In this document: positions 1 to 64,000 of the stretch, one piece after another
How positions within the stretch are numbered: the first letter of the stretch is position 1
How the letters are laid out: every line of letters starts with the position of its first letter
Assembly: GCA_027026255.1 (NCBI GenBank)
Contig: JALVOT010000004.1
Coordinates: forward strand, 39,061-103,060
Source of the DNA: a candidate division WOR-3 bacterium
GTDB taxonomy: Bacteria; Hydrothermota; Tepidihabitantia; SM23-42
Length of the DNA stretch: 64,000 nucleotides
Direction of reading: 5' to 3'
Position numbers and translations under genes: made by a program
The notes under the pieces: generated by a model
Database searches by the model: none
What the model saw: only the letters and a program-made list of their open reading frames with translations
What the model was told of the DNA's origin: nothing

Positions 1-1
1 G

Positions 2-241
2 AAATCTGGTTTATTCCCTTCAATCCGTGAATATCGTAATTTCTACGGCTTAACCAGAGAAAGGATTAAAAAGATAAAACCGCATGGTGTGATTATGCAT
101 CCCGGACCGACAAACCGGGGAATTGAAATTGACCCTGAGGTTGCCGATGGGAATAAATCACTCATTCTCAGACAGGTTAAGAATGGTGTAGCATTAAGAA
201 TGGCGGTTCTATTTATCCATGCAGGAGGAAAGATTGAATAG
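2..241 (+). CDS. pyrB: Aspartate carbamoyltransferase catalytic subunit, C-terminal fragment (5' end lies outside the window)
   Basis: Frame-2 translation reads ...[56 protein letters not shown], matching the ATCase C-terminal HPxP/R-G-E motif region. Stop is at 239-241. It lies directly upstream of pyrC and overlaps it by 23 nt. Confidence 0.75.
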
Positions 242-1526
242 AATATTGATTAAAGGCGGCAGGGTAATTGACCCCGGGACAAATCGTGACGGCCGGTTTG
301 ATATTCTGATCACCGAAAATAAGATTACTCAGATTGACAAAAAGATAACCCCGAAAGGGGCAAAGGTAATCGATGCCCGGGGTCTAATCATTACCCCGGG
401 ATTTATCGACCTCCATTGCCATCTGCGCGACCCGGGGCGTCCAGATAAAGAGACCGTAGAATCCGGTTCCCGGGCCGGGATTGCTGGCGGCTTTACAACC
501 CTCTGCTGTATGCCCAATACCGAGCCGGTCATTGATAATGAAGGCATTGTCAATTATATTATAAAAGAAGCATCACGGGTAGGATTGTGTCGGGTATTAC
601 CCATTGCAGCAATAACCAAAAAAAGGCAGGGAAAGGAGATTACTGAATTCGGTGAATTAATCAAGGCCGGGGCAAAAGGATTTTCTGATGATGGAGATAC
701 TGTTGCCAATGCCAATGTCTTAAGACATGCATTGGAATATTCAAAGATATTTAATGTTCCCATATTTGAACATCCGATTGATAATAATCTTGCCCAGGAT
801 GGAGTAATGAATGAAGGATTTTCATCAACCCGGTTGGGTCTTAAAGGAGCACCAACGATTGCTGAGGATGTCATCGTCGCCCGCGACCTATTGTTAGCAA
901 AATTTACTGGAGCAAGGCTGCACCTTTGCCATATTTCATCAAAGGGTGCAGTTGAGTTGATAAAAAAGGCAAAACAGGAAGGAGTTCACATAACCTGTGA
1001 AACCTGTCCCCATTATTTTTATTTCAATGACGAGGTTCTGGAGACATTTGACACCAATTATAAGGTCAATCCGCCCTTACGCAGTGAAGAGGACAGGAAG
1101 GCGATTATTGAGGGCCTGCGCGACGGCACGATTGATTGCATCGCAACCGACCATGCCCCACATACCCGGGCTGAAAAGGAATTGGAGTTTACCCGGGCGC
1201 CATCGGGGATGATCGGTCTGGAAACCGCACTTTCTTTATGTATTATGGAGCTGATCAATCATCATCAATTCAGCTGGCTTGAACTTATAAAAAAACTGAC
1301 CCTTAATCCAGCCCGAATTCTTAATGAAAAACTGGGTGTACTTCAACCCGGGTTACCTGCAGATATAGCGATGATTGATCCAGAAAAGAGATGGCGCTAT
1401 ACCGAGAACAGGATTCAATCGCGCTCTAAAAATAGTCCACTCTTGAACCGGGAATTAAAGGGTAAGGTGGTCGGATTGATTGTTAAGGGAGATATAAAAT
1501 ATCTTCCCGGAAATAAAGATGTTTGA
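219..1526 (+). CDS. pyrC: Dihydroorotase
   Basis: 435 aa. The [10 protein letters not shown] metal-binding motif and overall cyclic-amidohydrolase pattern (HxH...K...H...H...D) are present. pyrB-pyrC synteny supports the call. Confidence 0.9.
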
Positions 1527-2037
1527 AAGGACAAACAACCGTGGTAAGAGTACCTTACCGGATTGGCTCAGCAGTGGACAGGACCTTTTTGGCACAATCC
1601 AGATTATAAAAGGGAAGAAGATTGATGTAGGCTATCTGGAGATCGATTCAGAATTTAAATTTAGCAAAACATTTAACTACCCCATTATCTTTATAATCAA
1701 AAGTTCCAATTCAGATATTGAGGCGGATGCAATCGCCTTTAAGATTGATGAAGATAAAGGCAAAACCGAACGGGCAATTGAGGAAAGTATCATTGCTCCG
1801 CATGTCTGTAATATCCTGCGCCGGGAAGATTTTCTTAAATTCTTTGCCGAGGTAGTGGAGAAGGATATCGATTTCGCCCTTTATATAAACAAAACACCGG
1901 AAAAATTTAAAGACCTGAAAATTTATCAATTGAACGAAAATCAGAAGATTGTATTTAATGAACGACTGATCCTCGCCATTAGCGAAATCCTTGACCGGCA
2001 AAAAAAGAATGCTGATTCATCCCGGGGATTAAACTAA
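1519..2037 (+). CDS. Hypothetical protein
   Basis: 172-aa ORF overlapping the pyrC stop by 8 nt, suggesting translational coupling. No recognisable motif. Confidence 0.4.
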   Translation: MFERTNNRGKSTLPDWLSSGQDLFGTIQIIKGKKIDVGYLEIDSEFKFSKTFNYPIIFIIKSSNSDIEADAIAFKIDEDKGKTERAIEESIIAPHVCNILRREDFLKFFAEVVEKDIDFALYINKTPEKFKDLKIYQLNENQKIVFNERLILAISEILDRQKKNADSSRGLN

Positions 2038-3039
2038 ATCCACCCCGAAATCTCCCTTTACCACCTCACCGATAACAATCGGCTTTATCGGACGAAACTG
2101 TTTTATATCTTTCTTATCAATGATACAAACCATTCCGATACCCATATTAAAAACCCGATACATCTCATTTTCTGGAACCTTACCCAGTTTCTGAATCAAA
2201 GAAAAAATTGGCAGGGGTTTCCAGGCATTTTTATGAATTATTACTGAACATTTCCCGGGAAGGATTCTTTTGATATTATCATAGAATCCTCCTCCAGTAA
2301 TGTGGGCAAGACCTTTTATATATTCCATCCTCGGCTCAAGCATCTTTCGATACGAGCGATGAACCTTTAACAACTCTGCGCCAATGGTGCATTTCAATTC
2401 GGGTACATAAGTAGAGAAGCCGTAATTTCTGAATAATATCTTACGTGCCAAGGAATAGCCATTGGTATGGAGGCCTGAGGATTTTAATCCCAGAACAATA
2501 TCACCGGGCCTGATTTTTGAACCGTCGATATAATTACTTTTTTTGACTATACCGACGATGAATCCGACAAGGTCATATACACCCGCAGGATAAAACCTTG
2601 TGAGTTGAGCGGTTTCACCTCCAACCAGCACAATCTTCTCTTTTTTACAGGCCTTTACCACGCCGGAAACAGCCTGGGTTAGAACCCGGGGCTCGAGTTT
2701 TGAGAATCCGATATAATCCATAAAAAAGGCTGGCTGGGCACCGGTGGTAAGGATATCATTTACACAATGGTTTACTAAATCGATACCCACGGTATTATGT
2801 TTATCAAGGGCACAGGCAACAAGGATCTTGGTCCCCACCGAATCACAGCTGCTGATCAAATAATGCTCTTTCCAGGCATAGATGCCGCCAAACAGGCCAA
2901 AGACCGCGCCGCTACTGCCTTTAAATGTGGAGGTCACCTTCTTGCCTATACTTTTTTTAACCTGATTTAAAAAATTGATATCAACTCCGGCTTCCTTATA
3001 AAGCATATCCAATTTTAACCAATTTATCTGCAATTGCAA
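2029..3039 (-). CDS. purM: Phosphoribosylformylglycinamidine cyclo-ligase (AIR synthetase)
   Basis: 336 aa. N-terminal YKEAGVDI and DSVGTKILVA AIR-synthase-family motifs, with the PurM C-terminal domain. Confidence 0.9.
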   Translation of the reverse strand: MQLQINWLKLDMLYKEAGVDINFLNQVKKSIGKKVTSTFKGSSGAVFGLFGGIYAWKEHYLISSCDSVGTKILVACALDKHNTVGIDLVNHCVNDILTTGAQPAFFMDYIGFSKLEPRVLTQAVSGVVKACKKEKIVLVGGETAQLTRFYPAGVYDLVGFIVGIVKKSNYIDGSKIRPGDIVLGLKSSGLHTNGYSLARKILFRNYGFSTYVPELKCTIGAELLKVHRSYRKMLEPRMEYIKGLAHITGGGFYDNIKRILPGKCSVIIHKNAWKPLPIFSLIQKLGKVPENEMYRVFNMGIGMVCIIDKKDIKQFRPIKPIVIGEVVKGDFGVDLV

Positions 3040-3320
3040 GTATTTTTTATCGGCTCTGACGAGTCAATTTGTAAAATTTTCTATATTTATCCGGGAAACT
3101 GTTGATAAAATGATTTTTCCGAGGAGGATAATCAAAATGTCTGCCCTGCCATTTATAATTGATACCCTCTCGCAAATATCAAAAATCCCTTCGTTCGCAT
3201 ACGACCCATCCAATACCATTTTTGTGAAATTAAAAAACCATTATTTCAAAAAACTTCCTGATTCAGTTGAAGAGAAAAAAGTCACAGCACCTTTTAGAAA
3301 ATCGGGCAAAAGTCGAAAAG

Positions 3321-5546
3321 TTACCGCAGTCCCTGGGCCTTAATTTCCGCAGGGATAAAATCTCTTAGTGCTTTCCGATTCAAAATCCTTTTGACATCGG
3401 CCCGGTTTTTGTGTATCAAACACTGTTCGAGAAATTCCTGAAGTCCATTTTCTAAACGATTTATAACCGCCTGCCTCATCTGCTCAGACCAGGGATCATA
3501 CATATGTTCAAATGGTCTGGCGCGAAATAGTTTGAATGCAGACATATATTTTTTGCAGACATAACACCATTCACCAGAATTCATTAATGCCTTTGCCTGG
3601 ACTAAGTTGAGTTCAAAATCCTTATAATCGGTGGTGAAATAAACCCCCTTATTTATCAATAGTTTATTGACCTGGTTATGGGATACTACAAAAAGATGGC
3701 TTGGCAGATGCATTCTTTTCTTGAGCCTTACCAGCAGATGCGAAAGCTGGCTTGAAGGATTTTTACTTTTAGGCCAAAAGTTTTTATAGAGCTGATCAAC
3801 GAAGATTGATTTCCCGGGTTCACCCACCCTGAGTGCAAGATGAATGAGAAATGCCTTTTCCTTGGGAGTCAATAAAACTCTAAAATATTTATGATTGCGA
3901 TAGATAATCATCTTCCCGAGAAATTTTATCTGATAGACCGGAATTTCACGCATAAAAATTGGTAGTCGCAATAACCTTTTGGAAACTCCGGGGTTCTGTT
4001 TCTTTGTAAGTATACCTGTAATAAGTTCTGGGAAAAAAACAATGACCCGTTCAAAAAATCCCATCAAACCTTTCTTCTTTGCATAATTCAAGGCTTTATT
4101 AAAATCTTTTATCTTTAATGATGTCTGGGCACTTCTAAGAAGAGATATTAAATATAATACAGGAAGTCTAATTGAACCAACATCCGTCTTTCCTAAAAGA
4201 GATTCAATCGTTGCCCGATGTTTCATCATATGATATTTTTTAAGAAAGACCAGACTCTCCTGCAGTAAAACTTGCGCTCTCTTTTCATTTCCCAATGCCT
4301 GCTCAATAACTGCCAAACAGAAATTTGCCATATAAATGTAATTACGGAATTGTATTTTTTTTGATTTTTCAAGACACTCTTTAAGATAGAAAACCGCTTT
4401 TTCCAAACTTCCCAGGCCCAGGTTAAGAAGCGCCTTAATCAAAAGATAAAGGGTATAATCCTCACTATCCGATGCTATATTTGACCTATTTTTAAGAAAA
4501 TTCTGTGCTTTTTTGTATTCACCGCCGAGAACCAAAACAAGCGCTATCCTCAAACAGAGGTCTATATCATAATCTTCCTTTTCAAGCTCTAATGCCTTAT
4601 TGTAATATTTTAATGCCTCTCCATAATCAGTAATAAATGTCATTAAATCACCAACCATTATGTATGTATTTGGATGTCTTAGAGAGGTAAGTAATCTTCT
4701 GCACTTTCTTGCACAGACAATTGCATTCTCCACATCCAGAAGTTCTGCACTGGCTGCCCCACTTAAAAATGTCAATGCCATATTTAACGCCGGCTCTCTT
4801 ATATTTTTCACCCGTTTCCTCAACAATCTATTTAACTGTAGCTCTTTTTTCGGCATACGCAGCCAGTGAAGAGCGAGAAGTTCAATAATACCTGCCCAAA
4901 CCGAAGAATATAAAAAGCCGCTTTTCTCAAACATCTTTCTCAAACGTCTTGCCTTCTGGTAAACAACCACTTTGAAAGTTTCCATAAACTCCGCATCAAG
5001 TTTATCCAATCTTCGCCGTAGAGACAGATAACGTTCGGGAATCTTCTTCAGAATATCTGAATATTCAATAGGAAAAGCAGGTAGTTTATTCAAAATTTCT
5101 GCAGCATTTTTCAGGGTTTTATGATCAGAGTTCTTTAAAAGAATAAATTTTACCTTTTCAATAATCTCTTTTGACTCCGGAGTTGAATTCGCCATCGGTG
5201 AAAAAATATTTTCTAAAGGATGATTAATCAAACCGTATCGTTTCCATATAGAATGAATCCCTTTTAATGAAATTTTTATATTTTGTTTTTTTAAAATTTC
5301 TTTTGTCTGCCTGAGGGTAAGCCAGGGTCTATTCTCTTTTAAAAACATAACCCTTTCTTCTATATCCACACCAAATCGATTCCAGGGTTTATGATATGAA
5401 TATTTTAAATTATTATATCTCTTCACGAATCGCCATAATGTCACATGGGATATATTAAATCTCTCAGCCGTCCTTCTTAAAGAACCATCTTCAGCATAAG
5501 CTGAAATCGCCTCCGTCTCTATTTCTGTATTCTCTTTTCGCCTCAT
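3321..5546 (-). CDS. Large multidomain transcriptional regulator: N-terminal HTH, central TPR-like repeats, then an OmpR-type winged helix and a BTAD-like domain
   Basis: 741 aa. N-terminus RRTAERFNISHVTLWRFVKRY is an HTH of the transposase/IS630-like type. The middle has TPR-like repeats (e.g. EALKYYNKALELEKEDYDIDLCL). Residues about 560-640, LTPKEKAFLIHLALRVGEPGKSIFVDQLYKNFWPKSKNPSSQLSHLLVRLKKRM, fit the OmpR/PhoB trans_reg_C pattern. A BTAD-like helical segment follows. The gene is divergent from the duplicated phosphatase genes. Confidence 0.6.
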   Translation of the reverse strand: MRRKENTEIETEAISAYAEDGSLRRTAERFNISHVTLWRFVKRYNNLKYSYHKPWNRFGVDIEERVMFLKENRPWLTLRQTKEILKKQNIKISLKGIHSIWKRYGLINHPLENIFSPMANSTPESKEIIEKVKFILLKNSDHKTLKNAAEILNKLPAFPIEYSDILKKIPERYLSLRRRLDKLDAEFMETFKVVVYQKARRLRKMFEKSGFLYSSVWAGIIELLALHWLRMPKKELQLNRLLRKRVKNIREPALNMALTFLSGAASAELLDVENAIVCARKCRRLLTSLRHPNTYIMVGDLMTFITDYGEALKYYNKALELEKEDYDIDLCLRIALVLVLGGEYKKAQNFLKNRSNIASDSEDYTLYLLIKALLNLGLGSLEKAVFYLKECLEKSKKIQFRNYIYMANFCLAVIEQALGNEKRAQVLLQESLVFLKKYHMMKHRATIESLLGKTDVGSIRLPVLYLISLLRSAQTSLKIKDFNKALNYAKKKGLMGFFERVIVFFPELITGILTKKQNPGVSKRLLRLPIFMREIPVYQIKFLGKMIIYRNHKYFRVLLTPKEKAFLIHLALRVGEPGKSIFVDQLYKNFWPKSKNPSSQLSHLLVRLKKRMHLPSHLFVVSHNQVNKLLINKGVYFTTDYKDFELNLVQAKALMNSGEWCYVCKKYMSAFKLFRARPFEHMYDPWSEQMRQAVINRLENGLQEFLEQCLIHKNRADVKRILNRKALRDFIPAEIKAQGLR

Positions 5547-5560
5547 AAGAGATTATAACC

Positions 5561-5580
5561 ATTGTCAAAACATTGTCAAG
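5561..5580. promoter_or_regulatory. Direct repeat ATTGTCAA-N3-ATTGTCAA in the divergent regulator/phosphatase control region (candidate operator)
   Basis: ATTGTCAAAACATTGTCAAG sits 15 nt upstream of the regulator start codon (minus strand). The repeat half-sites are 11 bp apart centre to centre. The same sequence is preserved in the duplicated control region at 8641-8660. Confidence 0.3.
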
Positions 5581-5849
5581 CATTTGTTTCAATTCGTGGA
5601 AAAAATTGAATATAAATTGATGGATAATGCGACACCATTTAAATATTGCCGCAACTATATGAAAAATAAAGGAAAAATTTTGACTGCACCGCCTCAACTT
5701 AACATCGTTTCAACTAATATTATTTTACAATTGATACCAATCCCTGACCAGATTGGTAAAGAAACAGCGTATGGGTGGGTAAAGCAGGACGGTGAATTTT
5801 TTAATGATGTGAAACAAACTAAATCCTTTAAAAGAAAGTGAGGTGAAAA

Positions 5850-8228
5850 ATGAAAAAAGGATTAATACAAGTATGGCTCCTGGGGTTTATATTAACAGGG
5901 TGTCTATATGGGGCTATTAACACCGGACCCTACCTGACTCCAGGGGATAATCCCAAGACCTCTGTCTGGGTTAACTGGAATACCACCAACGCAGCCCAGA
6001 GCAGAGTTGCTTATGGAACCAGTTCTTCTGCACTAAACGACACTGCAAGCAGTTCAGGAACAACTGAATTCCATCATGTATTACTGGATAATCTCAATCC
6101 AGGAACAGTATACTACTACAAAGTTCTCCCCAGTGGCGATGTCAAACATTTCCGAACTTTTCCCAATAGTGCTGACAGCTTCAACTTCATTGCTTTTGGC
6201 GATACCCGTGATGGTGATAATCCCCACCAGCAGATAATGAATCGAATGTGGGATTATGATTTTGTGCTTGTTACCCATTCTGGAGATTTAGTAGGTAGGG
6301 GCAATAGGTGGTCGGATTGGACCACATTCTTTGATATCGAAGATACTGTAATCAGCTATAAGCAGTTTTTACCAGCGGTGGGTAATCATGAATACCCCTA
6401 CACACAATTTGACAGTCTTTTCAAACTCCCTGAGGGAAATAATAACAACTACTATTCATTAGATTATGGAAACGCCCATTTTGTAGTCCTTAATACTCAG
6501 AGCGATATCTCGGCTGAGAGTACCTGGCTTGTAAACGACCTTCAGGCAGCAAATAACAATCCGAATATTGTCTGGAAATTTGCAAATTTTCACCGTCCAC
6601 CTTATTCGTCAGGTCCACACGGAAGTGCTTCGGATATAAGAGCAAAATGGTGTCCGGTATTAGAAGAATATGGAGTGGATATTGTTTTTAATGGTCATGA
6701 CCACGACTATGAGCGAAGTATTGATATCAATGGAACAGTCTATATTGTAACCGGTGGTGGTGGTGCACCCCTTTATAATCCGGACTCAAACTGGTGGACA
6801 GCACATGTAGAAGGCACTTATCATTTTTGTTTGATTGAAATAAGAGACGATGATCTGCTTTTGAAAGCAATCAAACGGGACGGCACTGTATTCGACACTC
6901 TGAGATTGCATAAAGCGGCACATGAACCCTGGATTACAATCACCAATACTGATATTAATGATCCATCTCCTGGTGGAAATGGCAATAACCAATTAGAACC
7001 AGGGGAAACAGCCAACCTTCTAATAACCCTGAAAAACCAGGGTGGTGTCCAAGCAACAAATACTAATGGGCTATTACGCACCAGTGATCCTTATATCACA
7101 ATAAATGATTCAACTACAACGTTCGGTAATATAGCACCTGATTCCCAGAAAACAAATAACGCGGATCCATTTAACATTACAGCATCAGATTCAACCCCAA
7201 CGGGTCATACAGTTCAATTTGAACTTATTGTTACTGCTAATGATTATAATGATACCCTTAACTTTGATATTATGGTCGGCACCAAAGATTATTATGTCTG
7301 GAACCCTGACCCTACTCCATCACCAGGACAGCAAATTGATTCAATCCTGACTGCCCTGGGATATTCTGGTGATTACGGCACATCTCTGGCATCAGATTTA
7401 ACCAAATACAAATCTGTCTTTGTATGCGTTGGAGTATACAGCAACAGTTACATGATAAGAGAGAACAGTCCTGAAGCATCAGCCCTTGCAGATTATCTCC
7501 AGAATCAGCACGGCAGGATGTATTTAGAGGGTGCTGATGTCTGGTACTGGGACCCAAACCATGGTGGTTATAATTTTAATCCGTTATTTGCCATTAATCC
7601 GACTGACGAAGGTACTAACGATATGGGTCCGGTGGTTGGCCAGTCTGGGAGATTTACTGCGGGAATGAACTTCAACTATAATGGTGAGAATAATTATATG
7701 GATCATATCTCACCTACGGGTAATGGATTTTTAATCTTTGTTGACGGTGATAATAATTATGATTGTGGTGTTGCGCATGATGCAGGGGATTATAGGACGG
7801 TTGGGACTTCATTTGAGTTAGGTGGTCTGGTGGATGGGTCTCCACCTTCAACCCGTGCTGCGCTGTTGGATTCGATAATGCATTTCTTTGGAATCTCTAT
7901 CAATCCAGGGGTTAAAGAGCAAAAAGACCTTTCAATGAAACCAGCAAAAACCCAGCTGACCCAACTCTATCCCAACCCGACAAACAGCAAAACTACGATT
8001 AAATTCCAGATTAACCATAATACTCCATTATCATTAAAAATCTATGATGCCATGGGTCGTCTGGTGCGAACGATAATAGACTCTCCCGACTGTAAACCAG
8101 GTTACTACACAGTCAAATGGGAAGGCAATGATAATAGAGGTAGAAAGGTATCAAACGGTATCTACTTCTTATCTTTCCAGACTGATACTCACAAAACACT
8201 ACGTAAGGTAATAGTCATAAAAAGGTAA
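5850..8228 (+). CDS. Secreted calcineurin-like metallophosphatase (purple acid phosphatase family) with a T9SS C-terminal sorting domain
   Basis: 792 aa. Signal peptide MKKGLIQVWLLGFILTGC. PAP N-terminal FN3-like domain (VAYGTSSSAL...GTVYYYKV). Metallophosphatase motifs GDTRDGDN, GNHE, GHDHDYER. The C-terminal roughly 80 aa (LYPNPTNSKTTIKF...NGIYFLSF...KVIVIKR) match the Por/T9SS C-terminal-domain pattern. Confidence 0.8.
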   Translation: MKKGLIQVWLLGFILTGCLYGAINTGPYLTPGDNPKTSVWVNWNTTNAAQSRVAYGTSSSALNDTASSSGTTEFHHVLLDNLNPGTVYYYKVLPSGDVKHFRTFPNSADSFNFIAFGDTRDGDNPHQQIMNRMWDYDFVLVTHSGDLVGRGNRWSDWTTFFDIEDTVISYKQFLPAVGNHEYPYTQFDSLFKLPEGNNNNYYSLDYGNAHFVVLNTQSDISAESTWLVNDLQAANNNPNIVWKFANFHRPPYSSGPHGSASDIRAKWCPVLEEYGVDIVFNGHDHDYERSIDINGTVYIVTGGGGAPLYNPDSNWWTAHVEGTYHFCLIEIRDDDLLLKAIKRDGTVFDTLRLHKAAHEPWITITNTDINDPSPGGNGNNQLEPGETANLLITLKNQGGVQATNTNGLLRTSDPYITINDSTTTFGNIAPDSQKTNNADPFNITASDSTPTGHTVQFELIVTANDYNDTLNFDIMVGTKDYYVWNPDPTPSPGQQIDSILTALGYSGDYGTSLASDLTKYKSVFVCVGVYSNSYMIRENSPEASALADYLQNQHGRMYLEGADVWYWDPNHGGYNFNPLFAINPTDEGTNDMGPVVGQSGRFTAGMNFNYNGENNYMDHISPTGNGFLIFVDGDNNYDCGVAHDAGDYRTVGTSFELGGLVDGSPPSTRAALLDSIMHFFGISINPGVKEQKDLSMKPAKTQLTQLYPNPTNSKTTIKFQINHNTPLSLKIYDAMGRLVRTIIDSPDCKPGYYTVKWEGNDNRGRKVSNGIYFLSFQTDTHKTLRKVIVIKR

Positions 8229-8240
8229 CAGCCATTATTA

Positions 8241-8285
8241 CTTAATACAGTCTGCGGGGCATTTTGCCCTGCAGACTGTATTAAG
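8241..8285. terminator. Long near-perfect hairpin (about 21-bp stem) downstream of phosphatase gene 1
   Basis: CTTAATACAGTCTGCGGGGCA-TTT-TGCCCTGCAGACTGTATTAAG. There is no U-tract on the plus strand. It could be a terminator, an RNA-processing site or a protein-binding palindrome. Confidence 0.4.
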
Positions 8286-8482
8286 TGGAATCACTCTCAT
8301 TCTTCGTAACCACAAAAATAGTTTCCTATCCATCCGGCATTATGGTTCTGTCTTCAAAAGTAACAACTCCCTGACCTCCAAATGTTACCCTCATTATTTG
8401 ATTTTTAAGTGTATAGACATATACCTTACAGGGACGCTGCATTGCATATCTCTGTTCAATAATAATCCGAGTGATTTCGTCA

Positions 8483-8626
8483 CCTTTTAATGAAATTTTT
8501 ATCTTTTGTTTTTTAAAATTTCTTTTGTCTGCCTGAGAATAAGCCAGGGCCTATTCTCTTTTAAAAACATAACCCTTTCTTCTATATCCACACCAAATCG
8601 ATTCCAGGGTTTATGATATGAATATT
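8483..8626 (-). pseudogene. Relic fragment of the HTH-TPR regulator gene carried along in the tandem duplication (lacks start codon and first about 47 codons)
   Basis: Positions 8483-8626 are about 95% identical to 5260-5405, i.e. codons about 48-95 of the 3321..5546 regulator on the minus strand. The segment corresponding to 5406-5546, which includes the ATG, is deleted in this copy. Homology then resumes in the shared control region (8627 onward matches 5547 onward). Confidence 0.5.
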
Positions 8627-8640
8627 AAGAGATTATAACC

Positions 8641-8660
8641 ATTGTCAAAACATTGTCAAG
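8641..8660. promoter_or_regulatory. Second copy of the ATTGTCAA-N3-ATTGTCAA direct repeat, upstream of phosphatase paralog 2
   Basis: Identical 20-mer to 5561-5580, inside the duplicated control region. Confidence 0.3.
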
Positions 8661-8925
8661 CATTTGTTTCAATTCGTGGAAAAAATTGAATATAAATTGA
8701 TGGATAATGCAACACCATCTAAATATTGCCGCAACTATATGAAAAATAAAGGAAAAATTTTGACTGCATCACCTCAGCTTAACATTATTTTAACTATTAA
8801 TTATATAATTAATACCAATTCTCGACCAGATTGGTAAAGAAACAGCGTATGGGTGGGTAAAGCAGGACGGTGAATTTTTTAATGATGTGAAACAAGTTAA
8901 ATCCTTTAAGAAAGTGAGGTGAAAA

Positions 8926-11502
8926 ATGAAAAAAGGATTAATACAAGTATGGCTCCTGGGGTTTATATTAACAGGGTATCTATATGGAGGTATTAACACC
9001 GGACCCTACCTGACTCCAGGAAGTAATCCCAGGACCTCTGTCTGGGTTAACTGGAATACCAATAACGCAGCCCAGAGCAGAGTCGCTTATGGAACCAGTT
9101 CTTCTGCACTAAACGACACTGCAAGCAGTTCAGGAACAACTGAATTTCATCATGTATTACTGGATAATCTCAATCCAGGAACAGTATACTACTACAAAGT
9201 TCTCCCCAGCGGCAATGTCAAATATTTCCGAACTTTTCCCAATAGTGCTGACAGCTTCAACTTCATTGCTTTTGGCGATACCCGTGATGGTGATAATCCC
9301 CACGAGCAGATAATGAATCGAATGTGGAGTTATGATTTTGTGCTTGTTACCCATTCTGGAGATTTGGTAGGTAGTGGCAGCAGCTGGTCAGATTGGACCA
9401 CATTCTTTAATATCGAAGATACTGTAATCAGCTATAAGCAGTTTTTACCAGCGGTGGGTAATCATGAATCCCCCTTTACACAATTTGACAGTCTTTTCAA
9501 ACTCCCTGAGGGGAGTAATAACAACTACTATTCATTAGATTATGGAAACGCCCATTTTGTAGTCCTCAATACTGAGATGAATTCGAGCGGTATCTCGGCT
9601 GAGAGTACCTGGCTTGTAAACGACCTTCAGGCAGCAAATAACAATTCGAATATTGTCTGGAAATTTGCAAATTTTCACCGTCCACCTTATTCATCAGGTC
9701 CACACGGAAGTGCTTCGGATATAAGAGCAAAATGGTGTCCGGTATTAGAAGAATATGGAGTGGATATTGTTTTTAATGGTCATGACCACCTCTATGAGCG
9801 AAGTATTGATATCAATGGAACAGTCTATATTGTAACCGGTGGTGGTGGTGCACCCCTTTATAATGGAGACTCAAGCTGGTGGACAGCATATTCAGAAGGC
9901 ACTTATCATTTTTGTTTGATTGAAATAAGAGATGATGATCTGCTTTTGAAAGCAATCAAACGGGACGGCACTGTATTTGACACCCTGAGATTGCATAAAC
10001 CAATACATGAACCCTGGATAAAGGCACTCAGCTATAATATTACTGATCCTCCACAAGGTGGAAATGGTAATGGTATATTAGAACCTGGTGAGACCGGGAA
10101 AATGGTGGTAAACATAAAAAATATTGGTGGTGCAGGTGCCTATAATACAACCGGGACCTTGGTATCCTATGATAACTATGTTACAGTGCAGAATACAACC
10201 TATAACTTTGGTGACCTGGCTCCGGGTGATACCACATCGAATTCAGGCAGTCCGTTTTCACTCGTGGTTCACGATTTAACCCCTCAGGGACATGGTGCAA
10301 AGATTGGGTTAGTGCTCCATGCGGATGGTAAAAATGATACCGTAGACTTTGATGATACACTATACTATACAATTACAATCGGCACTCCCCCAGACCCCAC
10401 AATCATCTTTGGAGACGACTTTGAATACAGTGGTGGAGTTGATAGTTTTCCACATTACTGGAATGCAACTGGAAACTGGGCGCGCTCAACCCAGAATTCC
10501 CATTCTTCAAGCCATTCTGCATATAGTGGTGCACCTCTTGATAATGCAACAACCTTAACCATGAAAAATGGAGTTGACCTGACCCCATTCAGTGACCCCC
10601 GACTCAGTTTCTGGCACCGTTATGATTTTGCTTCAGCAATGTTTATGGATGGCTGTGCAGTTCAGATCTCTACTAACGGCGGTTCTTCCTGGGGAGACCT
10701 CTGGACCTTTAACTGGAATAACGGTGAAACCATTCCCTGGACTGAATTTGCCCTGCCTCTTTCTTCCTATATCAGCAACAATGTCAAGGTTAGATTTATG
10801 ATTGACGCCAATACAATGTTCCAGGACCGTACTGATTGGTTCATCGATGATTTTATGTTATTTACTCCAACCGACAATGAGCCGCCTTATTTTACAAATA
10901 CTACGGTCTGGCCGGATACTAATTATACTGGCCCATTTCCTGTGCAGTCAAAGATTACCGATAAAAGTGGTGTCGACCAGGCAAAACTCTATTATCGGGT
11001 TAATTCAGGTTCCTGGCAGGAACTGACAATGTCAGCGGGGAGCAATAATATCTATTCAGCAAGCATTCCTGCCCAGTCCTCGGGTGATAAGATTGACTAT
11101 TATTTATGGGCCCGGGATAAGTGGCTTACTCCGAATGCGGGATGTGACCCGATTGGTGCACCGGATCGTGGATATTACTCATTCAATCTGAAGATCGGAA
11201 TCAATGAAGGTCAGGCGGGCAGAATTCAGTTTATGCCGATAATCACCAATCCTACGCGGGGTCCGGTAAAGATCAGATTCAGCATTCCGGAGAAGAATAA
11301 GGTCAATCTGGCAGTCTATGATGTAACCGGCAGAAAGGTGAAAACAATATTCAATAAAAAAATAGCCCCTGGTGAATATCAGATAACCTGGAATCGTCTT
11401 GATGAAAAACATAGGCAGATTTCTACAGGCATCTACTTCTTGAAGTTTTCTGTTCCCGATGCAAAGTATGAAAAGATAGAGAAGGTTGTTCTTTTGAAAT
11501 AG
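8926..11502 (+). CDS. Secreted calcineurin-like metallophosphatase paralog with a divergent MAM/galactose-binding-like middle region and a T9SS C-terminal sorting domain
   Basis: 858 aa. The first about 345 aa are near-identical to the 5850..8228 product and carry the same metallophosphatase motifs. It then diverges (..CAVQISTNGGSSWGDLW..). The C-terminus GPVKIRFSIPEKNKVNLAVYDVTGRKV...GIYFLKFS...KVVLLK is T9SS C-terminal-domain-like. Confidence 0.8.
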   Translation: MKKGLIQVWLLGFILTGYLYGGINTGPYLTPGSNPRTSVWVNWNTNNAAQSRVAYGTSSSALNDTASSSGTTEFHHVLLDNLNPGTVYYYKVLPSGNVKYFRTFPNSADSFNFIAFGDTRDGDNPHEQIMNRMWSYDFVLVTHSGDLVGSGSSWSDWTTFFNIEDTVISYKQFLPAVGNHESPFTQFDSLFKLPEGSNNNYYSLDYGNAHFVVLNTEMNSSGISAESTWLVNDLQAANNNSNIVWKFANFHRPPYSSGPHGSASDIRAKWCPVLEEYGVDIVFNGHDHLYERSIDINGTVYIVTGGGGAPLYNGDSSWWTAYSEGTYHFCLIEIRDDDLLLKAIKRDGTVFDTLRLHKPIHEPWIKALSYNITDPPQGGNGNGILEPGETGKMVVNIKNIGGAGAYNTTGTLVSYDNYVTVQNTTYNFGDLAPGDTTSNSGSPFSLVVHDLTPQGHGAKIGLVLHADGKNDTVDFDDTLYYTITIGTPPDPTIIFGDDFEYSGGVDSFPHYWNATGNWARSTQNSHSSSHSAYSGAPLDNATTLTMKNGVDLTPFSDPRLSFWHRYDFASAMFMDGCAVQISTNGGSSWGDLWTFNWNNGETIPWTEFALPLSSYISNNVKVRFMIDANTMFQDRTDWFIDDFMLFTPTDNEPPYFTNTTVWPDTNYTGPFPVQSKITDKSGVDQAKLYYRVNSGSWQELTMSAGSNNIYSASIPAQSSGDKIDYYLWARDKWLTPNAGCDPIGAPDRGYYSFNLKIGINEGQAGRIQFMPIITNPTRGPVKIRFSIPEKNKVNLAVYDVTGRKVKTIFNKKIAPGEYQITWNRLDEKHRQISTGIYFLKFSVPDAKYEKIEKVVLLK

Positions 11503-11535
11503 ACATCCTTACACAAAACTACTCTCCGTTCTAAA

Positions 11536-11570
11536 GGAGGGGGCAGGCATCTGCCTCCTCCTTTTTTATT
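11536..11570 (+). terminator. Rho-independent terminator after phosphatase paralog 2
   Basis: GGAGGGGGCAGGCATCTGCCTCCTCC hairpin followed by TTTTTTATT. Confidence 0.6.
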
Positions 11571-11630
11571 AACATCCCGGTTCCCCGGACACAGCCTTGA
11601 CTTATCCACCTTTATTAGTTATTATTTAGA

Positions 11631-12554
11631 ATGAAATTTGTCGGTCTTGATGTCGGAGGAACATTTATAAAATCGGCGCTGGTTATCAACGGCAGGGTTA
11701 AAAAATTTCAGGTTATTCCGAGTCTGGCAAGCAAGGGACCGGAATACTCAATCAATCAGATAATCAGAGCAATTGATGTTTTGGTTAAAGACACTCAGGG
11801 GATTGGGATTGGTATCGCCGGGATTACCGATGCCCGGGCGGGTGTGGTAAAGACATCACCAAATTTAAAGGGCTGGGATGATATCCCTCTGGCAGCAACC
11901 TTAAAACAAAGATTCAAAAAACCGGTGAAGATTATCAATGATGTAGATGCAATCTGCCTTGGTGAATGGTATTACGGGCGAGCCCGTGGATACAGGAATG
12001 TCTTCTTATTCACGGTTGGCACCGGGGTCGGTGGTGCAGTAATTTGTGAAGGAAAATTGGTTCTTGGTGCCAATGGTTTTGCTGGAGAGCTGGGCCATAC
12101 TGTCATAAATTTTAACGGACCGAAATGCTCCTGCGGAAATCACGGATGTCTGGAAAGATATGTTGGGGCGCGATATATTATACGCTACGCCAGAAGGTTA
12201 TTAAAAAAGCATCCCAGTCGATTGTCTCAGTATAAAAAACTTACTCCGGCAATCATCGCCCGGGAAGCAAAAAATGGTGATAGCGTAGCCAAGGATGTCT
12301 TCACCCGGGTCGGCTTCTATCTCGGGGTGGGGATAACAAATATTATCGCCCTGTTTGACCCGGAATTGATTATCATATCAGGTGGAATCTCAAGGGCAGG
12401 AAAGGTATTATTTGACCCGATAAGAAAGACGGTTCGACAAAAACTCCTGGGTGAGCAATACCGTAACTACAGGATTGTGGCTTCAGCCCTGGGTGATTAT
12501 GCCGGGATCATGGGTGCTGCTTTACTATTTAATAAAAGGATTTGCCCGGACTGA
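11631..12554 (+). CDS. ROK-family sugar kinase (glucokinase-like)
   Basis: 307 aa. N-terminal GLDVGGT ATPase motif and the ROK zinc motif CSCGNHGCLE. Confidence 0.75.
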   Translation: MKFVGLDVGGTFIKSALVINGRVKKFQVIPSLASKGPEYSINQIIRAIDVLVKDTQGIGIGIAGITDARAGVVKTSPNLKGWDDIPLAATLKQRFKKPVKIINDVDAICLGEWYYGRARGYRNVFLFTVGTGVGGAVICEGKLVLGANGFAGELGHTVINFNGPKCSCGNHGCLERYVGARYIIRYARRLLKKHPSRLSQYKKLTPAIIAREAKNGDSVAKDVFTRVGFYLGVGITNIIALFDPELIIISGGISRAGKVLFDPIRKTVRQKLLGEQYRNYRIVASALGDYAGIMGAALLFNKRICPD

Positions 12555-12567
12555 GCCGGGCAAATCC
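12538..12567. terminator. Bidirectional 12-bp-stem hairpin between the convergent ROK kinase and hsp20 genes
   Basis: GGATTTGCCCGG-ACTGAG-CCGGGCAAATCC. A T-rich tract follows on the minus strand, where it would act as the hsp20 terminator. Confidence 0.45.
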
Positions 12568-12588
12568 TGGGTGGATGATTAGGAGGTA

Positions 12589-13029
12589 TTATTTCACTTC
12601 AACTTCAATCTCTTTGGGTTTAAGAATCTCAGGTTTTGTCAGGGTTATCGTAAGCACACCGTCTTTATAGTTCGCCTTCACCTTATTCGGTTCAATATCC
12701 GATGGAAGAGTAATTGCCCGCTGGAATTTGCCGTAGGTGCGTTCGATCCTGTGGTATGTTTTATTGTTAGTCTCCTTCTCCCGCTTCTTCTCGCCGGAGA
12801 TGGTCAGCAGATTTCCCCTTACCGAGACCTTGATATCCTCTTTTTTCAGACCCGGTACTTCAGTCTTTACGATAATATTTTCATCATCTTCTTCAATATC
12901 AAGTACCGGTCTGAAGAAATCGTCGTTCCATTTTGGATATTCAAAGAAATCTTTGAATAACTGCCCCATATCATCCACCATATCGGCTAAATCTGTAAAT
13001 GGTCTCCAGGTTGTTAATGTCTTACCCAT
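12589..13029 (-). CDS. Small heat shock protein, Hsp20/alpha-crystallin family
   Basis: 146 aa. ACD signature: VKTEVPGLKKEDIKVSV...LTISGEKK...GKFQRAITLP...YKDGVLTITLTK. Confidence 0.85.
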   Translation of the reverse strand: MGKTLTTWRPFTDLADMVDDMGQLFKDFFEYPKWNDDFFRPVLDIEEDDENIIVKTEVPGLKKEDIKVSVRGNLLTISGEKKREKETNNKTYHRIERTYGKFQRAITLPSDIEPNKVKANYKDGVLTITLTKPEILKPKEIEVEVK

Positions 13030-13128
13030 ATTACATCACCTCCTTTCTTCCCCTTTTGCCATTTAGACAATTTTTTTTGCTAATAGTTTATTGATTTTTT
13101 CCTCTTTTGAAGGCTGAAAATCAGGCAG

Positions 13129-13156
13129 TTGACAGTACCCGATAATTAGATATAAT
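13129..13156 (+). promoter_or_regulatory. Sigma-70-like promoter (TTGACA-16-TATAAT) upstream of the RnfB-like gene
   Basis: TTGACA at 13129-13134 and TATAAT at 13151-13156, with a 16-nt spacer. The ATG is at 13165. Confidence 0.45.
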
Positions 13157-13164
13157 AGAACCCT

Positions 13165-14181
13165 ATGCAGATTACCGCACTACTCAAATCGATTCTTGGC
13201 CTGGGCGGACTGAGTCTGGTCTTTGGAGTTATCCTTGCTCTTGCCTTCAAAAAACTCGCCGTGAAGATGAGCGAAATTGAACTGGGGATTCGGGAGATTT
13301 TACCCGGGGCGAACTGTGGTGCCTGTGGTTTTCCCGGGTGTGATGCCTATGCCCATGCCCTGGCTGAAAAGACCGGCAGGACACCGCCCAATCTCTGCAC
13401 CGTGGGTGGCTCGAATACTGCAAAGAAGATTGGTGAAATTTTGGGAGTTGAGGTTGCAGAGATGGAACCGATGATCAGTGTGCTTCGATGCAAAGGCGGT
13501 AAAGAGGAATCAGCAGAAAAGTTCGACTATATCGGACCGGGCGATTGCCGCAGTAATTATATTCTACTGGGTGGAAACAAGGCCTGTAATTATGGTTGTC
13601 TTGGAGGAGGCCATTGTGTTACGGTCTGTCCATTCAGGGCAATTCGGATGGGTGAAAACCATCTTCCCATAATTGACCCGGATAAATGCACCGGCTGTGG
13701 CATCTGTGTCAGGGAGTGCCCGCGTCAGGTGCTTGAACTCATTCCCCGCTCCCAGTTAATCTATCTCGCCTGTAAGTCCCTTGATAAAGGTAAGGATGTT
13801 AAACAGGTCTGCAAGGTGGGCTGTATAGGCTGCACCCTCTGTGTAAAGGTTTGTCCTTATGAAGGTGCAATTGAGATGAAGGGAAACCTGCCCCGGATGG
13901 ACTATGAAAAGTGCACATCCTGTGGTATCTGTTTTAATAAGTGTCCGGCAAAATCATTTATTGACCGTGCTCCAGCCCGACCTTATGCAATCATATCACC
14001 TCAGTGCAACGGCTGCGGCGAATGTGTTAAGGTCTGCCAGTTCAAGGCGATTGAAGGTGAACCCGGCAAAAGGCATACCGTAATAAAGGATAAATGTATC
14101 GGGTGCGGCAGATGTTTTGAAGTCTGTCCGATTAAGGTTATTACAATGGCCGGTGCACTCGGTTATGCTGAGGCCGCATAG
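13165..14181 (+). CDS. RnfB-like polyferredoxin (electron transport complex subunit B family) with multiple 4Fe-4S motifs
   Basis: 338 aa. N-terminal membrane anchor plus the CGACGFPGCDAYAHAL RnfB-type cluster region. Five CxxCxxCxxxCP-type motifs follow. No other rnf genes are adjacent. Confidence 0.7.
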   Translation: MQITALLKSILGLGGLSLVFGVILALAFKKLAVKMSEIELGIREILPGANCGACGFPGCDAYAHALAEKTGRTPPNLCTVGGSNTAKKIGEILGVEVAEMEPMISVLRCKGGKEESAEKFDYIGPGDCRSNYILLGGNKACNYGCLGGGHCVTVCPFRAIRMGENHLPIIDPDKCTGCGICVRECPRQVLELIPRSQLIYLACKSLDKGKDVKQVCKVGCIGCTLCVKVCPYEGAIEMKGNLPRMDYEKCTSCGICFNKCPAKSFIDRAPARPYAIISPQCNGCGECVKVCQFKAIEGEPGKRHTVIKDKCIGCGRCFEVCPIKVITMAGALGYAEAA

Positions 14182-14222
14182 TTGTCGGATTCCAGAAGTT
14201 TTTTATTGATTACACAAAACAG

Positions 14223-15032
14223 ATGAAGTTGTTCTATGCCCGGGCATCATTAGAAGACGCCCGGATTGTCGTATGTGGACTACCGGTTGATAAAACATCT
14301 TCATTTTTACCCGGAACAAAATTTGGTCCAATGTACATAAGATACTGCACTGAAAACATTGAATCATTTTCCCCATATCAGGAAAATGACCTTCAAAAAT
14401 TAAAAATCTGTGACCTTGAAGACTTGAAACTTGAAGACCAGGACTGGTATGCGGAAACCAGAAAGTTTGTTGAGAAGCATTTTAATCCTGATAAAAAATT
14501 TATCTTTCTCGGCGGCGAGCATACGATTACCCTGCCCATAATCGAAGTTTTAAGAAAATACTACAAAAAATTTTCTATTATCCATCTTGACGCACATGCC
14601 GACTTAAGGGATGAGTATCTGGGTAATAAAATCTGCCATGCTACAGTTATGCGCCGGGCCGGAGATATAATCGGTTTAGAAAATATCTACCAATTCGGTA
14701 TCCGCTCCGGAACCGGGCAGGAATTTAAATTGCATAAAAATTTATATAAATTTGAGGTATATCAACCTTTACGGAAAATCATTGATAAAATCCCCGGGCC
14801 TGTATATCTAAGCATTGATGTTGATGTTGTCAATCCTGCAGTGCTGCCTGCAGTTTCCACCCCGGCATCCGGGGGTATATCATTTCAGGAGATGATTGAT
14901 TCTATTCTGTTATTTAAGAATAGAGAAATCATATCTCTGGATATTGTCGAATTTAATCCCCTGGCTGGAAACCCCTATGCCTCAGGAACCGCGGTGGCGG
15001 AGATTTTACGGGAGCTTATTCTTATTCTGTAA
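14223..15032 (+). CDS. speB: Agmatinase/arginase-family ureohydrolase
   Basis: 269 aa. Ureohydrolase Mn-binding motifs GGEHTIT, HLDAHADL and SIDVDVVNPA. Confidence 0.75.
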   Translation: MKLFYARASLEDARIVVCGLPVDKTSSFLPGTKFGPMYIRYCTENIESFSPYQENDLQKLKICDLEDLKLEDQDWYAETRKFVEKHFNPDKKFIFLGGEHTITLPIIEVLRKYYKKFSIIHLDAHADLRDEYLGNKICHATVMRRAGDIIGLENIYQFGIRSGTGQEFKLHKNLYKFEVYQPLRKIIDKIPGPVYLSIDVDVVNPAVLPAVSTPASGGISFQEMIDSILLFKNREIISLDIVEFNPLAGNPYASGTAVAEILRELILIL

Positions 15033-15047
15033 AAGACGGCCTCACTT

Positions 15048-15250
15048 GGGGTCAAATCTTCACAATTCACAATTGATAGAGCCGAATATTTGTTTGATTT
15101 TGTTTCGGTTTAACATACGTTCTGATGACGAGGTTATATTGCGGCGTTGTTTCAAGATATTTTATCAGTATAATGGTATTACCAACTTACGATTGGTGAG
15201 TTAATAGTATGTCACATATATAAACTTGTGAATTGTGAAGATTTGACCCC
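15048..15250. mobile_element. MITE-like element, family B, copy 1 (203 bp, 25-bp perfect terminal inverted repeats)
   Basis: Left end GGGGTCAAATCTTCACAATTCACAA at 15048-15072. Right end TTGTGAATTGTGAAGATTTGACCCC at 15226-15250. The internal sequence is the reverse complement of the internal sequence of the copy at 60666-60866. It has no ORF. Confidence 0.6.
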
Positions 15251-15421
15251 AAATACGGGTGTTTGCGATCGGTGTATGTATGTCAGAAAAAGATAGAGAG
15301 GGCAAAGGTTGGGTTGAATGAGGTTTTGATAAGGCCGGAAGGTTTTTCTGCTGGTGTCTATTTTGTGCGTTTTAAGGCGGGTAATTATCAGGCAGTTAAA
15401 AAGGTGGTGCTTGTAAGATAG
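15251..15421 (+). pseudogene. 3' remnant of a T9SS C-terminal-domain cargo gene, truncated at the MITE-B boundary
   Basis: Frame translation ...VYVCQKKIERAKVGLNEVLIRPEGFSAGVYFVRFKAGNYQAVKKVVLVR* carries the terminal SGVYF-x-R-x-KAG...KKVVL pattern of Por/T9SS sorting domains. The frame is closed by a TGA inside the MITE's inverted repeat, so there is no start codon or upstream body. Confidence 0.4.
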
Positions 15422-15481
15422 AAAGTCCTGAGGGTATAGAAAACTGTTTTGAAGATATCTTAAATATTTCTATTTAATTCA

Positions 15482-15509
15482 TTGACATTACAGATGAATT
15501 TATTATAAT
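15482..15509 (+). promoter_or_regulatory. Sigma-70-like promoter (TTGACA-16-TATAAT) immediately upstream of the alpha/beta-hydrolase gene
   Basis: TTGACA at 15482-15487 and TATAAT at 15504-15509. The annotated GTG start at 15516 is only 7 nt downstream. That implies either a leaderless transcript or a later true start codon. Confidence 0.4.
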
Positions 15510-15515
15510 TTAAAT

Positions 15516-18032
15516 GTGGAACTTCTATTTATCTTAATCATCTTCAGTAATTCCCATTTCCTGCCCACAATATCTGACACGATAGTCATTGACCGCTGGT
15601 CCTATTTAGGACCATTCTCGATTGGACCGCGAGAAGGGATAACCGGATTTGATAAAGAAATCCTTTATAATAAAAATTTTTCTCCATCAATGGAAAAAGT
15701 ATATCCCGGTCTGTTGATGCCGGGTGGAGATATCCGGTGGAAACAGCTACAGACCGATAAAGAAGAAGTCAAACTTGCATACAATGAGGTTGAATGGGAT
15801 TCTATCCAGGATTATTATGGTATCCCGGGCATAATATGTGCTACATATTTCTATGGAGAATTTTCTACTCAGAAGCATTGCCGTGCCTTAGTATACGCAA
15901 AGGGTATCGGTTCATTTATGCTTAATGGCCGACGCTATTTAGGGGACCTGTATCGTCAGAAAAATTTTATGGTGCCGGTGGTTCTGCATAAGGGCAAGAA
16001 TAGAATCATCATCAAGGATACCGGCTTTAAAGAACACAATTTTCGATTCAGATTGGTTCCGGTAGCGCAGCCGATATTGATTTTAAAGAATAACATAACC
16101 AAACCCGATTTTATAAGGAATGGGGAAAAACAGTATTGGCTTGGTATACCCATTTTGAATACTACATCAAAAAGGCTATACAATATAAAAATAGAACTGA
16201 ATGGCGAGGCGATTTCAGAGACAGAAAAGACCATTAAAAGTATCGTCCCATTATCAGTCATCAAATTGCCGATTATGATTGAAAAAAATAATAATATTTT
16301 GCAAGGTGAGACTACAGATATTAATATCACTCTTAAATGGAATGATTATACAATTAAAGATAAGATTCAAATTGCGATAAAGGATATGGGTGATATTCAG
16401 ATAAAAACATTCCGCTCTAAGATTGACAATTCCTGCCAGTATTATGCACTGCGTGTTCCAGCCCGGTTTAACAGAGATTCATCTTACGGTCTGATTATGA
16501 CCTGCCATGGTGCCGGGGTAAGAGCCGGGAACATGGTCAAATCATATACCCGGAAAGATTGGGCATTTATCGCGGCACCCACCAATCGGGGAAGATTTGG
16601 TTTTGACTGGCAGGACTGGGGAATGCTCGATTTCTTTGAGGTGCTCGAGGATGTAAAGGCCCGTTTTAAAATTGACCCAAATCGAATCTATTTAACCGGC
16701 CATTCAATGGGTGGCCATGGGGTCTGGCATATCGGCCTTTCCTTTCCGGATCGGTTCTCCGTAATTGCGCCATCAGCGGGGTGGACTTCATTTCGACTCT
16801 ATATCCCCTGGTTTCTTCAGAAGGCGGAACTCTTCGGCGATCCCGGGTTATTAAAAATTCGGGATATGGCATTGGTGCAGGACAACCCTTTAATCCTCTT
16901 AGAGAATGGTTATAATCTATCCATATACATTCTTCAGGGTGGTGTAGATAACAATGTTCCCCCTATTCAGGCGAGATTCTTCAACAAGTATCTCAGTGAT
17001 TTTCACAGAAACTTTATCTACAAGGAGATTGAAGGAAAAGGACACTGGTGGGATATCGATTCTACACCCGGGATTGATTGTGTGGACCAAAAGGAACTGA
17101 TGGATTTTCTGAAATCATCCCGGCGTACCCCCTATCCCAAAAGGATTGTATTCAAGACGGCGGATATTGACTATTCCAATGCCGCCTACTGGATAAGGAT
17201 TGACCAACTTGAACATCTATATCGTATTGCCCGGGTGGATATTCAGGTAAAAAAGAAAAATTTTATAGAGGCGGAACTGAATAATATCCATAGTTTTACC
17301 GTATTCCTGAATGACCGGATTGTTTCCCCGGGAAATGTAATGTTTAAGATTAACGGACGGAAAATCAAGTATTTGTATCGTGCTAAATGTGAAATTGGTT
17401 TTATCAAAGAAGAAAAAGGCTTTGTTATCAATAAAGAAAAAAACAAGGGGCTGCATAAGAAAAAAGGGCTGTATGGTCCGATAAAAAAGGCATACTTCAC
17501 TCCATTTATTCTTATTTATGGAACAATTGGAGATTCTTCGTCAACTGAAGAGAATCTTGCCCAGGCACGCTGGCAATCATATCTCTGGTATTATCGGGGT
17601 AATGGATTTGTTGAAATCATTCCGGATACTGAAGTTACCGATCAAATTATCAAAGACTACAATCTGATTCTCTTCGGAAATACAGAAACAAATTTTATCT
17701 TAAAGTGGATCAATTATCAACTGCCCATTCATATGGGTGAAGAGTATATCGTCTTTGATAATAAAAAGTTAAAGGACAAAAATCTTGTATTTGTAGAGGT
17801 CTATCCCAACCCCTTAAACCCCCGACATCTGGTTCTGGTCTATTCACCAATCTCCAGGCCGGCAGAAAAATTTATGGGTATATTCTCACCACTCTATTCA
17901 GGTTCGGGTTTGCCCGACTATATTATCTATGATGAATCGGTTTTAAAATATGGCCGGGCTGGAGTAAAGGCCCTGGGATTTTTTGATAAAGACTGGAAAT
18001 TCAATCCCCATTCAGGGTTTATCTCTGATTAG
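15516..18032 (+). CDS. Large alpha/beta-hydrolase-fold protein (putative esterase/peptidase with a GHSMGG nucleophile elbow)
   Basis: 838 aa. LTGHSMGGHGVWHIG is a G-x-S-x-G serine hydrolase motif inside a predicted alpha/beta fold. The N-terminal about 250 aa and C-terminal about 300 aa have no recognisable motif. The start codon is uncertain. Confidence 0.6.
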   Translation: MELLFILIIFSNSHFLPTISDTIVIDRWSYLGPFSIGPREGITGFDKEILYNKNFSPSMEKVYPGLLMPGGDIRWKQLQTDKEEVKLAYNEVEWDSIQDYYGIPGIICATYFYGEFSTQKHCRALVYAKGIGSFMLNGRRYLGDLYRQKNFMVPVVLHKGKNRIIIKDTGFKEHNFRFRLVPVAQPILILKNNITKPDFIRNGEKQYWLGIPILNTTSKRLYNIKIELNGEAISETEKTIKSIVPLSVIKLPIMIEKNNNILQGETTDINITLKWNDYTIKDKIQIAIKDMGDIQIKTFRSKIDNSCQYYALRVPARFNRDSSYGLIMTCHGAGVRAGNMVKSYTRKDWAFIAAPTNRGRFGFDWQDWGMLDFFEVLEDVKARFKIDPNRIYLTGHSMGGHGVWHIGLSFPDRFSVIAPSAGWTSFRLYIPWFLQKAELFGDPGLLKIRDMALVQDNPLILLENGYNLSIYILQGGVDNNVPPIQARFFNKYLSDFHRNFIYKEIEGKGHWWDIDSTPGIDCVDQKELMDFLKSSRRTPYPKRIVFKTADIDYSNAAYWIRIDQLEHLYRIARVDIQVKKKNFIEAELNNIHSFTVFLNDRIVSPGNVMFKINGRKIKYLYRAKCEIGFIKEEKGFVINKEKNKGLHKKKGLYGPIKKAYFTPFILIYGTIGDSSSTEENLAQARWQSYLWYYRGNGFVEIIPDTEVTDQIIKDYNLILFGNTETNFILKWINYQLPIHMGEEYIVFDNKKLKDKNLVFVEVYPNPLNPRHLVLVYSPISRPAEKFMGIFSPLYSGSGLPDYIIYDESVLKYGRAGVKALGFFDKDWKFNPHSGFISD

Positions 18033-18435
18033 ATAAAATATAATACATATCCACTTTTTGTCCCGGTTTTTTGTAAACTATGTTATAATATAGCCGGGGG
18101 GCGTCTCGCCCCGAGGCAGGGCGCCTGGCGAGTATGCAACGAGTTGAGAATGACAAACCTCCAGCGGGCGGCGGGAACGCCGCCCACGCTGAAAAAAATG
18201 GAAACGCCGCCCGCACTGAAAAAAAATGGAAACGCCGCCCACGCTGAAAAAAATTGAACCGGACGAAAATAGCAGAGAAATTTTTCAAATGACCAATAAA
18301 ATAATATAAAAAAAGTAAAACGAAGTTGTTGAGTATTTTTCGTCTTAGTTTAATGATTTCAGGGAAGTTTATTCTGTCCGGAATACCGTTGCAATTAATC
18401 CAGGAGGCATAATGAAAAAAGTGGAGAGGAATCAG
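18024..18435. mobile_element. MITE-like element, family A, copy 1 (about 410 bp), between the hydrolase gene and fhs
   Basis: The right terminal inverted repeat AAAAAGTGGAGAGGAATCAG at 18416-18435 is the exact reverse complement of the left repeat CTGATTCCTCTCCACTTTTT seen intact in copies 2 and 3. Here the left repeat is split: CTGATT at 18024-18029, a 19-nt insert, then TCCACTTTTT at 18049-18058. The interior shares about 90% identity with 33939-34247. It contains the GGGGCGTCTCGCCCC hairpin, a GC hairpin capped by a GGAA tetraloop (18162-18191), and a 27-bp tandem repeat. Confidence 0.55.
18176..18258. repeat. Tandem 27/28-bp repeat (AACGCCGCCCRCRCTGAAAAAAATGGA) x3 inside MITE-A copy 1
   Basis: Three head-to-tail units with no spacers, so it is not a CRISPR array. 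Copy 2 carries 2 units and copy 3 carries 1 unit. Confidence 0.5.
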
Positions 18436-18483
18436 AAAACTAATATCTTGACATCGTTTGATATTAATCTATAATCAGTCATT

Positions 18484-20154
18484 ATGAAGACAGATTTGGA
18501 GATTGCCCAGGAAGCAAAATTATTACCAGTAACTGAATTGGCCCGGCAATTAAATATTCCTGAAGACTTTGTTATCCCCTGTGGTCGATACAAGGCGAAA
18601 ATTTCATTAAGGGTTTTTAATCAAATCAGGGCACGAAATAGAAAAAGATTAATTCTGGTTACCGCAATGACACCAACCCCAAGGGGTGAGGGAAAGACTA
18701 CGGTCTCAATCGGTCTGAGTATGGCATTGAACCGAATCGGTAAGTCATCCATTGTTGCCCTGCGTGAGCCCTCCCTGGGCCCGGTCTTCGGGATTAAAGG
18801 CGGCGCTGCCGGCGGTGGATATTCCCAGGTGTTGCCTATGGAGGATATAAATCTCCATTTTACCGGTGATATCCATGCGGTTGGTTCGGCCCATAACCTG
18901 CTGGCGACAGTCCTTGATAACCATATCCATTTTGGTAATAAACTTAATGTTGATGAACGCGAAATCGTCTTTACGCGGGTTATGGATATGAACGACCGCA
19001 GCCTGCGCAATATCGTTGTTGGGCTGGGCGGTAAGAAGAACGGTCCGGCACGGGAAGATAGTTTTATGATTACTGCCGCGAGCGAGGTGATGGCGATTCT
19101 GGCATTATCAGAATCGCCCGATGAACTGAAAGAACGTCTTGATAAAATCTTTGTTGCCTATGATATGGCAGGCGGTCCGGTATTTGCAAAGAACTTTGGT
19201 ATTACCGGAGCAATGGCGGTGCTTTTAAAAGATGCAATTAAACCGAACCTTGTTCAGACCATCGAACACACCCCGGCATTTATCCATTGTGGTCCTTTTG
19301 CCAATATCGCCCACGGCACCTGTAGTGTAGTATCCATAAAACTGGCACAAAGATTATGCGATTATACTGTGGTTGAGGCGGGCTTTGGTTCAGACCTGGG
19401 GGCGGAAAAATTTGTTGATATTGTATGTCGTAATGCCCGGCTTCAGGTCGATGCCGCTGTGGTGGTGGCAACAATCAGGGCATTGAAGGTGCATGGAGGC
19501 GCGCCCAGGGATGATTCTGGAAATTCCCTCGGTTATATAGAAAAGGGAATTGATAATTTAGAGAAACATATTGAAAATATGAAAAAATTTAATATCCCGA
19601 TAGTCATCGCCCTGAATATTTTTAAAGACGACGGCGAGGATGAGATAAAGTTCGTCCAGGACTATTTTTCTTCAAAAAATATTCTGCTTGCCCCGGTTGA
19701 GGTTTTTGAAAAGGGCTCAGCCGGTGCTGCAGAACTTGCAAAGTTTGTTGTTGAAGCGGCAGAAAAAAGAGAAGAGTCCGTTATCCGCCAAATCTATGAA
19801 CTTGATGATTCGATTGAAAAAAAGATTGAAAAAGTAGCATTTGAAATATACGGTGCAGAAAGGGTTGTCTATACCCCGGGTGCAGAAAAATCTATCAGGC
19901 GGATAAATAAACTGGGGCTGGATAAGTTGCCAATCTGCATTGCCAAAACATACAGCTCTCTTTCTGATAATCCCAAACTTCTGGGTCGACCAAGAAATTT
20001 TAAAATTACAATCCGGGGAATAAATATCTCATCCGGGGCAGGATTTCTCGTGCCCTTAACCCGTGAGGTAATGCTGATGCCCGGTTTACCCCGACAACCC
20101 AATGCAGTAAACATCGGATTTGACAGCAACGGCAGGATTATGGGTTTGTTTTAA
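18484..20154 (+). CDS. fhs: Formate--tetrahydrofolate ligase
   Basis: 556 aa. Near-canonical FTHFS N-terminus MKTDLEIAQEAKLLPVTELARQL, the P-loop TPTPRGEGKTT, and conservation throughout. Confidence 0.9.
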   Translation: MKTDLEIAQEAKLLPVTELARQLNIPEDFVIPCGRYKAKISLRVFNQIRARNRKRLILVTAMTPTPRGEGKTTVSIGLSMALNRIGKSSIVALREPSLGPVFGIKGGAAGGGYSQVLPMEDINLHFTGDIHAVGSAHNLLATVLDNHIHFGNKLNVDEREIVFTRVMDMNDRSLRNIVVGLGGKKNGPAREDSFMITAASEVMAILALSESPDELKERLDKIFVAYDMAGGPVFAKNFGITGAMAVLLKDAIKPNLVQTIEHTPAFIHCGPFANIAHGTCSVVSIKLAQRLCDYTVVEAGFGSDLGAEKFVDIVCRNARLQVDAAVVVATIRALKVHGGAPRDDSGNSLGYIEKGIDNLEKHIENMKKFNIPIVIALNIFKDDGEDEIKFVQDYFSSKNILLAPVEVFEKGSAGAAELAKFVVEAAEKREESVIRQIYELDDSIEKKIEKVAFEIYGAERVVYTPGAEKSIRRINKLGLDKLPICIAKTYSSLSDNPKLLGRPRNFKITIRGINISSGAGFLVPLTREVMLMPGLPRQPNAVNIGFDSNGRIMGLF

Positions 20155-20217
20155 AATAATTTTTGCTGATTTATAATAAATTATTGACCCCTTTGAAAAT
20201 TTATATAGAATTGAGGT

Positions 20218-20916
20218 ATGAAGGTCTTTGTCGGTACTTCAGGATGGTATTATGAATGGAACCACGATCACAGTCTGGATTGGTATATAAAAAATTCCAA
20301 TCTTAACGCCATTGAGTTGAACGCATCATTCTATAGATTCCCATTTCCCAATTCGGTAAAGTCCTGGGCGGAAAAGGGTGAAAGTCTGCATTGGGTAATA
20401 AAGGTGAATCGGCTGATTACCCATCAATTTAGATTTACCGTCCGGGCACTAAATACCTGGGAGAAATTCCAGCGGTTATTTTCTCCGCTCGATTTATTAA
20501 TTGATTACTATCTTTTTCAATTACCACCGAACTTTTCTGCCGAAAAAAGAGAGCGCCTTGAGGAATTTATAAAAAAGGCCGATTCAATAAATAGGTTTGC
20601 CTTAGAACCGAGAAACGAAACCTGGTTTAAGGAAGAAATAATTGATTGGGCACGGAGACAGGGCATTACCTGGGTCTCAATTGATGCACCCCGGTTCAGT
20701 CAAAAAATTTACCGAACAACAAAAACTGTCTATCTTCGGATTCACGGCCGAACGGCCTGGTATCGGCACAACTATTCAAAAAGCGAATTAACCGAGATTG
20801 CCCGCCGAATTTTAGAGGAAACTCCCGACCGTATCTATATCTTCTTCAATAATAATCACCATATGCTGGAGAATGCACAGATGATGATGCAGATTCTTAA
20901 GAAACCGGAGCAGTAA
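20218..20916 (+). CDS. DUF72 (YecE/UPF0759) family protein
   Basis: 232 aa. VGTSGWYYEWNHD...YRFPFP motif pattern of DUF72. Confidence 0.7.
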   Translation: MKVFVGTSGWYYEWNHDHSLDWYIKNSNLNAIELNASFYRFPFPNSVKSWAEKGESLHWVIKVNRLITHQFRFTVRALNTWEKFQRLFSPLDLLIDYYLFQLPPNFSAEKRERLEEFIKKADSINRFALEPRNETWFKEEIIDWARRQGITWVSIDAPRFSQKIYRTTKTVYLRIHGRTAWYRHNYSKSELTEIARRILEETPDRIYIFFNNNHHMLENAQMMMQILKKPEQ

Positions 20917-21881
20917 TGCCGGCAAACCTTCCGCCCCAGTATTTTGAAATAGAAAAGAAATATCGGGAAGCAAAGGAATTAAGAGAGAAACTTGTCTATC
21001 TTCAGCAATTACTTGCGGCTGTGCCCAAGCATAAAGGAACTGAAAAACTTCAGGCTGAACTCAAGACCAAGATGTCAAAGTTGAGGGAGCAGATAAAGAA
21101 GAGGAAAAGGTCAGCCGGTTCAGGAGGCTCCTGGTTTCAGGTGGAAAAACAGGGGGCGGGACAGGTGGTAATTATGGGTCTGCCCAATTCAGGAAAATCA
21201 ACCTTGCTCAATACCCTGACAAACGCCCATGCCGAAGTCGGCATATATCCCTTCACAACCAATCTGCCCAAGGTCGGGATGCTTGAATATGAGGATATAA
21301 AGATTCAGATTGTTGATACACCGCCTTTGCATCCGGAGGCACCGGCCTGGTTATTCGGACTCTATAGAAACAGTGACTTATTGCTTGTCGTGCTCGACTG
21401 CCGCAGTGACTTGCCGGCTGATTTTCAGAAGATAAATGAGCTGATAAATGGGCATAATATCTTTCTTAAGAAAGGTGAATTCGGAGATATCAAGGATGCA
21501 ATAATTGTCCTTAATAAAATCGAAACCGAAGGCAGTCAGGAACATATCAACTCTTTTATCAAAAAGTATCAATCTGATTATAAAATTTTTCCAAATCCGG
21601 TAAATGAATCTTCACAACTTTTGATTTTGAAAAGGACAATATTTGAAGCGTTGAATATTATCAGGATTTACACCAAAAAGATTGGTAAACCGATTGTCAA
21701 GGAAGACCCGGTGGTCTTTAAAAATGGAACCACGGTTATTGAAGCCGCAGAATATATCCATAAAGACTTCAAGAAAAACTTGAAATTTGCCCGGCTCTGG
21801 AATGAGTCAGGATATAACGGTCAAAGGGTGGAAAAAAATTATACGCTGGCCGACGGTGATGTGATTGAGTTTCATATCTGA
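20916..21881 (+). CDS. Obg/DRG-like GTP-binding protein with a C-terminal TGS-like domain
   Basis: 321 aa. G1 motif GLPNSGKST, G2 FTT, G3 DTPP. The start overlaps the upstream stop (TAATG). Confidence 0.7.
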   Translation: MPANLPPQYFEIEKKYREAKELREKLVYLQQLLAAVPKHKGTEKLQAELKTKMSKLREQIKKRKRSAGSGGSWFQVEKQGAGQVVIMGLPNSGKSTLLNTLTNAHAEVGIYPFTTNLPKVGMLEYEDIKIQIVDTPPLHPEAPAWLFGLYRNSDLLLVVLDCRSDLPADFQKINELINGHNIFLKKGEFGDIKDAIIVLNKIETEGSQEHINSFIKKYQSDYKIFPNPVNESSQLLILKRTIFEALNIIRIYTKKIGKPIVKEDPVVFKNGTTVIEAAEYIHKDFKKNLKFARLWNESGYNGQRVEKNYTLADGDVIEFHI

Positions 21882-22824
21882 ATTTGATATGTCAGAAATC
21901 GGTGAAGAAAAAATTATTGATTATATAAAAAAGAGATTTCCGAAGAGAAATAAAGAAATCTCAAAGGGAATCGGTGATGATGCTGCAGTTTTAAAAAACG
22001 GTTTGATAATATCGACCGATTCTTTTTACGAACATATCCATTTTAAATTTAAATATTTTGATATGTATGCCGTAGGCTATCATTGTCTCAGCGCAAGTCT
22101 ATCTGACCTGGCAGCAATGGGGGCACGGCCGATTGCGGCTTTAATTTCGCTGTGTCTTACTCAAAGGATTATGACCCCGGACATCAAGGAGTTATACCGG
22201 GGGTTTCAAACTCTGGTCCAGAGATTTAATTTTGATATCGCCGGCGGCGATATCGTGCAGGGTCCGGGCTTCGGCCTGACAATTACGGTTATTGGCCAGG
22301 CAAAAAAACCGATGATGCGGTCAGGTGCGCGACCGGGACAAAATCTATATATCACAAACTTTCTTGGTCTGGCTGAAACCGGCAGGATTGTCTTGGACCA
22401 GGGGCTGACCAAAAAAAGATATCCTGACAGCGTAAACAAACATCTGTTTCCCGAACCCAATTTCAAGGATGCCCGAATAATCAAAAAATTCGCCACCGGA
22501 TGTATTGATACATCCGATGGTCTTTCTACTGATGCCCATCATCTTGCTAAAGAGAGTAAGGTGAAGATTGTGCTTGAAGGCACCCATATCCCTATCCATC
22601 CTGAGGTCGGCATGCTGTGTGCCCTGAAAAAAATTGAACCAATAGATTTTATCCTTTCTGCAGGTGAAGATTTTGAACTCCTCTTTACTGCCGATGACCT
22701 ACCGAAAAGATTAAAATTAAAGATATTCAGGATTGGTCGGATTGAAAAGGGAAAAGGGGTCTGGCTATCTTATCAGAATAAGATTACACCCATTGAACAA
22801 TCCGGATACGACCATCTCTCTTGA
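21865..22824 (+). CDS. thiL: Thiamine-monophosphate kinase
   Basis: 319 aa. AIR-synthase-related fold with GIGDDAAVL and the DxSDGL pattern. The true start may be the internal Met at about 21889. Confidence 0.7.
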   Translation: MSFISEFDMSEIGEEKIIDYIKKRFPKRNKEISKGIGDDAAVLKNGLIISTDSFYEHIHFKFKYFDMYAVGYHCLSASLSDLAAMGARPIAALISLCLTQRIMTPDIKELYRGFQTLVQRFNFDIAGGDIVQGPGFGLTITVIGQAKKPMMRSGARPGQNLYITNFLGLAETGRIVLDQGLTKKRYPDSVNKHLFPEPNFKDARIIKKFATGCIDTSDGLSTDAHHLAKESKVKIVLEGTHIPIHPEVGMLCALKKIEPIDFILSAGEDFELLFTADDLPKRLKLKIFRIGRIEKGKGVWLSYQNKITPIEQSGYDHLS

Positions 22825-22951
22825 AAATCAAAAAACCGGGATTTCCCGGAGAATTTACACCGAACAAATCAGACGGCATTAATCAGTAAAACCTGTGCTG
22901 GATATAATTGTATCATCTTGACTCAAATTACATTTTGGTTATTATTAAAGG

Positions 22952-23965
22952 ATGAAAAAGAAAAATGTCTTTAGCGGAATTCAACCGTCGGGGCGACTTC
23001 ACATCGGTAATTATGTGGGTGCAATGCGTAATATGATTGACCTGCAGGATGAATATTTTTGTATCTACGGGATTGTTGATTACCATGCAATGACAGTCCG
23101 CTTTGACCCCGAAGAGATGACAAAGAGCATCTTTAACTGCACCATCGACTATCTTGCGGCTGGTATTGACCCGGAGAAGAGTATCCTTATGCTTCAATCA
23201 ACCGTATCTGAACATACTGAACTGGCCTGGGTTCTAAATACCATCACCCCGATCGCCTGGCTTACCCGGGTTCCTACATTTAAAGAAAAACAGCAGGATA
23301 ATCCCAATTATCTTAATATGGGTCTGCTCGATTATCCGGTGCTGATGGCTGCAGATATCATTCTTTACAAGGCTGAAGTTGTTCCTGTGGGTGAGGACCA
23401 ATTACCGCATTTAGAATTGACCCGGGAGATTGTGCGGCGTTTTAACTCTTATTTTGGTGAAACATTTCCCGAACCCAAAGAAAAACTTGGTGCGGTGAAA
23501 AAAATTCTTGGTCTGGACGGTGTTAATAAGATGAGCAAAAGTCTTGATAACTGCATTTATCTCGACGAAACAAAAGAAGAAATCTGGAAAAAACTTTCCA
23601 CTGCGGTTACCGATACAAGACGAAAACGGCGCGCTGACCCGGGTAATCCTGAAGACTGTAATATCTTTACCATGCACAAGGCGTTTTCAAAGAAAGAGGA
23701 TATTGATTATTGTGCCCGGGAATGTCGGCATGCCGGTATCGGCTGTCTGGATTGTAAAAAGATTCTCCTTGATAATATAGTTGCAGAGCTTAAACCAATT
23801 CAGGCGCGAAGACAGGAACTTCTAAAGAAAAAAGATTATATTTATGAGGTTTTACACGACGGTACAATCCGGGCTAAAAAGATTGCCCACAAGACAATGG
23901 ATGAAGTTTACGAAAGGATCGGTATCAAGCTCTATCATAATGCAGGCCAGAATAAACTGTCTTGA
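22952..23965 (+). CDS. trpS: Tryptophan--tRNA ligase
   Basis: 337 aa. Class I HIGH-like GIQPSGRLHIGNY and KMSKS (VNKMSKSLDN) motifs. Length and pattern fit TrpRS. Confidence 0.9.
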   Translation: MKKKNVFSGIQPSGRLHIGNYVGAMRNMIDLQDEYFCIYGIVDYHAMTVRFDPEEMTKSIFNCTIDYLAAGIDPEKSILMLQSTVSEHTELAWVLNTITPIAWLTRVPTFKEKQQDNPNYLNMGLLDYPVLMAADIILYKAEVVPVGEDQLPHLELTREIVRRFNSYFGETFPEPKEKLGAVKKILGLDGVNKMSKSLDNCIYLDETKEEIWKKLSTAVTDTRRKRRADPGNPEDCNIFTMHKAFSKKEDIDYCARECRHAGIGCLDCKKILLDNIVAELKPIQARRQELLKKKDYIYEVLHDGTIRAKKIAHKTMDEVYERIGIKLYHNAGQNKLS

Positions 23966-24038
23966 AAGACAGAGCAATGTGATTATAATGATTAATAATT
24001 TATGCAGAATATTTACAAAATAAGGAAAACTATAAAAA

Positions 24039-24926
24039 TTGAAAAATAAAACTTATTCTGTTTTTGACCTCCATTGTGATACACCAATAAATATTTACCA
24101 AAAAAAATTCGCTCATATTAAACCTGAATACTTATCTACGCAGCATTATCTTGGTGCGGTCTTCGCCCATTTTATCCATCCCGAAAGAAAATTTCCGTTT
24201 GTCGGTGCCGTCAAACTTTTATCGTCAACAATCCATTATATTGAAAAAAGTAAAAACCTCCGGGTGATAAGGTCGCCCGGTGAGATAGACAAGCACAAAA
24301 CCAATATCATTCTGGGAGTTGAAGGAGGGCATATCTTTGACAACACAATCAAGCAGATAGAGGTATTATATGATTTAGGGGTGAGGGTCTTCACGATTAC
24401 CTGGAACAATTCAAATAAACTTGCCGGTTCGGCGCTGGATAATGATAAAAAAGGGTTAACAAAAAAAGGGAGGTCTTTTGTCAAAAAAATGGGGGATCTT
24501 GGAATTGTTATTGATCTTTCCCATGCCTCAACAAGAACCGCCCTTGATGTCTGCGAAATAGCCGAAAATGGGGTAATCGCATCTCATTCCTGTGTGCGGG
24601 ATTTGAACCCATCATATTTGAGGAATATCGACGACCGCGCAATCAAGGCGGTTGCAGAATGCGGTGGTGTGGTGGGAATAAATTTTTCCCGATATCATCT
24701 GGGTAAACATTCAGTGTTTGAACATATCGATTATTTAGTTAACAAATTCGGTATTGATATTGCCGCCATCGGCAGCGATTTTGATGGGATTAATGATCCG
24801 GTGATACCGGACCCCTCAGGGATAGAACAACTTGCTGAAGCGCTTTCTGGAAACGGCTATAAAATATCGGATATTAAAAAGATTTTTTACGGTAATTTTT
24901 TAAGGGTCTTTTCGGAAATTAAATAA
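24039..24926 (+). CDS. Membrane dipeptidase (peptidase family M19)
   Basis: 295 aa. Starts at a TTG codon. VFDLHCDTP zinc-binding motif and M19 pattern throughout. Confidence 0.8.
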   Translation: MKNKTYSVFDLHCDTPINIYQKKFAHIKPEYLSTQHYLGAVFAHFIHPERKFPFVGAVKLLSSTIHYIEKSKNLRVIRSPGEIDKHKTNIILGVEGGHIFDNTIKQIEVLYDLGVRVFTITWNNSNKLAGSALDNDKKGLTKKGRSFVKKMGDLGIVIDLSHASTRTALDVCEIAENGVIASHSCVRDLNPSYLRNIDDRAIKAVAECGGVVGINFSRYHLGKHSVFEHIDYLVNKFGIDIAAIGSDFDGINDPVIPDPSGIEQLAEALSGNGYKISDIKKIFYGNFLRVFSEIK

Positions 24927-24929
24927 AAA

Positions 24930-25002
24930 TGGAGGTGAGCGGATTCGAACCGCTGACCTGTGCGTTGCAAACGCACTGCTCTCCCAACTGAGCTACACCC
25001 CC
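24930..25002 (-). tRNA. tRNA-Ala (anticodon TGC)
   Basis: Reverse complement reads GGGGGTGTAGCTCAGTTGGGAGAGC...TTGCAA anticodon loop...GGTTCGAATCC. It has the G3:U70 Ala identity pair. No CCA is encoded. Confidence 0.85.
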
Positions 25003-25028
25003 AAAATTTTTATCCCAAACAGGTATCT

Positions 25029-25910
25029 TTAAAACCGACCGAAATCTAAGTCGATTCCAGCCCCACTGATAAATGTAAGGTCCTTATTAAAAAACCTGTC
25101 TTGATTTAACTTAAAATCGATATGGAATTCCCGAATTCTAAATCCGATACCTGCTTCAATATGCCATTGCGGTGTTTCAAAGCTGTTAACGAAATTTTCA
25201 TTAAACCCAAGGAGTAAAACAAATCTGCGGTTCAGGGGTAAATCCAGACCCGCATAGAAATGGGTGGAATCATTTTCGATGTCGCCCCGACAAAAATCAT
25301 ATTCATAGGCGATAAAGACAAATCCTTCATTAAGAATAAAGCGCTGAAGCATCAAACCAATCTGATGGTGCTGATAATCAAAGGGCGCTTTATAATAGTG
25401 TAATCTGTAGCGCGGAATAACTGTATAATCATCCATCTGTTTGAAGAAGCGGAGATTGAGATTATACCACTCATCATCAGCCTGCCCATTAATCAAAAAT
25501 GAAAGATCAAACCCCCGATTGAAGAATCGTCGGCCGATACTGAATCCATATTGAAGATGGTCTTTAACCGGAACAAATAAAGCCCCGAATCTGAACCTGA
25601 AGAATCTGACACCATAACCGATTGTAAATTCATTATTACCCCTATCAGGTTTCTGCCAGATGCCCAGACATCCATAGCGCGGCACCGGAGCGATTGTAAT
25701 TCCAAAGGCACTGGTGGAGCCGGTTATATCACCATAGAGTTGATTCTGGTATATGGGCAGCTGTTCAGGATAGAGCGCGGTATTGACAATATCATCAATA
25801 TAATCTCCGACAGCAAGGACCTCCATTCGGGTATTATTCGCCCATAATAGCGAGATGCCTATAAACCCGATAATTAGAGTTATCTTTTTCATAGTCTGAT
25901 TATATTCCAC
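25029..25910 (-). CDS. Hypothetical secreted protein, probably an outer-membrane beta-barrel
   Basis: 293 aa. Signal peptide MKKITLIIGFIGISLLWA. Alternating amphipathic pattern, Gly/aromatic-rich, C-terminal Phe. Confidence 0.45.
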   Translation of the reverse strand: MEYNQTMKKITLIIGFIGISLLWANNTRMEVLAVGDYIDDIVNTALYPEQLPIYQNQLYGDITGSTSAFGITIAPVPRYGCLGIWQKPDRGNNEFTIGYGVRFFRFRFGALFVPVKDHLQYGFSIGRRFFNRGFDLSFLINGQADDEWYNLNLRFFKQMDDYTVIPRYRLHYYKAPFDYQHHQIGLMLQRFILNEGFVFIAYEYDFCRGDIENDSTHFYAGLDLPLNRRFVLLLGFNENFVNSFETPQWHIEAGIGFRIREFHIDFKLNQDRFFNKDLTFISGAGIDLDFGRF

Positions 25911-25976
25911 ACCGGCAAAAAGTCAATAAGAATTTATGACCCATTGACCTGACACAGAGATTGGTTATAATACATT

Positions 25977-26831
25977 ATGAAGCGGTTAATTATTTTACTC
26001 TTTATCATCGCCGTCATTTATGCAGATCGGGGAATGATACCGATAATGTCCGGGGTTCAGATATATGAACCCATCCAGAGGGCAATGATTGCCTGGAACG
26101 GTGATGAGGAGATTCTTCTTTTGACTACCGATTTAAGGGCATCAGATACCAGTAAGGTTTTAGAAATTCTCCCCCTTCCTTCAGAACCGACAGTAAAGAA
26201 AGGAGAGTTTAAGACCCTGGAAAAGGCGATTCAATTGATAAATCGAAAGACCCACAGGGTAATCGCCCGGGGTGAAAAAGGGATACCCCTACCCGGCGGG
26301 GAATTGAGGTTTCACAAAAAGATCGGCAGTCATAACATTTCGGTGATTCATCTGATTAATGCTGAAAAATTTATTGAATGGGTTGAAGATTATTTAAAGA
26401 AAGCTGGTTATGAAAAGATTGAGATTTCTGATAAGATGAAAAACCTGGTCGGACAATACATAAAAGACGGTTTTGAATGGTTTGTCTTTGATATTATCTC
26501 TTTACAGAAAGAACTCCAGTCCCGTGTCCCGATCCAGTATCAATTTAAGACAAAAAATCTATTCTTCCCTTTAAGGATAACAAACACCAATTCAGGTAAT
26601 ACAACAATCAGACTTTTAATCCTGACCCCACGACTTTTGAGCAGATTCCCGGGTTTACCAGTTAAAAACATTAAACTTGTCCATCGGCCGATAACCATTG
26701 ATGACAAAGAACTTGAAGAATTGAATAAAGATATGTTTTATCTGCTTAAGAATTATAAAAAATTAAAACTCAGAATCTGGAGAATTTCTGCACCCCTTGA
26801 ATCGTTTGCTCAGGATCTGATTGCCCGATAA
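25977..26831 (+). CDS. Hypothetical secreted protein
   Basis: 284 aa with an N-terminal signal peptide MKRLIILLFIIAVIYA. No recognisable motif. Confidence 0.4.
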   Translation: MKRLIILLFIIAVIYADRGMIPIMSGVQIYEPIQRAMIAWNGDEEILLLTTDLRASDTSKVLEILPLPSEPTVKKGEFKTLEKAIQLINRKTHRVIARGEKGIPLPGGELRFHKKIGSHNISVIHLINAEKFIEWVEDYLKKAGYEKIEISDKMKNLVGQYIKDGFEWFVFDIISLQKELQSRVPIQYQFKTKNLFFPLRITNTNSGNTTIRLLILTPRLLSRFPGLPVKNIKLVHRPITIDDKELEELNKDMFYLLKNYKKLKLRIWRISAPLESFAQDLIAR

Positions 26832-26843
26832 TTATCTACTCAG

Positions 26844-26917
26844 GGTGAGTGAGGGGACTTGAACCCCCAACCATTGGAGCCACAGTCCAATGCTCTGCCA
26901 GTTGAGCTACACTCACC
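26844..26917 (-). tRNA. tRNA-His (anticodon GTG)
   Basis: Reverse complement reads GGTGAGTGTAGCTCAACTGGCAGAGC...anticodon loop CTGTGGC...GGGGGTTCAAGTCCCC. G-1 is encoded. Confidence 0.8.
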
Positions 26918-26922
26918 ATAAA

Positions 26923-26994
26923 TACCCCGCACAGGACTTGAACCTGCAACCCACGGATTAAGAATCCGTTGCTCTACCATTGAGCTAGCGGGGC
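26923..26994 (-). tRNA. tRNA-Lys (anticodon CTT)
   Basis: Reverse complement reads GCCCCGCTAGCTCAATGGTAGAGC AACGGA-TTCTTAA-TCCGT ...GGTTCAAGTCC. Confidence 0.8.
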
Positions 26995-27007
26995 AATTTT
27001 ATTAGTC

Positions 27008-27081
27008 CGCGCCTGGAGGGAATCGAACCCCCAACCTACGGATTAGAAATCCGTTGCTCTATCCTGTTGAGCTACAGGCGC
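27008..27081 (-). tRNA. tRNA-Arg (anticodon TCT)
   Basis: Reverse complement reads GCGCCTGTAGCTCAACAGGATAGAGC AACGGA-TTTCTAA-TCCGT ...GGTTCGATTCC. Confidence 0.8.
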
Positions 27082-27171
27082 CCGCATCCGATAAAAATGG
27101 TTTATTCAGAACCAGATGATTATACCCGGTTAATTTCAATTGTCAATTAGAAATTAAATACAAATTAAAAT

Positions 27172-27696
27172 TTAATCGGCAGTGATTTTTATCGCCGACT
27201 TGTATCCATCGACATTCACATAAAATATTTCAACCTTTGCGACGCGATTGTGCATCCATACAATAACCGAACCTTCCAGTCGTTTTCGCGTAAATCGGGG
27301 TCTGATACGTTCATAGGAAAATCGTCGGCGAGGCGTAATAAAAATTGCTGGTCGGCGTAATCTCCGGGGAATCCTTCGCCAGTTTAAAACTGCCTTACTG
27401 CGCGAAAGGGGATTTTTATGGCCGAAAACATTATCGTACCTCCCTTTCTCCCAGATTTTTTCCAGTTGATGATTAAGATATTTTGGGTTGTATCTCCGTT
27501 TCCATCTATGTTTAACATCAAAATTGGGCAGGTAATAAAAAAGGTCGGTCGAGAGATTATGCACCATCGCTTTTAGACTTGCTTCATCAGCCCTTTTTTT
27601 TGCACTTACAAGATTAACTGTTGCGATTGAACTTAATATTGATATTATTACAAGCACTACCAGCATTTCAACCATTGAAAATCCTTCAGTCTTCAT
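27172..27696 (-). CDS. Prepilin-type (type IV pilin/pseudopilin) protein with N-terminal cleavage/methylation motif
   Basis: 174 aa. KTEGFSMVEMLVVLVIISIL is the class III signal G|FS(M)xE followed by a hydrophobic helix. The C-terminal half is unusually Arg/Lys-rich. Its start overlaps the upstream gene by 4 nt. Confidence 0.65.
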   Translation of the reverse strand: MKTEGFSMVEMLVVLVIISILSSIATVNLVSAKKRADEASLKAMVHNLSTDLFYYLPNFDVKHRWKRRYNPKYLNHQLEKIWEKGRYDNVFGHKNPLSRSKAVLNWRRIPRRLRRPAIFITPRRRFSYERIRPRFTRKRLEGSVIVWMHNRVAKVEIFYVNVDGYKSAIKITAD

Positions 27697-28199
27697 TTTA
27701 TCACCTCCGCCAGGGAATCTTTTAACGATATTTTTAATTGTTTAAAACCATGTTTTTCAGGATTCGGACAGAAAATAATCGTATCATTACCACTAATTTC
27801 GATTTTATATGCCAATCCACTAACCGGACAAACAAATGTATCACCGGGTGATTCACCTTTTTTTAACAATTCTTTAATTTCCTCGAGATTCGCCATACAA
27901 AGCACCGCATCTTTATCCACAGTCGGTTCCTTAAATGTCTCTTCTTTAAAAATAAATAATCTTGAAAGAATAAATAAATTGTATGCAATAATACCAATAC
28001 ATACAGCAAGTATTAACCATTTAAAGATTGAAGGAAAACGGTGCTTCCTGGATTTTGCCGGGGTGACAGTGGCATCAGGCGCTTTTTCCATTTTTTCTTC
28101 TGCCATTTCTATCTGACACCTGGAACAGTAATCTCCGGAATGTTCTTCGTCAAATAACTGGCCACATCTGAGACATCTTTTTTTTGTATTTTCACTCAT
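27693..28199 (-). CDS. Zinc-ribbon single-pass membrane protein (hypothetical, operon partner of the ATPase)
   Basis: 168 aa. N-terminal CLRCG...CSRCQ zinc ribbon, one TM helix (FKWLILAVCIGIIAYNLFIL), and an extracytoplasmic domain with CPVSG...FCPNPEKHG. It overlaps the ATPase gene by 8 nt. Confidence 0.45.
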   Translation of the reverse strand: MSENTKKRCLRCGQLFDEEHSGDYCSRCQIEMAEEKMEKAPDATVTPAKSRKHRFPSIFKWLILAVCIGIIAYNLFILSRLFIFKEETFKEPTVDKDAVLCMANLEEIKELLKKGESPGDTFVCPVSGLAYKIEISGNDTIIFCPNPEKHGFKQLKISLKDSLAEVIK

Positions 28200-30759
28200 T
28201 ATTACCTCCCTTCCCGAGTAATCTGGATATCTTTAAAAGTAGTAATTGCTTTTTTATCGGCTTTTTGATATAGTCTACAGCGCCAAGTTCTAATCCCTTA
28301 ATCTCATCTTCTGCCTCGGTTCTTGCCGTTAAAAATACAACCGGAACATCTATACCTTTTTGCTTAATAATCTCTAAGAGTTTAAACCCATCAAGATTCG
28401 GCATATTGACATCCGATATAACCAGGTCGAATTTTTTACTGCCAATTTGCATAAGGGCATCAACTCCATCCTCAACATAGGTGATATCATAGTTATTCTT
28501 CTTTAATATCTGCTTCAACAATAGTCCAATCTCCGGGTCATCATCAACGATAAGGATTGAGGGAGCCGTTGTTTTTTCTTCTTTTGCAGCCTTTTTTGAT
28601 TCTTCTTTTTTTAATGAAACAGACTTCATATCTTCAGCCAGAACAGCCTTGTAAACATCTTCCGGACTGAATATCAGGTTTTGCACCTTCTCAACCGCAT
28701 GATTACTGATTAAATAGTGTCCTTTTTTTCGAATTAATTCTCTTATTTCCGCAATGGGTGTGCCCTGTCGAACCATTTCGGTAATTTCGTAGTCGAATTT
28801 CAAGATTTCATAAATTCCTTCACGTCCTTTATAACCGCTATTATTACAGCGTGGACAACCCACGGGTTTTGCAACCTTTGTAATTTCTTTATCAACAAAT
28901 GGCCGCAGTATCTTCAAATCATAGTCCGAAGGTTCGGTTATCTTTTTGCAGAAGGGACAGAGTTTTTTTACCAGACGTTGGGCGATGATACAAATAAGTG
29001 CTTCCGCCATTACCTCCCGCGTAATACCGAGTCTTTCAAGACGGAATATTGCGGTCGTTGTATTTGAAGTATGGAGAGTAGAAATTGTTAGGTGACCGGT
29101 GCTTGAAAAATTCATAGCCATTTTTGCCGAATATTGGTCCCTGATTTCACCGAGGAAAATTATATCCGGGTCCTGACGCACAACAGATTTTAACAACGCC
29201 TCAAATGTTACTCCCGCCTTTTCATTTACCTGTTGTTGATTGGCAAACGGGATGCGGTATTCTACAGGGTCTTCAATTGAAACAAGACTGCGTGATCTGC
29301 AATCAACCTGGGAAAGAAGACTGTAAATCGTAGTAGTTTTACCGGAACCGGTTGGTCCGACGATAAGAATTAAGCCATGGCTGCGGTTAATAATATCAAG
29401 TAAGATTTCCACCTGTTCGGATGTCATCCCGAGTTCTCCAAGAGATTTTGGCTTTGCATGGGGTTCCAACAATCTGATAATAAGACTCTCCCCTTCCGGA
29501 GTGGATGTCGTCGCAAGTCGCAGTTTGAATATCCTTTTGTTAATAACCGCCTCCAATGTGCCGTCTTGAGGTCGTCTCTTTTCTGTAATATCCATATCGG
29601 CTAAAACCTTTAATCTATTTATCAACATCAAACCTGTTCTCTTTTTTAAAGTAAACATTTCGTGCATATCACCATCGACACGGAATCGCACAACCGTTTC
29701 ATTTTTTTTGGGCTCGATGTGAATATCACTTGCCCTTTCGGAAACAGCGGTAATCAAAATATTATTGGCGATATGCATTACTGGATATTTCGTGATGTCA
29801 GCCGTACTTAAGTCAGTTTTAATTGTTTTTGTCGCTTCAATACCGCTTGTTTTATCCGGGTCGCTACGGACGGCCACTTCTGCAATCTCCTCCGCGGTTT
29901 CATCAGACATACCTGACCTGAGAAAAGCATCAATAACCTCAGGACTTGTGATTTTTAAACAGGGTCTGTTTTCAGCACTGCTCCCTAATCTGGTTAAAAG
30001 ATCCACCAATTCAACATCGAAAGGATTACAAATAATATAACAGATTTTGTCTTTCTCATCTATCACCGGAAGAACATAATTCGCCCGGCAGAAGGCAGGA
30101 GGCAAAACATCCAATTCTATTAAATTATGGTCTATATAACTTATAAAGGGAAGATGCGTGAAATCAGCAAGATATTGAGCTAATTGTTTAGTCGTAATAT
30201 CAATTTTCTTACAGATGGAATAAATATTATGGATTGAAGCCTTTCCCACCAGATACTGCTGATTATCATCAAGCTTCAACTGATTAATAAGAAATTTCTT
30301 AAATTTAACAAAATCCGGAATTTCTGATTTAATCTCCCTGCTCGGCTTGCGCTCTTCTATTTTCTGCCACCGGCTTTTTGTTTTTATATAGGAATCAATT
30401 TTTTTAATCAGCTCTTCCCGATTTATTGGTTTAATCAGATAATCGACACCCCCGGAAGAAAAAATCCTTTCCCTGTTCTGTTCCTGGTCAAATGCCGTTA
30501 TAAAAATTACCGGGATGTAAGCGAAATGCTGGTCTGCCTGTAATTTTCTACATACCTCATAACCATTCATACCGGGCATTGATACATCGAGGAGTATTAA
30601 ATCCGGTTTACTGTTTTTTAGAATTGTGAATGTTTCCAGACCATCTGCAGCAGAAATTACATCATAACCATTTTTCCTTAAAATATGTTCAATTAAATTT
30701 CGCGTATCCGGGTCATCATCAACAACCATTATTAGAGGCGGTGAATTATTCATATACAA
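28192..30759 (-). CDS. GspE/PilB-family type II secretion / type IV pilus ATPase flanked by N-terminal and C-terminal response-regulator receiver domains (REC-GspE_N-ATPase-REC)
   Basis: 855 aa. N-terminal REC is VVDDDPD...LILLDVSMPGMNG...VIFITA...YLIKP, with all conserved Asp/Thr/Lys positions present. The middle has a GSPII_E N-terminal-like domain and the ATPase core: Walker A GPTGSGKTTT, Asp/His boxes, and the tetracysteine CPFCK...CPRC. C-terminal REC is ILIVDDDPE...DLVISDVNMPNLDG...VVFLTA...YIKKP. Confidence 0.8.
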   Translation of the reverse strand: MYMNNSPPLIMVVDDDPDTRNLIEHILRKNGYDVISAADGLETFTILKNSKPDLILLDVSMPGMNGYEVCRKLQADQHFAYIPVIFITAFDQEQNRERIFSSGGVDYLIKPINREELIKKIDSYIKTKSRWQKIEERKPSREIKSEIPDFVKFKKFLINQLKLDDNQQYLVGKASIHNIYSICKKIDITTKQLAQYLADFTHLPFISYIDHNLIELDVLPPAFCRANYVLPVIDEKDKICYIICNPFDVELVDLLTRLGSSAENRPCLKITSPEVIDAFLRSGMSDETAEEIAEVAVRSDPDKTSGIEATKTIKTDLSTADITKYPVMHIANNILITAVSERASDIHIEPKKNETVVRFRVDGDMHEMFTLKKRTGLMLINRLKVLADMDITEKRRPQDGTLEAVINKRIFKLRLATTSTPEGESLIIRLLEPHAKPKSLGELGMTSEQVEILLDIINRSHGLILIVGPTGSGKTTTIYSLLSQVDCRSRSLVSIEDPVEYRIPFANQQQVNEKAGVTFEALLKSVVRQDPDIIFLGEIRDQYSAKMAMNFSSTGHLTISTLHTSNTTTAIFRLERLGITREVMAEALICIIAQRLVKKLCPFCKKITEPSDYDLKILRPFVDKEITKVAKPVGCPRCNNSGYKGREGIYEILKFDYEITEMVRQGTPIAEIRELIRKKGHYLISNHAVEKVQNLIFSPEDVYKAVLAEDMKSVSLKKEESKKAAKEEKTTAPSILIVDDDPEIGLLLKQILKKNNYDITYVEDGVDALMQIGSKKFDLVISDVNMPNLDGFKLLEIIKQKGIDVPVVFLTARTEAEDEIKGLELGAVDYIKKPIKKQLLLLKISRLLGKGGNNE

Positions 30760-31063
30760 TCTGCAGCCTATCCAAATAATTTTTCAGTTCTTCAAGCATA
30801 CTTATAATCTGCTCAGCATTTCTATCTTTGGCAGCAAGTTCAATGGTTTTTCCTATTTCAGTGATTTTTTCAAATCCGTATCCCCCTCCAGAACCTTTCA
30901 TACCATGTCCGAGTCGTTCAATTATAACATATTCACCATTTTGAAGCGCCGAACGTATAGTCTCTATATCTGTATATCTCTTTTCAATATAACCAGGAAT
31001 TAATTCTTTCAGGTCGGCATCGATGTGAACAACAATTTTTTCTTCATCTGCCATTCTTATCAC
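30746..31063 (-). CDS. Stand-alone histidine phosphotransfer (Hpt) domain protein
   Basis: 105 aa. LGHGMKGSGGGYGF matches the HxxKG...G phosphohistidine helix signature of Hpt domains. It overlaps the kinase gene upstream by 20 nt and the ATPase gene downstream by 14 nt. Confidence 0.7.
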   Translation of the reverse strand: MIRMADEEKIVVHIDADLKELIPGYIEKRYTDIETIRSALQNGEYVIIERLGHGMKGSGGGYGFEKITEIGKTIELAAKDRNAEQIISMLEELKNYLDRLQIVYE

Positions 31064-33536
31064 CTCCTATAAATTTTGCTATCTCATTCAATAAAACTTT
31101 TTTCTTGATTGGCTTGGTAAGATGGGCGTCACATCCTGCTTTAATGCTTTTTTCCATCTCTTCTTTCAATGCATAGGCAGAAAGGGCAATAATCGGTGTA
31201 TGCCCTGTTCCATTCTCTTTTTCAAATTTACGTATTTCTTTTGTTGCAGTATATCCATCCATTACCGGCATCTGCACATCCATAAGCACCAAATCGTATG
31301 ATTTCTGCTTAAACTTTTCTACTGCTATAGCACCGTTTTCTGCAAAATCAAGATTAATAGGCATTCCTTTCAGGTATGCCTTAATCAAAAAACGATTGTC
31401 TTCAGTATCTTCAACCACAAGTAAATTTGATGATTTTTTAATCCGGGGAGCGGAAGCAGATGTCGACGGCTGCATTGTTTTAAATACCACAACCTTACCC
31501 AGGGCAAGTTCAATTGCTCTTTTTAAATCGTTCTTTTTAATAGGTTTAACTAAATAACTCGCAATATTCATTTCCTGACAGCGCTGAATATCACCCTTTC
31601 TCCGATCTGAAGTGAGCATCATTATCGTCGTAGTCTTTAACTCAGGATATTTTTTTATTTCACGCGCAACATCAAATCCACCCATTCCAGGCATCCGGCA
31701 ATCAAGAATAACAAAATCATAATTCTCCGATTTTTTACTGGCACGCAATAAAGAGGCAATCGCCTTTTCACCACTTTCAGCTTCACTTACAGAGACGCCC
31801 CAATTCGATAAAATATCTTTCAGTATAAGTCGATTTGTTGCATTATCATCAACCACCAGAGCCTTCATACCTTTAAGATTAACCTCTGACAGCACCTCAG
31901 GCTCTTTTACCTTCGGCGCAATCTGAAATTGAGCCGTGAAATAGAATGTACTCCCTTTGTTCACCTCACTTTCAACCCAGATTCTGCCTTCCATTAATTC
32001 AACAAGTTGCTTTGAGATTGCCAGGCCGAGTCCGGTGCCGCCATATTTTCTTGTGTGAGAAGAATCTGCCTGGGTAAAACTTTCAAATATCTTATCCTTT
32101 GTATCGTTGGGAATACCAATTCCGGTATCTCTGACGGCAAACTTAATAATTACAGTATTCCCCTCTGTCATCTCTTTTTTTACCTCTACAACAACCTCTC
32201 CCTGTTCGGTAAATTTAATTGCGTTTCCCACTAAATTTACCAGAATCTGTCGGAGTCTAACCGGGTCTCCAATTAAATGTGTCGGGACATCCGGGGTGAT
32301 ATGGCATGCCAGCTCCAGATTTTTCTTATGGGCGCGTATCGCCATTATCTCACAGGTGCGGTCCAGAAGGTCATTCAAATCAAATTCAATCTTTTCGAGT
32401 TCTATCTGTCCGGCTTCAATCTTCGATATATCAAGAATGTCGTTAATAATATTCAAAAGATTTTCGCCGGCATTCTTAAATATCTGCACATAGTATCGCT
32501 GTTCATCATTGAGTGGAGTCTCGGCGAGCAATTCAGCCATACCAACAATTGCATTCATCGGTGTTCTTATTTCATGACTCATACTGGCAAGAAATTCTGA
32601 TTTTGATTTTGAAGCAAGAAGGGCTTGTTGACGCGCCTTTATCAACTCATCTTCCATCTTTTTTCTTTCCGTAATATCGTGGAATATCGCCCGGGTAGTA
32701 TAAAATTTGCCGTCTTTGAATCGTGCATTTACATTCCCCTCCACAAAAATCTGCTTGCCATTCTTGCTTACAAATATAGTTTCCACATTGTCCATTCTTT
32801 CTCCCTGCAAAACGCGCTGGAAGACCTGTCGACAATGTTTACGATGTTTAGGATGTATAATATCAAAGATACATATTTCTTTAGCCTCTTCCCTTGTATA
32901 TCCCAGCACTTCTGACCATCTTTTGTTCACATAAATAAACTTACCCTCGGCATCAACTATCTGTATTAAATCGGTCGCATTTTCGAATAAATCGCGATAC
33001 CTTTCTTCACTTTCAACGAGTGATTCTTGAATCTCTTTTCTCCGGGAAATTTCCTGCTCAAGTTCTTTCCTGGTCAATTGCAATTCTTGATTTCTCTTTT
33101 TAAAGATTTCCGTAATGCGGGCCGCATCCTGAAGTGAAATTTTTGCCTCTTCCTCAGACATCAAAAAATCAGCCAGTTTATCAGTCATCGTCACCTCGGG
33201 GAATGCCAGTAACAGAAATCCCGATTCTATTTTCAGCCATCGGCCGCGCAAAAGAATTTTTTTATCATTGACCTTAAAGACTACATTACAGGTAGTATTG
33301 ATTAACTCCGGCAATTTGTGAAAAGGCAGTTCCTTTTTCTCGATATATATTTTGAGAACTTCCTTAATATTTTTTCCGGGGATATACTTATGGTATCTGA
33401 GAAAAGAGTTGCTTGCCCACACCACAGAAAATTGTCGGTCAACCTCCAGGATAAAAGGGACAAGAAAAGAAAGCGATGAAAGTTCGATTTCAACTTTTCT
33501 GTCTTGCTTCATAAAAATTTTCCCTCCATTATGCAA
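31044..33536 (-). CDS. Soluble hybrid sensor histidine kinase (N-terminal domain of unknown function, coiled coil, PAS, HisKA, HATPase_c, REC, REC)
   Basis: 830 aa. PAS ([30 protein letters not shown]), H-box [11 protein letters not shown], and G-boxes DTGIGIP / [11 protein letters not shown]. Two receivers follow: [11 protein letters not shown]...[11 protein letters not shown]...LTS...YLVKP and [11 protein letters not shown]...[11 protein letters not shown]...LSA...HLTKP. No TM segment is evident. Confidence 0.85.
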
Positions 33537-33832
33537 TCCGGGTCATTTTTACTTATAGCGGTTTTTCCGACCGATTCAAAATGTGTCCTGTAATATTTCC
33601 TTAAAGTGTTGTAGTTCATAAACTTACCATATTTAATCATTACTCTGTCTATCGGTTTTTTTGTCACCTTGACGACGGCATTAATTAAATCTACCCCTAT
33701 CTTATCCGAACAATCAAGGCCTCTTGCAAAGAAACCTTCTTTGCAACCACCCGGTTCACAAATCGCTTCACCAGATTCTATCTTTATCATCTCTTCAATA
33801 CCCTCATCAATGTTCCCTTTCATAATATTCAC
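33509..33832 (-). CDS. Hypothetical small Cys-containing protein, first gene of the phosphorelay operon
   Basis: 107 aa. Contains CEPGGCKEGFFARGLDCSDK. Its 3' end overlaps the kinase start by 28 nt. No recognisable motif. Confidence 0.35.
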   Translation of the reverse strand: MNIMKGNIDEGIEEMIKIESGEAICEPGGCKEGFFARGLDCSDKIGVDLINAVVKVTKKPIDRVMIKYGKFMNYNTLRKYYRTHFESVGKTAISKNDPDCIMEGKFL

Positions 33833-33938
33833 CTTCTTTTTTCAACTATTTTTATTCCCTGGTTCAATTAAATAACATTTTTTAAAATATTATAGCAAAT
33901 TATAATAAAAATTTTGCTTTTGTCAAGGTAAGTCTTTC

Positions 33939-34247
33939 CTGATTCCTCTCCACTTTTTGTCTCGGTTTTTTGTAAACTATGTTACAATATAGCCGGGGGG
34001 CGTCTCGCTCCGAGGCGGGGACGCCGCCCGCGCTGAGAAAAATGGAAACACCGCCCGCCCTAAAAAAAATTGAACCGGGCGAAAATAGCAGAGAAATTTT
34101 TCAAATGACCAGTAAAATAATATAAAAAAGTAAAACGAAGTTGTTGAGTATTTTTCGTCTTATTTTACTAATCTCAAAGAAGTTTATTCTGTTCAGAATA
34201 CCGTTGCAATTAATCCGGGAGGCATAATGAAAAAAGTGGAGAGGAGT
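33939..34247. mobile_element. MITE-like element, family A, copy 2 (309 bp)
   Basis: Intact left terminal inverted repeat CTGATTCCTCTCCACTTTTT at 33939-33958. Right end AAAAAGTGGAGAGGA at 34231-34245. It shares about 90% identity with copy 1 but carries an internal deletion of about 65 bp (the GGAA-capped hairpin region) and only 2 tandem-repeat units. Confidence 0.55.
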
Positions 34248-34455
34248 CAAAAGTCTTTCTTCAAAAAACATCCTGCACAGGCAGTTTCTGAATTCCCTGT
34301 GTTTTATCCCGGAGAAAAATCTCAAATATGTATTATTATCTCATTCTATACACCTGTAATGAATTTCTGATTGTGCTGTATCGGGATTTAATCATATTTT
34401 GTGGAAATAAAAAAGGGACGGGCATAACCCGTCCCTTTAATTATTCTAATCAGTG

Positions 34456-35232
34456 TTATTTTGTTACCAGCCAGCGCAGACCGGCAATTCTTTGATAGGC
34501 GACTGTAATACTTACCGTAGAACCGTTGATGCTTTCGATCTTTAATTTACCAAAATGGTCATTATCTTTATCCCAGCCATCATGGTCCTGGTCCATAAAC
34601 AGGTAGTATACCGCATTTGATGCAAGGGTGGTAACCGTGCTATAATTACCCGGAGCATCAGCAATAGCGACGCTATCAAAATCGGTAACTTTAGCATCCA
34701 ACCCCATATTCTTTTCATCATTGTAGACCGGACTATATGCATTTGGGGAGGCTAATGTCATTGTCTGATAATTTTTGTCGTCAAAGACATAGTCGATATC
34801 AGGATTTGCGTCTTTTGCTGAAATCCCATAGGCTGTGCCACTTGAGTTGAACGCCAGACCACTGGGATGGGTGGTATCTGGATCATTTAGTCCGTACACG
34901 GTGAGATTTTTTGTAGTAACCGGTGTGCAATCAATTGGTTCGGTTGAACTTTCATTATCACCGGCATAGGCAGAAACTCCATAGGTTGCTGCCGGCTGGG
35001 TTGCGTCATAGGTGGTTACTGACGGGTCATCGATTGTATCAATAACAACTCCATCAGCATAGATATAATAACCATCGGCATCAGAAATCTCTATCCAGCT
35101 TATTCTTAAAGTTGCACCATTATCAGTTACAGTATAGGTCACTGATGGGGTTTCAAGTGTTACTTCCCCTTCACAACCCACCAGGATTAAAAGGGCTGCT
35201 ATGGAAACTGTTAAGGTTAATAGTCTCTTCAT
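34456..35232 (-). CDS. Hypothetical lipoprotein
   Basis: 258 aa. Lipoprotein signal MKRLLTLTVSIAALLILVGC. Thr/Asp-rich, probably beta-rich, extracytoplasmic. Confidence 0.5.
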   Translation of the reverse strand: MKRLLTLTVSIAALLILVGCEGEVTLETPSVTYTVTDNGATLRISWIEISDADGYYIYADGVVIDTIDDPSVTTYDATQPAATYGVSAYAGDNESSTEPIDCTPVTTKNLTVYGLNDPDTTHPSGLAFNSSGTAYGISAKDANPDIDYVFDDKNYQTMTLASPNAYSPVYNDEKNMGLDAKVTDFDSVAIADAPGNYSTVTTLASNAVYYLFMDQDHDGWDKDNDHFGKLKIESINGSTVSITVAYQRIAGLRWLVTK

Positions 35233-35249
35233 AATTTCCTCCTTAAGGT

Positions 35250-35528
35250 TTATCCTTTTTCAGGTGGTTTTATGGTGCGTCTGCCCTTTGCAGGTGCCGG
35301 CGCCCTGGTTCCACCGCGTTTATGAAATTTCCCAATATGGGCATTGTATAGTGTGGTCAGTGAATCAAGTGCAGTCTGAATATTATCCACCTTTGATTGG
35401 AGCGTCTGAATCTGCGTCTTTAAAGAATCCAGCTGCGTCTGAGTTACACCACCCGCTTGTTCTGGTGGCTGACAGCCGACTATCGTCAACGCAAAGACGA
35501 TAATCAGGAATGTAGCTATCTTCTTCAT
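35250..35528 (-). CDS. Small coiled-coil lipoprotein (Lpp-like)
   Basis: 92 aa. Lipobox TIVGC, heptad-like LDSLKTQIQTLQSKVDNIQTALDSL, and a basic C-terminal tail. Confidence 0.5.
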   Translation of the reverse strand: MKKIATFLIIVFALTIVGCQPPEQAGGVTQTQLDSLKTQIQTLQSKVDNIQTALDSLTTLYNAHIGKFHKRGGTRAPAPAKGRRTIKPPEKG

Positions 35529-35554
35529 ATTTCCTCCTTTTTAAGAAAACCTTA

Positions 35555-35628
<74 letters not shown>

Positions 35629-35669
35629 CACTTAATTTTAATTATGCAATTATACCTATTCATAGTCAT

Positions 35670-37124
35670 TTGTCAACCCTGTATTTCAGTTCCAGGGATG
35701 GAATTCGCATTATTGACATTCAAAAAGAATTCTGTATAATTATGACGATGGAGGAAAAAACCCTGAAAAAGGGGGTAAAATCTGAATCCTTCCTGACGCC
35801 TGAGCAGATAGTTGCCCATCTTGATCGCTATATCATCGGACAGACTGAGGCAAAAAAGGCAGTGGCAATTGCATTACGGAACCGCTGGCGCAGGCAGCAG
35901 GTTAAGGGAAGGATAAAAGAAGAAATTTACCCCAACAATATCATTCTTATTGGTCCCACTGGAGTTGGAAAGACCGAGATCGCCCGACGTCTGGCAAGGA
36001 TTGCCCATGCCCCATTTATTAAGGTTGAAGCCTCGCGTTTTACTGAAGTCGGATATGTGGGCAGGGATGTTGAATCGATGGTGCGCGACCTTGTCGAGAT
36101 ATCAGTCAATATGGTGCGTCAGGAAAAAACCCTGCTCGTAGCAGAAAAGGCAAAACAGTATGCCGAAGAGCGAATCCTGGATATACTGCTTCCGCCAGCA
36201 CCCCAATCAATCGGGGGGTCTAAAATAACGGAGACCACAGAGACCAATAAAACAACCAAAGAGAAAATGCGTAATTTACTCCATCAGGGCAAACTCGACA
36301 ATCGCATTGTGGAATTAGAGGTCGCCCGCCAATCTATGCCCTTCATCGAAATATTCAGCCAGACCGGGATTGAAGAGTTAAGCGTTGCCTTAGAAGAGGC
36401 ATTTGGGGGAAGATTTCCCAAACGAAAAAAGAAACGGAAGATGCCGGTTAAAGAGGCATTAAGGTATCTGCAGAATGAAGAGGCGGAAAAACTGATTGAT
36501 ATGGATGAGGTGATAAATGAGGCGCGTAAACGTGCCGCATTATCCGGCATAATATTTATTGATGAAATTGACAAAATTGCCGGCACCGGAGCAACGAGTG
36601 GACCTGATGTCTCAAGGGAAGGTGTCCAGAGGGACCTTTTACCCATTGTTGAAGGGTCAAATGTTATGACCAAATACGGTATGATAAAAACAAATCATAT
36701 TCTTTTTATTGCCGCCGGTGCCTTTCATAACAAAAAACCCTCGGATTTAATCCCGGAATTACAGGGCCGATTTCCCATTCGGGTTGAGCTCTTTTCTTTA
36801 AGTAAAGAAGATTTTAAAAGAATCCTGGTTGAGCCGGAAAACTCATTAATAAAACAGTATATCGCACTACTGGAAACCGAGGGCGTAAAACTTGAATTTA
36901 CCAGGGATGCGATTACCAAGATTGCTGAGATTGCAGCCCGGGTGAATGAATCAACCGAGAATATCGGAGCACGTCGACTCCATACAGTAATGACGAAACT
37001 CTTAGAAGAACTTCTATATAGTGCACCCAGTATTACCAGAAAAATCAAGATTACAAGTCGGTATGTAAATCAAAAATTGGCTGATATCGTTAAAGATGTT
37101 GATGTTTCCCGTTATATCCTGTAA
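35670..37124 (+). CDS. hslU: ATP-dependent protease ATPase subunit HslU
   Basis: 484 aa. [34 protein letters not shown], Walker [16 protein letters not shown], and [11 protein letters not shown]. The real start is probably the internal Met at about 35742. No hslV is adjacent. Confidence 0.85.
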
Positions 37125-37145
37125 AACATTTTTTGATGATAACCT

Positions 37146-37559
37146 TTGATATCCAGCAAAAAAATGGAATTTAAAAATCTACTACTTCTGTTAACCGATG
37201 ATACCGATGAGGAGATAATCAGTCCCTGTATTCAGTTCTGCAAAATATTCCGCTGCAGACTCTTCGTCCTCTTTATTATGGAACCATTTAGAATTTCCCG
37301 ACTGGCCAGTCTTACCCATAAAAAGACGAATGAATTACATAAGACCATTGAAGAACAGGGCTGGAAATTATTATACTTGGTTGAGGATGAAGCAACAGAA
37401 AATGATATAAGAACCTCACTTCACCATGAAGAAGGTAATATGATAAAATTGATTAAAAATTTTGTTGAGAATTATACAATCGATGCCTTGATTTTGAGAA
37501 AAAAAGAGGCGACAAAGAAGGTCTTTGTCGCCTCTCCAGTTATGGTCATTGGATTATAA
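37146..37559 (+). CDS. Hypothetical protein
   Basis: 137-aa ORF with no motif. Its position between hslU and ptsN suggests co-transcription. Confidence 0.35.
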   Translation: MISSKKMEFKNLLLLLTDDTDEEIISPCIQFCKIFRCRLFVLFIMEPFRISRLASLTHKKTNELHKTIEEQGWKLLYLVEDEATENDIRTSLHHEEGNMIKLIKNFVENYTIDALILRKKEATKKVFVASPVMVIGL

Positions 37560-37568
37560 GGAGGTCTA

Positions 37569-38030
37569 ATGCAATTAAGAATTTCAGATTACCTTAAACC
37601 CGAGGTAATTATGATGCAATTGAAGCAGCAGGAAAAGATTGCCGTGCTTAAGGAACTTGCCGAATATTTAGTGGAAAATAAACTTGTTAAGGACGGAGAT
37701 GAATTTATCAATGCCTTAGCAAAAAGAGAGAATCTTGAATCAACCGGTATCGGTAATGGTATTGCAATCCCCCATGCCCGGACCAATGCGGTTGATAATC
37801 TGATTCTGGCATTTGCCCGTTCACCTGAAGGAGTTGATTTTTCGGCAATTGATGGCAAACCCTCACACCTTATCTTTCTTATTGCTTCACCCGAACATAA
37901 AAAATCCGAATATATAATGGCATTAGCCAAACTATCCCGACTTCTGCGCCGGGAAGCGGTTCGTAAGATGTTGATGGATGCACAAAGTCCTGAAGAAATT
38001 TTGAAGATTATTCAGGAAAACGAAGATTGA
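37569..38030 (+). CDS. ptsN: PTS EIIA type-2 (fructose/nitrogen regulatory PtsN-like) protein
   Basis: 153 aa. The PTS_EIIA_2 pattern LESTGIGNGIAIPHAR contains the phosphorylatable His. Confidence 0.75.
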   Translation: MQLRISDYLKPEVIMMQLKQQEKIAVLKELAEYLVENKLVKDGDEFINALAKRENLESTGIGNGIAIPHARTNAVDNLILAFARSPEGVDFSAIDGKPSHLIFLIASPEHKKSEYIMALAKLSRLLRREAVRKMLMDAQSPEEILKIIQENED

Positions 38031-39283
38031 TGAAAAGTATCATTAAGTATTTTTTTCTTATTTTTTTCATTTTCCTGCCCCTTTTTGCCGATAAGATTCT
38101 CATCCCGATGGACCTCACCCAGACCGATCACCTTCGTGCCTATGGTATAGCATACCATGCCCTGCAGAGAAAGATTGATGTTGAATGGTTATTGAATTAT
38201 CGCGGTGGTTCATTTATGATGGACTTTCACAGCGATATTGAAAAGGAATGTGCCTTCAAGGGTGTAACCTGGGAAATCGTGCCGGGCGATAAGGTGATTG
38301 ATATATACAAAACGATTGAAAAGAATAATATGGAGACCGTCCTTCTGGAAAAGGCGCCGAAGATTGCCGTTTATATCCCGGAAAATTTTGAACCCTGGGA
38401 TGACGCCGTCACCCTGGCTCTGGAATATGCAGAGATACCATACGACCAGGTCTGGGATGATGATGTCCTGGCTGGCAGGCTGTACAAATATGATTGGCTC
38501 CATCTTCATCATGAAGATTTTACCGGAAGGTTCGGTAAGTGGTATAGTTATTATCACAATACTGATTGGTATAAAGAGAGTGTGCGTATAAACAGAGCTA
38601 TGGCGGAGAAATTGGGTTTTAAAAAAGTCTCGAAGATGAAACTCGCCGTGGCACAGGCGATCAAGGATTACATAAAAAAAGGCGGATTTGTCTTTTCTAT
38701 GTGCTCAGCCTGTGATACATATGAAATTGCATTAGCCGCGCAAAATACCGATATCTGTGTAAATGTCTTTGATGGTGACCGCTCTGATCCGCAGGCGAAT
38801 CGAAAACTTGACTATTCTGAGTGCTTGGCATTTAGAAACTTTCAGGTTGTGCTCAATCCATTTCAGCACGCACACTCAAATATTGATGTCAATAAGACGG
38901 CATATCAGCGCGGTCCGAATACCTATTTTTCTCTGTTCGACTTTTCGGCAAAATTTGACCCTGTCCCCTGTATGCTGGTGCAGGACCATACAGGTATCGT
39001 AAAGGAATTTTTAGGTCAGTGCACCGGATTTAGAAGGGAATTTGTGAAACCATCGGTTGTAATCCTGGGTGAGGTCAAAGGCACTGAAGAGATAAAATAT
39101 CTGCACGGGAATTACGGTAAAGGCACCTTCACCTATCTTGGAGGTCATGACCCTGAGGATTATCAACATTTTATAAATGATCCCCCCACTGATTTGAGTC
39201 TCCATAAAAATTCACCCGGCTACCGTTTGATACTCAATAATGTATTATTCCCGGCCGCACGCAAGAAGGAGTTAAAGACATAA
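38027..39283 (+). CDS. Hypothetical secreted protein (possibly a class-I glutamine-amidotransferase-like / ThuA-like fold)
   Basis: 418 aa. Signal peptide MMKSIIKYFFLIFFIFLPLFA. GGFVFSMCSA resembles a nucleophile-elbow Cys of GATase1-like folds. This call is weak. Confidence 0.4.
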   Translation: MMKSIIKYFFLIFFIFLPLFADKILIPMDLTQTDHLRAYGIAYHALQRKIDVEWLLNYRGGSFMMDFHSDIEKECAFKGVTWEIVPGDKVIDIYKTIEKNNMETVLLEKAPKIAVYIPENFEPWDDAVTLALEYAEIPYDQVWDDDVLAGRLYKYDWLHLHHEDFTGRFGKWYSYYHNTDWYKESVRINRAMAEKLGFKKVSKMKLAVAQAIKDYIKKGGFVFSMCSACDTYEIALAAQNTDICVNVFDGDRSDPQANRKLDYSECLAFRNFQVVLNPFQHAHSNIDVNKTAYQRGPNTYFSLFDFSAKFDPVPCMLVQDHTGIVKEFLGQCTGFRREFVKPSVVILGEVKGTEEIKYLHGNYGKGTFTYLGGHDPEDYQHFINDPPTDLSLHKNSPGYRLILNNVLFPAARKKELKT

Positions 39284-39369
39284 AGCAGAAAAAATTTCTC
39301 TTTTCAACCCGAAAATTAGAAGACAGACTTGAACTGCATTATAAAAATCTTAAAGCCAAAGAACTGGAT

Positions 39370-39801
39370 TTGAATACAAATCGGGCACAGGGGTTTAAAA
39401 AAATTGACGCCCGGATAAAACTAAAAAGAATGACAGACAGCATCTCAACACAATTTCTGGTAAATTTTACTGCGGTGTTAATCTGTGTCCGCTGCTTGGA
39501 AAAATTTGAAAAAGAATTTTCGGGTGAACTTCACCTTAATTATATTGAAGGCTGCGACCCATTTTTGAAAAATGAACATGTAGAATTGAAATCTACAGAT
39601 GCCGATAATGTCTTCTATTACGGTAATGAAATTGATTTGAATATCGGTATCAGGGAGGCGGTTATCTTATCACTCCCGATTGCCCCGATCTGTCACAGCG
39701 ACTGCCCGGGACTCTGCCCAATCTGTGGAAAAAATCTAAAAAAAGGACGATGTAATTGTAAGCCGGAAAAGATAGGATTGTTTACGCCGAAGAACAGATG
39801 A
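39370..39801 (+). CDS. yceD: YceD/DUF177 family protein (23S rRNA accumulation protein)
   Basis: 143 aa. Characteristic C-terminal CPGLCPICGKNLKKGRCNC and internal CVRCLE Cys pairs. Confidence 0.65.
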   Translation: MNTNRAQGFKKIDARIKLKRMTDSISTQFLVNFTAVLICVRCLEKFEKEFSGELHLNYIEGCDPFLKNEHVELKSTDADNVFYYGNEIDLNIGIREAVILSLPIAPICHSDCPGLCPICGKNLKKGRCNCKPEKIGLFTPKNR

Positions 39802-41192
39802 TTCTCCTTTACATTTTCACCATCTTATCTTTAAATAACCCCTTAGACCAACCTGAGCTGAAATCTGCCCATTATGGAATCTATATCCTCAACCTTGAAA
39901 ATGATAGCGTCATCTACGGATATAATAGTAATAAACTCTTTATGCCGGCATCCAATCTTAAACTGCTGACCAGTGCAGCGGGACTATATTTTCTTGGCTC
40001 TGATTATCAATTCAAGACGCGGCTCGCAATTAAAGGAAAAATCATAAATAATAAGCTATATGGCGACATTGTCATCATCGGTGGAGGCGATGCTGATTTT
40101 AGCCTTGATAATCTTGAACAGTTTATTACAACCATAAAAAGAATGAAGATTAAAGATATATCCGGGGATATTGTGATTGTGGATGACTGCTTCACTCCGG
40201 AAAGACTGCCAATCGGCTGGGCCTGGCATTACCTTGATGCCCGATACGCCCCGGAGATTTCTTCAATCTGTTTAAATCGGAATGTTGTTAATGTAACCAT
40301 CAAAGCGACAACCCTTAATAATTATGCCCGGGTCACGATTACACCCGAAACAAAGTATGTAAAGTTGATAAATCGAATCAAAACTGCGGCGGGAAAGGAT
40401 AGCGTGATTATTTATCGAAAGCCTGAGGCAAATATTATATTCGTTGATGGGCTTATTGGCCGGGGACATCAAAGAAACATCGATATTGCCGTAAAGGACC
40501 CGGCAATGTTTTTTGGTACATATTTTAAAGAACGATTAATCCGGGAAAAGATTAAAGTTGAAGGTCAAATTATGAGAAAGGATGGATATTCATATTTTAA
40601 TATTGATACAACCTATCAGATTATTGACTCGGTTTTATCCCAACCGCTCATTGAAATTCTCCATAAGATGGATACCGAGAGTGTAAATCTCTATGCCGAG
40701 GCACTGGTAAAATCGCTCGGTGCAGTTTATTATCAGAACGGCAGTTTTGAATCGGGATTGAAGATGCTGAAAAATCTGCTTGTGCGCTGCGGTGTTGATA
40801 CCGCCAATGTTTCTCTCTGGGATGGTTCAGGGCTTTCGCGTCACAACCTATTATCACCCTATCAACTTGTTCTTCTCCTCCGTTACATCTACCATTCACG
40901 CATATTCGATGACTTCTATAACCTGCTTCCGCAGCCCGGTGAGGGAACATTAGAATACCGATTCAAAAATTTCAGCGGTTCACTCCGGGCGAAGACCGGC
41001 ACCCTTTATGCGGTATCTGCCTTGAGCGGCTATTTTAAGATTGATACAACCCGATACGGTTTTTCAATAATCTTCAATCACTTTACCTGCCCCAATAAAG
41101 TGATTCGACAGATTGAACAGAAAATTTTAAGCGCGGTGGTTAATTATTTAAAAAAGAAGAAAAAAAATGACAAAGCCCGGGCGTTCAAATGA
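39798..41192 (+). CDS. dacB: D-alanyl-D-alanine carboxypeptidase/endopeptidase (PBP4, peptidase S13)
   Basis: 464 aa. SxxK active site in LFMPASNLKLLTSAAGL and overall S13 pattern. It lies downstream of yceD and overlaps it by 4 nt. Confidence 0.75.
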   Translation: MILLYIFTILSLNNPLDQPELKSAHYGIYILNLENDSVIYGYNSNKLFMPASNLKLLTSAAGLYFLGSDYQFKTRLAIKGKIINNKLYGDIVIIGGGDADFSLDNLEQFITTIKRMKIKDISGDIVIVDDCFTPERLPIGWAWHYLDARYAPEISSICLNRNVVNVTIKATTLNNYARVTITPETKYVKLINRIKTAAGKDSVIIYRKPEANIIFVDGLIGRGHQRNIDIAVKDPAMFFGTYFKERLIREKIKVEGQIMRKDGYSYFNIDTTYQIIDSVLSQPLIEILHKMDTESVNLYAEALVKSLGAVYYQNGSFESGLKMLKNLLVRCGVDTANVSLWDGSGLSRHNLLSPYQLVLLLRYIYHSRIFDDFYNLLPQPGEGTLEYRFKNFSGSLRAKTGTLYAVSALSGYFKIDTTRYGFSIIFNHFTCPNKVIRQIEQKILSAVVNYLKKKKKNDKARAFK

Positions 41193-41473
41193 AAAAATCG
41201 CTCTTTAAAAAGAGACAGCTTATTCCCAGAAGGGAATATCCCCGACCCCTGCGTTATGTGGGAGTCGGTATTATTATAATGGTTGTGATAATATTGTTGT
41301 TTTATAAAATATTTTTTCATTAAGGACATCGACCCTTCGCAGACTTCAGTCTGTTTCAGTCAATCTCAACAATCCGATTAACCCCCTGAAGAAGTGCAGA
41401 TTCTGGCGTCTTTTTCCATCAGCTTTCTACGGACAAAAAACAGTTATGAAAAAGGTGTCATTACTGAAATAGA

Positions 41474-42811
41474 CTATCTGACTACCGCACGGACCAATCG
41501 CTTATGCCGGCAGGGTCTATTACTGATTGAAAAAATCTGTCTTAACTCTTTTTTAATTATTAATGCCTTAGTCTTTTCATCGGTAATAATTTTAACCAAA
41601 CATTCTCCTTTCTTTACAAAATCGCCGATCTTTTTAAAAACCTGAAATCCACAGCCGGGGTCAATTGCATCCTCTTTATGGATTCTTCCTCCACCCAATT
41701 TTGTAAGGAGCATACCAAGCTGAAAATTATCAATTTTTTTGATATAACCGGAATTATCAGCCCGAAACTTTATCTGATAACGGCCCCGGGGCAGATGTGT
41801 ATAGTCATCAATTATCCTGATATCACCCCCCTGATACTGAATCAGCTCCTGGAATTTTTTCAGTGCTGAACCGGATTTGATCTTCTCTTTTAAAAACCTT
41901 TTCCCTTTTTTTATTCCGGCAAGTTTAAGCATCTGGGTGCCGAGGGTATAGGTAAGTTCCATTAAATCATCAGGACCCCGGCCTTTTAATGCCTCAATCG
42001 CCTCAATAACCTCTAAGGAATTTCCAATATAATCGCCTAAGGGGTTATCCATATCTGACAATACTGCAATAACCCTGGTGCCGGCCTGGTTGCCGAGATA
42101 GATCATCAGTCTGGCAAGTTTTTTTGCCCTTTTGAATTCCTGCATAAAGGCACCGCTGCCGATTTTCACATCAAGGACCAGACCGTCCAGATCCTCAGCC
42201 AATTTCTTGGATATTATACTGGCGGCAATCAGAGGTATGGATTCGACCGTTGCAGTGACATCGCGGAGCGCATAAATCTTTCTATCGGCTGGGGCAAGTT
42301 CCGGGGTCTGGCCGGCCATTGCAATACCGATTTTTTTCAATTGCCGTTTAAACTGCCGAATACCAAGGTCGGTCCGAAATCCAGGAATCGCTGATAATTT
42401 ATCAAGGGTTCCTCCGGTATGACCCAGACCGCGGCCCGAAATCATTGGAACACATATCCCGCAGCTGGCGACAAGGGGCGCAAGCACAAGCGAGACCTTA
42501 TCCCCAACTCCACCGGTGGAATGTTTGTCAATCTTCGGTTTATTAATATCTTTGAGATTAAAAACCTTTCCTGAGTGCAGCATCGCTTCCATAAAATCTT
42601 TTGTCTCTTCAAAATCAAATCCCTGAAAATAGACCGCCATCAAAAATGCGGCAAATTGATAATCCGGAATCTCGCCATCTTTGTAACCCCGGATAAGATA
42701 ATCTATCTCTGCATGCGTCAGTTTTTCCCCATTTCTCTTTTTGCGAATAAGTAAAACCGGATTCATCCTGCTATTCAAATCTCTTTGTATCCAATCCCAA
42801 TGTCTGTTCAA
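41474..42811 (-). CDS. Thymidine / pyrimidine-nucleoside phosphorylase
   Basis: 445 aa. DKHSTGGVGDKVSL phosphate-binding motif and the glycosyl transferase family 3 pattern. Confidence 0.85.
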   Translation of the reverse strand: MNRHWDWIQRDLNSRMNPVLLIRKKRNGEKLTHAEIDYLIRGYKDGEIPDYQFAAFLMAVYFQGFDFEETKDFMEAMLHSGKVFNLKDINKPKIDKHSTGGVGDKVSLVLAPLVASCGICVPMISGRGLGHTGGTLDKLSAIPGFRTDLGIRQFKRQLKKIGIAMAGQTPELAPADRKIYALRDVTATVESIPLIAASIISKKLAEDLDGLVLDVKIGSGAFMQEFKRAKKLARLMIYLGNQAGTRVIAVLSDMDNPLGDYIGNSLEVIEAIEALKGRGPDDLMELTYTLGTQMLKLAGIKKGKRFLKEKIKSGSALKKFQELIQYQGGDIRIIDDYTHLPRGRYQIKFRADNSGYIKKIDNFQLGMLLTKLGGGRIHKEDAIDPGCGFQVFKKIGDFVKKGECLVKIITDEKTKALIIKKELRQIFSISNRPCRHKRLVRAVVR

Positions 42812-43418
42812 CTTTTTTTAACCTTTTGCAGGAAGCGCATCTGCCGCACATCCTTTTATCACCGAGATAACAGGAGTAGATAAACTGCAGTGGGGCTTGA
42901 TACCTTAATCCAATCTTATATATTTCAAGTTTTGAATAACGGGTGAGATAACTTACTACTTTTGTCCTGGTAAGGGTGCTATATCTTAATGTCTTATTGA
43001 TTGCATCTATAAATTGAGGGCGATTATCAGGAAATTCCCGGGCCTCTTCCTGATTGAATCCGGTGACAATCAGTTCTGCACCATAGTATTCGGCAAAACA
43101 GGCGGCGATATTTATAAAGAGGGCATTCCGATTTGGCACCCAGAGATTCTTCAATCTATTAAAATACCTGAAGTTCTTTATCTTTTGATTACGGAGCAGG
43201 GTCAGGCCTTTAAATTCTTTAAAAAAATTTAATTTTACCACCTTATGTTTCATCCCGAGAATCCGTGAAATCTTTTTTGAGGCGAGAATCTCCATCCTTG
43301 CAGCACGCTGGCCATAATCAAAGGTAAGGGAAAATAGCGGTTTGGTCCTTTTTTTGGCGACGGCTGCACTGACCGTTGAATCGAGTCCTCCGGAAAGGAG
43401 TATAATACTCTTCTTCAT
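42771..43418 (-). CDS. queC: 7-cyano-7-deazaguanine synthase
   Basis: 215 aa. PP-loop SGGLDSTV and C-terminal zinc motif CGRCASC. Confidence 0.85.
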   Translation of the reverse strand: MKKSIILLSGGLDSTVSAAVAKKRTKPLFSLTFDYGQRAARMEILASKKISRILGMKHKVVKLNFFKEFKGLTLLRNQKIKNFRYFNRLKNLWVPNRNALFINIAACFAEYYGAELIVTGFNQEEAREFPDNRPQFIDAINKTLRYSTLTRTKVVSYLTRYSKLEIYKIGLRYQAPLQFIYSCYLGDKRMCGRCASCKRLKKVEQTLGLDTKRFE

Positions 43419-43780
43419 AAATCTTCTGGTCTATATGTTACTGAATAATCATTACCTTCCCAGACCGTGATGGAATATAACCCCTTAAAATATTTTTTAA
43501 TCTCATTGTATATATAGATTGCAATCCATTCGGCTGTAGTATTATATTTTTTGAAGAATTGAAGTGTGTTCAGATTATTATGGTCCAGGGTTTTAAGGGT
43601 CTTATCAAGAATTTTTTTTATCTTACGGAAGTCCTGTGCCATACCGAGTTTATTGAGTTTTTTTAATCTTATCCTGATTTCGACCCGATAGGTATGACCA
43701 TGAAGCCCGGCACAATCTCCAGGATATCCCTTAACCTGGTGTGCTGCAGAAAATGTTGATTGGACCGATAATTCAAACAT
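43415..43780 (-). CDS. queD: 6-carboxy-5,6,7,8-tetrahydropterin synthase
   Basis: 121 aa. CAGLHGHTYRVEI zinc/His motif of the PTPS/QueD family. Confidence 0.8.
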   Translation of the reverse strand: MFELSVQSTFSAAHQVKGYPGDCAGLHGHTYRVEIRIRLKKLNKLGMAQDFRKIKKILDKTLKTLDHNNLNTLQFFKKYNTTAEWIAIYIYNEIKKYFKGLYSITVWEGNDYSVTYRPEDL

Positions 43781-44312
43781 CCCCGCTCCTTAAGGTTCTT
43801 TCTTTTAATATCTCTCTCGCCCGGGTAAAGAATTTTCTGCTCCCTTCTGCTTGATAATCTGGATAGGTCCATTTTAATGGTTGAAACATTCCGTCCTGAT
43901 AGATCAATGTCACCTCAGCAAAAATCCCTTTATTTAAATAGATGCGATGGGAATAATTCTTTGTTGAGGCAAGGATGAGGTTATTTAAAGAGATGATTCC
44001 GGGATCGATATTAACCCTTCTTCCTCCGGTTTCATTCAGATACTCCTTTTCCAACTCATTTGTCTTCAATTTTATTTCTACAATCTCATCGGGCCGAATC
44101 AATTTTTCAAATACATACCACTGCCTTAGAAGGGTCTGGCCCATCTCTTTATTATAGTATTTTGTATGATTAAAATTGATAACCGGTGAAACAAGAACCT
44201 CTTCACCCAAAAATTTTTCTAATCTTTTGATGACCGGGATAATATCAAAATCTTTGTGGTATATTAATCCGGTAATAGGCAGGACATAAGGTGGTGATTT
44301 AACCGCGCCCAT
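43773..44312 (-). CDS. Hypothetical protein, possibly DUF4416 family, in the que cluster
   Basis: 179 aa. NIDPG...LILAS.KNYSHRIYL...GIFAEVTL...WTYPDY pattern. The family assignment is from memory and is tentative. Confidence 0.4.
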   Translation of the reverse strand: MGAVKSPPYVLPITGLIYHKDFDIIPVIKRLEKFLGEEVLVSPVINFNHTKYYNKEMGQTLLRQWYVFEKLIRPDEIVEIKLKTNELEKEYLNETGGRRVNIDPGIISLNNLILASTKNYSHRIYLNKGIFAEVTLIYQDGMFQPLKWTYPDYQAEGSRKFFTRAREILKERTLRSGDV

Positions 44313-44946
44313 TGCATACCCTCAGACAGACCCCGCAGATATACTGCCCAATGCCTCTGATTTTCGAGAACTCTTTCAATTTCTCCAGACACCTTTTCAG
44401 GTCAAGTCCATTTTCTGTAATCGCCTGAGCCGGGCATACTTCAATACACTTTTTGCAGTCTCCACAGCTCTGTTCAATTCGGGTATCCGGTTCAAATTCA
44501 AGGTCGGTAAGAACCGATGCATAGCGCACCCGGGCGCCGTATTGAGGATGGATCACCAATCCGTTCTTGCCGATAAAGCCCAGGCCCGCCTCACGGGCAA
44601 GAAGCTTATGAGGCAGATGACCCCTTTGATTCTCCCAATCTACGGTCTGGGACGCCGGAATTGCAATCGCCTTTTTCTTCTTTTCGGTGATAAAACGGAC
44701 TAAGTGGAATGCGGTTTGATCAAGAAGCCAGTTTACTGTTTTATAATGATGCTTATAAATTAAAGTAGGTCGGTCGATAACGGTATTAAGCACCGCCCCT
44801 GATAAAGGATAACCAAACACAATTGCCCCGGGAAATTCTTCAGTAATCTCGGCTATGCCCAACCCTCTGGGGATATCAGTAAATCCTACAATATCAACCC
44901 CATATCCTGAAAGGAATGATTTAATTTCACTCTTTATCTTTGACAT
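44299..44946 (-). CDS. 4Fe-4S ferredoxin-domain protein (possibly queuosine-pathway related)
   Basis: The C-terminus has CGDCKKCIEVCP and CGVCLRVC clusters. The ORF track extends to 45039, but that overlaps scpB by 112 nt. A start at Met32 (44946) or Met23 (44973) is more plausible. Confidence 0.5.
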   Translation of the reverse strand: MSKIKSEIKSFLSGYGVDIVGFTDIPRGLGIAEITEEFPGAIVFGYPLSGAVLNTVIDRPTLIYKHHYKTVNWLLDQTAFHLVRFITEKKKKAIAIPASQTVDWENQRGHLPHKLLAREAGLGFIGKNGLVIHPQYGARVRYASVLTDLEFEPDTRIEQSCGDCKKCIEVCPAQAITENGLDLKRCLEKLKEFSKIRGIGQYICGVCLRVCNGRG

Positions 44947-45559
44947 TTTCAGCCTCAGTCTCCTGTGGTCCATCCCTCTTAACCTGAGCTTCACTCTCAA
45001 TCCCCTTTTCCGCAAAATCCTCTTCCCGGGGAAGTTCACTCAAATTCTTAATTCCAAAGTATCTCAAAAATTCCTTGGTTGTAGCATATTTTATAGGTCT
45101 TCCTGGAACCTGTAATCGACCGCAGGTTCTTATGAGCCCCTTCTGCAAAAGGCTCTCCAGGATCCAGGAGGAATCTACACCCCGGGCCTTTTCAATCTCG
45201 GGCCGGGTGATAGGTTGATGATAGGCAATAATCGCCAGGGTTTCAAGTGCTGCCCGGGAAAGACGCTCCCGGCGTTTTTGTAGAAGACCAACCCATTCTG
45301 CAAATTCCGGCAGGGTATAGATTTGATAACCCCCGGCAACCTCCTTTATCTCAAATGCCCGATTCGTTTCTTTATATTCATTATTTAATGCTTCAATATA
45401 ATGCACAATTTCAGACTGGGGAATTTTTAGAATTTCGGCGATCTTTTTCAAAGGCAGGGGTTCATTTGTGGCAATCATCAGGGCTTCAATAATCCTCTGG
45501 GCATCAGGCTGGACTGACGCCTTCTCGTTATCTAAATTCTCAGCAAAGTTATCATTCAT
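44927..45559 (-). CDS. scpB: Segregation and condensation protein B
   Basis: 210 aa. Tandem winged-helix pattern IIEALMIATNEPL...GGYQIYT...RPEIEKARG. Confidence 0.75.
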   Translation of the reverse strand: MNDNFAENLDNEKASVQPDAQRIIEALMIATNEPLPLKKIAEILKIPQSEIVHYIEALNNEYKETNRAFEIKEVAGGYQIYTLPEFAEWVGLLQKRRERLSRAALETLAIIAYHQPITRPEIEKARGVDSSWILESLLQKGLIRTCGRLQVPGRPIKYATTKEFLRYFGIKNLSELPREEDFAEKGIESEAQVKRDGPQETEAENVKDKE

Positions 45560-46721
45560 AATCTCGGTATAAGGTAATTAAACTATTAACAATTTTATCC
45601 CAATTAAAGCGTTCGTCAACCGTCTTCTTTGCATTCCTTGCCATTATCTGATATCGGGATTTATCCTGAATAAGTTCTTCTATCGCCCGGGCAAGGGATG
45701 CCACATCACCGGGTGGAACAAGCAGACCGTTAAACTTATGTTTGACAATATCGGTGATCCCGCCGACCTCTGACGCAATTACCGGTTTTGCATAGGACAT
45801 CGCTTCAAGCAATACTACACCAAGACCTTCAGTATCTCCCTTCTTATCATAGACTGCAGGGAGCACCAAGAAACTACAATCTTTATAATATCGGCTCAAT
45901 TGATCATCCGATACCCTGCCTGGAAAGATTACCCTATTATTGATACCGAGTTCCCGGGCGATATCTTCCAATCCTTTCCTTTCCGGACCATCACCGATAA
46001 TAACAAGTCGATGGGTAATCTTCTCCTTAATTTTATCAAATGCCTTAATTAGATATTTAACCCCTTTCCTTTCCACCAGTCTGCCGACAAAGATAATTTG
46101 CCCTTTATCCTGAGAAGCGACATCGGTCTCGGTTACTGCACTGCTGAAGGGAATGATATGAACCTTTTTATGGACAATATTTTGCAGTTCTTTTGCAGTA
46201 TGCATTGATATTGCAGTAATTACATCTGATTTATTGAGCAATAATGAAAAAGGCCCGGTCAAAAAACCCAGTTTCCTTTTAAGAAAACGTATCTCAGCAC
46301 CATAAAATGATGAAAAGAGTCTTGTCCTGCCGAATCTCTTTGCCAGAACCCCGAATATGATATGGGGAAATGGCCAGTGAATATGGACAATCTCAAATTT
46401 CTCGATTCTCACCAATCTTATAATCGCCCGGGCACCAGCAATCAGATAGGCGATGGTCAAAAAAATATTATGTAGCCCCCTGCTCACCCGATCTGCAGCA
46501 GTCTCCTCATGGGTTAACCGCTCAAAGCGCTTAAAAAAATAGCGGAACCGATATATTTTCGTGCCGTCTAATTCCTGAAATCCAAGGCCCTTATATGCTG
46601 AAGTGAAGACTGAGACATCAATCCCCTTCTCTCTTAATCTATTTATGAGTTGAACCAACCAGGGTGTAATTACATCACCCCTATAACGGGGATAGGCGGT
46701 AACGACGAACAACACCTTCAT
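45552..46721 (-). CDS. Glycosyltransferase family 4
   Basis: 389 aa. GT4 C-terminal E-x7-E region EAMSYAKPVIASEVGGITDIV. Confidence 0.75.
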   Translation of the reverse strand: MKVLFVVTAYPRYRGDVITPWLVQLINRLREKGIDVSVFTSAYKGLGFQELDGTKIYRFRYFFKRFERLTHEETAADRVSRGLHNIFLTIAYLIAGARAIIRLVRIEKFEIVHIHWPFPHIIFGVLAKRFGRTRLFSSFYGAEIRFLKRKLGFLTGPFSLLLNKSDVITAISMHTAKELQNIVHKKVHIIPFSSAVTETDVASQDKGQIIFVGRLVERKGVKYLIKAFDKIKEKITHRLVIIGDGPERKGLEDIARELGINNRVIFPGRVSDDQLSRYYKDCSFLVLPAVYDKKGDTEGLGVVLLEAMSYAKPVIASEVGGITDIVKHKFNGLLVPPGDVASLARAIEELIQDKSRYQIMARNAKKTVDERFNWDKIVNSLITLYRDYE

Positions 46722-47446
46722 CTTTTAAAACGCCATTTCAGTATATTCCAGACCGCCTGGATGCCGTCTTTAATACCAATCTTCTTGCCCTTTTTTCTCC
46801 CCCGATACTGAATCGGAACCTCGAATATTTTTATCCCCTGACGCAGAAGCTTACAGGTAATCTCAGGCTCAATCTCAAACCTTGAAGAGATAAGATTCAA
46901 TGTTCTTAAAAGTTCTGTCTGGATTACTTTATAACAGGTCTCCATATCGGTGATGTGGCTATGATAAACCAGGTTTGTCAACATCGTCAGAATACGATTG
47001 GCATAATAACTCTTTTTTAAAAATTCACCTTTACCAAGAATCCTTGAGCCGTAAACTACCATCGCCTTACCTTCAATAATAGGTCTTAAAAGTTCAGGAT
47101 ATTGTTCAGGCGAATATTCAAGGTCGGCATCCTGGATAATAATATAATCACCCCGGGCGAGATTAATTCCGGAACGAATTGCTGCACCCTTACCCAGATT
47201 ACAGGGGTGAAATACCTTTTTTATGCCCTTTCTCTTCTCTAAATATTGTCTGGTTCCGTCACGGGAAAAGTCGTCCACAACAATTATTTCTTTATCGATA
47301 TCGACCGCTTCTACTGCATTGATGATTTTTTCAATATTCTGGTTTTCATTGAAAACCGGCATAATGACTGAAACCTTCACAATTAGATTATACAAAAAAT
47401 TTGATGGTTGTAAAGAAAGCTGAAAAGGGGTCGTTAACATTGACAA
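46718..47446 (-). CDS. Glycosyltransferase family 2 (polyprenyl-phosphate sugar transferase-like)
   Basis: 242 aa. VSVIMPVFNE...VVDDFSRDGT...DADL motifs (DxD). Confidence 0.75.
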   Translation of the reverse strand: MSMLTTPFQLSLQPSNFLYNLIVKVSVIMPVFNENQNIEKIINAVEAVDIDKEIIVVDDFSRDGTRQYLEKRKGIKKVFHPCNLGKGAAIRSGINLARGDYIIIQDADLEYSPEQYPELLRPIIEGKAMVVYGSRILGKGEFLKKSYYANRILTMLTNLVYHSHITDMETCYKVIQTELLRTLNLISSRFEIEPEITCKLLRQGIKIFEVPIQYRGRKKGKKIGIKDGIQAVWNILKWRFKR

Positions 47447-47505
47447 TCAGGGAAAATTTATTATACTCTATATACAGCTAAGGTATATCGAAAGAAGGAG
47501 GTTTT

Positions 47506-49884
47506 ATGAAAAGGGCACGCGAGTTAAAACCCGCGGAATTGCGTTGGCAATGCAATCCAAAATTACTAAAATTCAGGTATATCAAGGATGTTGAGGCCTG
47601 TGAATGGATTATTGGTCAGCCCCGGGCTATTGAGGCAATAAAATTAGGGCTCAGGGTTAAATATCCTGGCTACAATATCTTCATTACCGGACCGGTTGGA
47701 ACCGGCCGAACAACAACAATCACCCGTCTGCTTGAAGAATTTAAGGTCAAGAGTAAATTAAAGGACCTTTTATATGTCAATAACTTCAAGAATCCTGATA
47801 TGCCCCGATTGATTGAATTACCTGGGGGCAGCGGTAAAAAATTCCAGGTTGCAATGGATAAACTGGTGGATGGGTTGAAGGCACATATCCCGGAAATATT
47901 CCAGAGTGAAGAGTATCAGAATCGAAGAAAGAGAATTCTGGATAAGTATGGTCAACAGCATCAAACCCTTCTAAACCATTTTGAAAAAGAGGTTGAAAAC
48001 CAGGGCTTCAAACTTGTGCAGATTCAGATGGGACCGTTTGTCCGACCGGCAATTCTGCCCATTATTAATGGAAAACCGAGAAATCAGGAGGAGATTGAAA
48101 ATTTAATCAAAGAAGGCAAACTGACAAAGCAGGAATTTGAAAAGATTAAGAAAAAAATCCGTGATTTAGAAGCTGATATGGCAAAGATATATACTCAGGT
48201 TCGGGAAATCCAGGAATCGGCGAATGAAGAACTGGAAAAGTTGAATGAATGGATGGTCAAACCTGTTGTTACCCATCTGATCAACGACTTAAAGAAAAAA
48301 TTTCCTGAGCCCAGGGCCCAGCAGTATCTTGATGATGTGCTTGATGCCATTATAAAAAATCTTGGACGGTTTCTGAAAAAAGATACAAAGGATGAATTCC
48401 GCGAATTTAAGGTAAATGTCATTGTTGACAATTCAGAAACCGATGGTGCACCGGTAATCTTTGAAACCACCCCTTCCTACAAAAATCTCTTCGGCACTAT
48501 TGAACGCCGTCCGGTAGGACCGGGTGTCTATGCAAGTGATTTTCTCAATATCAAGGCGGGTTCCCTGCTTCGTGCTAATGGTGGATATCTTGTGCTGAAT
48601 GCACTTGACGCCCTGAGTGAACCCGGGGTATGGCAAACCCTGAAACGGACCCTGCGTAATGGTCTCATTGACATTCAATCATTTGACCCCTTCTATATTT
48701 TAACTACTACTGCAATGAAGCCGGAACCGATTACGATCAATGTCAAGGTTGTAATGATCGGTTCTCATTGGCTGTACTATTTACTCTTTTATAAAGATGA
48801 AGATTTTAAAAAGATTTTCAAGGTAAAGGCAGATTTTGATACGGTGATGGAGAATAATACTCAGAATATTAATCAATATGCTTCCTTCATAAAATCGATC
48901 TGTGAGCGGGAATCCCTGTGTCCGCTGAGCAAGGAAGCCGTCGCCGATGTGATTGAATACAGCGTAAGGATTGCAGGAACCAAGGATAAACTTTCAACCC
49001 GATTTAATGTAATCGCTGATCTGGTGCGTGAAGCTGATTACCAGGCGCGACAGAGGAATAAAAAACAGATTGGCCCCATCGAGGTTGAAAAGGCGATTGA
49101 ATCAAGACGAAGAAGATTGAATATGATTGAGGACAAGATTCAGGAGATGATGGAAAAGAATATCCTGATGATCAGCACCAGGGGTAAGGCGGTCGGTCAG
49201 TTGAATGGACTTTCGGTCTATCAGGTGAGCGGATATGCTTTTGGCAGACCGATCAGGATAACTGCCAAGACTGCAATGGGCCGGGCCGGCATTATCAATA
49301 TTGAGCGTGAGGCAAATCTTGGAGGCAGAACATACAATAAGGGTGTTCTGATTCTGAGCGGATTTTTAAAATCCCGCTATGCCCAGAACCAGCCGATGTC
49401 TATTGATGCAACCCTGGGATTTGAGCAGTCATACAGTGAGGTGGATGGAGATTCTGCATCCAGTGCCGAAGTCTATGCAATCCTCTCTTCTTTATCCGGG
49501 GTGCCTTTGAATCAGGAGATTGCAGTCACCGGTTCGGTCAATCAGAATGGAGAGATTCAGGCGATCGGTGGAGTGAATGAAAAGATTGAAGGGTTTTATG
49601 AAGTCTGCAAGGCAAAGGGGCTGACCGGTAAACAGGGCGTTATCATTCCTGAAGCCAATGTTTCCAATCTGATGCTTAAACAGGAGATTGTTGATATGGT
49701 TGCCAAAGGTAAATTCCATATTTATGCGGTGAAGACGATTGACCAGGGCATTGAGATACTGACCGGTATGAAGGCAGGAAAACGAACCAGGACAGGCTTT
49801 GAAAAGGGCAGTATAAATTATCTTGTGGAAAAGAAACTGCAGGAATACGCATCAAAGATGAAAGGTTTTGCCCGGACAAAATAG
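47506..49884 (+). CDS. Lon-like ATP-dependent protease (LonB/LonC-type: AAA+ with large insertion plus S16 proteolytic domain)
   Basis: 792 aa. Walker A ITGPVGTGRTTT. The C-terminal S16 domain has the DGDSASSAEVYAILSSLSG Ser region and a downstream Lys. Confidence 0.75.
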   Translation: MKRARELKPAELRWQCNPKLLKFRYIKDVEACEWIIGQPRAIEAIKLGLRVKYPGYNIFITGPVGTGRTTTITRLLEEFKVKSKLKDLLYVNNFKNPDMPRLIELPGGSGKKFQVAMDKLVDGLKAHIPEIFQSEEYQNRRKRILDKYGQQHQTLLNHFEKEVENQGFKLVQIQMGPFVRPAILPIINGKPRNQEEIENLIKEGKLTKQEFEKIKKKIRDLEADMAKIYTQVREIQESANEELEKLNEWMVKPVVTHLINDLKKKFPEPRAQQYLDDVLDAIIKNLGRFLKKDTKDEFREFKVNVIVDNSETDGAPVIFETTPSYKNLFGTIERRPVGPGVYASDFLNIKAGSLLRANGGYLVLNALDALSEPGVWQTLKRTLRNGLIDIQSFDPFYILTTTAMKPEPITINVKVVMIGSHWLYYLLFYKDEDFKKIFKVKADFDTVMENNTQNINQYASFIKSICERESLCPLSKEAVADVIEYSVRIAGTKDKLSTRFNVIADLVREADYQARQRNKKQIGPIEVEKAIESRRRRLNMIEDKIQEMMEKNILMISTRGKAVGQLNGLSVYQVSGYAFGRPIRITAKTAMGRAGIINIEREANLGGRTYNKGVLILSGFLKSRYAQNQPMSIDATLGFEQSYSEVDGDSASSAEVYAILSSLSGVPLNQEIAVTGSVNQNGEIQAIGGVNEKIEGFYEVCKAKGLTGKQGVIIPEANVSNLMLKQEIVDMVAKGKFHIYAVKTIDQGIEILTGMKAGKRTRTGFEKGSINYLVEKKLQEYASKMKGFARTK

Positions 49885-49953
49885 TTTATAATTTGTGGAA
49901 TGAATAAGCCCGGGGGCGTCCCGCCCCGAGCCGTTTCGCCCGGACAAAATTGT

Positions 49954-51084
49954 TTATAATTTCCCGGGAATTTTATCTTTTACCCTGCGGAAAAAGATAA
50001 ATATCAATATTGTAGAAGCCAAATAACAGGCACTGGTGCTGAAAAAGGGGATTGTATAAGAAAGGTGTTCAATAAGGTAGCCCCCAATACTTGCGCTCAC
50101 CCCCCAGCCTGCGGTCCAGGCAATGACAAGCAGTGCATTGGTAAAGGGCTGCTCATCAGGCGTGACCGATTCCATTGCAAAGTTTGTGAAGAGGGGTTGT
50201 GCCATATTCATTAAGGCGGCTCGAATAAAGAATGCACCTACCGAAAGAGAAATATTCCTGGAGATACCCAGGATAATAAGAAACGGTATACTGAATAATT
50301 GTGAGAATACTACAGTTTTAATTTTACCAATCCGCTCGGCGATTACCGGGGCGACAAGTAAACCGGTTATCATTAATAACTGCTGACCGCTGTAAAAGAT
50401 ACCAATCAACCGGGTTGGGGTATGGAAGATATCCTTAAAATAGAGATTCAAAAAAGGGATACTCAGTCCCGCACCGACACCAACAACGAGATTGGGTAGA
50501 AATAGTCTTAGAATAAGTCTGCGGGAATGAATCTTAAATTTCTGAATTTTACCGGCGGGTTTTTCCTTAATCAAAAAATATGGGATTATGGCGACAAGCA
50601 CCAGACATCCAAATATATAGAGGGTCCAGCGATATGAGATGACAGTTGGAATATCTGTTTTTTTGATTATCCCGGGCAGAAATCCAGCCAGAAGATTACC
50701 GATAATTCCGGCAATGAGCATCAGGGCAAACTGCATACTGAAAAGATACGGCCTTTCCTTTGGGGTGCTGTTGCGCATAAAAAAGGGTGCGGCTGAGACC
50801 CGGAAAAAGACTGCAGCGAGACCTGCAGAAAAACCCGCGCCGAGGATTAAGTGGTATTGTGTTACAGAAACCTGCATAAGATATGAAAATGTAGCTATTG
50901 GTGTAGCAATCAGGAGAATCCTTTTTATGGAAAATCTTCGGATGATTATTGAGGCAGGCAGTGCCATCACAAATGTCCCTAAGGTGGTTGCAGAGATGAT
51001 ATTACCAATTCTGCCTTCAGGAAAGTTTAGGGATTTGAGATAGAGGTTGAACAGAAGCATAAAGCCGGAAAAACCCATTCCCAT
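49954..51084 (-). CDS. MFS transporter
   Basis: 376 aa, about 12 predicted TM helices, MFS-like loop motifs. Confidence 0.7.
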   Translation of the reverse strand: MGMGFSGFMLLFNLYLKSLNFPEGRIGNIISATTLGTFVMALPASIIIRRFSIKRILLIATPIATFSYLMQVSVTQYHLILGAGFSAGLAAVFFRVSAAPFFMRNSTPKERPYLFSMQFALMLIAGIIGNLLAGFLPGIIKKTDIPTVISYRWTLYIFGCLVLVAIIPYFLIKEKPAGKIQKFKIHSRRLILRLFLPNLVVGVGAGLSIPFLNLYFKDIFHTPTRLIGIFYSGQQLLMITGLLVAPVIAERIGKIKTVVFSQLFSIPFLIILGISRNISLSVGAFFIRAALMNMAQPLFTNFAMESVTPDEQPFTNALLVIAWTAGWGVSASIGGYLIEHLSYTIPFFSTSACYLASTILIFIFFRRVKDKIPGKL

Positions 51085-51185
51085 AAAGAATGTCCCGAAT
51101 AGAAAGAGTCGGGCATTCCTGGTAAAAAGGCTCAGGTTATCAAGATACCCGGCGATCCCTTTTTTTACTACAATTTTGTGGCTTT

Positions 51186-51962
51186 TTATTGAGATAATTT
51201 CTTTTTAACTATCTCGGCAACCTTTTTGCCGGATAATAGCATACCGCCAAAGATTGGTCCCATTCTCGGACCGCCAAATACTGCATTGGCTGCCATTCCG
51301 CAGACATAAAGATTGGGATAGACCTCCCTTGTATTTTCCAGGGTCAGTTTTTCTGCAATCTCAGCCCACATTGAATGTTCACCTGAAATTTTACCATCCG
51401 GGGTAAGGAGTTTACCACCGCTTTTACGCTCCACAATATGGGCAATTTCACAGGGATGGCCTGTCGCATCGATTACTGTTTTGCATCGGAATGAGAGCGG
51501 GTCGATATGCAGTTTTGCCATCTCAACACTGGACCAGTTTATCACCACACCGCTGACCACATCCTTATGTATTATCACATCCTCAATTGTAATGAGATTG
51601 AAAATTTTCAATCCGGCCTTGAGTGCCTTATCCACAAGACAGGCGGTTGCCTCCAAGGAATGAGCGACATAGTATCCGGATTTATATTTTTCATACTGGA
51701 TGCCGAATTCATCAAGAATTTCTTTACCTTCATCCTGAACAACAATGCGGTTGAACATCATCCCGCCCCCGGGCATTCCACCCCCGGGTTTCAGGCCCCT
51801 TTCAAAGAGGACGGTCTTGAATCCTTCTCGGGCAAGATAATAACCCGCACATAATCCCGAAGGCCCCGCCCCGCCGATGATTACATCGCTCTCCACTACA
51901 TCATTTAATTCCTTAAGATAGGATTCAATGATGGCGTGGGAAATTACCGTCTCTTCAATCAT
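51186..51962 (-). CDS. thi4: Thiazole synthase, Thi4 family (sulfide-dependent archaeal/bacterial type)
   Basis: 258 aa. FAD dinucleotide motif GAGPSGL and [12 protein letters not shown]. Confidence 0.8.
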
Positions 51963-52459
51963 GGGAAAATCCCGAATCGTGCACCGAATGAACCCCGGAA
52001 TGTCACCTGAGTACTGCCGTTACCTGAAATAATGATACCGGGTTCGATAAAGAGTTTACCACTCTGACTCATCGGATAATAAAATCCCATCCCGGCACGA
52101 ATTGTAAATAAATTCAGCGTATTCATATTCTCCTGATTTATTATATAAAAACCAAATCCGGTATGGATATAGGGCGAAACTCCACGCATTGGAATATAGA
52201 TAAGGGCATCCAATGAACTCTGATAATTAAAATTGAAGATTACACTGCCAAAACGGATTTCGGTAAAATCGATCCTCAAGCCAAGATTTCTGATCGGATT
52301 GAACACCAGATCCGCACCCAGGCCAAATTCCACATCGTTACCGATATAGAGTGAACCCTTGGGTCCAATCTCAAATAAGGATGTCCGGCTTCTATGAATG
52401 CCTGCCTGGGCGGAGATTATCAGACCACTCAATAGAATCAGCATAGCAATTCTTCTCAT
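51959..52459 (-). CDS. Hypothetical small outer-membrane beta-barrel-like protein
   Basis: 166 aa. Signal peptide [19 protein letters not shown] and amphipathic beta-strand pattern. Confidence 0.4.
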
Positions 52460-52483
52460 TTAAAACCTCCTTGTTAGTTTATT

Positions 52484-52734
52484 CTAACTAAATAATTGAA
52501 AATTTCAAGGGGGTAATCAGCTGATTCCTCTCCACTTTTTGTCCCGGTTTTTTGTAAACTATGTTACAATATAGCCGGGGGGCGTCTCGCCCCGAGACAG
52601 AGCGCCTGGCGAGCTGCAGGAGTTTCTGAAACGAGTTAAGAATGACAAACCTCCAGCGGGCGGCGGGGACGCCGCCCGCGCTGGTAAATTGAAAATTTCA
52701 AGGGGGTAATCAGAAAGGCAGGGAAGACGTATTT
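52484..52734. mobile_element. MITE-like element, family A, copy 3 (truncated; flanked by two copies of a 27-bp degenerate right-end-like repeat)
   Basis: Left terminal inverted repeat CTGATTCCTCTCCACTTTTT at 52511-52530. The shared core runs through the GGGGCGTCTCGCCCC hairpin and the GGGA-capped GC hairpin, then stops after one repeat unit. AATTGAAAATTTCAAGGGGGTAATCAG occurs at 52484-52510 and again at 52708-52734. Both end in AATCAG like the canonical right repeat. Confidence 0.5.
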
Positions 52735-52849
52735 TGGTTAATTTGTCCAATGTCGAGATTTGACCCTCAATCTATATATTATTGACACATCCCTTTTGCT
52801 GGATAATATCTTTTATGATTAAAGAATTAACTAAAAAACCGGCTGCCCT

Positions 52850-54721
52850 ATGACGAAACAGACAGTTATAAATCTTATAATCGGTATTGTCGCATATCTG
52901 ATCGCCCTCTTCCTCAATCTGCAATTTGAGGTGCGGTTTTTTATATTTCTTCTGAGTTATTTTATCATTGCCCGGGATATAGTTTTAAATGCCGCACGCA
53001 ATGTCGTGCGCGGTCGGGTCTTTGACGAAAATTTTCTCTTGACTGTAGCCACTGTCGGGGCATTTGCAATCGGACAGTTTCCTGAAGCGGTGGCGGTGAT
53101 GCTGTTCTTTAAGATTGGAGAACTTCTTCAAGAGGCAGCCCTGGAGCATTCCCGCCGCTCCATTGAATCACTTCTCAGGATCCGGCCGGACTATGCAAAT
53201 CTCAAGGTTAAAGATACGATAAAAAGGGTCGACCCCAATAACATCAATCCGGGAGATATAATTGTAGTAAAACCCGGGGAAAAGGTTCCGCTTGACGGAA
53301 TTGTGCAGGATGGGGTATCTCTGGTAGATACCTCAACATTGACCGGTGAATCTGTGCCGAGAAAGATTGGGCCGGGCGACCGGATACTTTCCGGAATGAT
53401 TAATCGTTCTGGACTTTTGACGGTTCAGACGACAAAGAGGTTTTCCGAGTCAACGGTATCCAGAATTTTAGACCTTGTTGAAAATGCCCGTATCAAAAAG
53501 GCGCCGACTGAAAAGTTTATTACAAAATTTGCAAAATACTACACCCCGGCGGTTGTGATTGGGGCGGTTCTCCTTGCCACGGTGCCGGTTCTACTGTACA
53601 ATATCCCGGCGTTCAAACCCCTGTTTCACCACCCCGAAACATTTTCAGAATGGATCTATAAGGCGCTTATATTTCTCGTCATCTCCTGCCCCTGTGCCCT
53701 GGTGATTTCTATCCCCTTAGGATTTTTCGGAGGCATCGGTTCTGCATCAAGACGGGGAATCCTGGTGAAGGGGTCAAACTATTTAGAAGGGTTGAATAAT
53801 CTCCACACCATAGTCTGGGATAAGACCGGGACCCTGACTAAGGGTGTTTTCCGGGTTACAAAGATTGTTTCGGTCGGCAATCTTTCCCGGGACGAACTTT
53901 TAAGACTTGCTGCTGAGGCTGAGGTCCATTCCAATCACCCGATTGCCCAATCGATAATTGAATCATATAATAAAGAGATTGATGAAAAGAGGATTGAGAG
54001 TTACGAGGAGATTTCGGGTTTTGGTATAAAGGCAAGGGTAGAAGGACATAATATTATGATTGGAAGTGATAAATTACTGCATAAAGAGAATATTGAACAT
54101 AATACCTGTAATGTCGAGGGCACGGTTGTCCATATTGCAGTTGACCGGAAATATGAAGGTTATATCATTATCGCCGATGAGATAAAGGCAGACGCCCTTG
54201 AGTCGATTCAGCAGCTTAAGGCACTTGGTATCAGGCGTCAGATTATATTCACTGGAGATAGTCAGGATGTAGCAAAGGCAGTTGCAGGAAGATTAGACTT
54301 AGAAGAATATTTTTCTGAACTGCTCCCCCAGGATAAGGTGGCAAAGATCGAGGAATTGATAAAAAGGAAAAAAAGCCAGAAAGAGCTTATCGCCTTTGTG
54401 GGTGATGGAATTAATGATGCCCCGGTATTGATTCGTTCTGATATCGGCATTGCAATGGGCGCCCTGGGTTCAGATGCCGCCATTGAAGCCGCTGATATTG
54501 TGCTTATGACCGATGAGTTGAAGAGACTGCCCGAGGCGGTAAAGATCGCCCGGAAAACGCGCAACATCGTCGGTCAGAATATCGGTTTCGCCCTCGGGAT
54601 AAAAGGGATATTTCTCATCATCGGTGCTGCGGGAATGGCAACGATGTGGGAAGCCGTATTTGCCGATGCCGGTGTGGCATTACTGGCGATATTAAATTCC
54701 GCCAGGATTTTGAGATATTAA
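52850..54721 (+). CDS. Heavy-metal translocating P1B-type ATPase (no N-terminal HMA domain)
   Basis: 623 aa. CPC TM motif (SCPCALVIS), DKTGTLT phosphorylation site, HP motif (SNHPIA), and hinge GDGINDAP. Confidence 0.85.
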   Translation: MTKQTVINLIIGIVAYLIALFLNLQFEVRFFIFLLSYFIIARDIVLNAARNVVRGRVFDENFLLTVATVGAFAIGQFPEAVAVMLFFKIGELLQEAALEHSRRSIESLLRIRPDYANLKVKDTIKRVDPNNINPGDIIVVKPGEKVPLDGIVQDGVSLVDTSTLTGESVPRKIGPGDRILSGMINRSGLLTVQTTKRFSESTVSRILDLVENARIKKAPTEKFITKFAKYYTPAVVIGAVLLATVPVLLYNIPAFKPLFHHPETFSEWIYKALIFLVISCPCALVISIPLGFFGGIGSASRRGILVKGSNYLEGLNNLHTIVWDKTGTLTKGVFRVTKIVSVGNLSRDELLRLAAEAEVHSNHPIAQSIIESYNKEIDEKRIESYEEISGFGIKARVEGHNIMIGSDKLLHKENIEHNTCNVEGTVVHIAVDRKYEGYIIIADEIKADALESIQQLKALGIRRQIIFTGDSQDVAKAVAGRLDLEEYFSELLPQDKVAKIEELIKRKKSQKELIAFVGDGINDAPVLIRSDIGIAMGALGSDAAIEAADIVLMTDELKRLPEAVKIARKTRNIVGQNIGFALGIKGIFLIIGAAGMATMWEAVFADAGVALLAILNSARILRY

Positions 54722-56238
54722 TTTTTCGATTTTTGAATTTTCAATAGATAGAACTCGGGTCGGGATGTCTTATAAACAACCTTATATTGACTGATGGTTT
54801 CCTGAAGCACTGGTGCAAGATATCGCCTTGTGGTCTGGGTCCAATAAAAGTTATCATAGATAATGTAATCACAATCATCTATTGCAGATTTTATCTTCTG
54901 GTGGTCCCGGGTAAATGGATAGAGCAGGGATTTATGCCGGGATAAGATGTAGACAAATTCAGGTTTTCTTGCCATTATAACCTTATCCTCAGGAATCTGC
55001 TTCTTTATCCATTCAATTACCTTAAAATAATTTTTCCAGTCCCGGGTATAGCCTGCATATCTGTCGCCTTTAAGGTATTCAATATTATTAGCTGCGGTTT
55101 CAGTAATCTCTGGAATTAGATGGATAATATTTAAGAGGATAAAAATGCCGAGCAGAAAATGAAGCAGATATCGAGAGTGAATTCGATTTGCCAAATCTTT
55201 TAATCCAAAAAAGAAATAGATGATTATGATGGGCAGAATCGGCAGCAGGAATCGGTCTGATGACCAGACCACAGGCCAGCCCAGAAGCACAATTATTGCC
55301 CAGATAAAATATAATTCAAGTATGGTTAATTTTTTCAAATGCGTAAGAAAGCCGAAAAGGCTTATCCCGGTGAAAAATAGCCCGAATATGGTTAACAAAA
55401 ATTTGGTGCGGAGTAAGGGTATCAGGGTCTGTGGTAATATTGTAAATGCATAGAATATAAGGTTGTTCCAGACCCGAATAATCAAATCGGTGAATGTTAC
55501 ACTACCCAATTCCGGTTGATAGGGGTTTCTGGCAAAGAGTTGTGTAAGATAACCATTCCTCTCTGCAATGCTCATATTCCTGATCTGCCAGGGAATGAAG
55601 ATGGCGCCGAATATAATCAGAAAAACGACTAATTCTCGATATCTCTTTTTTATGAGAAGATAGATAATAATTCCGATGATTAAGGATATCCCGGCGGTTC
55701 TTATAAAGAAGGCATAGACCGCAAATACGGAGGCAAAAAGATATAGATTTTTCTTCTCGCGTTCGGCTTTTAATATAAAGAATATTGCTGCCAGGGAGAA
55801 AAACAGAAAGGGTATTTCTGACAGAATCCAGTGGTTATAAACGATAAAGATGGGGACGGAAATATAAAAGGGGATGATAAATATCTTCTCTTTTTCAAAA
55901 AGATATTCGATGATGCGATTGAAAAAGAAGAATGCCCCCAGTCCGAGCAGTACGATTATGAGTTTGAGAAGAATAATATTTTTTGATATAAAAAACGGCA
56001 GGGATAAAATCAGGGGAAATCCGAATGGATACTGGGTATGAGCAGGTTCATCCGGAAGATGGATATTCTTATAACCCCTGCCTGAAATAATGGATTGGGC
56101 AAGGGTTATATAGACTGCATTATCTCCACCGGTGAAAAGTTTCGGGTCAAAGAGCAATAGAGATAAAACAAGATAGATTAATAAAAAGATTAATCGTATT
56201 TGTCGATCATTGATATTTTTAATGCCCTTTTTTTTCAT
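54718..56238 (-). CDS. Polytopic membrane glycosyltransferase, GT39/GT83 (ArnT/PMT)-like
   Basis: 506 aa, at least 10 TM helices. N-terminal periplasmic-loop acidic motif region (LFDPKLFTGGDNAVY). It lies adjacent to the lpt/LpxL cluster. Confidence 0.5.
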   Translation of the reverse strand: MKKKGIKNINDRQIRLIFLLIYLVLSLLLFDPKLFTGGDNAVYITLAQSIISGRGYKNIHLPDEPAHTQYPFGFPLILSLPFFISKNIILLKLIIVLLGLGAFFFFNRIIEYLFEKEKIFIIPFYISVPIFIVYNHWILSEIPFLFFSLAAIFFILKAEREKKNLYLFASVFAVYAFFIRTAGISLIIGIIIYLLIKKRYRELVVFLIIFGAIFIPWQIRNMSIAERNGYLTQLFARNPYQPELGSVTFTDLIIRVWNNLIFYAFTILPQTLIPLLRTKFLLTIFGLFFTGISLFGFLTHLKKLTILELYFIWAIIVLLGWPVVWSSDRFLLPILPIIIIYFFFGLKDLANRIHSRYLLHFLLGIFILLNIIHLIPEITETAANNIEYLKGDRYAGYTRDWKNYFKVIEWIKKQIPEDKVIMARKPEFVYILSRHKSLLYPFTRDHQKIKSAIDDCDYIIYDNFYWTQTTRRYLAPVLQETISQYKVVYKTSRPEFYLLKIQKSKN

Positions 56239-56954
56239 TATATTCTGAAATTGGCCCCTAAATAGATTTCCCTTGCCTTTTTATCGTTTATCAGAGTCTG
56301 GGCATCACCGGAAAGGATTACCCTTGCTTCATAAATAAGGTATGCACGGTCGGTAATTTCGAGTGTTTCACGGACATTATGGTCTGAGATCAATATTCCG
56401 ATATTCCTCTTTTTTAAGTTGAGAATCAATTCCTGAAGTTCGGCCCGGGCAATAGGGTCGATTCCGGTAAACGGCTCATCCAGAAGCAAAATTTTTGGAC
56501 TGCTTATCAATGCCCGGGCGATCTCTAATCTTCTACGCTCACCTCCGGAAAGGGTATATGCCGGCTGTTTTCTTATCTTTTGAAGTTTGAAATCGTCTAA
56601 GAATTTTTCAATTTTTTGCCGCGCCTCTTTTTTGTTGACGCCGAGGATTTCATAAATAGCAATCAGATTCTCCTCCACCTTCAATTTTTTAAAGACACTG
56701 GGTTCCTGGCAGAGGAACGAGATACCCAATCGTGCCCTTTGATACATCGGTAGTTTTGTGATAATCTTATCATCCAGAATAACATCGCCCTTATCGGGTC
56801 TTAAAAGTCCGACAATCATATTAAAGGTGGTTGTCTTACCCGCACCATTGGGCCCGAGCAGACCGATGATTTCACCCCGGTTAATTTCCAGATTTACATC
56901 CTCCACAACCCTTCTCTTACCAAAGGCCTTTGTTAAATTTTTAGTCGCCAGCAT
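56238..56954 (-). CDS. lptB: LPS export ABC transporter ATP-binding protein
   Basis: 238 aa. Walker A GPNGAGKTT, signature LSGGERRR, Walker B LLLDEP. It follows LptA/LptC-like genes. Confidence 0.85.
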   Translation of the reverse strand: MLATKNLTKAFGKRRVVEDVNLEINRGEIIGLLGPNGAGKTTTFNMIVGLLRPDKGDVILDDKIITKLPMYQRARLGISFLCQEPSVFKKLKVEENLIAIYEILGVNKKEARQKIEKFLDDFKLQKIRKQPAYTLSGGERRRLEIARALISSPKILLLDEPFTGIDPIARAELQELILNLKKRNIGILISDHNVRETLEITDRAYLIYEARVILSGDAQTLINDKKAREIYLGANFRI

Positions 56955-57834
56955 CTTCGGATTTTTTCTTTAATGTCAAAACCCCATGGGGTGAACCCTT
57001 CACCTCGATTATTGACGCCTTGCCGTTTTTGAATCTTATGGTAATACTTTCGCCTTCCACAATATTCTTTGAGCCTGCCTCATTATAGTAGCGGGACCTG
57101 CCGTCTTCAACCTCAAAATAGTCAAGTTTTTTATGGAAAAGTTTAAACCGGCCTCTAACTCCTTTAAGGAAATTATCCTTTTCAGTTACGACTGGATTAA
57201 TCATCGCGCCGATCTCTCTTTTAAGAAAATAAGAAAATGTATCACACGAAATCGTAATACTGTCGATATTCGCAAACACAGAATCATATCCATAAAAGAG
57301 ACTGCTGTCTGCCACAATATGAAACGCCCGGGCCGAAACAAAAATCGGTGGAGCATTTTCTCTCAGGACCTCAAGATGGGGATTTTCATTTAGGTAGCCG
57401 GTATCATCCCTTAGATTATAATATCCATAAGCACCATATGCCTTTAAATTATTTTTTTTGTCATTAATTATTACATTGGAAAACATTTCAACAATCTCTT
57501 GTTGTCCATCATAGAAAAGGGAATCTGCGGTTATTGTTTTATCCCCTTTTTCCAACATCACATCTTTGTTTAAATAACCAGTCTTTTTTTTAAAATAATA
57601 AAGGGCGTTCCGGGCACTAATCCTGGCATTTACCTCAATGATTTTTACATCACCCTTTAACCTCACCCAGGCCTCGGCTTCATTCATTACTGCCTCATTG
57701 CACCTGATTTCAACCCTGTCATTTTCTATTACAACATTTTTTATCAGGTGAATAAGACGGGTATTTCCTTGTTTTATTATTGCCACCTTATCAGCAGAAA
57801 ATGGCGTAAGATATACTAAAAAAATTAAAAACAT
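56941..57834 (-). CDS. lptA: LptA/OstA-like periplasmic protein
   Basis: 297 aa. Repetitive OstA-N-like beta-jellyroll pattern. Its position between the LptC-like and lptB genes supports the call. Confidence 0.45.
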   Translation of the reverse strand: MFLIFLVYLTPFSADKVAIIKQGNTRLIHLIKNVVIENDRVEIRCNEAVMNEAEAWVRLKGDVKIIEVNARISARNALYYFKKKTGYLNKDVMLEKGDKTITADSLFYDGQQEIVEMFSNVIINDKKNNLKAYGAYGYYNLRDDTGYLNENPHLEVLRENAPPIFVSARAFHIVADSSLFYGYDSVFANIDSITISCDTFSYFLKREIGAMINPVVTEKDNFLKGVRGRFKLFHKKLDYFEVEDGRSRYYNEAGSKNIVEGESITIRFKNGKASIIEVKGSPHGVLTLKKKSEDAGD

Positions 57835-58367
57835 TATCGATTGATGTTCGGTAATTCAATTGGTGAAATGCCTTTTGTTGAACCGATGATTTCAATCTTT
57901 TTCAATCCGGGGTCGGTCTTCAAGCCCTCACCTTCAATGACCGTGCCGTCCTTTTTTACAATCCTAATGTGGTCATTGGTCAGGATTCGGGCTGAATCAT
58001 TATTCCAGAAAAGCGATTTTGTAAATAGTTTTGTAGAATCGTCTGTATAGACCGTAACCGAATCCAGTGCCTGAATATTATGGGATTTTGTGTCCAGCAC
58101 ACCACGGGGTGCATTAAGCAGAGAAAATACCGCTTCATTTTCATCATAAAATTTTATCTTTATGGTATCCACTTTTATTATTTTATCAAAGACCCTGGCC
58201 CGGGCGGCATTCAGGGTCCATAACTTCTTACCCTGTTTGGTCTCGGTGATTGAGAAATTTTCTAATATGATGCTGGGAAATTGTTGGGGCAGCTTCTCTT
58301 CAATATCTTTTTCTCGACATCCACTAAACAAAAAAAATATTGCTGTCAGGAACAAAAGATACTTCAT
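57834..58367 (-). CDS. lptC: LptC-like lipoprotein
   Basis: 177 aa. Lipobox LFSGC. The size and lptC-lptA-lptB gene order support the call. Confidence 0.4.
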   Translation of the reverse strand: MKYLLFLTAIFFLFSGCREKDIEEKLPQQFPSIILENFSITETKQGKKLWTLNAARARVFDKIIKVDTIKIKFYDENEAVFSLLNAPRGVLDTKSHNIQALDSVTVYTDDSTKLFTKSLFWNNDSARILTNDHIRIVKKDGTVIEGEGLKTDPGLKKIEIIGSTKGISPIELPNINR

Positions 58368-58996
58368 CCCTGCCTCGACCTGTAGAACCAGAGATAGTGA
58401 AGGGGATACCGGGTAATAATCTGATTGAGGTCGGCACCGATTTCCAGTATACCGCGATTATGCTTTTGATATGCGGCAAAGGGAATTAAAGGGACATTGC
58501 ATAACCCTGCCAATCTCTTAATCTTTTCAAACTTTGCATAAAATGTATTACCGTCGATCAAAACTCCAAAGATACCACCGGACTTTATAAATTCAACAAT
58601 CCTGAAAACATCATCAGGATAGAATATTTTAACCCCTTTATTTGAACGGAATCTCTTCAGTAAATAATCGAGTATCCTTCCCCGGAGTCCCTGGTCCTTA
58701 TAGGTGTTAACAAGAATACCAAGTCGGAAACCGAGCTGACTCAGTCTTCGCGGCATCAATTCCCAGACCCCGAAATGGAAGGAGTAGAGTATCCCACCCC
58801 GGGATAAAACATCCAGGTTGCCCCTGACCTTGAGGTCTTTTTTAGAAAGCATAAAATAGAGATTTCGGGCAACTTGATATAGATTGGGTATCGCATTATT
58901 ACCGATTCTTTTTTTTATATAACGCCGGCGCTCTGGACAAAGCCAGTATAGGCCGAAAACCAGGATTAATATAAATCCCTGGGTTATGACACTCAT
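58364..58996 (-). CDS. Lipid A biosynthesis acyltransferase-like (LpxL/HtrB, LPLAT superfamily), short form
   Basis: 210 aa. N-terminal TM helix and the HFGVWE H-x4-E-type acyltransferase motif. Confidence 0.55.
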   Translation of the reverse strand: MSVITQGFILILVFGLYWLCPERRRYIKKRIGNNAIPNLYQVARNLYFMLSKKDLKVRGNLDVLSRGGILYSFHFGVWELMPRRLSQLGFRLGILVNTYKDQGLRGRILDYLLKRFRSNKGVKIFYPDDVFRIVEFIKSGGIFGVLIDGNTFYAKFEKIKRLAGLCNVPLIPFAAYQKHNRGILEIGADLNQIITRYPLHYLWFYRSRQG

Positions 58997-60636
58997 TAAG
59001 AGCCTTTTAAAGATACACTGATAAAGTGATAAAAGACCGGGTTTGGTGACAGGGGTCTTGATGTGAACTCGGGATGGAACTGGGTTCCCAAAAAGAATGG
59101 CAGGCCGCCAACCTCGGCAATTTCCATTAATTTACCATTGGGAGAATGTCCGGAAAATATGAATCCCTTTTCACTGAGGGTGTTGATATATTTTGGGTTG
59201 ACCTCATAACGATGTCGGTGTCTTTCCACTATCTGATCTCTGCCATAAATCTTTCGCGCCAGGGTTTTTGGTTCCAGTTTGCAGGGCCAGTTACCAAGTC
59301 TCATTGTGCCGCCCATATTCTTTATCTTTTTCTGCTCTGGTAAAAGATCAATTACCGGATATGGGGTATGATCATCAAATTCTGTAGAGTTCGCCTTTTT
59401 CATACCACAAACATTCCGGGCATATTCAATCACCATACACTGCATTCCCAGACAGATTCCCAAAAATGGTTTTTTCATCTCCCGGGCATATTTTATCACC
59501 TTTATCTTTCCCTCAACACCCCTCATCCCAAATCCGCCAGGGATCAAAATACCATCTGCATAGGCAAGGGCATTACCCAGTTTTATATCATCTTCCATCC
59601 TTTCGGTGTCAATCCATTTTAATTTCAGCCTTGCATCATTGGCAACTGCGGCATGATAGAGCGCCTCAATAATACTCTTATAGGAATCCCTCAACTCAAC
59701 ATATTTGCCGCAGATTGCAATCTCCACACTCTTTGATGGGGATTTTGCCCTTTCCACAAATAACCGCCACTCCTCTAAATCAGGCTCCCTCACATCAAGG
59801 TTTAAGTTTTTAATGATTAACTGATCCAGTTTCTGACGATGAAAGATCAAAGGAATTTCATAGATACATTCAACATCAATCGCATCAATTACTGCCTCCT
59901 GCGGGATATTACAAAACAGGGAAATCTTTTTTCTCTCATCTGAAGTGAGCCAGGAATCACTGCGGCATAAGAGGATATCAGGTTGAATACCAATTGCCCT
60001 CAATTCTCTAACCGAATGCTGGGTAGGTTTGGTCTTAAATTCACGGGCGGCCTTTATATATGGAACAAGGGTGAGATGAATATAGAGGGTATTTTCCTTA
60101 CCATAATCAAGCCTCATCTGTCTTACCGCCTCAAGAAATGGTTGACCTTCAATATCACCCACGGTTCCGCCGATTTCCGCAATTACAACATCAACATGAT
60201 TTTGATCGGCGAGTTTTGTAATCCGTGATTTTATTTCATCGGTTATATGGGGGACAACCTGAACGGTCTTCCCCAGATACTCACCCTTTCTTTCTTTATT
60301 GATAACTGAATAATAGATCTGCCCGGTGGTAATATTGTTATCCCTGGTCAGGGAGCCATTCAGGAAGCGCTCATAATGGCCAAGGTCTAAATCACATTCT
60401 GCACCGTCTGCAGTCACAAATACTTCCCCATGCTGATACGGATTCATTGTCCCCGGGTCAACATTAATATAGGGATCAATCTTCTGTAGGGTCACCTTGA
60501 GTCCATAGGATTTCAGTAGCAGACCAATTGAGGCGGTTGCTACCCCTTTACCCAGAGAAGAAACAACTCCGCCGGTAACGAAAATATATTTTGTCTCCAT
60601 GCATTTTAAGTATAGTGAAAAAATTATTAATGTCAA
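58996..60636 (-). CDS. pyrG: CTP synthase
   Basis: 546 aa. KYIFVTGGVVSSLGKG P-loop and a C-terminal GATase domain with GICLGMQ. The true start is probably the internal METKYIF. Confidence 0.9.
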   Translation of the reverse strand: MTLIIFSLYLKCMETKYIFVTGGVVSSLGKGVATASIGLLLKSYGLKVTLQKIDPYINVDPGTMNPYQHGEVFVTADGAECDLDLGHYERFLNGSLTRDNNITTGQIYYSVINKERKGEYLGKTVQVVPHITDEIKSRITKLADQNHVDVVIAEIGGTVGDIEGQPFLEAVRQMRLDYGKENTLYIHLTLVPYIKAAREFKTKPTQHSVRELRAIGIQPDILLCRSDSWLTSDERKKISLFCNIPQEAVIDAIDVECIYEIPLIFHRQKLDQLIIKNLNLDVREPDLEEWRLFVERAKSPSKSVEIAICGKYVELRDSYKSIIEALYHAAVANDARLKLKWIDTERMEDDIKLGNALAYADGILIPGGFGMRGVEGKIKVIKYAREMKKPFLGICLGMQCMVIEYARNVCGMKKANSTEFDDHTPYPVIDLLPEQKKIKNMGGTMRLGNWPCKLEPKTLARKIYGRDQIVERHRHRYEVNPKYINTLSEKGFIFSGHSPNGKLMEIAEVGGLPFFLGTQFHPEFTSRPLSPNPVFYHFISVSLKGS

Positions 60637-60665
60637 CCGTATTCAAAGCCGCGGCAAATGCAAAT

Positions 60666-60866
60666 GGGGTCAAATCTTCACAATTCACAAGTTTATATAT
60701 GTGGCATACTATTATTTCACCAATCGTAAGTTGGTAATACCATTATACTGATAAAATATTTTGCAACGATTTCGCGTATAATCCCGTTATCAGAACGTAT
60801 GTCAAACTGAAACAGAACAAACAAATAATCGATTTCATCAATTGTGAATTGTGAAGATTTGACCCC
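60666..60866. mobile_element. MITE-like element, family B, copy 2 (201 bp), inverted relative to copy 1
   Basis: Identical 25-bp terminal inverted repeats GGGGTCAAATCTTCACAATTCACAA at 60666-60690 and the reverse complement at 60842-60866. The interior is about 85% identical to the reverse complement of 15073-15225. It sits in the intergenic region between pyrG and the sigma-54 regulator. Confidence 0.6.
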
Positions 60867-60882
60867 GGAAGATTCGGAATAC

Positions 60883-62199
60883 TCACTTTATATCATATTC
60901 TTTTATCTTCGCCCTGAGGGTGTTGCGGTGGATGCCAAGAATCTTTGCTGCCTCGGATAGATTCCACCCGGTCTTTTCTAAAATCTTTTTAATATGGACC
61001 TTCTCCATCTCAGCAAGTGAACCGGATTCTTCTTCAGTATGCCATTCAAGGGGAATCTCTTTTATTGTAATATAGTCTCCCGGGCAGAGGACAACCGCAC
61101 GCTCTATTACATTCTCCAGCTCTCTGATATTCCCGGGCCAATCATAACGAACCAGTCTCTTAAGGGCGTCAGGGGTGATACCCTTAATCTCTTTATGACT
61201 GCGCTGAGAGAATTTTTTTAAGAAGTATTCAGCAAGGACTGGAATATCCTCACGCCTCTGGCGCAGCGGTGGAATATTGATATTGATTACATTGAGACGA
61301 TAATAAAGGTCTTCACGAAACTTTCCCCGGGCAATCTTCTTTTTTAAATCCTGATTCGTTGCACTGATAAGCCGAACATTTACCTTTATGGGGGTATTGG
61401 AACCGAGCCTTTCAAATGTGAATTCCTGTAATACCCTTAACAACTTCACCTGGGTGCTCAGGGGCAGGTCGCCAATCTCATCAAGAAACAGGGTGCCCTG
61501 ATGGGCGAGTTCAAATTTGCCGTAGCGCCTTTTTTCCGCTCCGGTAAAGGCACCCTTCTCATAACCAAAGAGTTCACTCTCAAGCAGGGTCTCGGGCAGT
61601 GCGGCACAGGAGATAGGAACAAATTGACGGTCCTTTCTTGGACTCATTTGATGAATTAATCTTGCAATCATCTCCTTACCGGTTCCTGATTCACCAAGGA
61701 TTAAAACCGCAGCATCAGATTTTGCAACACGATTTACAATCTTGAGTATCTCTTTCATCTTTTTACTCTGAGCAATAAATGAATCAGTCGGAAAGATTTC
61801 TTTTATTTCATCCCTTAAAAGATTTAATTCCTGATGAAGCCCCTTCTCTTCATTGATACGGGCAATAATAATTTCCAATTCATCAAGATTGATCGGTTTA
61901 TTAAGATAATCATAAGCACCGATTTTCATCGCCTGAACCGCTGATTCGACGGTTCCGTAACCGGTCAGGATTATAAAATATGTCATTGGGTCAATCTTTT
62001 TCATTTGTGCCATTGTTTCCACACCATCAAGTTCGGGCATCTTCAGGTCGAGTATCACCAGGTCAAATGTGTTATGTTTGTTTAACTCAATCGCATCCCT
62101 GCCTGACCCTGCGGTCTTTACACTATGCCCCTGTTTTTGTAAAAATCCTGCTAAGAGATTGCGCTGGGCTGGTTCGTCATCGACAACCAGGATGTTCAT
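60883..62199 (-). CDS. Sigma-54-dependent response regulator (NtrC family: REC, AAA+, HTH)
   Basis: 438 aa. REC ILVVDDEP...LVILDLKMPELDG. AAA+ GESGTGKE with the GAFTGA sigma-54 contact motif. C-terminal Fis-type HTH. Confidence 0.85.
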   Translation of the reverse strand: MNILVVDDEPAQRNLLAGFLQKQGHSVKTAGSGRDAIELNKHNTFDLVILDLKMPELDGVETMAQMKKIDPMTYFIILTGYGTVESAVQAMKIGAYDYLNKPINLDELEIIIARINEEKGLHQELNLLRDEIKEIFPTDSFIAQSKKMKEILKIVNRVAKSDAAVLILGESGTGKEMIARLIHQMSPRKDRQFVPISCAALPETLLESELFGYEKGAFTGAEKRRYGKFELAHQGTLFLDEIGDLPLSTQVKLLRVLQEFTFERLGSNTPIKVNVRLISATNQDLKKKIARGKFREDLYYRLNVININIPPLRQRREDIPVLAEYFLKKFSQRSHKEIKGITPDALKRLVRYDWPGNIRELENVIERAVVLCPGDYITIKEIPLEWHTEEESGSLAEMEKVHIKKILEKTGWNLSEAAKILGIHRNTLRAKIKEYDIK

Positions 62200-62203
62200 A
62201 GAA

Positions 62204-63364
62204 TCAAATCAATTCTTTACTGCGCATATCTTTGCATAAACTGTAGCCACCAAGGAGTAATACTCCGCTGCCCAGAATAGTTACAATAATTTTGATGATA
62301 AATCCCAATACCGGAATGAGGTATAAAAGGGTAAGAACTATGACCCCGACGATGAATGAAAGATACAGGGAGATATCACCTTCCTTTTTAAAAAGTTGAA
62401 TAATTTTCTCACCCAGCACAAGGGCGACAAAGATTGAGGCAAGATAGAGGAGCACGGTATAGAAATATATTCCGAATAGGGCGAATGGATAGCCGATTAA
62501 AGTAACAAGAAGAATGATTATTACTACCGGGATGACAATAATACCGAGAAATCCCCAGCCCAATGATACCCAGGGTCTGGAAATGCATATATCCATAATG
62601 CGTCGGGGGAATCTTTTGGAAAACGTAATGAGCACAATCCCGACAATAATCATAGCGATGAAGGTAATTGTCTTAAACAGGGAAATAAAAAAACCTAAGG
62701 CCGGCGCCAATTTCTTTAAGAATTCACCCTTTGTCTTTTTTGTCTCTTTTATAACTTTCTGTTGACCGCTAACCGCTGCCCCGGATTCAATTACTGGTCT
62801 TTTATCACCCCGCACAATAAGGTCGCCGTTAACCCGGGCATCTTTTTCAATCTTAACCTCATCCGATTTGATATTTATGGTTCCACTCCTGCCGGACATA
62901 AGAAACCTTCCGCTACTCCCTTTTATGGTTCCGGTGATCTCGCCCAGAATATTCACCTCGCCGCCGTAGCAGCGAAGGTCCTTCTTTATCCAGGCATCCC
63001 TGGTAATCAGAAGGTTTCCCCCAAAGAGCATAACATTCTTTTCGGCGGTTGCGGATATTGTGATATCACCGGCTCCTGCCCAGACTGAATTTACCATAGG
63101 CGATGATATTTTTACCTGAGATGCACCACAGAATATGGTTCCTTTAACATCACCACTCACTTCAATCTTCTGGGCAAAGGCATAAAGGTCTCCATTGACC
63201 TTACCGTGAATAATGACGGTTCTGCCCAGGGCAATAAGGTCATCATCAATCACCTGTTCTCTGGTTAATTCTATGGTATTTCCCTTTTTAACGACGATTC
63301 CATAAGCCGGTGCAACAATCGAGAACAATATAATAATGCTCAAAAGCAGTTTAAAGTATTTCAT
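62204..63364 (-). CDS. Hypothetical membrane-anchored protein with bactofilin-like (polymer-forming, beta-helical) repeats
   Basis: 386 aa. N-terminal signal/TM. A repetitive G-x-V/I-x-G hydrophobic ladder (GDVKGTIFCGASQVKISS...GEVNILGEITGTIKG...) resembles a bactofilin/DUF583 beta-helix. C-terminal multi-TM region. Confidence 0.4.
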   Translation of the reverse strand: MKYFKLLLSIIILFSIVAPAYGIVVKKGNTIELTREQVIDDDLIALGRTVIIHGKVNGDLYAFAQKIEVSGDVKGTIFCGASQVKISSPMVNSVWAGAGDITISATAEKNVMLFGGNLLITRDAWIKKDLRCYGGEVNILGEITGTIKGSSGRFLMSGRSGTINIKSDEVKIEKDARVNGDLIVRGDKRPVIESGAAVSGQQKVIKETKKTKGEFLKKLAPALGFFISLFKTITFIAMIIVGIVLITFSKRFPRRIMDICISRPWVSLGWGFLGIIVIPVVIIILLVTLIGYPFALFGIYFYTVLLYLASIFVALVLGEKIIQLFKKEGDISLYLSFIVGVIVLTLLYLIPVLGFIIKIIVTILGSGVLLLGGYSLCKDMRSKELI

Positions 63365-63428
63365 CTGGCCTCCTTTTTAATAACTTCTACTATGTATTAC
63401 GAAATCGAGTAAAAAAAGTTTCAAATTT

Positions 63429-64000
63429 TTAAGTGGGTTCCAGTTTTATATGGAGTTCTTTCAGTTGTTCGGGCTCAACAAAGTCAGGGATTCCTTCTAA
63501 GAGCCCCTGTGCCTGGGTGGTCTTGGGAAAGGCAATCACCTCCCGGATTGAATTGAGCCCGGCCAGAAGCATTACAATTCTATCGATACCCGGGGCGATA
63601 CCGCCATGGGGTGGAGCACCAAAATCGAGTGCCTGTAAGAGCATTGTATATTTATCTGCATCTATTCCCGCAATCGAAAAAAGTTTCTCCTGTAATTCCC
63701 GTTTATGATTTCTGATACTGCCGGATGCAAGTTCGTTGCCATTACATACCAGGTCATACAGTCTGCCTTTTACCTGAAGAGGGTCTTTATCAAGATAAGG
63801 GATATCCTCTTTTTTGGGCTGGGTGAATATATGATGGCTGGCAATAATTCTCCCGGTCTTTGGTTCTTTTTCAAACAGGGGAAAGTCATAGACCCATAAA
63901 AACTTAAATCCTTCAGATATAAGATTCAATTTCTGGGCGAATTCATTTCTTAACCGACCCAGGAAATAGAGGATATCACGCTTTCCCGCCATCACCACCA
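63429..64000 (-). CDS. aspS: Aspartate--tRNA ligase, C-terminal part (gene continues beyond the window end)
   Basis: Class II aaRS motif 3 region FGAPPHGGIAPGIDRIVMLL and the bacterial AspRS insertion-domain pattern. The ORF is open to the window edge. Confidence 0.8.
   Translation of the reverse strand, partial: VVMAGKRDILYFLGRLRNEFAQKLNLISEGFKFLWVYDFPLFEKEPKTGRIIASHHIFTQPKKEDIPYLDKDPLQVKGRLYDLVCNGNELASGSIRNHKRELQEKLFSIAGIDADKYTMLLQALDFGAPPHGGIAPGIDRIVMLLAGLNSIREVIAFPKTTQAQGLLEGIPDFVEPEQLKELHIKLEPT

Follow-up and report, generated by a model that had tools for sequence, protein, structure and literature searches.

The 64-kb window, the whole stretch of WOR-3 DNA that we analyzed, contains two adjacent forward-strand genes encoding PAP-like metallophosphoesterases with T9SS-type C-terminal domains: gene 1 (792 aa, 5850–8228) and gene 2 (858 aa, 8926–11502). 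Both open reading frames (ORFs) are intact and contain the metal-ligand motifs, in agreement with the original prediction for these two genes. Based on Pfam, each gene consists of a PAP-like head (5850 to ~6920 in gene 1; 8926 to ~10005 in gene 2) followed by a C-terminal module, namely C-module 1 (6921–8228, with a CARDB-like domain at 6921–7270, an unassigned middle region and a T9SS C-terminal domain (CTD) at ~7965–8216) or C-module 2 (10006–11502, with a CARDB-like domain, a jelly-roll-like middle region and a T9SS CTD at ~11248–11466). Both heads match PF16656, the N-terminal FN3-like PAP domain, at 51 bits (cut-off 30) and PF00149, the calcineurin-like core, at 48–50 bits (cut-off 21.5), and plant PAP structures match them with E-values of ~1e-11 to 1e-14. 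Five metal-ligand motifs (FGDTR, SGDLV, VGNHE, FHRPPY and NGHDH, for the PAP set GD, GDxx., GNHE, H and GHxH) are present in both proteins and invariant in 16 WOR-3 homologs. Motif II reads GDLVG in the two copies, with GDLV..G throughout the clade, and the chromophoric tyrosine (GDxxY) is absent in this reading of the motif by eye, made without residue-level alignment to kidney-bean PAP; we therefore call the heads PAP-like and not demonstrably purple. The extreme C-terminus of gene 1 matches Por_Secre_tail at 42 bits (cut-off 27). The tail of gene 2 scores 25.6 bits, under this cut-off of 27, and is homologous to the gene 1 tail (E 9e-15) and to the CTDs of relatives. A hydrophobic N-terminus, read as a putative signal peptide, is visible in both proteins, and a scan of large ORFs in the window detected no components of the T9SS machinery.

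Divergent from gene 1 is a regulator gene on the reverse strand (3321–5546). It had been described as a small gene with its 3' fragment in a repeat; the ORF encodes 741 aa, and it is part of the 5' end that the repeat holds. The protein contains a transposase-like HTH pair (residues ~2–103), a MalT/NprR-like TPR region and a C-terminal SARP-like wHTH and BTAD (residues ~537–740). Pfam identified HTH_psq, HTH_23 and TPR in the regulator and, across its family, also HTH_28, HTH_Tnp_1 and BTAD, the last as weak matches in 9 of 14 members. In the AF2 model (pLDDT 87), strands at residues 537–555 are followed by helices at 561–612, a wing at 619–639 and further helices, and Foldseek matched this model to the AfsR SARP domain (8k60_J/8hvr_I; TM 0.55–0.56, E 4e-4 to 8e-4) and also to MalT domain III. 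The AF2 model, Foldseek and Pfam together show the arrangement expected of a SARP, an OmpR-type winged helix and then a BTAD helical domain, and the C-terminal ~220 residues of the model superpose on this domain of AfsR, one of the Streptomyces SARPs (AfsR, ActII-ORF4/DnrI). The likeness extends to a TPR sensor region, as in large SARPs, and to a gene that adjoins its presumed target. In contrast to SARPs, in which this DNA-binding domain is N-terminal, the SARP-like unit of the WOR-3 regulator is C-terminal, the N-terminus carries the additional transposase-like HTH pair, and there is no NB-ARC ATPase; DNA binding is a prediction, and the presumed targets are secreted hydrolases instead of antibiotic clusters. 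The regulator promoter (5552–5579, reverse strand) matches TTGACA-16-TATAAT at 12/12 positions, an architecture shared by the related loci L001/L020 and by 59 of the 70 family loci. As its -10 element stops 5 nt ahead of the ATG, the regulator mRNA is probably leaderless.

Self-BLASTN confirmed the near-identical DNA copies that had been predicted at 5260–6960 and 8483–10020, with one match between 5546–7009 and 8626–10094 (92.9% across 1476 nt) and a second between 5260–5404 and 8483–8626 (96.6% across 145 nt). Identity along the repeat is ~95–96% as far as ~6935/10020 and ~55% beyond, which puts the end of copy 1 at ~6935 and not at ~6960. The repeat block is thus ~1.7 kb long and ~95% identical (5260–5404 plus 5546 to ~6935 against 8483–8626 plus 8626 to ~10020), a match far above chance expectation, and its copies lie head-to-tail in direct orientation at a spacing of ~3.08–3.22 kb. 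Each copy contains regulator codons ~48–95 (in copy 1 the left arm, 5260–5404 on the reverse strand, which encodes the second HTH), an intergenic region (303 or 299 nt) and part of a gene (1083 or 1092 nt) that encodes Pur_ac_phosph_N and Metallophos domains. Self-comparison of the 64-kb window detected no third copy of the repeat and no further copies of C-module 1 or C-module 2. Copy 2 lacks the 142 nt at 5405–5546, and with them the ATG and codons 1–47 of the divergent regulator, matching the predicted loss of the first ~140 bp. What is left at 8482–8626 (reverse strand) is the relic that the original prediction had proposed, and it is dead: codons ~48–95 carry a 1-nt frameshift and in-frame stops, and both the ATG and the first HTH have been lost. 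An orphan copy of the regulator promoter, also a 12/12 consensus match (8632–8659, reverse strand), now reads into this relic.

As the source is a 168-kb contig of a metagenome-assembled genome, two strain variants stitched in tandem, or a repeat expanded during assembly, could in principle account for this layout, and exact-protein look-ups for gene 1, gene 2 and the nearest PAP (P0008) returned no record, leaving neither gene with an independent assembly or context. Against an artefact, the copies differ by ~70 substitutions and five indels scattered over their whole length, and both are bounded by unique flanks. Besides several indels of 1–2 nt and an insertion of 9 nt at ~9585, copy 2 has private features (the 142-nt deletion, the frameshift and the junction with a phzF-like gene described below) that neither collapse nor expansion creates, and even a chimera of strains presupposes that the spacer-relic junction is real in one of them. 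We regard an assembly artefact as very improbable.

The two control regions (5547–5849, 303 nt; counterpart at 8627–8925, 299 nt) are close to the ~300 bp predicted, and their common features support the proposal that both phosphatase genes have the same control region. Each contains two operator-like boxes, GGAAAAAAT and GAAAAATAAAG, which are candidate operators and in copy 1 fall at ~5586–5606 (TTTCAATTCGTGGAAAAAAT) and ~5659–5684 (TGAAAAATAAAGGAAAAATTTTGACT). These boxes and their 61–62-nt spacing are kept in orthologous intergenic regions, and outside them the control region of the window aligns only patchily to L001/L020. Divergence between the copies is 1.6%, 15% and 2.3% in the left, middle and right thirds; substitutions are rarer in the flanks than at synonymous sites (P = 0.003), and the fast-diverging middle (5671–5760 in copy 1) differs from the synonymous rate at P = 0.017. 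Both window copies also contain GAAAAAT twice, 11 nt apart, directly before TTGACT, and the first repeat alone is conserved in relatives. SARP activators are known to bind direct heptamer repeats phased by 11 nt beside the target -35 element. A search of 5000–12000 against Rfam gave sub-threshold chance matches only, with no known riboswitch or leader in the control region. We infer that one regulator acts on both control regions and hence on both genes.

The right-hand end of the repeat (6913–6935 on the forward strand; 9998–10020 in copy 2) lies in a HEPWI linker that connects the head to the CARDB-like domain; here identity falls from ~95% to ~55% and dS rises from 0.08 to 1.6. The heads of genes 1 and 2 differ with dS 0.082 and dN/dS 0.47, non-synonymous changes being below the neutral expectation (P = 0.013), and the adjacent CARDB-like domains with a saturated dS of 1.64. 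This step just past the boundary bears out the view that the event was recent. The phosphatases do carry different C-terminal modules, as proposed, but they do not diverge completely beyond the breakpoint: protein-level identity is 48% over the ~115 CARDB-like codons past the head and 29% over the CTDs, and the sole unrelated part of the two genes is the middle ~200–270 residues. For the middle module of gene 2, putatively MAM/galactose-binding-like in the original prediction, Pfam gave sub-threshold matches to Reelin_subrepeat-B and CBM_56 only, the AF2 model was unusable (pLDDT 47), and homology search recovered four short fragments only.

A sharp identity step inside continuous homology is also what would be expected if two long-standing PAP paralogs had had their 5' halves kept alike by repeated gene conversion, with no recent head transfer. 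Such concerted evolution could explain the uneven divergence within the repeat (1.6% to 15% in the control region), and partly homogenized neighboring modules are, along with module arrays and regulator relics, common in relatives. However, the heterogeneity is largely accounted for by constraint on the flanks, with the middle segment departing from the synonymous rate at P = 0.017 only, and dS along the head is roughly uniform (0.06–0.13). On its left, the repeat abuts a gene stump and lacks any homologous flank.

This stump (8326–8481, reverse strand) preserves the last ~51 codons and the stop codon of a PhzF-family gene, which is truncated where copy 2 begins. An exhaustive phmmer search matched it to residues 259–302 of a 307-aa PF02567 protein (E 2e-5 over the whole library, 54–60% identity), and there is no other phzF sequence in the 64-kb window. 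At the left junction (8481|8482), the truncated gene runs directly into codon 95 of the regulator, an arrangement that requires one or more deletions or illegitimate joins. Between the stump and the convergent gene 1 is a GC-rich palindromic hairpin (8240–8286), an inverted self-match that is probably a bidirectional terminator and was unflagged by a scan based on U-tracts.

The head-to-tail layout, the ~3-kb spacing and the single novel junction at 8481|8482 would all follow from a simple recent tandem duplication of 5260–8481 in which the 3' half of the second copy was then replaced by C-module 2. Under this account, copy 2 should be followed by C-module 1, an intact phzF and the hairpin, and none is present. 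The 3' part of the unit is not repeated there, which contradicts the original prediction in its plain tandem form. Furthermore, C-module 2 adjoins the orthologous regulator in relatives, indicating that it is native to the locus and not a later import. We therefore consider a simple tandem duplication distinctly unlikely. We also rejected a one-step origin by unequal crossover between the two CARDB-like segments, because the regulator has a gene with an AIRS domain on its left, where this route would have placed phzF and an M14::C-module-1 gene.

Comparison with relatives indicates where the parts of the locus may have come from. In 67 of 70 WOR-3/Stahlbacteria loci, a member of this regulator family has a divergent partner ORF of 150 aa or more, usually T9SS cargo, and 35 of 68 scanned divergent partners, with diverse heads, carry Por_Secre_tail. 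In the clade of the window's regulator (L001/L020, L002/3, L007, L075), every member faces an orthologous S8 subtilase with C-module 2, and the gene 2 module has 72–77% amino acid identity to that of the subtilase in L001/L020. The gene 1 module is 50–69% identical to the C-modules of M14, C25 and S8 peptidases in other WOR-3; in a sister genome a C-module-1-like module is attached to an M14 peptidase, with neither phzF nor synteny downstream. PAP heads were absent within 10 kb of 75 regulator-family loci, and regulators were absent near 80 PAP loci. Peptidase heads on both C-modules in relatives, together with 0 of 75 regulator loci having a PAP beside them, are at odds with long-standing PAP paralogs, and we consider concerted evolution unlikely, if somewhat less so than a simple tandem duplication. 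The typical PAP is ~450 aa long, with the gene order S13-PAP-M19 in at least 15 PAP loci; in the window this order is split (S13 at 39798–41192, M19 at 24039–24926) with no PAP at either site. The closest regulator among the relatives found is ~62% identical, with no intermediate state seen; the 64-kb window contains no remnants of S8 or M14 heads, and a search for the left edge of an imported segment found no homology between the PAP 5'UTR and native PAP upstream regions. A metagenome scan with a single head sequence returned nothing, and the scan worked when repeated with a head alignment as the query.

Together, these data favor, as the probable origin of the locus, a recent copy or conversion that joined the regulator-control-head segment to a second cargo gene, with deletions afterwards. 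The recency and the shared control region of the proposed "recent duplication or gene conversion" stand and its simple tandem form does not; the comparative data add a direction, through the peptidase-type modules and the subtilase slot. The WOR-3 arrangement pairs a T9SS cargo gene with its own divergent HTH-TPR-SARP-like regulator. In this lineage, a PAP head (signal peptide, FN3-like domain and metallophosphatase core) would then have recombined onto peptidase-type C-terminal modules, its source perhaps an ancestral protein of ~450 aa whose gene lay between those for the S13 and M19 peptidases. As the heads are just 51–59% identical to any other PAP, this origin is plausible rather than proven. 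A block of 1.68 kb or longer, with the regulator 5' end, control region and PAP head, would recently have been copied, by module duplication or by non-reciprocal conversion, to precede two adjacent cargo genes, its right joint falling in the conserved HEPWI linker with which the CARDB-like domain opens in all such C-modules. By position, gene 2 would descend from the subtilase gene that was the regulator's ancestral partner. Most of the redundant second regulator would later have been deleted along with most of the intervening phzF-like gene (8481|8482), and a 142-nt deletion would have taken the relic's start codon and first HTH. We infer this order of events. One regulator is predicted to have been left with two nearly identical operator/promoter regions driving two secreted phosphoesterases that would be distinguished solely by the modules for surface anchoring or binding and by a core-promoter segment that has diverged.

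The process itself is of an ordinary kind, as partial gene conversion or segmental duplication between adjacent paralogs is a general mechanism. The locus resembles such cases in its non-reciprocal copy, its sharp identity step and one end within pre-existing homology at a conserved linker. It departs from them in that the tract holds regulatory DNA and a gene fragment besides coding sequence, and in that the gene-conversion signature, an identity step within continuous homology, is seen at the right end, whereas the left flank is the unrelated phzF stump, at a deletion junction truncating two genes; the original left end of the tract may have been erased by the later deletion. In Porphyromonas gingivalis, the gingipain/adhesin genes rgpA, kgp and hagA are T9SS cargo with common recombining adhesin modules. 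These genes likewise combine a catalytic head with large C-terminal adhesin-type modules and a CTD, and have paralog blocks that are near-identical through intragenomic recombination. In the uncultured WOR-3 host, by comparison, the shared part is the catalytic head, control region and part of the regulator, the C-modules differ, and a phosphoesterase head replaced peptidase heads.

The locus brings to light a large family of regulators associated with T9SS cargo genes, for which we found no description; the literature yielded no paper that links WOR-3 to T9SS or domain shuffling to T9SS cargo, work on SARPs concerned Streptomyces, and the regulator-cargo module system appears to be undescribed so far. 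Tentatively, WOR-3/Stahlbacteria may use a "one sensor, one cargo" system with up to ~10 paralogous regulators per genome, near-leaderless promoters and each regulator divergent from one T9SS cargo gene, whose cassettes swap S8, M14, C25 and PAP heads at the conserved linker, the window capturing a recent swap. Bacteroidota polysaccharide utilization loci have locus-specific sensors (hybrid two-component systems, SusR, ECF sigma/anti-sigma factors), and there too many paralogous regulators per genome lie beside presumed secreted or surface hydrolase targets. The WOR-3 family is unrelated to them (HTH-TPR-SARP-like, cytoplasmic and with no membrane sensor), and its partner is a single cargo gene, not a multi-gene locus. 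We propose that a head of the phosphate-scavenging type moved from a conserved housekeeping setting to peptidase-type secretion/anchoring modules and a dedicated regulator and was then doubled, making this locus a dated (dS ~0.08) and anatomically clear case of secreted-enzyme re-tooling in an uncultured phylum. If the regulators control their neighbors, they offer a handle on which extracellular hydrolases WOR-3/Stahlbacteria deploy, and, as the operator-like boxes and promoters are conserved, this regulation is testable without culture of the organism.

Repeat search, MAFFT alignment and self-BLASTN concordantly confirmed the near-identical repeated block of the original prediction, with 96.6% identity between 5260-5404 (copy 1) and 8483-8626 (copy 2) and about 95% identity between 5546-~6935 and 8626-~10020; the end of copy 1, earlier placed at ~6960, is corrected to ~6935. 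Neither self-BLASTN nor the repeat search detected a third copy in the window. In the aligned copies, 49-60 positions matched per 60-column bin up to column ~1740, after which matches fell to 29-41 of 60. Copy 2 lacks 142 nt (5405-5546), a stretch flanked by AT microhomology, and also has an insertion of 9 nt and some indels of 1-2 nt. It is unlikely that an assembly artefact produced the tandem arrangement, because the copies differ by ~70 substitutions and have private indels and unique junctions. The copied block is recent and at least 1.68 kb long, covering the 5' end of a regulator gene, a control region and the head of a gene resembling purple acid phosphatase (PAP).

Gene 1 (5850-8228, 792 aa) and gene 2 (8926-11502, 858 aa) both have Pfam matches to Pur_ac_phosph_N, Metallophos and a Por_Secre_tail/FlgD_ig tail, with the tail scoring clearly above the cut-off in gene 1 and just below it in gene 2. 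Plant purple acid phosphatase structures match both heads (E ~1e-11 to 1e-14), which retain the metal ligands GD, GNHE, H and GHDH; motif II is GDLVG, without the chromophoric tyrosine, as it is in 16 of 16 aligned WOR-3 homologues. Identity between the two proteins is 94% as far as residue ~357 and 48% across the next ~115 residues, which form a CARDB-like domain; their middle parts are unrelated and their C-terminal domains share 29% identity, so the claim that they diverge completely past the repeat was too strong. By the Nei-Gojobori method, dS was 0.082 over the 361 head codons (dN 0.039; dN/dS 0.47) and 1.64 over the next 112, CARDB-like codons (dN 0.54; dN/dS 0.33), and the step lies at the codons (6920-6934) of HEPWI, the linker with which the C-terminal module opens. 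The right-hand repeat junction lies at this linker between head and C-module. Non-synonymous changes in the head were below neutral expectation (P = 0.013); neither PAP gene is disrupted, and both are under purifying selection. At codon 18, in the signal peptide, gene 1 has a lipobox-like LTGC with Cys18 (5901-5903) and gene 2 has Tyr (8977-8979); given this difference, it is possible that only one of the two products is a lipoprotein.

The divergent regulator gene (3321-5546, minus strand) proved to be a 741-aa ORF rather than a gene for a small protein, and its label as a regulator is supported by Pfam, an AlphaFold2 model and Foldseek. Pfam detected an N-terminal HTH (psq/HTH_23) and TPR repeats; among 14 family members, HTH_28, HTH_Tnp_1, HTH_32 and TPR_MalT were also matched, and nine of the 14 have weak BTAD matches. 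In the model (pLDDT 87), residues 2-49 and 60-103 each form a three-helix HTH unit, a long TPR solenoid follows, and the C-terminus is made up of a winged helix and a helical domain. In Foldseek searches, the C-terminal unit resembled the AfsR SARP domain (8k60_J and 8hvr_I, TM 0.55-0.56), and the middle resembled MalT domain III and NprR/Rap-type TPR sensors. These predictions support a putative SARP-type activator with a TPR sensor, although not a canonical SARP member, because its domain order is reversed relative to SARP activators and it has an extra N-terminal HTH pair. In copy 2, the regulator is reduced to a relic (8482-8626) of codons ~48-95, which span the second HTH and now contain a frameshift and stop codons; the 142-nt deletion took its ATG and the entire first HTH.

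On the minus strand of the control region, a perfect TTGACA-16-TATAAT promoter ends 5 nt from the regulator ATG, and it is duplicated intact at 8659-8632. The closest relatives have the same arrangement (TTGACA-16-TATCAT, 6 nt, ATG), and 59 of 70 regulator-family loci show the layout TTGACA-N16/17-TATAAT-GTTTCCGCA-ATG. This conserved promoter-to-ATG layout points to a regulator mRNA that is probably leaderless or nearly so. In the family consensus (cTTGACAa-N16/17-TATAAT-GTTTCCGCA, a few nt, ATG), a conserved box directly follows the -10 element; in the window and in the relatives' loci L001 and L020, that box (TTTTTCCACGAATTGAAAC) instead lies upstream of -35. The -35 region (5558-5585, minus strand) is an 11-nt tandem repeat, CTTGACAATGTT TTGACAATGG, that yields a pair of TTGACA hexamers spaced by one helical turn; both copies have it, whereas L001 and L020 do not. 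No known RNA elements were found in the control region with Rfam.

Two further boxes, CAATYCGYGGAAAAAT and GAAAAATAAAG, lie 61-62 nt apart and are kept in the orthologous intergenic regions of L001, L020, L002, L007 and L075. Divergence between the copies is 1.6% across 5547-5670, which contains the regulator promoter and box 1, 15% across 5671-5760 (13 substitutions, in most of which copy 2 has AT for GC), and 2.3% across 5761-5849. Box 2 (~5659-5684) spans the boundary of the first two segments and contains no substitutions. Segment 5547-5670 has changed less than expected from the synonymous rate (P = 0.003); the cluster in 5671-5760 was clearly unusual when compared with the remainder of the repeat (P = 7e-5) but only weakly so against the synonymous rate (P = 0.017). 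This middle segment contains the candidate cargo promoter, TTGACT-17-CATCGT in copy 1 and TTGACT-17-CATTAT in copy 2. From these patterns, we infer that the operator-bearing flanks have been constrained in both copies and that the core promoters have drifted apart.

The window proteins had their best matches in WOR-3. The regulator family is small in the protein database, where it returned 15 matches, yet a genome scan identified 75 loci; a single WOR-3/Stahlbacteria MAG can contain as many as about ten copies. A divergent ORF of at least 150 aa lies 70-580 nt upstream of the regulator in 67 of 70 usable loci; Por_Secre_tail was found in 35 of 68 divergent ORFs, many of the 68 being cut by contig ends. 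The partner is usually T9SS cargo, and its head, catalytic or beta-propeller, varies (S8, C25, BNR, FG-GAP, Kelch and SBBP). Same-orientation cargo-regulator arrays occur commonly, as do regulator relics and partial repeats of 80-95% identity shared by neighbouring modules. At five loci (L014, L018, L030, L064 and L075), neighbouring regulator paralogues share 230-340-nt 3'-end stretches of 81-86% identity and are far more diverged elsewhere, a pattern that suggests recurrent partial gene conversion within regulator arrays. Further relics lie in other genomes at L008 6309-6440, L018 1635-1988, L036 12666-12812 and L054 11533-11640, and L010 has regulator fragments at 419-1759 and 9367-9909, so redundant regulators have decayed outside the window too.

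In an NJ tree, the window regulator clustered with those of L001/L020 (62% aa identity), L002/L006 and L007/L075. Opposite the regulator in L001, L020, L002/3, L007 and L075 is an orthologous S8 subtilase; its heads share 66-68% identity among these loci, and its C-module is the module of gene 2 (77%, 72%, 58%, 55% and 46% identity to gene 2, respectively). The gene 1 module shares 50-69% identity with the tails of M14, C25 and S8 peptidases in other WOR-3, including the M14 protein P0003 from the same sister genome as L020, and in all of these the similarity begins with the CARDB-like domain. Peptidase-borne counterparts of both C-modules therefore exist in relatives. At L020 (4155-9764, minus strand), an S8 subtilase and, 80 nt on, an M14 carboxypeptidase face the regulator, and their C-modules are 67% identical in amino acids and 81% in nucleotides over 1 kb; this locus, with different heads and like modules, mirrors the window, with same heads and different modules.

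WOR-3 homologues of the PAP head are typically 440-475 aa, comprising head and CTD and nothing more, and in the inspected loci the gene has a sigma-70-type promoter of its own. In at least 15 metagenome loci, the PAP gene is downstream of Peptidase_S13 and/or upstream of Peptidase_M19; the order S13, PAP, M19, 288-aa gene is kept in at least 15 related metagenome loci. The window has the upstream block at 35748-41192 (AAA, EIIA, 418-aa, YceD and S13; 50-77% aa identity) and, 15 kb from it, the downstream block at 24039-25910 (M19 and the 288-aa gene), with no PAP gene at either edge. The conserved home of PAP is vacant and rearranged here. As none of 75 regulator loci had a PAP head within 10 kb and none of 80 PAP loci had a regulator-family gene or either C-module nearby, the placement of PAP beside the regulator is specific to the window's lineage.

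The 254-nt spacer between gene 1 and copy 2 contains a GC-rich palindrome (8240-8286) 3' of gene 1 and, on the minus strand, an open stretch of 51 codons ending in a stop. An exhaustive phmmer search over 1.8 billion sequences aligned these codons with residues 259-302 of a PhzF-family protein of 307 aa (PF02567; 54-60% identity, E 2e-5), identifying 8326-8481 as the 3' stump of a phzF-like gene convergent on gene 1. The stump ends exactly at the start of the relic, at relic codon 95, so the left end of the repeat is one junction that truncates both phzF and the regulator copy. A deletion between a gene 1-convergent phzF pair and a second regulator, control region and gene 2 would produce this junction. 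A plain tandem duplication is unlikely, as it would leave an intact phzF after copy 2 and no other phzF sequence is present in the window. After the 1-nt deletion in the relic, its codons 90-95 (KISLKG) are in frame with the stump (DEITR...; 8482-8520, minus strand), and an HTH::PhzF-tail fusion may have been encoded across the junction at first and inactivated later.

We propose that the ancestral state was a regulator divergent from an S8 gene with C-module 2, and that the S8 head was replaced by the PAP head. The regulator-control-head block may then have been placed, by module duplication or by conversion, before a second peptidase-type gene carrying C-module 1 beside phzF, with the redundant second regulator and phzF deleted afterwards; the 142-nt deletion and frameshift may have disarmed the truncated HTH fragment. 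Unequal crossover between the CARDB-like segments, a one-step alternative, was also considered and rejected: it calls for a phzF gene and an M14 gene with C-module 1 to the left of the regulator, and neither is present.

Duplication, conversion and domain shuffling are ordinary processes, and modular, recombining T9SS cargo is known from the Porphyromonas gingipains. What is unusual is that regulation was copied along with the catalytic head in one block, that peptidase modules were taken over by a phosphoesterase, and that T9SS cargo genes are paired one-to-one with members of a multi-copy HTH-TPR-SARP-like regulator family, a family for which we found no literature. Elsewhere in the window, at 28192-33536 (minus strand), a PilB/T2SSE-type secretion ATPase with two N-terminal receiver domains and an MshEN domain adjoins a hybrid PAS histidine kinase with two receiver-domain matches.

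Follow-up and report, generated by a model that had tools for sequence, protein, structure and literature searches.

Paired short inverted repeats in a WOR-3 bacterium as probable miniature derivatives of a TIRYT element

Closest described systems

RAYT-like genes with long flanking inverted repeats have been named TIRYT, and the units that they form TIRtrons (Di Nocera 2013, PMC3733652). According to the available text of that paper, TIRtrons carry a GGGGWSAS motif, their repeats overlap the ends of the gene, and they belong to moderately abundant families of single, dimeric and grouped repeats. Most TIRYTs fall into TnpAY1 subclass 2.1, whose proteins have a C-terminal DnaA_C/HTH domain, the criterion being that this domain is related to Bac_DnaA_C, HTH_23 or HTH_28 (Quentin 2018, PMC6006769). 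Its authors doubted that the domain reads the repeats, noting that GGGGWSAS is unlike a DnaA box, and left the question open; they also equate the subclass with TIRYT.

Two short repeats (family B) lie in the window, which is the whole 64-kb stretch of DNA that was analysed. These repeats and their parent element fit the TIRYT/TIRtron class; the family itself is new, while the class was already known. As in the TIRtrons of the available text (PMC3733652), a RAYT-like tyrosine transposase gene lies between long terminal inverted repeats, there are no REP hairpins, the repeats overlap the 3' end of the gene, and copies are dispersed singly, as dimers and in groups. At the start of the repeat, GGGGTCAA agrees with GGGGWSAS at seven of eight positions, with A instead of S at the last. 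The family B repeat sequence and its WOR-3/Stahlbacteria hosts are not among the examples in that text. Two features go beyond what it describes, in that the dimers include copied internal-deletion derivatives of the gene-bearing unit and the repeats combine an invariant outer part with variable heptads.

The agreement with subclass 2.1 (PMC6006769) extends to Y1 proteins of ~330 aa that are nearer to TnpA-REP than to TnpA-IS200, to the lack of REP sequences nearby and to a C-terminal HTH extension related to the C-terminal domain of DnaA, although here the relationship is one of fold only and there is no Pfam match. In family B, two tandem TTCACA(A) units in the inner part of the repeat resemble the DnaA-box core ..TNCACA, and they change along with the recognition helix.

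REPIN-RAYT systems (Nunvar 2010; Bertels & Rainey 2011; structure 4er8) have the same nuclease fold, and 4er8 was the best structural match. They also share a gene placed between inverted copies of its presumed target repeat, short doublets that form long hairpins, a gene that is often single-copy in its genome and vertical persistence at some loci. However, the family B repeat is non-palindromic and has neither GTAG nor CTAC, the protein has double the length and an additional DNA-binding domain, its score against the RAYT model is below the cut-off, and copies number tens rather than hundreds. With the IS200/IS605 family (IS608, ISDra2) the element shares an HUH/Y1 domain, the absence of a target-site duplication and the expected single-strand DNA chemistry. 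The ends of that family are differing subterminal hairpins on one strand, in contrast to the perfect inverted repeats found here, and its TnpA is a protein of ~130-150 aa with no DnaA-like domain.

Bacterial MITEs of the Correia type are 100-250 bp long, with perfect inverted ends of ~25 bp. They are intergenic, occur in either orientation, derive from or depend on larger elements, duplicate a TA target and depend on enzymes of the DDE type. Family B differs in lacking a duplication and in having a tyrosine HUH enzyme as its partner.

The window copies and their full-length relatives

A preliminary description, made from the letters of the window, had reported two elements of about 200 bp with identical, perfect 25-bp ends in opposite orientation, and this proved correct. 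The 25-mer GGGGTCAAATCTTCACAATTCACAA has four exact matches in the window, which bound elements of 203 and 201 bp, and no further near-match with ≤ 3 mismatches was found in the 64 kb. There was no match in 100 dinucleotide-preserving shuffles, even at 3 mismatches, and the chance expectation is 0. The features of the two copies, together with a related solo end, are as follows:

15048..15250, + strand: copy 1, 203 bp, non-autonomous internal-deletion derivative of a TIRYT element
15048..15072, + strand: left 25-bp terminal inverted repeat of copy 1, 0 mismatches; outer GGGGTCAAATC, then TTCACAA TTCACAA
15118..15202, + strand: transposase-gene remnant in copy 1, codons ~258-286, start of the DnaA-IV-like domain
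15226..15250, - strand: right 25-bp terminal inverted repeat of copy 1, 0 mismatches
52743..52767, + strand: solo end of another TIRYT class, TTGTCCAATGTCGAGATTTGACCCT; same outer motif, different heptads
60666..60866, - strand: copy 2, 201 bp, with the same deletion structure as copy 1 in the opposite orientation
60666..60690, + strand: terminal inverted repeat of copy 2, the element's own right end, 0 mismatches
60716..60797, - strand: transposase-gene remnant in copy 2, same gene segment as in copy 1 (blastn)
60842..60866, - strand: terminal inverted repeat of copy 2, the element's own left end, 0 mismatches

The + strand of copy 1 corresponds to the sense orientation of the lost transposase gene, and in full-length elements the stretch equivalent to its right repeat codes for the final residues of the transposase (..LCEL) and the stop codon. 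Reverse-complemented copy 2 is colinear with copy 1. The interiors are identical at 130 of 153 alignment columns (85.0%, matching the earlier estimate; 21 mismatches and 2 gap columns), whereas all 50 repeat positions are identical (Fisher p = 0.001 against the interior rate). The flanks of the two copies are unrelated (13/40 bases identical). Differences between the interiors (15073-15225 versus 60691-60841) are unevenly spread, with 20 in the left 84 columns and 3 in the right 69, for which partial gene conversion or constraint on the right subterminal part are possible causes.

Other parts of the preliminary description also held. No ORF is common to copies 1 and 2, in line with the claim that they have no coding capacity, and the neighbours are those named. 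Copy 1 follows an arginase/agmatinase-family gene (PF00491), beginning 15 nt past its stop codon. Copy 2 lies between a sigma-54 response regulator gene, 16 nt after its stop codon, and pyrG, 65 nt upstream of its start codon. No direct repeat was found flanking either copy. In Rfam searches the whole window gave only tRNAs at gathering thresholds and copy 1 gave nothing at E ≤ 1. No TIRYT transposase gene was found within the 64-kb window.

A 20-mer from the repeat was used to scan one genome per GTDB species, JGI/ENA metagenomes and viral contigs. The family is not limited to the two window copies, since the 20-mer matched 13 stretches in the GTDB species genomes (from the complete WOR-3 MAG CP070802.1, two Stahlbacteria MAGs and unclassified MAGs) and 46 in metagenomes. 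Viral contigs gave 0 matches and the full-length element had no match in plasmids; on these grounds a phage or plasmid origin was rejected. With mismatches allowed, the 59 public stretches and the window contained 40 paired elements of 74-1073 bp, plus solo ends.

A search for a cognate transposase, which had been proposed as a check, was successful in other genomes: there, identical 25-bp ends delimit elements of ~1060 bp, each with a Y1/HUH gene as its only gene. Ten of the 40 paired elements are full-length (1037-1073 bp), with the 25-mer at both ends at 0-2 mismatches; those in L004, L005, L006, L011, L017, L018, L043 and L046 are 1058-1073 bp long and have the 25-mer at both ends either perfectly or with one mismatch. 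Each full-length element has one Y1_Tnp ORF of ~329 aa, which fills the space between the repeats and is disrupted in L040. The complete WOR-3 genome CP070802.1 has one full-length element and five short repeat pairs.

Many of the shorter pairs (74-140 bp) have interiors unrelated to the transposase gene, and a few of them form small families. Others are deletion derivatives. L013 and L016 (250 bp, 98.5% identical, in differing contexts) keep the last ~190 bp of the element and L034 (181 bp) keeps the first ~120 bp. In-situ decay at the L018 locus was rejected as the source of L013 and L016, as the likeness of the flanks is confined to ~10 bases and the sequence further out cannot be aligned.

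Full-length elements in L006, L011, L017, L018 and L043 are close relatives (85-95% nucleotide identity) in unrelated contexts. L005/L021 and L040/L046, in contrast, occupy orthologous loci with diverged flanks, indicating vertical descent and persistence. Several, perhaps many, metagenome contigs stop at element boundaries, which fits a mobile repeat with variable context.

Signs of decay in situ were seen at L040 1141-2199, where the ORF is disrupted and the right end has 2 mismatches, and at L065 ~2410-2440, where a degenerate left end lies beside an intact gene. Repeat ends cluster near one another and near TIRYT genes (L043 3293-3352, L011 3010-3034, L003 ~2900-3046, L008 ~4700-4792). L043 has a solo left end 35 bp upstream of the full element, with GGTAATT repeated before each end; L011 has a class-2 end 358 bp from its class-1 element; and L003 contains reiterations of the motif GATTTGACCCC. 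The 29 short elements that were inspected are all intergenic, and in about half of them one end comes within 2-17 nt of a neighbour's stop codon, a preference that may be trivial given the very short intergenic spacers of these genomes.

The transposase and the ends of the element

The transposase matches Pfam Y1_Tnp (IS200-like) at residues 14-121 (E = 2e-13). Its best NCBIfam model is that of the REP-associated tyrosine transposase (NF047646; E = 1.8e-16), although the 60.3 bits obtained are below the cut-off of 80; for the NCBIfam IS200 model the E-value was 0.12 and the score 12.6 bits, its cut-off being 55. The HUH histidines H60 and H62 and the tyrosine Y102, in a GRY motif, are invariant in 40 of 40 aligned homologues. 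The AF2 model of the protein (pLDDT 76.7) had as its top PDB match the E. coli RAYT with a REP hairpin (4er8_A), followed by the TnpA proteins of IS608 and ISDra2. Its C-terminal ~95 residues superpose on domain IV of DnaA bound to a DnaA box (1j1v_A, TM 0.85, rmsd 1.6 Å, 93 residues), and comparison of this domain with 3pvp_B gave a TM of 0.83. By sequence, searches for the C-terminal DnaA-like domain with Pfam (including Bac_DnaA_C) gave nothing at E ≤ 10, and a phmmer search of the PDB gave nothing. The model thus predicts a protein that begins with an HUH/Y1 nuclease domain for single-strand DNA, which has the RAYT/IS200 fold, continues with a helical linker and ends with a domain like DnaA domain IV.

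A consensus promoter (TTGACA-16 nt-TATAAT) directly follows the left repeat, which its -35 box abuts. The start codon is 5 nt past the -10 box, and the transcript is presumably leaderless. At the other end the stop codon lies inside the right repeat (..CTT TGT GAA TTG TGA = LCEL*). In the window itself, a perfect sigma-70 consensus (TTGACA-16 nt-TATAAT, 12/12) at 15482-15516 ends 6 nt before the GTG start of an S9 peptidase ORF of 838 aa, the same tight spacing of -10 box and start as in TIRYT genes. Leaderless mRNAs may be common in the WOR-3 lineage of the window.

The dN/dS ratio of the transposase gene (0.07-0.32) indicates purifying selection. Between L006 and L005 or L004, synonymous sites are saturated (dS 1.3-2.3) and the proteins are 71-72% identical, yet the 25-mers are still identical. 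Homologues form 1,301 clusters (50% identity) at E ≤ 1e-30, most of which match across the full ~320-340 aa, and 15,825 at E ≤ 1e-10. They are annotated in their sources as 'transposase' or 'REP element-mobilizing transposase RayT', and most protein clusters occur on one or two contigs.

Distant homologues for which DNA was available (53-70% identity) have the outer GGGGTCAAATC, two tandem heptads, the -35 box and a stop codon in the right repeat. The outer 11 nt are invariant across six repeat classes and the heptads are variable. [quoted passage not shown]

TTCACAA/TTCACAA; tail ..CEL; helix residues NM (class 1)
TTCACTC/TTCACAA; tail ..CEE; helix residues SM
TCAACAT/TCAACAT; tail ..VEC; helix residues YQ
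TCGACAC/TTGACAA; tail ..SSVEI; helix residues S/N-K
TCGACAT/TGGACAT; tail ..SNVEI; helix residues S/N-K
TCTACTT/TGAACA; tail ..CSK; helix residues HQ

This co-variation of heptads and helix covers six classes and is partly confounded by phylogeny. Nevertheless, the protein of L046 (62% identical) keeps NM together with the class-1 repeat, whereas in L075 (66% identical) YQ goes with other heptads. In DnaA, H439 takes the place of the second variable helix position and contacts bases. The class-1 heptads give ATCTTCACA and CAATTCACA, each of which agrees with six of the eight specified positions of the DnaA box TTWTNCACA, a likeness that is only suggestive since an estimated ~0.3 such matches per 25-mer would arise by chance. 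We infer recognition of the variable heptads by the DnaA-like domain, while the invariant outer 11 nt would be recognized by the conserved nuclease domain.

Inspection of the flanks of all copies, also proposed earlier, covered 39 distinct insertions and revealed no target-site duplication, only a weak outward consensus, ATT(G/T)CC. Immediately outside the repeat, A is found at 68 of 78 ends, compared with a background of 29%, and the second base is A or T at 63 of 78. Flanks of the form AT/AT or ATT/ATT are only about as frequent as this base bias predicts, and a duplication of that kind was rejected. The true length of the repeat may be 26 bp (T GGGG ... CCCC A); otherwise insertion is at T|A. 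The 25-mer alone has an MFE of 0 kcal/mol as DNA and no internal palindrome, and a stem forms only by pairing of left and right repeats, which the flanking T and A would lengthen in single-stranded DNA. Whole short elements fold with z about -9, and the 25-bp stem of the window copies has z about -8.

The solo end at 52743-52767 lies outside family B but is of the same superfamily. Apart from its first and last base it is identical to ATGTCCAATGTCGAGATTTGACCCC, the right end of L065/L067 (tail ..SNVEI), and no partner end was found within the window. TIRYTs of at least two specificity classes have thus been present in the genome. Further repeats of the window include aaatttcaagggggtaatcag, present twice, near 52500 and 52690 (within 52500-52720), and TGATTCCTCTCCACTTTTT, which forms an inverted pair 272 nt apart at 33940/34231 (33940-34249) and recurs at ~52524; these are probably the family A of the preliminary description. 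A 22-nt inverted repeat at 8240-8286 (ACTTAATACAGTCTGCGGGGCA / TGCCCTGCAGACTGTATTAAGT) is 95% complementary and has a 3-nt loop.

Origin and mobility of the window copies

The interiors of both window copies retain a trace of the transposase gene. Interior positions 46-130 of copy 1 matched L011, L006, L018, L017 and L056 at 72-77% identity over 84-87 nt (blastn, E 5e-9 to 1e-4), with a weak tblastn match to transposase residues 255-281, and interior positions 26-107 of copy 2 matched L006, L011, L017, L018 and L056 at 72-76% (blastn, E 3e-9 to 2e-5). Global alignment of copy 1 with full-length L011, L006 and L043, in which long gaps were cheap, resolved three blocks. Positions 1-33 are the left end of the element including 8 subterminal bases (97% identity), positions ~63/71-155 correspond to ~825/833-918 of the gene region (residues ~258-286, the first helices of the DnaA-like domain), and positions 179-203 are the right repeat. 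Both window copies have kept the left 33 bp and the right repeat, with ~85 bp from the gene's 3' part in between. The alignments thus show gene-less, internal-deletion derivatives of a ~1.06-kb TIRYT element. As the deletion structure is the same in both copies and their flanks are unrelated, the deleted form was duplicated as a unit, which matches what non-autonomous mobilization predicts. Only two copies of this particular 200-bp form are known. The identity of the remnant to the sampled full-length elements, at only 72-77%, means that the true parent is unsampled or that the copies are old and possibly immobile now.

Exact-protein look-ups with the agmatinase and pyrG products found only the same genome; hence, comparison was made with distant syntenic relatives (pyrG 84-86%, agmatinase 71% identity), which are too far away to define exact insertion junctions. 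The window pyrG is 84-86% identical to that of WOR-3 MAGs, and the organism is of the WOR-3 lineage. The gene order DUF8173 - sigma-54 regulator - pyrG - LptC is conserved in three relatives, in which the regulator-pyrG spacer measures 162, 119 and 64 bp and contains nothing of the repeat; the window spacer has 282 bp, of which 81 bp are left when the element is taken out. The promoter of pyrG, conserved in the three relatives and the window, lies downstream of the insertion of copy 2. Between the agmatinase and S9 peptidase genes there are 30 bp in the closest available relative (agmatinase 71%) and 483 bp in the window. The preliminary description had allowed that its two copies might be the only ones and ancestral; in addition to the public copies, the syntenic pyrG and agmatinase loci of relatives without them support the view that neither copy is ancestral at its locus.

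Abutting the right end of copy 1 is a 3' gene remnant (15251-15421) with its 5' part missing. Its frame 1 ends in ..LIRPEGFSAGVYFVRFKAGNYQAVKKVVLVR* and its product resembles a T9SS C-terminal sorting domain. The position of this remnant beside copy 1 and the 30-bp agmatinase-S9 spacing in the relative suggest insertion followed by an element-adjacent deletion.

We conclude that the window repeats are probably (about 80%) non-autonomous, 'miniature' derivatives of a TIRYT element or TIRtron. The repeats are real and their reading as mobile, non-autonomous DNA is supported. As to the label 'classic MITE' given to them at first, the mobile non-autonomous family stands, but a DDE-type partner does not, the partner being a RAYT-like tyrosine enzyme of the TIRYT class. 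The label is thus only an analogy. With an HUH/Y1 enzyme as partner, the missing target-site duplication is expected rather than puzzling.

A classical MITE moved by a DDE transposase (Tc1/IS630-like or Correia-like, with a TA target) would account for the size, perfect terminal inverted repeats, intergenic position and either orientation of the copies, and the T outside the left end and A outside the right end of most copies could hint at a TA target. However, there is no TA or other duplication and the left flank ends in T, not TA. Moreover, all full-length elements with these ends encode a Y1/HUH protein only, and the window interior derives from such a gene, making this origin highly improbable. 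It is also improbable, if less so, that the copies are a static inverted duplication or a never-mobile cis-regulatory or structural element of the host, such as a 3'-UTR hairpin or a protein-binding site. Each copy follows a stop codon at 15-16 nt, and the two are oriented alike with respect to the gene that ends there; their RNA or DNA would form the 25-bp stem (z about -8), and the right half of the interior is unusually conserved between them. Against such a role, the flanks of the two copies are unrelated, in other lineages transposase genes and dozens of unrelated short inserts are flanked by these repeats, the element is missing from syntenic loci of relatives, pyrG has a conserved promoter of its own on the downstream side of the element, the stem is not followed by a T-run and there is no Rfam match. 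Scans showed no convincing outward promoter or terminator and the downstream genes have consensus promoters of their own, so a promoter or terminator role was rejected, although the window copies may have a secondary effect on host mRNA.

The remaining alternative is a matter of lifestyle, leaves the identity of the window repeats untouched and shares ground with the preferred explanation. In a domesticated system of the REPIN-RAYT type, the TIRYT gene would be a single-copy, vertically inherited host gene and the short pairs a dependent, long-lived population maintained by the host, as opposed to a selfish insertion sequence and its MITEs. The single full-length element beside five short pairs in CP070802.1, the occurrence of most protein clusters on one or two contigs, vertical descent at L005/L021 and L040/L046, purifying selection on the gene, the RAYT model as best NCBIfam match and the resemblance of the 74-140-bp pairs to REPIN doublets, which likewise fold as long hairpins, are all in its favour. 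In contrast, the full-length unit is itself bounded by repeats, the closely related elements of L006, L011, L017, L018 and L043 lie in unrelated contexts, many contigs stop at element boundaries as they would for a mobile repeat, and the 25-mer lacks an internal palindrome or GTAG tag while the RAYT score is sub-cut-off. Domestication of this type is regarded as unlikely.

For the window repeats as TIRYT derivatives, the course of events and a proposed mechanism are as follows. The autonomous form is the ~1060-bp element with perfect 25-bp inverted repeats and a single gene, whose product has ~330 aa. The window copies go back to an ancestor that lost most of this gene and kept both ends, and the deleted form was then copied to a second site. 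The ends are still intact in both window copies, and a class-matched TIRYT, assumed to be encoded elsewhere in the genome, could act on them in trans. Its DnaA-like domain would dock on the two tandem TTCACAA heptads of each repeat, and the HUH/Y1 domain would nick and rejoin at the invariant outer GGGGTCAAATC boundary (T|GGGG ... CCCC|A). A possible substrate is single-stranded DNA in which the repeats are paired as a 25-26-bp stem, bringing both junctions together, and a copy-out or cut-out reaction would leave no target-site duplication. No experimental demonstration of TIRYT transposition was found in the literature searched.

A broader proposal, made tentatively and with the odds somewhat against it, is that TIRYTs form a mechanistically distinct class of HUH transposons, in which a module like DnaA domain IV reads the heptads and sets specificity and the Y1 domain processes the GGGGTCAAATC end. 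If true, recognition of double-strand ends would be combined with single-strand chemistry in one hybrid system, in contrast to IS200/IS605 or RAYT, which recognize hairpins. It would also answer the question left open by Quentin et al. on the purpose of the DnaA-like domain, and the window copies would be passengers with ends kept intact long after their interiors had diverged.

For the window, two intergenic repeats and the solo end at 52743 are explained as traces of one mobile DNA superfamily, as is, probably, the truncated gene beside copy 1. The general picture is unchanged, as both the TIRYT class and repeat families had been described before. TIRYT proteins are nevertheless very common yet little studied in the literature, and the compact 1.06-kb unit, with its conserved modular ends and natural miniatures, would be a convenient system in which to test the recognition of repeats by HUH and DnaA-like domains.

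Follow-up and report, generated by a model that had tools for sequence, protein, structure and literature searches.

A family of short non-coding repeats in a candidate division WOR-3 genome and in its relatives usually has one element tip exactly 12 nucleotides upstream from the −35 hexamer of a neighbouring promoter, which suggests that transposons can home to promoters in bacteria. We identified the family in a 64-kb window (the whole stretch of DNA analysed, 64,000 nucleotides) and followed its ends into related loci. It is a MITE with IS4-family-like ends that is probably mobilised in trans and that probably directs its insertion to a 9-bp target separated by 3 bp from a downstream TTGAC(A/T) hexamer. 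As such a MITE family is ordinary, MITEs being common, and the fixed offset from the −35 box is its most interesting property. In the literature searched we found no report of MITEs in WOR-3.

Architecture of the three copies

The three copies in the window are non-coding and share a common core with 87–97% BLAST identity over the shared segments. They are 166–396 bp long; their internal ORFs differ or are broken between copies, and none is conserved. Four occurrences of the 20-mer CTGATTCCTCTCCACTTTTT are present across the window, three of them exact and one with two mismatches, against 0 expected in shuffles. The features of the copies are as follows.

18050–18435, plus: copy 1; right side full length, left inverted repeat short of its outer 10 nt
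18416–18435, minus: right terminal inverted repeat of copy 1; exact 20-mer, tip at 18435 towards the fhs promoter
18071–18095, plus: conserved A/T box of copy 1; equivalents at 33970–33994 (copy 2) and 52552–52576 (copy 3)
18081–18089: extended −10-like TGTTATAAT in the A/T box of copy 1, reading into the element
18098–18112, plus: hairpin 1, GGGGCG-TCT-CGCCCC; also at 52579–52593, and at 33997–34011 with one mismatch
18162–18191, plus: hairpin 2 of copy 1; 12-pair GC stem, 2-nt bulge, GGAA loop
18176–18258, plus: 27/28-bp tandem repeat of copy 1, 3.0 units
33939–34250, plus: copy 2, 312 bp; the sole structurally complete copy
33939–33958, plus: left inverted repeat of copy 2, exact
34231–34250, minus: right inverted repeat of copy 2, two mismatches
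52521–52686, plus: copy 3, comprising the left inverted repeat (52521–52540, plus, exact), the core and hairpin 2
52494–52520: 27-bp direct repeat to the left of copy 3, perfect, with the −35 hexamer of the neighbouring promoter inside it
52687–52713: 27-bp direct repeat to the right of copy 3, perfect; atypical for a target-site duplication

Both inverted repeats are intact in copy 2 only, and copies 1 and 3 have one each. The homology of copy 1 begins at ~18050 (TCCACTTTTT), the outer half of its left inverted repeat having been lost at a rearrangement breakpoint, and the stop codon of the upstream gene is at 18030–18032. The element sits at this breakpoint by fhs and therefore also contributes to gene-order changes. 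Copy 3 is truncated and lacks everything to the right of hairpin 2, the right inverted repeat included. The GC stem of hairpin 2 is also found at 52654–52683 in copy 3, the loops being GGAA or GGGA, and alignment of the copies showed that copy 2 has lost the 5' arm of this stem. The 3' arm recurs in every 27/28-bp tandem unit of copy 1, and there are ~2 such units in copy 2 and one in copy 3. The internal TGTTATAAT box could be a relic of the promoter of a parent insertion sequence. A second MITE family is also present in the window.

An initial annotation of this DNA had proposed three non-coding copies with a shared core, which alignment and BLAST bear out. The A/T box, hairpin 1 and the GC stem that it named could all be located, with the changes in copy 2 given above, and its count of 3, 2 and 1 tandem units agrees with ours. 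Its boundaries needed more revision. It had all copies bounded by inverted repeats, and this holds for copy 2 and fails for copies 1 and 3. The right end of copy 1 stands and the left start at 18024 does not, since 'ctgatt' at 18025–18030 is the end of the upstream gene. Copy 3 is indeed an element, with its bounds corrected from 52484–52734 to those listed, and a related mini-hairpin placed at 49903–49923 is present in an intergenic region at 49913–49927. Overlooked at that stage were the 9-bp target-site duplication of copy 2 and the fixed 12-nt distance from tip to −35 box.

Target-site duplications and related ends in other genomes

Copy 2 is flanked by a perfect target-site duplication.

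33930–33938: left target-site duplication of copy 2, AAGTCTTTC, 9 bp, perfect
34251–34259: right target-site duplication of copy 2, AAGTCTTTC, 9 bp, perfect

Duplications of 9 bp that directly abut the 20-mer were found at copy 2 (9/9), at locus L007 (9/9) and at L010 (8/9); none was recognisable at the flanks of copy 1. The same 20-mer ends enclose unrelated cargo of 115–600 bp in other WOR-3 and Stahlbacteria bins and in metagenome contigs, and these cargo elements in other bins have their own 9-bp duplications. Most sites were collected by exact match to one 20-mer, and the sample is small (12 sites). Exact matches in L001 (inside a 1571-aa ORF), L009, L012, L017/L020 and L021 appear to be coincidental or to reflect coding sequence. 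The 20-mer and one variant gave 0 matches against viral contigs, and copy 1 gave no match in distant mode against plasmid and phage collections.

In general, the family has the features of a MITE: it is short and non-coding, with inverted repeats and a fixed-length duplication flush against them, it occupies multiple non-homologous loci, and it is present in some genomes and absent at the equivalent site in others. Judged from these features it is a MITE, a putative non-coding derivative of a DDE-type insertion sequence. This agrees with the initial proposal of a non-autonomous transposable element, for which the inverted repeats, the perfect 9-bp duplication, the absence from fhs relatives and the varied cargo between the same ends all speak.

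One element tip usually lies 12 nucleotides from a −35 hexamer

The promoters next to copies 2 and 3 both lie beside the left tip of the element.

33899–33926, minus: promoter TTGACA-16-TATAAT of an HNOB-like gene (33832–33509, minus); left tip of copy 2 at 12 nt from the start of its −35 box
52481–52508, minus: promoter TTGAAA-16-TAGAAT of a gene for 166 aa (52459–51959, minus); left tip of copy 3 at 12 nt from the start of its −35 box

The offset of 12 is the 9-bp duplication plus 3 bp, and the hexamer is of the TTGAC(A/T) type and points outward from the element. Nine of the 24 unique ends have at least 5/6 of TTGACA at an offset of exactly 12 (six of the nine are perfect), and at other offsets from 0 to 49 there was never more than one end each. 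Given a background frequency of 0.0064, this corresponds to P of about 2e-14 for offset 12 among the 24 unique ends, a denominator that retained the apparent chance matches in L001, L009, L012, L017/L020 and L021. With the more diverged ends and one later site included, the full set comprises 12 independent sites, all of them insertions that survived selection, and TTGA is invariant in this set (12/12). At 10 of the 12 a −10 box lies 16–17 nt downstream of the hexamer, with a gene or tRNA 45–190 nt further on. Only one end of each element is adjacent to a promoter, and it can be either end.

The −35 box, spacer and −10 box vary from site to site and lie outside the target duplication, and the adjoining genes (fhs, a tRNA, a tmRNA, a glgC-like and a gcvH-like gene and several lipoproteins) form no coherent set. 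After the hypothesis had been formed we tested it on ~309 kb of further WOR-3 DNA, which gave a single new site (L028/L030), again with a hexamer, TTGAAA, at offset 12. The genes flanking this site converge, an arrangement in which one does not expect a promoter. As a control, we examined the second MITE family of the window, which showed no such relation to promoters. There are also exceptions: L003 420–534 has neither promoter nor duplication, L005 has the hexamer at offset 14, and L011 and L014 do not fit. We found no bacterial insertion sequence or other precedent targeting a −35 hexamer in the literature searched, which covered part of the journals.

The fhs promoter and element-free relatives

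Copy 1 points its intact right tip at the promoter of fhs.

18436–18447, plus: 12-nt spacer from the tip of copy 1 to the −35 box; its first 9 nt are the target-duplication position
18448–18475, plus: fhs promoter TTGACA-16-TATAAT, 12/12 consensus, outside the element
18484: fhs start codon ATG

The closest relatives, the WOR-3 loci L024–L026, whose fhs is 83–84% identical, keep the promoter as TTGACT-17-TATAAT and lack the element. The 12 nt beside the −35 box have diverged in these relatives at 83% protein identity, and the exact pre-insertion sequence is no longer visible in them. This element-free comparison concerns one site only. Copies 2 and 3 have no syntenic relative; next to copy 2 a hybrid histidine kinase is encoded that lacks an ortholog in the relatives, and next to copy 3 a Cd/Zn P-type ATPase with its best homologs in Atribacterota and Methanophagales.

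By this comparison the fhs promoter predates the element. It is also external to the element, past the target-duplication position, so that the element is no promoter donor, contrary to the earlier suggestion that copy 1 might have given fhs its promoter. Furthermore, the possibility that the copies are syntenic conserved intergenic regions does not agree with the absence of the fhs-upstream copy, the sole comparable one, from relatives. We also considered an element with a 38-bp inverted repeat, in which the promoter would lie within the element, and ruled it out: the duplications are flush with the 20-mer, the spacers and promoters are non-homologous, and the fhs promoter exists without the element.

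Search for a transposase

The window contains 54 long ORFs, of which 41 (at least 100 aa) were scanned with Pfam and 13 were named by homology as ordinary genes. None of the 41 scanned ORFs has a transposase domain, nine without a clear match having been rescanned at relaxed E; the initial annotation had likewise reported no transposase. The one feature resembling a transposase belongs to a 741-aa TPR protein, whose N-terminus is of the HTH_psq/HTH_23 type and which lacks a DDE domain. A tblastn search with the IS50 transposase against the window and 26 of the retrieved loci returned nothing, and a second end 1–2 kb away, as in an autonomous copy, was not present in any locus retrieved.

The element ends start 5'-CT(G), fit 6 of the 7 specified positions of the IS50-subgroup consensus and are 12/19 identical to the Tn5 outside end, a similarity that past the CTG is no more than suggestive (shuffle P = 0.017). 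Ends of the IS10 subgroup begin with CT and are accompanied by 9-bp direct repeats, and those of the IS50 subgroup read CW------Y---CA-A--W- with direct repeats of 8–9 bp (PMC2266710, Table 1). The 9-bp duplication of our element fits both lengths. Together these features point to an IS4-family (IS50/IS10-like) transposase, putatively encoded elsewhere, as the partner of the element; transposases of these subgroups are DDE enzymes encoded by a single ORF and carry a Y(2)R(3)E(6)K motif. No autonomous copy with a transposase was found, so that the evidence for this family consists of the 20-bp end sequence and the duplication length.

Discussion

We propose that a transposase from elsewhere would bind the 20-bp inverted ends and move the element, making cuts staggered 9 bp apart on insertion and so leaving the 9-bp duplication. 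This would be cut-and-paste transposition of the Tn5/Tn10 kind, with the same ends mobilising unrelated cargo across many WOR-3 and Stahlbacteria genomes. The target would be non-random, consisting of 9 bp located 3 bp upstream of TTGAC(A/T), normally the −35 box of a sigma-70-type promoter. Landing at about −47/−39 would spare the promoter (−46 to +1), and such a position would be safe for the element even where genes are densely packed.

Of the readings of the fixed offset that we weighed, promoter-directed insertion is the strongest. One could suppose instead that insertion is nearly random, and that selection keeps the copies whose 20-bp end comes to lie at −66 to −47 as a regulator site or promoter aid. 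This seems unlikely to us, as does its corollary that the MITE spreads a regulatory site. Such selection could explain why the 20-mer does not differ between lineages that have unrelated cargo and share only ~70% identity in their fhs proteins; exact phasing to the −35 box is indeed the pattern of an upstream activator site, and MITEs that affect neighbouring promoters, such as MITEAba12, are known. However, the promoter-distal end of each element is equally conserved, the adjoining genes have no common theme, and the few copies found elsewhere mean that other insertions would have had to be purged with high efficiency. Nor would selection explain the L028/L030 hexamer, which is at offset 12 even between convergent genes, and the fhs promoter is already near-consensus without the element. 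We infer that the offset stems from the choice of target and not from selection acting later, and a weaker insertion bias might have been sharpened by selection afterwards. Target selection could also be directed by a protein, with the transposase tethered to the promoter-bound RNA polymerase holoenzyme through sigma region 4 or the alpha C-terminal domain and integrating just upstream, in the manner of Ty3 or TRE5-A at Pol III genes. An asymmetric target with a one-sided hexamer, used in either orientation, is odd for a symmetric transposase dimer and typical of tethering. The duplicated 9 bp coincide with −46 to −38, which in established promoter geometry adjoins the position of sigma region 4, and complete promoters are present at 10 of the 12 sites. 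Tethering should tolerate poor −35 boxes, yet TTGA does not vary at any of the 12 sites, even in weak or non-promoter contexts (L022, L028), and the L028 site between convergent genes does not suit a promoter-bound partner. We regard tethering as quite improbable, and direct recognition of the hexamer by the transposase as most likely. The more general proposal, that a DDE transposon family with IS50-like ends in WOR-3 and Stahlbacteria picks its site through the −35 hexamer, whether by reading TTGAC or by contact with sigma or RNA polymerase, is in our judgement evenly balanced.

The GC-rich hairpins of the element could also be those of a conserved small RNA gene or 5' leader, as the initial annotation had considered for the hairpin with the GNRA loop. 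In an AT-rich genome, the extended −10-like TGTTATAAT followed by GC-rich hairpins would suit an RNA, and copy 3 has a fold z of −2.2. That of copy 1 is −0.7, however, and copy 2 has lost the 5' arm of the main hairpin; no convincing structured RNA emerges from the folding. Rfam 15 at gathering score found only tRNAs in the whole window, so that a known RNA family finds no support there, and copy 1 searched at E up to 10 gave noise (best element score 19 bits against a cut-off of 50). An immobile RNA gene is made very improbable by the inverted ends with their target-site duplications, by relatives in which the region upstream of fhs has no element, and by an orientation to neighbouring genes that differs between copies. 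The same GC-rich hairpins, together with the related intergenic one at 49913–49927, are reminiscent of the extragenic palindromes of the REP/BIME type, which a RAYT (Y1) transposase spreads. REP elements have no 20-bp terminal inverted repeats 300–400 bp apart and no 9-bp duplications, and no RAYT-like (Y1_Tnp) domain was found among the window ORFs; this origin is hardly credible.

IS10 and IS50 targets have a weak symmetric consensus inside and just beside the 9 bp, and these elements are not known to use a hexamer at a distance, in contrast to the one-sided hexamer 3 bp away from the duplication of the present element. The element resembles the IS4-family members IS50 and IS10 (Tn5, Tn10) in its CT(G) ends and 9-bp duplication, and is a putative member of the family. 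Most occurrences of these two subgroups are in Proteobacteria (PMC2266710), whereas the present element is found in WOR-3 and Stahlbacteria. In Acinetobacter, the short non-autonomous element MITEAba12 is moved by ISAba12, has 9-bp duplications and is known from several species (PMC6382973). It shares with our family the inverted repeats, the duplication length, the spread over multiple species and potential effects on neighbouring transcription; it differs in having its own outward promoters and variable AT-rich locations, whereas here the promoter is external and older and the position is fixed to the base. The putative mobile promoters (PMC3488235) are similarly repeated intergenic sequences beside the starts of unrelated genes, but there the promoter is part of the repeat and here it lies outside. 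We rejected a mobile promoter for the present family: the neighbouring promoters are outside the duplications and mutually non-homologous, and that of fhs is present without the element.

In working mode there are parallels with other position-specific elements. The retrotransposons Ty3, Ty1 and Dictyostelium TRE5-A integrate at RNA polymerase III genes (PMC5911963), at a fixed short distance upstream, which leaves the gene intact and provides a safe site. The resemblance is in working mode only, as these are eukaryotic retroelements guided by contacts with transcription factors or polymerase, in contrast to a bacterial DNA element of the DDE type. Tn7 at attTn7 and the REP-targeting insertion sequences (PMC1525189) likewise use a conserved, harmless and widespread landmark as target, which in the present case would instead be the −35 promoter hexamer.

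The novelty is that a bacterial DDE element is tied to the −35 box with single-base precision, a pattern shared by 12 independent insertions from several uncultured lineages. If promoter-directed insertion is correct, the family would be a prokaryotic DNA-transposon counterpart of the promoter-directed integration of Ty3 or TRE5-A, and a new sort of safe-site targeting in bacteria. It also defines what to search for, namely an IS4-like transposase flanked by such ends and perhaps equipped with an extra DNA-binding or polymerase-binding domain. Such a system would allow DNA to be placed beside promoters without destroying them and would flag promoters in phyla that lack experimental genetics. 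It would also account for the persistence of such elements in compact genomes.

Structure and mobility of family A

The initial annotation described family A as a three-copy repeat with a common core, and we find that this core aligns across all three regions of the window, the shared segments being 87-97% identical by BLAST. The A/T box, the GGGGCG-TCT-CGCCCC hairpin and the GC stem with a GGAA or GGGA loop are all present, as is the 27/28-bp tandem repeat, with 3.0 units at 18176-18258. The proposed 20-bp inverted ends held in part: the 20-mer CTGATTCCTCTCCACTTTTT, for which dinucleotide-preserving shuffles give a chance expectation of 0, recurs four times in the window, but only one copy has a complete structure.

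Family-A ends and the complete copy
18416-18435, minus strand: CTGATTCCTCTCCACTTTTT, exact
33939-33958: CTGATTCCTCTCCACTTTTT, exact
52521-52540: CTGATTCCTCTCCACTTTTT, exact
34231-34250, minus strand: CTGATTCCTCTCCACTTTTT, two mismatches
33939-34250: copy 2, 312 bp, the sole structurally complete copy

Homology in copy 1 begins at ~18050, its left repeat is without the outer half, and the 'ctgatt' previously taken for its left end is instead part of the upstream S9-peptidase gene, from its final codons and stop. The span first assigned to copy 3 likewise had to be revised, to 52521-52686 only; this copy ends after the GC stem. Copy 3 is unusual in having a perfect 27-bp direct repeat on both sides. 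The motif AAATTGAA, which opens the right-hand unit of this repeat, is also found just after the tandem array of full-length copies, and this makes a microhomology-mediated event plausible. In both copy 1 and copy 2, a GGAGG-N4-ATG at the right end reads outward through the inverted repeat into ORFs of 20 and 47 aa, which we do not regard as genes because they are unrelated beyond the repeat. The 'related mini-hairpin' exists, at the corrected coordinates 49913-49927; this hairpin, GGGGCGTCCCGCCCC, is surrounded by two 30-nt direct repeats GTTTYGCCCGGACAAAATWGTTTATAATTT (49865-49962) between two convergent genes, and together with its upstream TATAAT resembles the start of the element core.

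Several observations bear on mobility. A perfect 9-bp direct repeat, AAGTCTTTC, abuts both inverted repeats of copy 2. The host belongs to candidate division WOR-3, and in its closest available relatives (loci L024-L026, fhs 83-84% identical) the fhs promoter TTGACT-17-TATAAT is in the same place and the element is absent. When the 20-mer was searched for in JGI metagenomes and in a one-genome-per-species set, 22 loci matched, the majority in WOR-3, Stahlbacteria or unclassified genome bins, and in those loci the same ends enclose unrelated sequences of 115-600 bp with 9-bp duplications (for example AGAGCCGCT, a 9/9 match, in L007, and an 8/9 match in L010). Matches in L001, L009, L012, L017/L020 and L021 were rejected as elements, as they look like chance 20-mer matches inside genes. 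Pfam scanning of 41 window ORFs, each 100 aa or longer, found no transposase domain, and the remaining 13 long ORFs are ordinary genes by homology. The IS50 transposase, used as a tblastn query, had no match in the window or in 26 further loci, and plasmid, phage and viral collections held no similar DNA. The Rfam scan suggested in the initial annotation gave no match for the element, whose folds are not clearly better than those of shuffled sequence, and the idea of a small RNA is thus not supported. The 9-bp duplications, element-free relatives, varied cargo and lack of a transposase or Rfam match therefore identify family A as a MITE, the non-autonomous mobile element that had been proposed. 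With its IS4-like ends, it belongs to an already known kind of element.

Position relative to promoters

The new and statistically solid observation is that family A occupies a promoter-locked position. A TTGAC(A/T)-like hexamer begins exactly 12 nt outward of one element tip (offset 12), which corresponds to the 9-bp duplication plus 3 nt.

Sites with the hexamer at offset 12
Right tip, on the side of fhs: copy 1
Left tip: copy 2, and copy 3 (hexamer TTGAAA)
Loci from other genomes and metagenomes: L002, L003, L004, L006, L007, L008, L010, L022

Together with L028 these make up a set of twelve sites. TTGA is invariant (12/12), and ten of the twelve have a TATAAT-like -10 box 16-17 nt downstream, with a gene or tRNA beginning 45-190 nt further on in the same ten. 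Apart from A-richness, the 9-bp duplications have no common consensus. The statistic was taken on 24 unique, unselected ends with at most two mismatches, a sample that includes distal ends and chance matches. At least 5/6 of TTGACA was found at offset 12 in 9 of the 24 (six of these perfect), against at most one of 24 at every other offset from 0 to 49, and the background hexamer frequency of 0.0064 gives P ~2e-14 for offset 12. Family B, the second MITE-like repeat of the window, served as a control and showed no such relation, its copies there lying at no fixed distance to promoters. A post-hypothesis test on ~309 kb of extra WOR-3 DNA around fhs homologs yielded one new site (L028, common to L030), with TTGAAA at offset 12. 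It lies between convergent genes, and their overlap in locus L044 makes a promoter function of this hexamer improbable.

Each element has only one promoter-adjacent end, and within one cargo family either end may face the promoter (L003 vs L007); orientation is therefore free and the target one-sided. The adjacent promoters are mutually non-homologous and lie outside the duplications, and that of fhs exists without the element in the relatives. The element therefore neither carries nor donates them, contrary to the earlier suggestion for fhs. Near-consensus promoters are unusually frequent in the window, many being perfect TTGACA-16-TATAAT. Furthermore, fhs and several other element-adjacent genes start 5-8 nt past the -10 box with no Shine-Dalgarno (window 18470-18486; L003, L007, L024), and their mRNAs look leaderless.

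Rearrangements and neighbouring features

Copy 1 is situated at the breakpoint of a rearrangement. The relatives have, separating fhs from the S9-peptidase gene, a block that runs from a beta-lactamase-fold gene to a phosphoribosyltransferase gene; most of this block is inverted in the window, at 2-13029, upstream of the S9-peptidase gene, which now has a family-B MITE (15046-15252) on one side and copy 1's truncated end on the other. The inverted block reads OTCase-DHOase-AIRS...ROK-HSP20 (window 2-18050 vs L024-L026), and the breakpoints coincide with that family-B MITE and the truncated end. A second truncated element, at a tmRNA promoter in L019/L030, retains the flank repeat, 3 nt and TTGACA and has lost the inverted repeat on that side. 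The most widely distributed cargo type with these ends (L005, L006, L010, L019, L028, L030) starts TGAAATACTAATTTGTCATTGCGAGG... and includes a palindromic module, GTCATTGCGAGG...GCAATCTCC. A solitary end in L028/L030 is joined to an AbiEii-like toxin gene fragment. An exact 20-mer end in L011, L013 and L018 adjoins a pstB gene that is missing the N-terminal half; more repeat-like DNA separates the two, and the arrangement may reflect an insertion into the gene.

Family B in the window
15046-15252: copy, 207 bp
60665-60866: copy
52743-52767: fragment, a partial end beside copy 3

The two family-B copies, in opposite orientation and 89% identical, have perfect 27-bp inverted repeats TTGGGGTCAAATCTTCACAATTCACAA; in L003, L005 and L022 a similar motif, CGAGATTTGA(T/C)CC, is found close to elements of family A. 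Adjoining copy 3 is a Cd/Zn-type P-type ATPase (52850-54721), probably acquired horizontally, as its best homologs (73-75%) are in Atribacterota and Methanophagales bins, not WOR-3. A 741-aa protein (3321-5546, minus strand) combines a transposase-type HTH_psq/HTH_23 N-terminus with TPR repeats and has no DDE domain. Its neighbours are two metallophosphoesterase-like paralogs (5850-8228, 8926-11502; window spans 5258-6800 and 8480-9884), and the DNA upstream of both is duplicated as well.

Proposed mechanism

Because no partner transposase was found in the window or the loci searched, we infer its type from the ends and the duplication length, which point to an IS4-like (IS50/IS10) enzyme. According to De Palmenaer et al. 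2008 (Table 1, PMC2266710), ends CT go with 9-bp repeats in the IS10 subgroup, and ends CW------Y---CA-A--W- with repeats of 8-9 bp in the IS50 subgroup. The family-A end starts CT and agrees with the IS50 consensus at 6/7 specified positions. Against the Tn5 outside end, verified on a Tn5-bearing plasmid, it matches at 12/19 positions, and at 9/16 once the shared CTG is removed (shuffle P = 0.017), a similarity that is suggestive and does not amount to proof. IS1, the IS903 group of IS5, IS256 and ISAs1 make ~9-bp duplications and have ends beginning G or CAGGG, a poorer fit here.

To account for the promoter-locked position, we infer that an IS4-like transposase acting in trans would bind the 20-bp ends, excise the element and integrate it with a 9-bp stagger, choosing as target a 9-bp stretch with TTGAC starting 3 bp downstream of it. 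For promoters whose spacer is 16-17 nt, this places the duplication at about -46 to -38 and the element end at about -66 to -47, and the promoter would be left intact from -46 onward, including the duplicate 9 bp beside the -35 box. The main rival explanation, that random insertions were later sorted by selection, is disfavoured, since copies are nearly absent elsewhere, the promoter-distal end is equally conserved and the adjacent genes are unrelated in function. We favour direct reading of the hexamer by the transposase because of the invariant TTGA and the L028 site; indirect recognition, through sigma factor or RNA polymerase, is the other possibility.

MITEAba12 (PMC6382973) is a good structural comparison, as it makes 9-bp duplications and can affect the transcription of its neighbours; unlike family A, it has its own outward promoters and varied AT-rich insertion sites. 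No bacterial precedent for a position precise to the -35 box was found in the literature, journal coverage being incomplete. In its effect, the -35 association recalls Ty3, Ty1 and TRE5-A, which integrate position-specifically at Pol III genes (PMC5911963), and it resembles the safe-site strategies of Tn7 and of IS elements targeting REP sequences (PMC1525189). The window has about 37 near-consensus TTGACA-16-TATAAT candidates in 64 kb (at least 5/6 per hexamer), three of them occupied by the element, and the genome thus offers it many harmless landing sites.

Follow-up and report, generated by a model that had tools for sequence, protein, structure and literature searches.

The stretch analyzed, referred to below as the window, is 64 kb of DNA from a candidate division WOR-3 bacterium. 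Positions 33823 to 27172 hold six genes that run in the same direction on the minus strand, each overlapping the next, between a consensus promoter-like site and a tRNA cluster. The promoter-like site (TTGACA-16-TATAAT; 33899..33926, minus strand) matches the sigma-70 consensus at 12/12 positions and lies ~75 nt 5' of the first gene, while a strong predicted terminator at 34438-34412 belongs to the preceding gene. Right after the pilin gene, a second 12/12 promoter-like site (27146-27119) drives tRNA-Arg/Lys/His. The original prediction had described five overlapping minus-strand genes; these ORFs were found where it had placed them and are co-oriented, but they amount to six products, and their start codons needed small corrections, made using orthologue alignment and independent gene calls. 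The revised starts are ATG 33823 for the H-NOX remnant (104 aa), ATG 33512 for the kinase (822 aa, with an ATGA overlap with the upstream stop), ATG 31054 for the Hpt (102 aa), and TTG 30759 or ATG 30753 for the ATPase. With these starts, the junction overlaps are 4, 11, 8-14, 8, and 4 nt. A GGAGG-type Shine-Dalgarno sequence is located within the upstream gene at 4/5 junctions, and none was evident at the Hpt/ATPase junction. Every domain that had been named was matched in Pfam: PAS, HisKA, HATPase_c, and two Response_reg domains in the kinase; Hpt; Response_reg, MshEN, T2SSE, and Response_reg in the ATPase; and N_methyl in the prepilin. A WOR-3 MAG carries the same six-gene order, with an intact H-NOX and with proteins 45-58% identical to those of the window; the arrangement is therefore not due to chance.

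The product of the first gene (33509..33823, minus strand) had been noted only as a small Cys-containing protein. The ORF exists, and its identity can be refined, using the HNOB profile and alignment to the 180-aa WOR-3 orthologue, to an internally deleted H-NOX. Its 104 aa match Pfam HNOB (1.3e-6) over profile positions 9-92 of 163 only. It keeps the N-terminal ~90 and the last ~13 residues of H-NOX, and ~72 internal residues, including the proximal haem-ligating His and the YxSxR haem motif, are deleted in frame. The WOR-3 orthologue (locus L001) is full-length, has both the haem His and YxSxR, and matches Nostoc H-NOX at 3.6e-27. The second gene (31044..33512, minus strand) encodes a soluble hybrid histidine kinase of 822 aa with no predicted TM segment, which consists of an HNOBA-like N-terminal region, a coiled coil, a PAS domain, HisKA (H-box SHEIRTP), HATPase_c, and two receivers. 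The N-terminus of the orthologous kinase matches Pfam HNOBA (2.5e-5), whereas that of the window kinase has no Pfam HNOBA match; the window kinase possesses an extra PAS domain.

The in-frame loss of the haem site and the missing HNOBA match could indicate that the module is decaying and non-functional in this genome, the H-NOX deletion marking a relic operon. We find this very improbable: the other five ORFs are undamaged and retain all of their catalytic residues, the start/stop overlaps are preserved at all junctions and the Shine-Dalgarno sequences at most of them, the PAS domain of the kinase can supply sensing, and the H-NOX remnant ORF is itself still in frame and ATGA-coupled to the kinase gene.

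The third gene (30746..31054, minus strand) encodes a stand-alone Hpt of 102 aa (Pfam Hpt 3.6e-7), in which the HxxKG histidine is H53 in HGMKG. It is followed by the gene for a REC-MshEN-T2SSE-REC ATPase of the GspE/PilB type (28192..30759, minus strand; 855 aa; T2SSE 1.9e-110, two Response_reg 4.1e-62, MshEN 2.4e-7). Both of its terminal domains are receivers, as had been proposed, with Response_reg matches and canonical Asp/Thr/Lys residues: D14/D15, D58, T88, and K110 in receiver 1 (aa 10-121; 30397..30732, minus strand), and DDD 739-741, D783, T811, and K833 in receiver 2 (aa 734-848; 28216..28560, minus strand), which is attached to the core via a variable low-complexity linker. These DD/D/T/K residues are kept at both ends in the window ATPase and in 20/21 aligned relatives, the exception being a Planctomycete ATPase (L026) that is degenerate in receiver 1 only. 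The core (aa 325-695; 28675..29787, minus strand), delimited by motifs and the T2SSE profile, contains the Walker A motif GPTGSGKTT, the Asp box EDPVE, the Walker B motif DPDIIFLGEIRD, and the His box TGHLTIS, as well as a CPFC...CPRC zinc site of the tetracysteine type typical of GspE/PilB. In a PDB comparison, the ATPase matched GspE/PilB/PilF at ~1e-80 versus PilT at ~1e-25. Its scores against the GspE equivalog TIGR02533 (408 bits) and the PilB equivalog TIGR02538 (378.5 bits) are below the NCBIfam cut-offs of 630 and 675.65, respectively. Judged by its sequence, the window ATPase is best placed as a separate subfamily within the GspE/PilB clade.

The MshEN motif that binds c-di-GMP spans 24 residues, RLGxx(L/V/I)(L/V/I)xxG(L/V/I)(L/V/I)xxxxLxxxLxxQ. 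Searched in this form, it gave 0 strict or relaxed matches in the window ATPase and 21 relatives, and control by c-di-GMP via MshEN was rejected on its absence from these 22 family members.

The fifth gene (27693..28199, minus strand) encodes a 168-aa protein, hereafter ZnTM, which has a CxxC...CxxC zinc ribbon on the cytoplasmic side, a single TM helix, and an alpha+beta domain in the periplasm in which C101, C124-P, Y131, P145, P147, and H150 are conserved. ZnTM is the first member of an unannotated protein family. Its homologues were collected by an exhaustive HMM search, a word-indexed search with the ZnTM alignment having given 7 proteins only. In an AF2 model built from a 76-sequence alignment, the periplasmic domain appears pilin-like; an earlier model (3-sequence alignment, pLDDT 60) was discarded. 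Foldseek with the 76-sequence model gave no significant match in the PDB, and hhalign gave a weak match to lectin-type pilins and no similarity to WOR-3-type basic pilins. ZnTM has no class III signal peptide and no GFxxxE motif ahead of the TM helix; the zinc-ribbon extension of ~55 cytoplasmic residues stands where the leader would be. Distant ZnTM homologues also adjoin a prepilin gene, and Hpt-ZnTM fusions occur in five clusters and at L006. In a further protein, P0158, a ~60-residue T2SSE C-terminal remnant, a receiver, and ZnTM are joined, and its locus has no ATPase upstream; its reading as a full ATPase-ZnTM fusion was rejected, given the short remnant, and it was counted as weak evidence. 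An anti-sigma (ZAS) identity for ZnTM was also rejected, as the operon has no sigma factor gene and the conserved partners are the pilin, the ATPase, and the Hpt.

The last gene (27172..27696, minus strand) encodes a prepilin of 174 aa (Pfam N_methyl 3.1e-6; TIGR02532 8.5e-7) with the class III signal MKTEG/FSMVE and a strongly basic globular part (pI 10.8) that contains no Cys. In an alignment of 15 homologues, E10 (E+5) is invariant and G5 (G-1) nearly so, which suggests that the pilin is processed by a prepilin peptidase encoded outside the module. Basic and lectin-type pilins have only their N-terminal 62 residues in common.

The search for related gene orders revealed a recurrent core. 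The hybrid kinase, Hpt, and REC-ATPase-REC genes are adjacent in ~20 loci whose labels come from ~ten phylum-level groups (Desulfobacterota/Syntrophia, Omnitrophota, Nitrospirota, Chloroflexota, Fermentibacterota, Elusimicrobiota, Planctomycetota, Gemmatimonadota, and WOR-3 among the labels). The Hpt gene is directly 5' of the ATPase gene in ~20 loci, and this conserved adjacency suggests that the Hpt would transfer phosphate to the ATPase receivers. In Fermentibacterota, the kinase and Hpt are fused. The sensors are very different from locus to locus and include H-NOX, PAS/GAF, CHASE, and solute-binding domains. In two lineages, genes for C25 peptidases that carry a sorting tail for type IX secretion recur directly downstream. 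The full ~850-aa REC-ATPase-REC architecture is common to >120 protein clusters and is thus widespread in uncultured bacteria rather than rare. The original prediction had raised the case of a common and already characterized family: common it is, being widespread in metagenomes, but no paper characterizing it was found. Its view that the combination is not a described system is supported, since no account of a receiver-fused PilB/GspE was found in the full-text literature searched; an earlier catalogue mention of REC-PulE fusions is possible.

Among the neighbours of the ATPase, universal conservation is limited to genes for signalling, namely the kinase, the Hpt, and extra receivers. ZnTM and prepilin genes both accompany the ATPase gene in the window and at L001, L006, L007, L011, L013, L019, L024, L025, L089, and L090, and ZnTM is found beside it without a prepilin at L008. 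About half of the REC-ATPase loci have neither pilin nor ZnTM nearby (pilins were scored within 3.5 kb downstream), and the ATPase may therefore have a role independent of both. Together with the downstream C25 peptidases, this pattern would fit an ATPase that serves mainly in signalling or remodelling rather than in building filaments, for example by pulling membrane proteins out, by inserting them, or by governing some other machine of the envelope; pilin and ZnTM would then be additions made in particular lineages. We consider such a role quite unlikely. The ATPase core has the make-up usual for GspE/PilB motors of the extension type, including an MshEN/GSPII N-domain and the tetracysteine site, and ZnTM/pilin-linked members are scattered over the family tree instead of forming one tip clade. 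In addition, the trio of ATPase, ZnTM-like protein, and pilin survives a swap of the regulatory input: at L088, an ATPase, a TM pilin-like protein, and a basic pilin are encoded behind a REC-PP2C/RsbW-like/STAS partner-switching cassette, which takes the place of the fused receivers and would again provide a post-translational input. At 243 bits, however, the L088 ATPase is no nearer to the window ATPase than E. coli HofB is at 252 bits, a point against the reading favoured below.

In canonical systems, adjacency of pilB and pilC or of gspE and gspF is the rule. The original prediction that the window has no platform, secretin/PilMNO, or prepilin peptidase gene was borne out across the 64 kb, in which no T2SSF, A24 peptidase, secretin, or PilMNO gene was found (ORF 8926-11502 was examined by a direct Pfam run). 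No PilC/GspF platform gene (T2SSF) was found within 10 kb of the ATPase gene in 22 census loci, which span ~ten phylum-level groups, and seven Pfam-annotated neighbourhoods, the HofC-based phmmer platform scan having had no positive control. Neither the window nor any annotated neighbourhood contains Peptidase_A24, and secretin or alignment genes were likewise found neither in the window nor, at any related locus, within 10 kb of the ATPase. Multi-TM ORFs near related ATPases were considered as hidden PilC proteins and rejected, as they encode transporters, an acyltransferase, NfeD, and a PilS-like kinase.

This lack of platform genes is what a self-contained, minimal filament machine would predict, in which ZnTM replaces PilC/GspF and seeds or pushes a short single-pilin pseudopilus, the ATPase is coupled to it via the zinc ribbon, and only the peptidase is borrowed. 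The tight linkage of ZnTM to the prepilin and to the ATPase/Hpt, gene fusions included, and its apparent pilin-like fold with a cytoplasmic extension replacing the leader peptide point the same way. However, no characterized type IV filament system is known to dispense with a polytopic platform protein; ZnTM crosses the membrane only once, and many REC-ATPase loci have neither ZnTM nor pilin. A machine of this kind is credible but doubtful. Rather doubtful, too, is a platform-independent machine in which the hexamer would be coupled by the zinc ribbon to an uncleaved pilin-fold piston or anchor that seeds or drives a pseudopilus of one dedicated pilin, and would be gated by the phosphorelay or, in some lineages, by partner switching.

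The reading we favour, with somewhat better than even confidence, is that the operon encodes a signal-gated post-translational switch, a His-Asp-His-Asp phosphorelay ending on a GspE/PilB-type ATPase, for a specialized type IV filament; to this extent the interpretation of the operon in the original prediction is supported, and each of its proposed checks that sequence could answer turned out in its favour. The soluble hybrid kinase would sense a cytoplasmic cue. The ancestral input in this lineage was probably gas sensing by H-NOX/haem through the HNOBA domain; in the window, the H-NOX haem site is lost and the kinase has gained a PAS domain. The kinase would autophosphorylate, and the phosphate would move by way of one of its own two receivers and then the stand-alone Hpt to either or both of the ATPase receivers. 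Their phosphorylation could switch the hexameric motor on or off post-translationally, through control of ring assembly or relief of autoinhibition, by analogy with NtrC-type REC-AAA+ proteins. The motor would work at the membrane on two co-encoded clients: ZnTM, which stays uncleaved, apparently adopts a pilin fold, and is likely to dock the ATPase or Hpt through its cytoplasmic zinc ribbon, and the true prepilin with its strongly basic head. The product may be a specialized type IV filament that is built or extended, either a short pseudopilus or a dedicated pilus, with the prepilin peptidase and most probably also the PilC/GspF platform coming from elsewhere in the genome.

The motors of type IV pili and type II secretion systems are controlled via second messengers and separate receiver proteins. 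How receivers act on such motors is, to our knowledge, little understood. With canonical receivers naturally fused to either end of its ATPase and a dedicated Hpt, the module offers a compact in vitro system for studying phosphorylation gating of a secretion-type hexamer. Two features make one ask whether PilC/GspF is dispensable for a type IV filament motor: the systematic absence of platform genes, and the new and apparently pilin-like ZnTM, which is sometimes fused to an Hpt and once to a receiver and an ATPase remnant. The module is present in many uncultured anaerobic lineages (Desulfobacterota, Omnitrophota, WOR-3, Fermentibacterota, and others); this breadth, combined with the very different sensors, suggests that it is probably a general means of switching a surface structure, possibly one involved in adhesion, faster than transcription would allow.

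We found no description, in the literature searched, of a pilus/secretion ATPase with receivers at both ends that is fed by a phosphorelay and accompanied by a pilin-like anchor and a pilin, but several known systems share parts of this design. Stand-alone receiver proteins modulate PilB/PilT-type ATPases in trans and post-translationally (PMC13507683), and other reports also deal with receivers acting on type IV pilus motors (PMC11181946, PMC10519157, 10.1101/2021.06.11.447907). As in PilG/PilH of Pseudomonas, the PATAN-REC proteins PixG/PixH of Synechocystis, and DrdR of Xanthomonas, a phosphorylatable receiver would act on a PilB/PilT-type ATPase. In contrast to these systems, the receivers of the operon are fused in cis at both ATPase ends, a dedicated Hpt and a hybrid kinase are present in place of a CheA-type kinase, and the operon carries its own pilin and membrane partner. 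The c-di-GMP-gated MshE/PilB ATPases resemble the present family in that a regulatory module precedes the GspE/PilB-type core (MshEN is matched here) and in post-translational gating, but the missing 24-residue motif suggests that regulation has passed to phosphorylation.

The H-NOX/hybrid kinase/Hpt phosphorelays HnoX-HnoK, HahK, and HqsK-LuxU of Shewanella, Vibrio, and Pseudoalteromonas also have the H-NOX gene directly 5' of a hybrid kinase gene and an Hpt step, and the WOR-3 orthologue shares with them the haem His, YxSxR, and the kinase HNOBA domain. They differ in that the output here would be a secretion/pilus ATPase and not c-di-GMP enzymes or LuxO-type regulators, and in that the H-NOX of the window lacks its haem-binding core. 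Likeness to HptB-HsbR-HsbA partner switching is confined to the relative L088, where REC-PP2C, RsbW-like kinase, and STAS genes are directly 5' of the trio; the presumed target there is a pilus ATPase module and not an anti-sigma factor or diguanylate cyclase, and this variant is absent from the window. In the NtrC-family REC-AAA+ activators, such as NtrC1 and DctD, a receiver governs whether a hexameric ATPase ring assembles or is active. Their likeness to the operon ATPase is one of logic only, since the latter belongs to the secretion-type RecA-like superfamily rather than the AAA+ sigma-54 activators, has two receivers, and has no DNA-binding output. Finally, the operon and GspE-GspL-GspG of the type II secretion system share a cast of co-encoded proteins, in which an ATPase is joined by a (pseudo)pilin and by a bitopic membrane protein that has a domain in the cytoplasm.

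The six-gene operon and the domains assigned to it in the original prediction were confirmed by the ORFs, the Pfam domains, and synteny with L001, an orthologous locus in a WOR-3 MAG (GCA_011052815.1). The ORF listing of the window places the six co-oriented minus-strand ORFs from 33832 to 27172, and start codons were refined against L001 and the public gene calls for the same contig (L005). Gene 1 starts at ATG 33823 (104 aa), the hybrid kinase gene at ATG 33512 (822 aa), sharing an ATGA with the preceding stop codon, the Hpt gene at ATG 31054, and the ATPase gene at TTG 30759 or ATG 30753. The genes then overlap by 4, 11, 8-14, 8, and 4 nt, and a GGAGG-type ribosome-binding site lies within the upstream gene at four of the five junctions; on inspection of all five, none was evident at the Hpt/ATPase junction. 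A candidate operon promoter with a perfect 12/12 sigma-70 consensus (33926-33899, minus strand) is found just downstream of the preceding gene's terminator, a 12-bp hairpin at 34438-34412. Immediately 3' of the pilin gene, a second candidate promoter with a perfect TTGACA-16-TATAAT (27146-27119, minus strand) drives a tight cluster of tRNA-Arg(tct), tRNA-Lys(ctt), and tRNA-His(gtg) on the same strand (within 26843-27146, promoter included). The unit is thus well delimited on both sides, and its simplest reading is a single translationally coupled transcript, as far as transcription can be predicted.

Gene 1, originally described as a small Cys-containing protein, stands as an ORF, and its identity was refined to an H-NOX remnant by a match to Pfam HNOB (1.3e-6, over profile positions 9-92 of 163 only) and by alignment with L001. 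The L001 orthologue (L001:6984-7526; 180 aa) is a full H-NOX (Pfam match at 3.5e-45; Nostoc H-NOX structures matched at 3.6e-27), with a His aligned with the proximal haem ligand and a YHSKR (YxSxR) motif. The window protein (33509-33823, minus strand) aligns to its first ~93 and last ~13 residues; the ~72 internal residues, gone in a clean in-frame deletion relative to L001, contain both haem determinants, the haem-ligating His and YxSxR. The remnant retains its ORF, its ribosome-binding site, and the ATGA coupling to the kinase gene. The kinase, in which no transmembrane segment is predicted, contains a PAS domain, HisKA with the H-box SHEIRTP, HATPase_c, and a pair of receivers. Over the N-terminal ~130 residues, the window and L001 kinases are homologous; the L001 copy matches Pfam HNOBA (2.5e-5), and the match of the window N-terminus to this family falls below significance. 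The window kinase exceeds its L001 counterpart by ~100 residues (822 versus 720 aa), and it has a sole PAS match, at residues 178-290, with none reported for the L001 kinase. We infer a lineage with a decayed gas-sensor input and an added PAS domain, and the two changes together could represent a sensor swap in progress.

The Hpt (Pfam Hpt, 3.6e-7) carries H53 in HGMKG, and the ATPase comprises an N-terminal receiver, REC1 (10-121), MshEN/GSPII (209-281), T2SSE (325-695, 1.9e-110), and a C-terminal receiver, REC2 (about 734-848). The acidic pair, phospho-acceptor Asp, Thr, and Lys are present in both receivers, and the core has intact Walker A, Asp box, Walker B, His box, and CxxC...CxxC sites. 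These directly observed residues of the receivers, Hpt, kinase, and ATPase support, at the sequence level, the proposed phosphorelay ending on a receiver-fused ATPase. A lesser rival, that the operon is decaying in this genome, has the truncated H-NOX in its favor and must contend with the same intact residues. Among solved structures, GspE, PilB, and PilF (about 1e-80) outrank PilT (about 1e-25), which makes the ATPase an extension/secretion-type enzyme; it scores below the cut-offs that NCBIfam sets for GspE and PilB and therefore represents a separate subfamily. The protein lacks the MshEN motif for c-di-GMP binding.

This architecture is common in uncultured bacteria. The best 120 database clusters all combine T2SSE and Response_reg in about 830-890 aa, with 96-100% query coverage and 49-58% identity, the window's own protein aside. 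In the source records they are called "response regulator", "TadA", or "PilB", and nearly all those with a stated organism are MAG-derived. A scan of species-representative genomes found full-length homologs in MAGs labelled Syntrophorhabdaceae, Syntrophus, Thermodesulfobacteriota, Chloroflexota/Dehalococcoidia, Omnitrophota, and Nitrospirales, as well as Gemmatimonadetes, Fermentibacteraceae/Sabulitectum, Elusimicrobia, and Planctomycetia. The receiver residues are conserved throughout, except in one Planctomycete with a degenerate REC1 and an intact REC2. REC2, tethered by a variable linker of 20-70 residues, is the better conserved of the two (mean identity of 51% versus 41% for REC1).

In a neighbor census (phmmer with the six window proteins as queries), an Hpt was directly upstream of the ATPase at nearly every locus, in most cases with a large hybrid kinase in front of it; in Fermentibacterota, the Hpt forms the C-terminus of that kinase. 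The conserved core is hence hybrid kinase, Hpt, and REC-ATPase-REC, and the sensor domains vary widely between loci (H-NOX, PAS/GAF, CHASE, solute-binding). Of note, in two loci of a WOR-3-like lineage (L090:10603-12744 and L091:6508-8649) and in a Fermentibacteraceae MAG (L016:13591-15855), the module is followed immediately by a gene for a C25 (gingipain-like) peptidase that ends in a Por_Secre_tail, and L017, L018, and L023 have a downstream ORF of similar size, ~740-750 aa. This adjacency may reflect a functional link, or it may be fortuitous, since these genomes encode much type IX secretion cargo.

The zinc-ribbon single-pass membrane protein, ZnTM, contains a 4-Cys zinc ribbon, one transmembrane helix (residues ~54-85), and a ~85-residue periplasmic domain, and matched no Pfam or NCBIfam family at significance. 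An exhaustive HMM search of 1.84 billion representatives retrieved 236 ZnTM clusters at 50% identity, in which the four ribbon Cys, C101, C124-P125, Y131, P145, P147, and H150 are nearly invariant. ZnTM and pilin genes are found with the ATPase gene in the window, L001, and L089-L091 (WOR-3-like), in L006, L007, L011, L013, and L019 (Desulfobacterota/Syntrophia), and in L024 and L025, a directly observed conservation of the effector trio. At L089 (6887-9480), the REC-N-domain, the T2SSE core, and the C-terminal REC are called as three ORFs, followed by ZnTM and two paralogous basic pilins; this split could be real or due to assembly frameshift errors. A Chloroflexota locus, L008, has ZnTM fused to a DUF1080 domain after the ATPase (L008:13454-14266), and no separate prepilin was identified there. 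In about half of the loci, ZnTM and pilin genes are absent from the immediate ATPase neighborhood. A non-filament role of the ATPase is a lesser rival that has these loci on its side, and the conserved trio at the others against it.

Gene fusions are also observed. An Hpt is joined to the ZnTM N-terminus in five clusters (P0151, P0152, P0173, P0178, and P0184) and in L006 (L006:1017-1823), which would tether a phosphotransfer step at the membrane, beside the pilin-like domain. Another protein, P0158, combines the C-terminal ~60 residues of a T2SSE domain with a zinc ribbon, a receiver, and ZnTM; because no full ATPase lies upstream at its locus, we treat it as a decayed fusion. Two distant ZnTM homologs again adjoin a prepilin gene, one of them, at a contig edge, with no ATPase gene directly upstream. 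This survey of loci and fusions places the tightest association of ZnTM with the prepilin, and then with Hpt and ATPase. An AlphaFold2 model from a 76-sequence alignment, predicted with confidence (pLDDT 89), shows the zinc ribbon, a long transmembrane helix, and a second helix packed against a four-stranded sheet. Foldseek with the whole model returned nothing significant. When ZnTM was compared by hhalign with partner pilins from other phyla, the transmembrane helix and C...CPxxGxxY...C fell in register, a weak match (probability 15%, P = 0.0017). ZnTM thus probably adopts a pilin fold, with a zinc ribbon on the cytoplasmic side in place of a cleavable leader.

The partner pilins are of two kinds with only the N-terminal 62 residues in common. 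The kind found in WOR-3-like lineages (about 15 clusters in all) has a basic head without Cys. In the window prepilin, which starts with a short leader (MKTEG|FSMVE), this head is very basic (pI 10.8; 32 K+R versus 12 D+E in 139 residues). The Desulfobacterota-type kind carries a C...CPxGGxY...CSxHY module, usually followed by a 3-keto-disaccharide-hydrolase/DUF1080 jelly-roll domain. This domain is grafted on the partner pilins in L006, L013, L024, L025, and L011, and on ZnTM itself in L008, which suggests a glycan-binding head; we take such pilins to resemble modular adhesin pilins.

The 64 kb window lacks genes for T2SSF, A24 peptidase, secretin, and PilMNO, in agreement with the absence originally noted. 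Pfam annotations of seven related neighborhoods contained no T2SSF, and phmmer with E. coli HofC, a scan without a positive control, found no platform gene in any compared locus; the few multi-transmembrane ORFs close to the ATPases encode transporters and enzymes of unrelated kinds. This consistent absence favors the main rival, a self-contained platform-less machine in which ZnTM would transmit force. On the other side, the pilin's conserved G-1/E+5 signal implies a prepilin peptidase encoded elsewhere, and hence a platform is likely also available elsewhere; we consider a new platform-independent filament machine rather unlikely. In the best-supported model, the His-Asp-His-Asp relay would end on the motor itself, phosphotransfer to REC2, REC1, or both would gate it by switching hexamer assembly or activity, and the active motor, docked with ZnTM at the membrane, would polymerise the co-encoded pilin into a filament. 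The rest of the window holds housekeeping genes and two paralogous purple-acid-phosphatase-like metallophosphoesterases with Por_Secre_tail, the type IX secretion C-terminal sorting domain (5850-8228 and 8926-11502, plus strand). These sorting domains point to an organism of FCB-group type, which agrees with the WOR-3 labels of the nearest relatives. An NtrC-type sigma-54 activator (REC-Sigma54_activat-HTH_8; 60883-62199, minus strand) beside a DUF8173 protein that faintly matches bactofilin (62204-63364, minus strand) appears unrelated to the operon.

Two loci carry other regulators. In L088 (5316-10558), REC-SpoIIE(PP2C), an HATPase_c_2 (RsbW-like) kinase, and a STAS protein form a partner-switching cassette, followed by a receiver-less MshEN-T2SSE (GspE-type) ATPase, a ZnTM-like protein, and a basic pilin. 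This ATPase is no closer to the window ATPase than is E. coli HofB, and the ZnTM-like protein shares its periplasmic domain with ZnTM but differs on the cytoplasmic side, where it has ~115 aa of another domain. The fused receivers thus appear to have given way to partner switching at this locus. The ATPase of L092 likewise has no receivers of its own; its neighbors on either side are a single-domain receiver and a soluble protein with two zinc ribbons. The ATPase/pilin effector is therefore combined with varying signalling domains, and the input predicted from them is always post-translational in kind.

Full-text searches, largely confined to papers outside subscription journals, turned up no account of a GspE/PilB with fused receivers, of the ZnTM family, or of this order of genes; a mention in an earlier catalogue is possible. 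The ATPase falls outside the GspE and PilB equivalog families, and the locus, with neither platform nor peptidase, differs from a complete type IV filament system. The upstream half of the operon is similar to H-NOX/HahK-Hpt relays. The system resembles c-di-GMP-gated MshE/PilB, with phosphorylation as the predicted signal, and its predicted working is similar to that of receiver-controlled T4P motors (PilG/PilH, PixG/PixH, DrdR; PMC13507683), except that the receivers here are in cis. Several elements are new: receivers fused to both ends of the ATPase and served by a dedicated Hpt, a family of pilin-like zinc-ribbon partners together with its fusions, loci that consistently lack a platform gene, and the predicted interchangeability of post-translational inputs.
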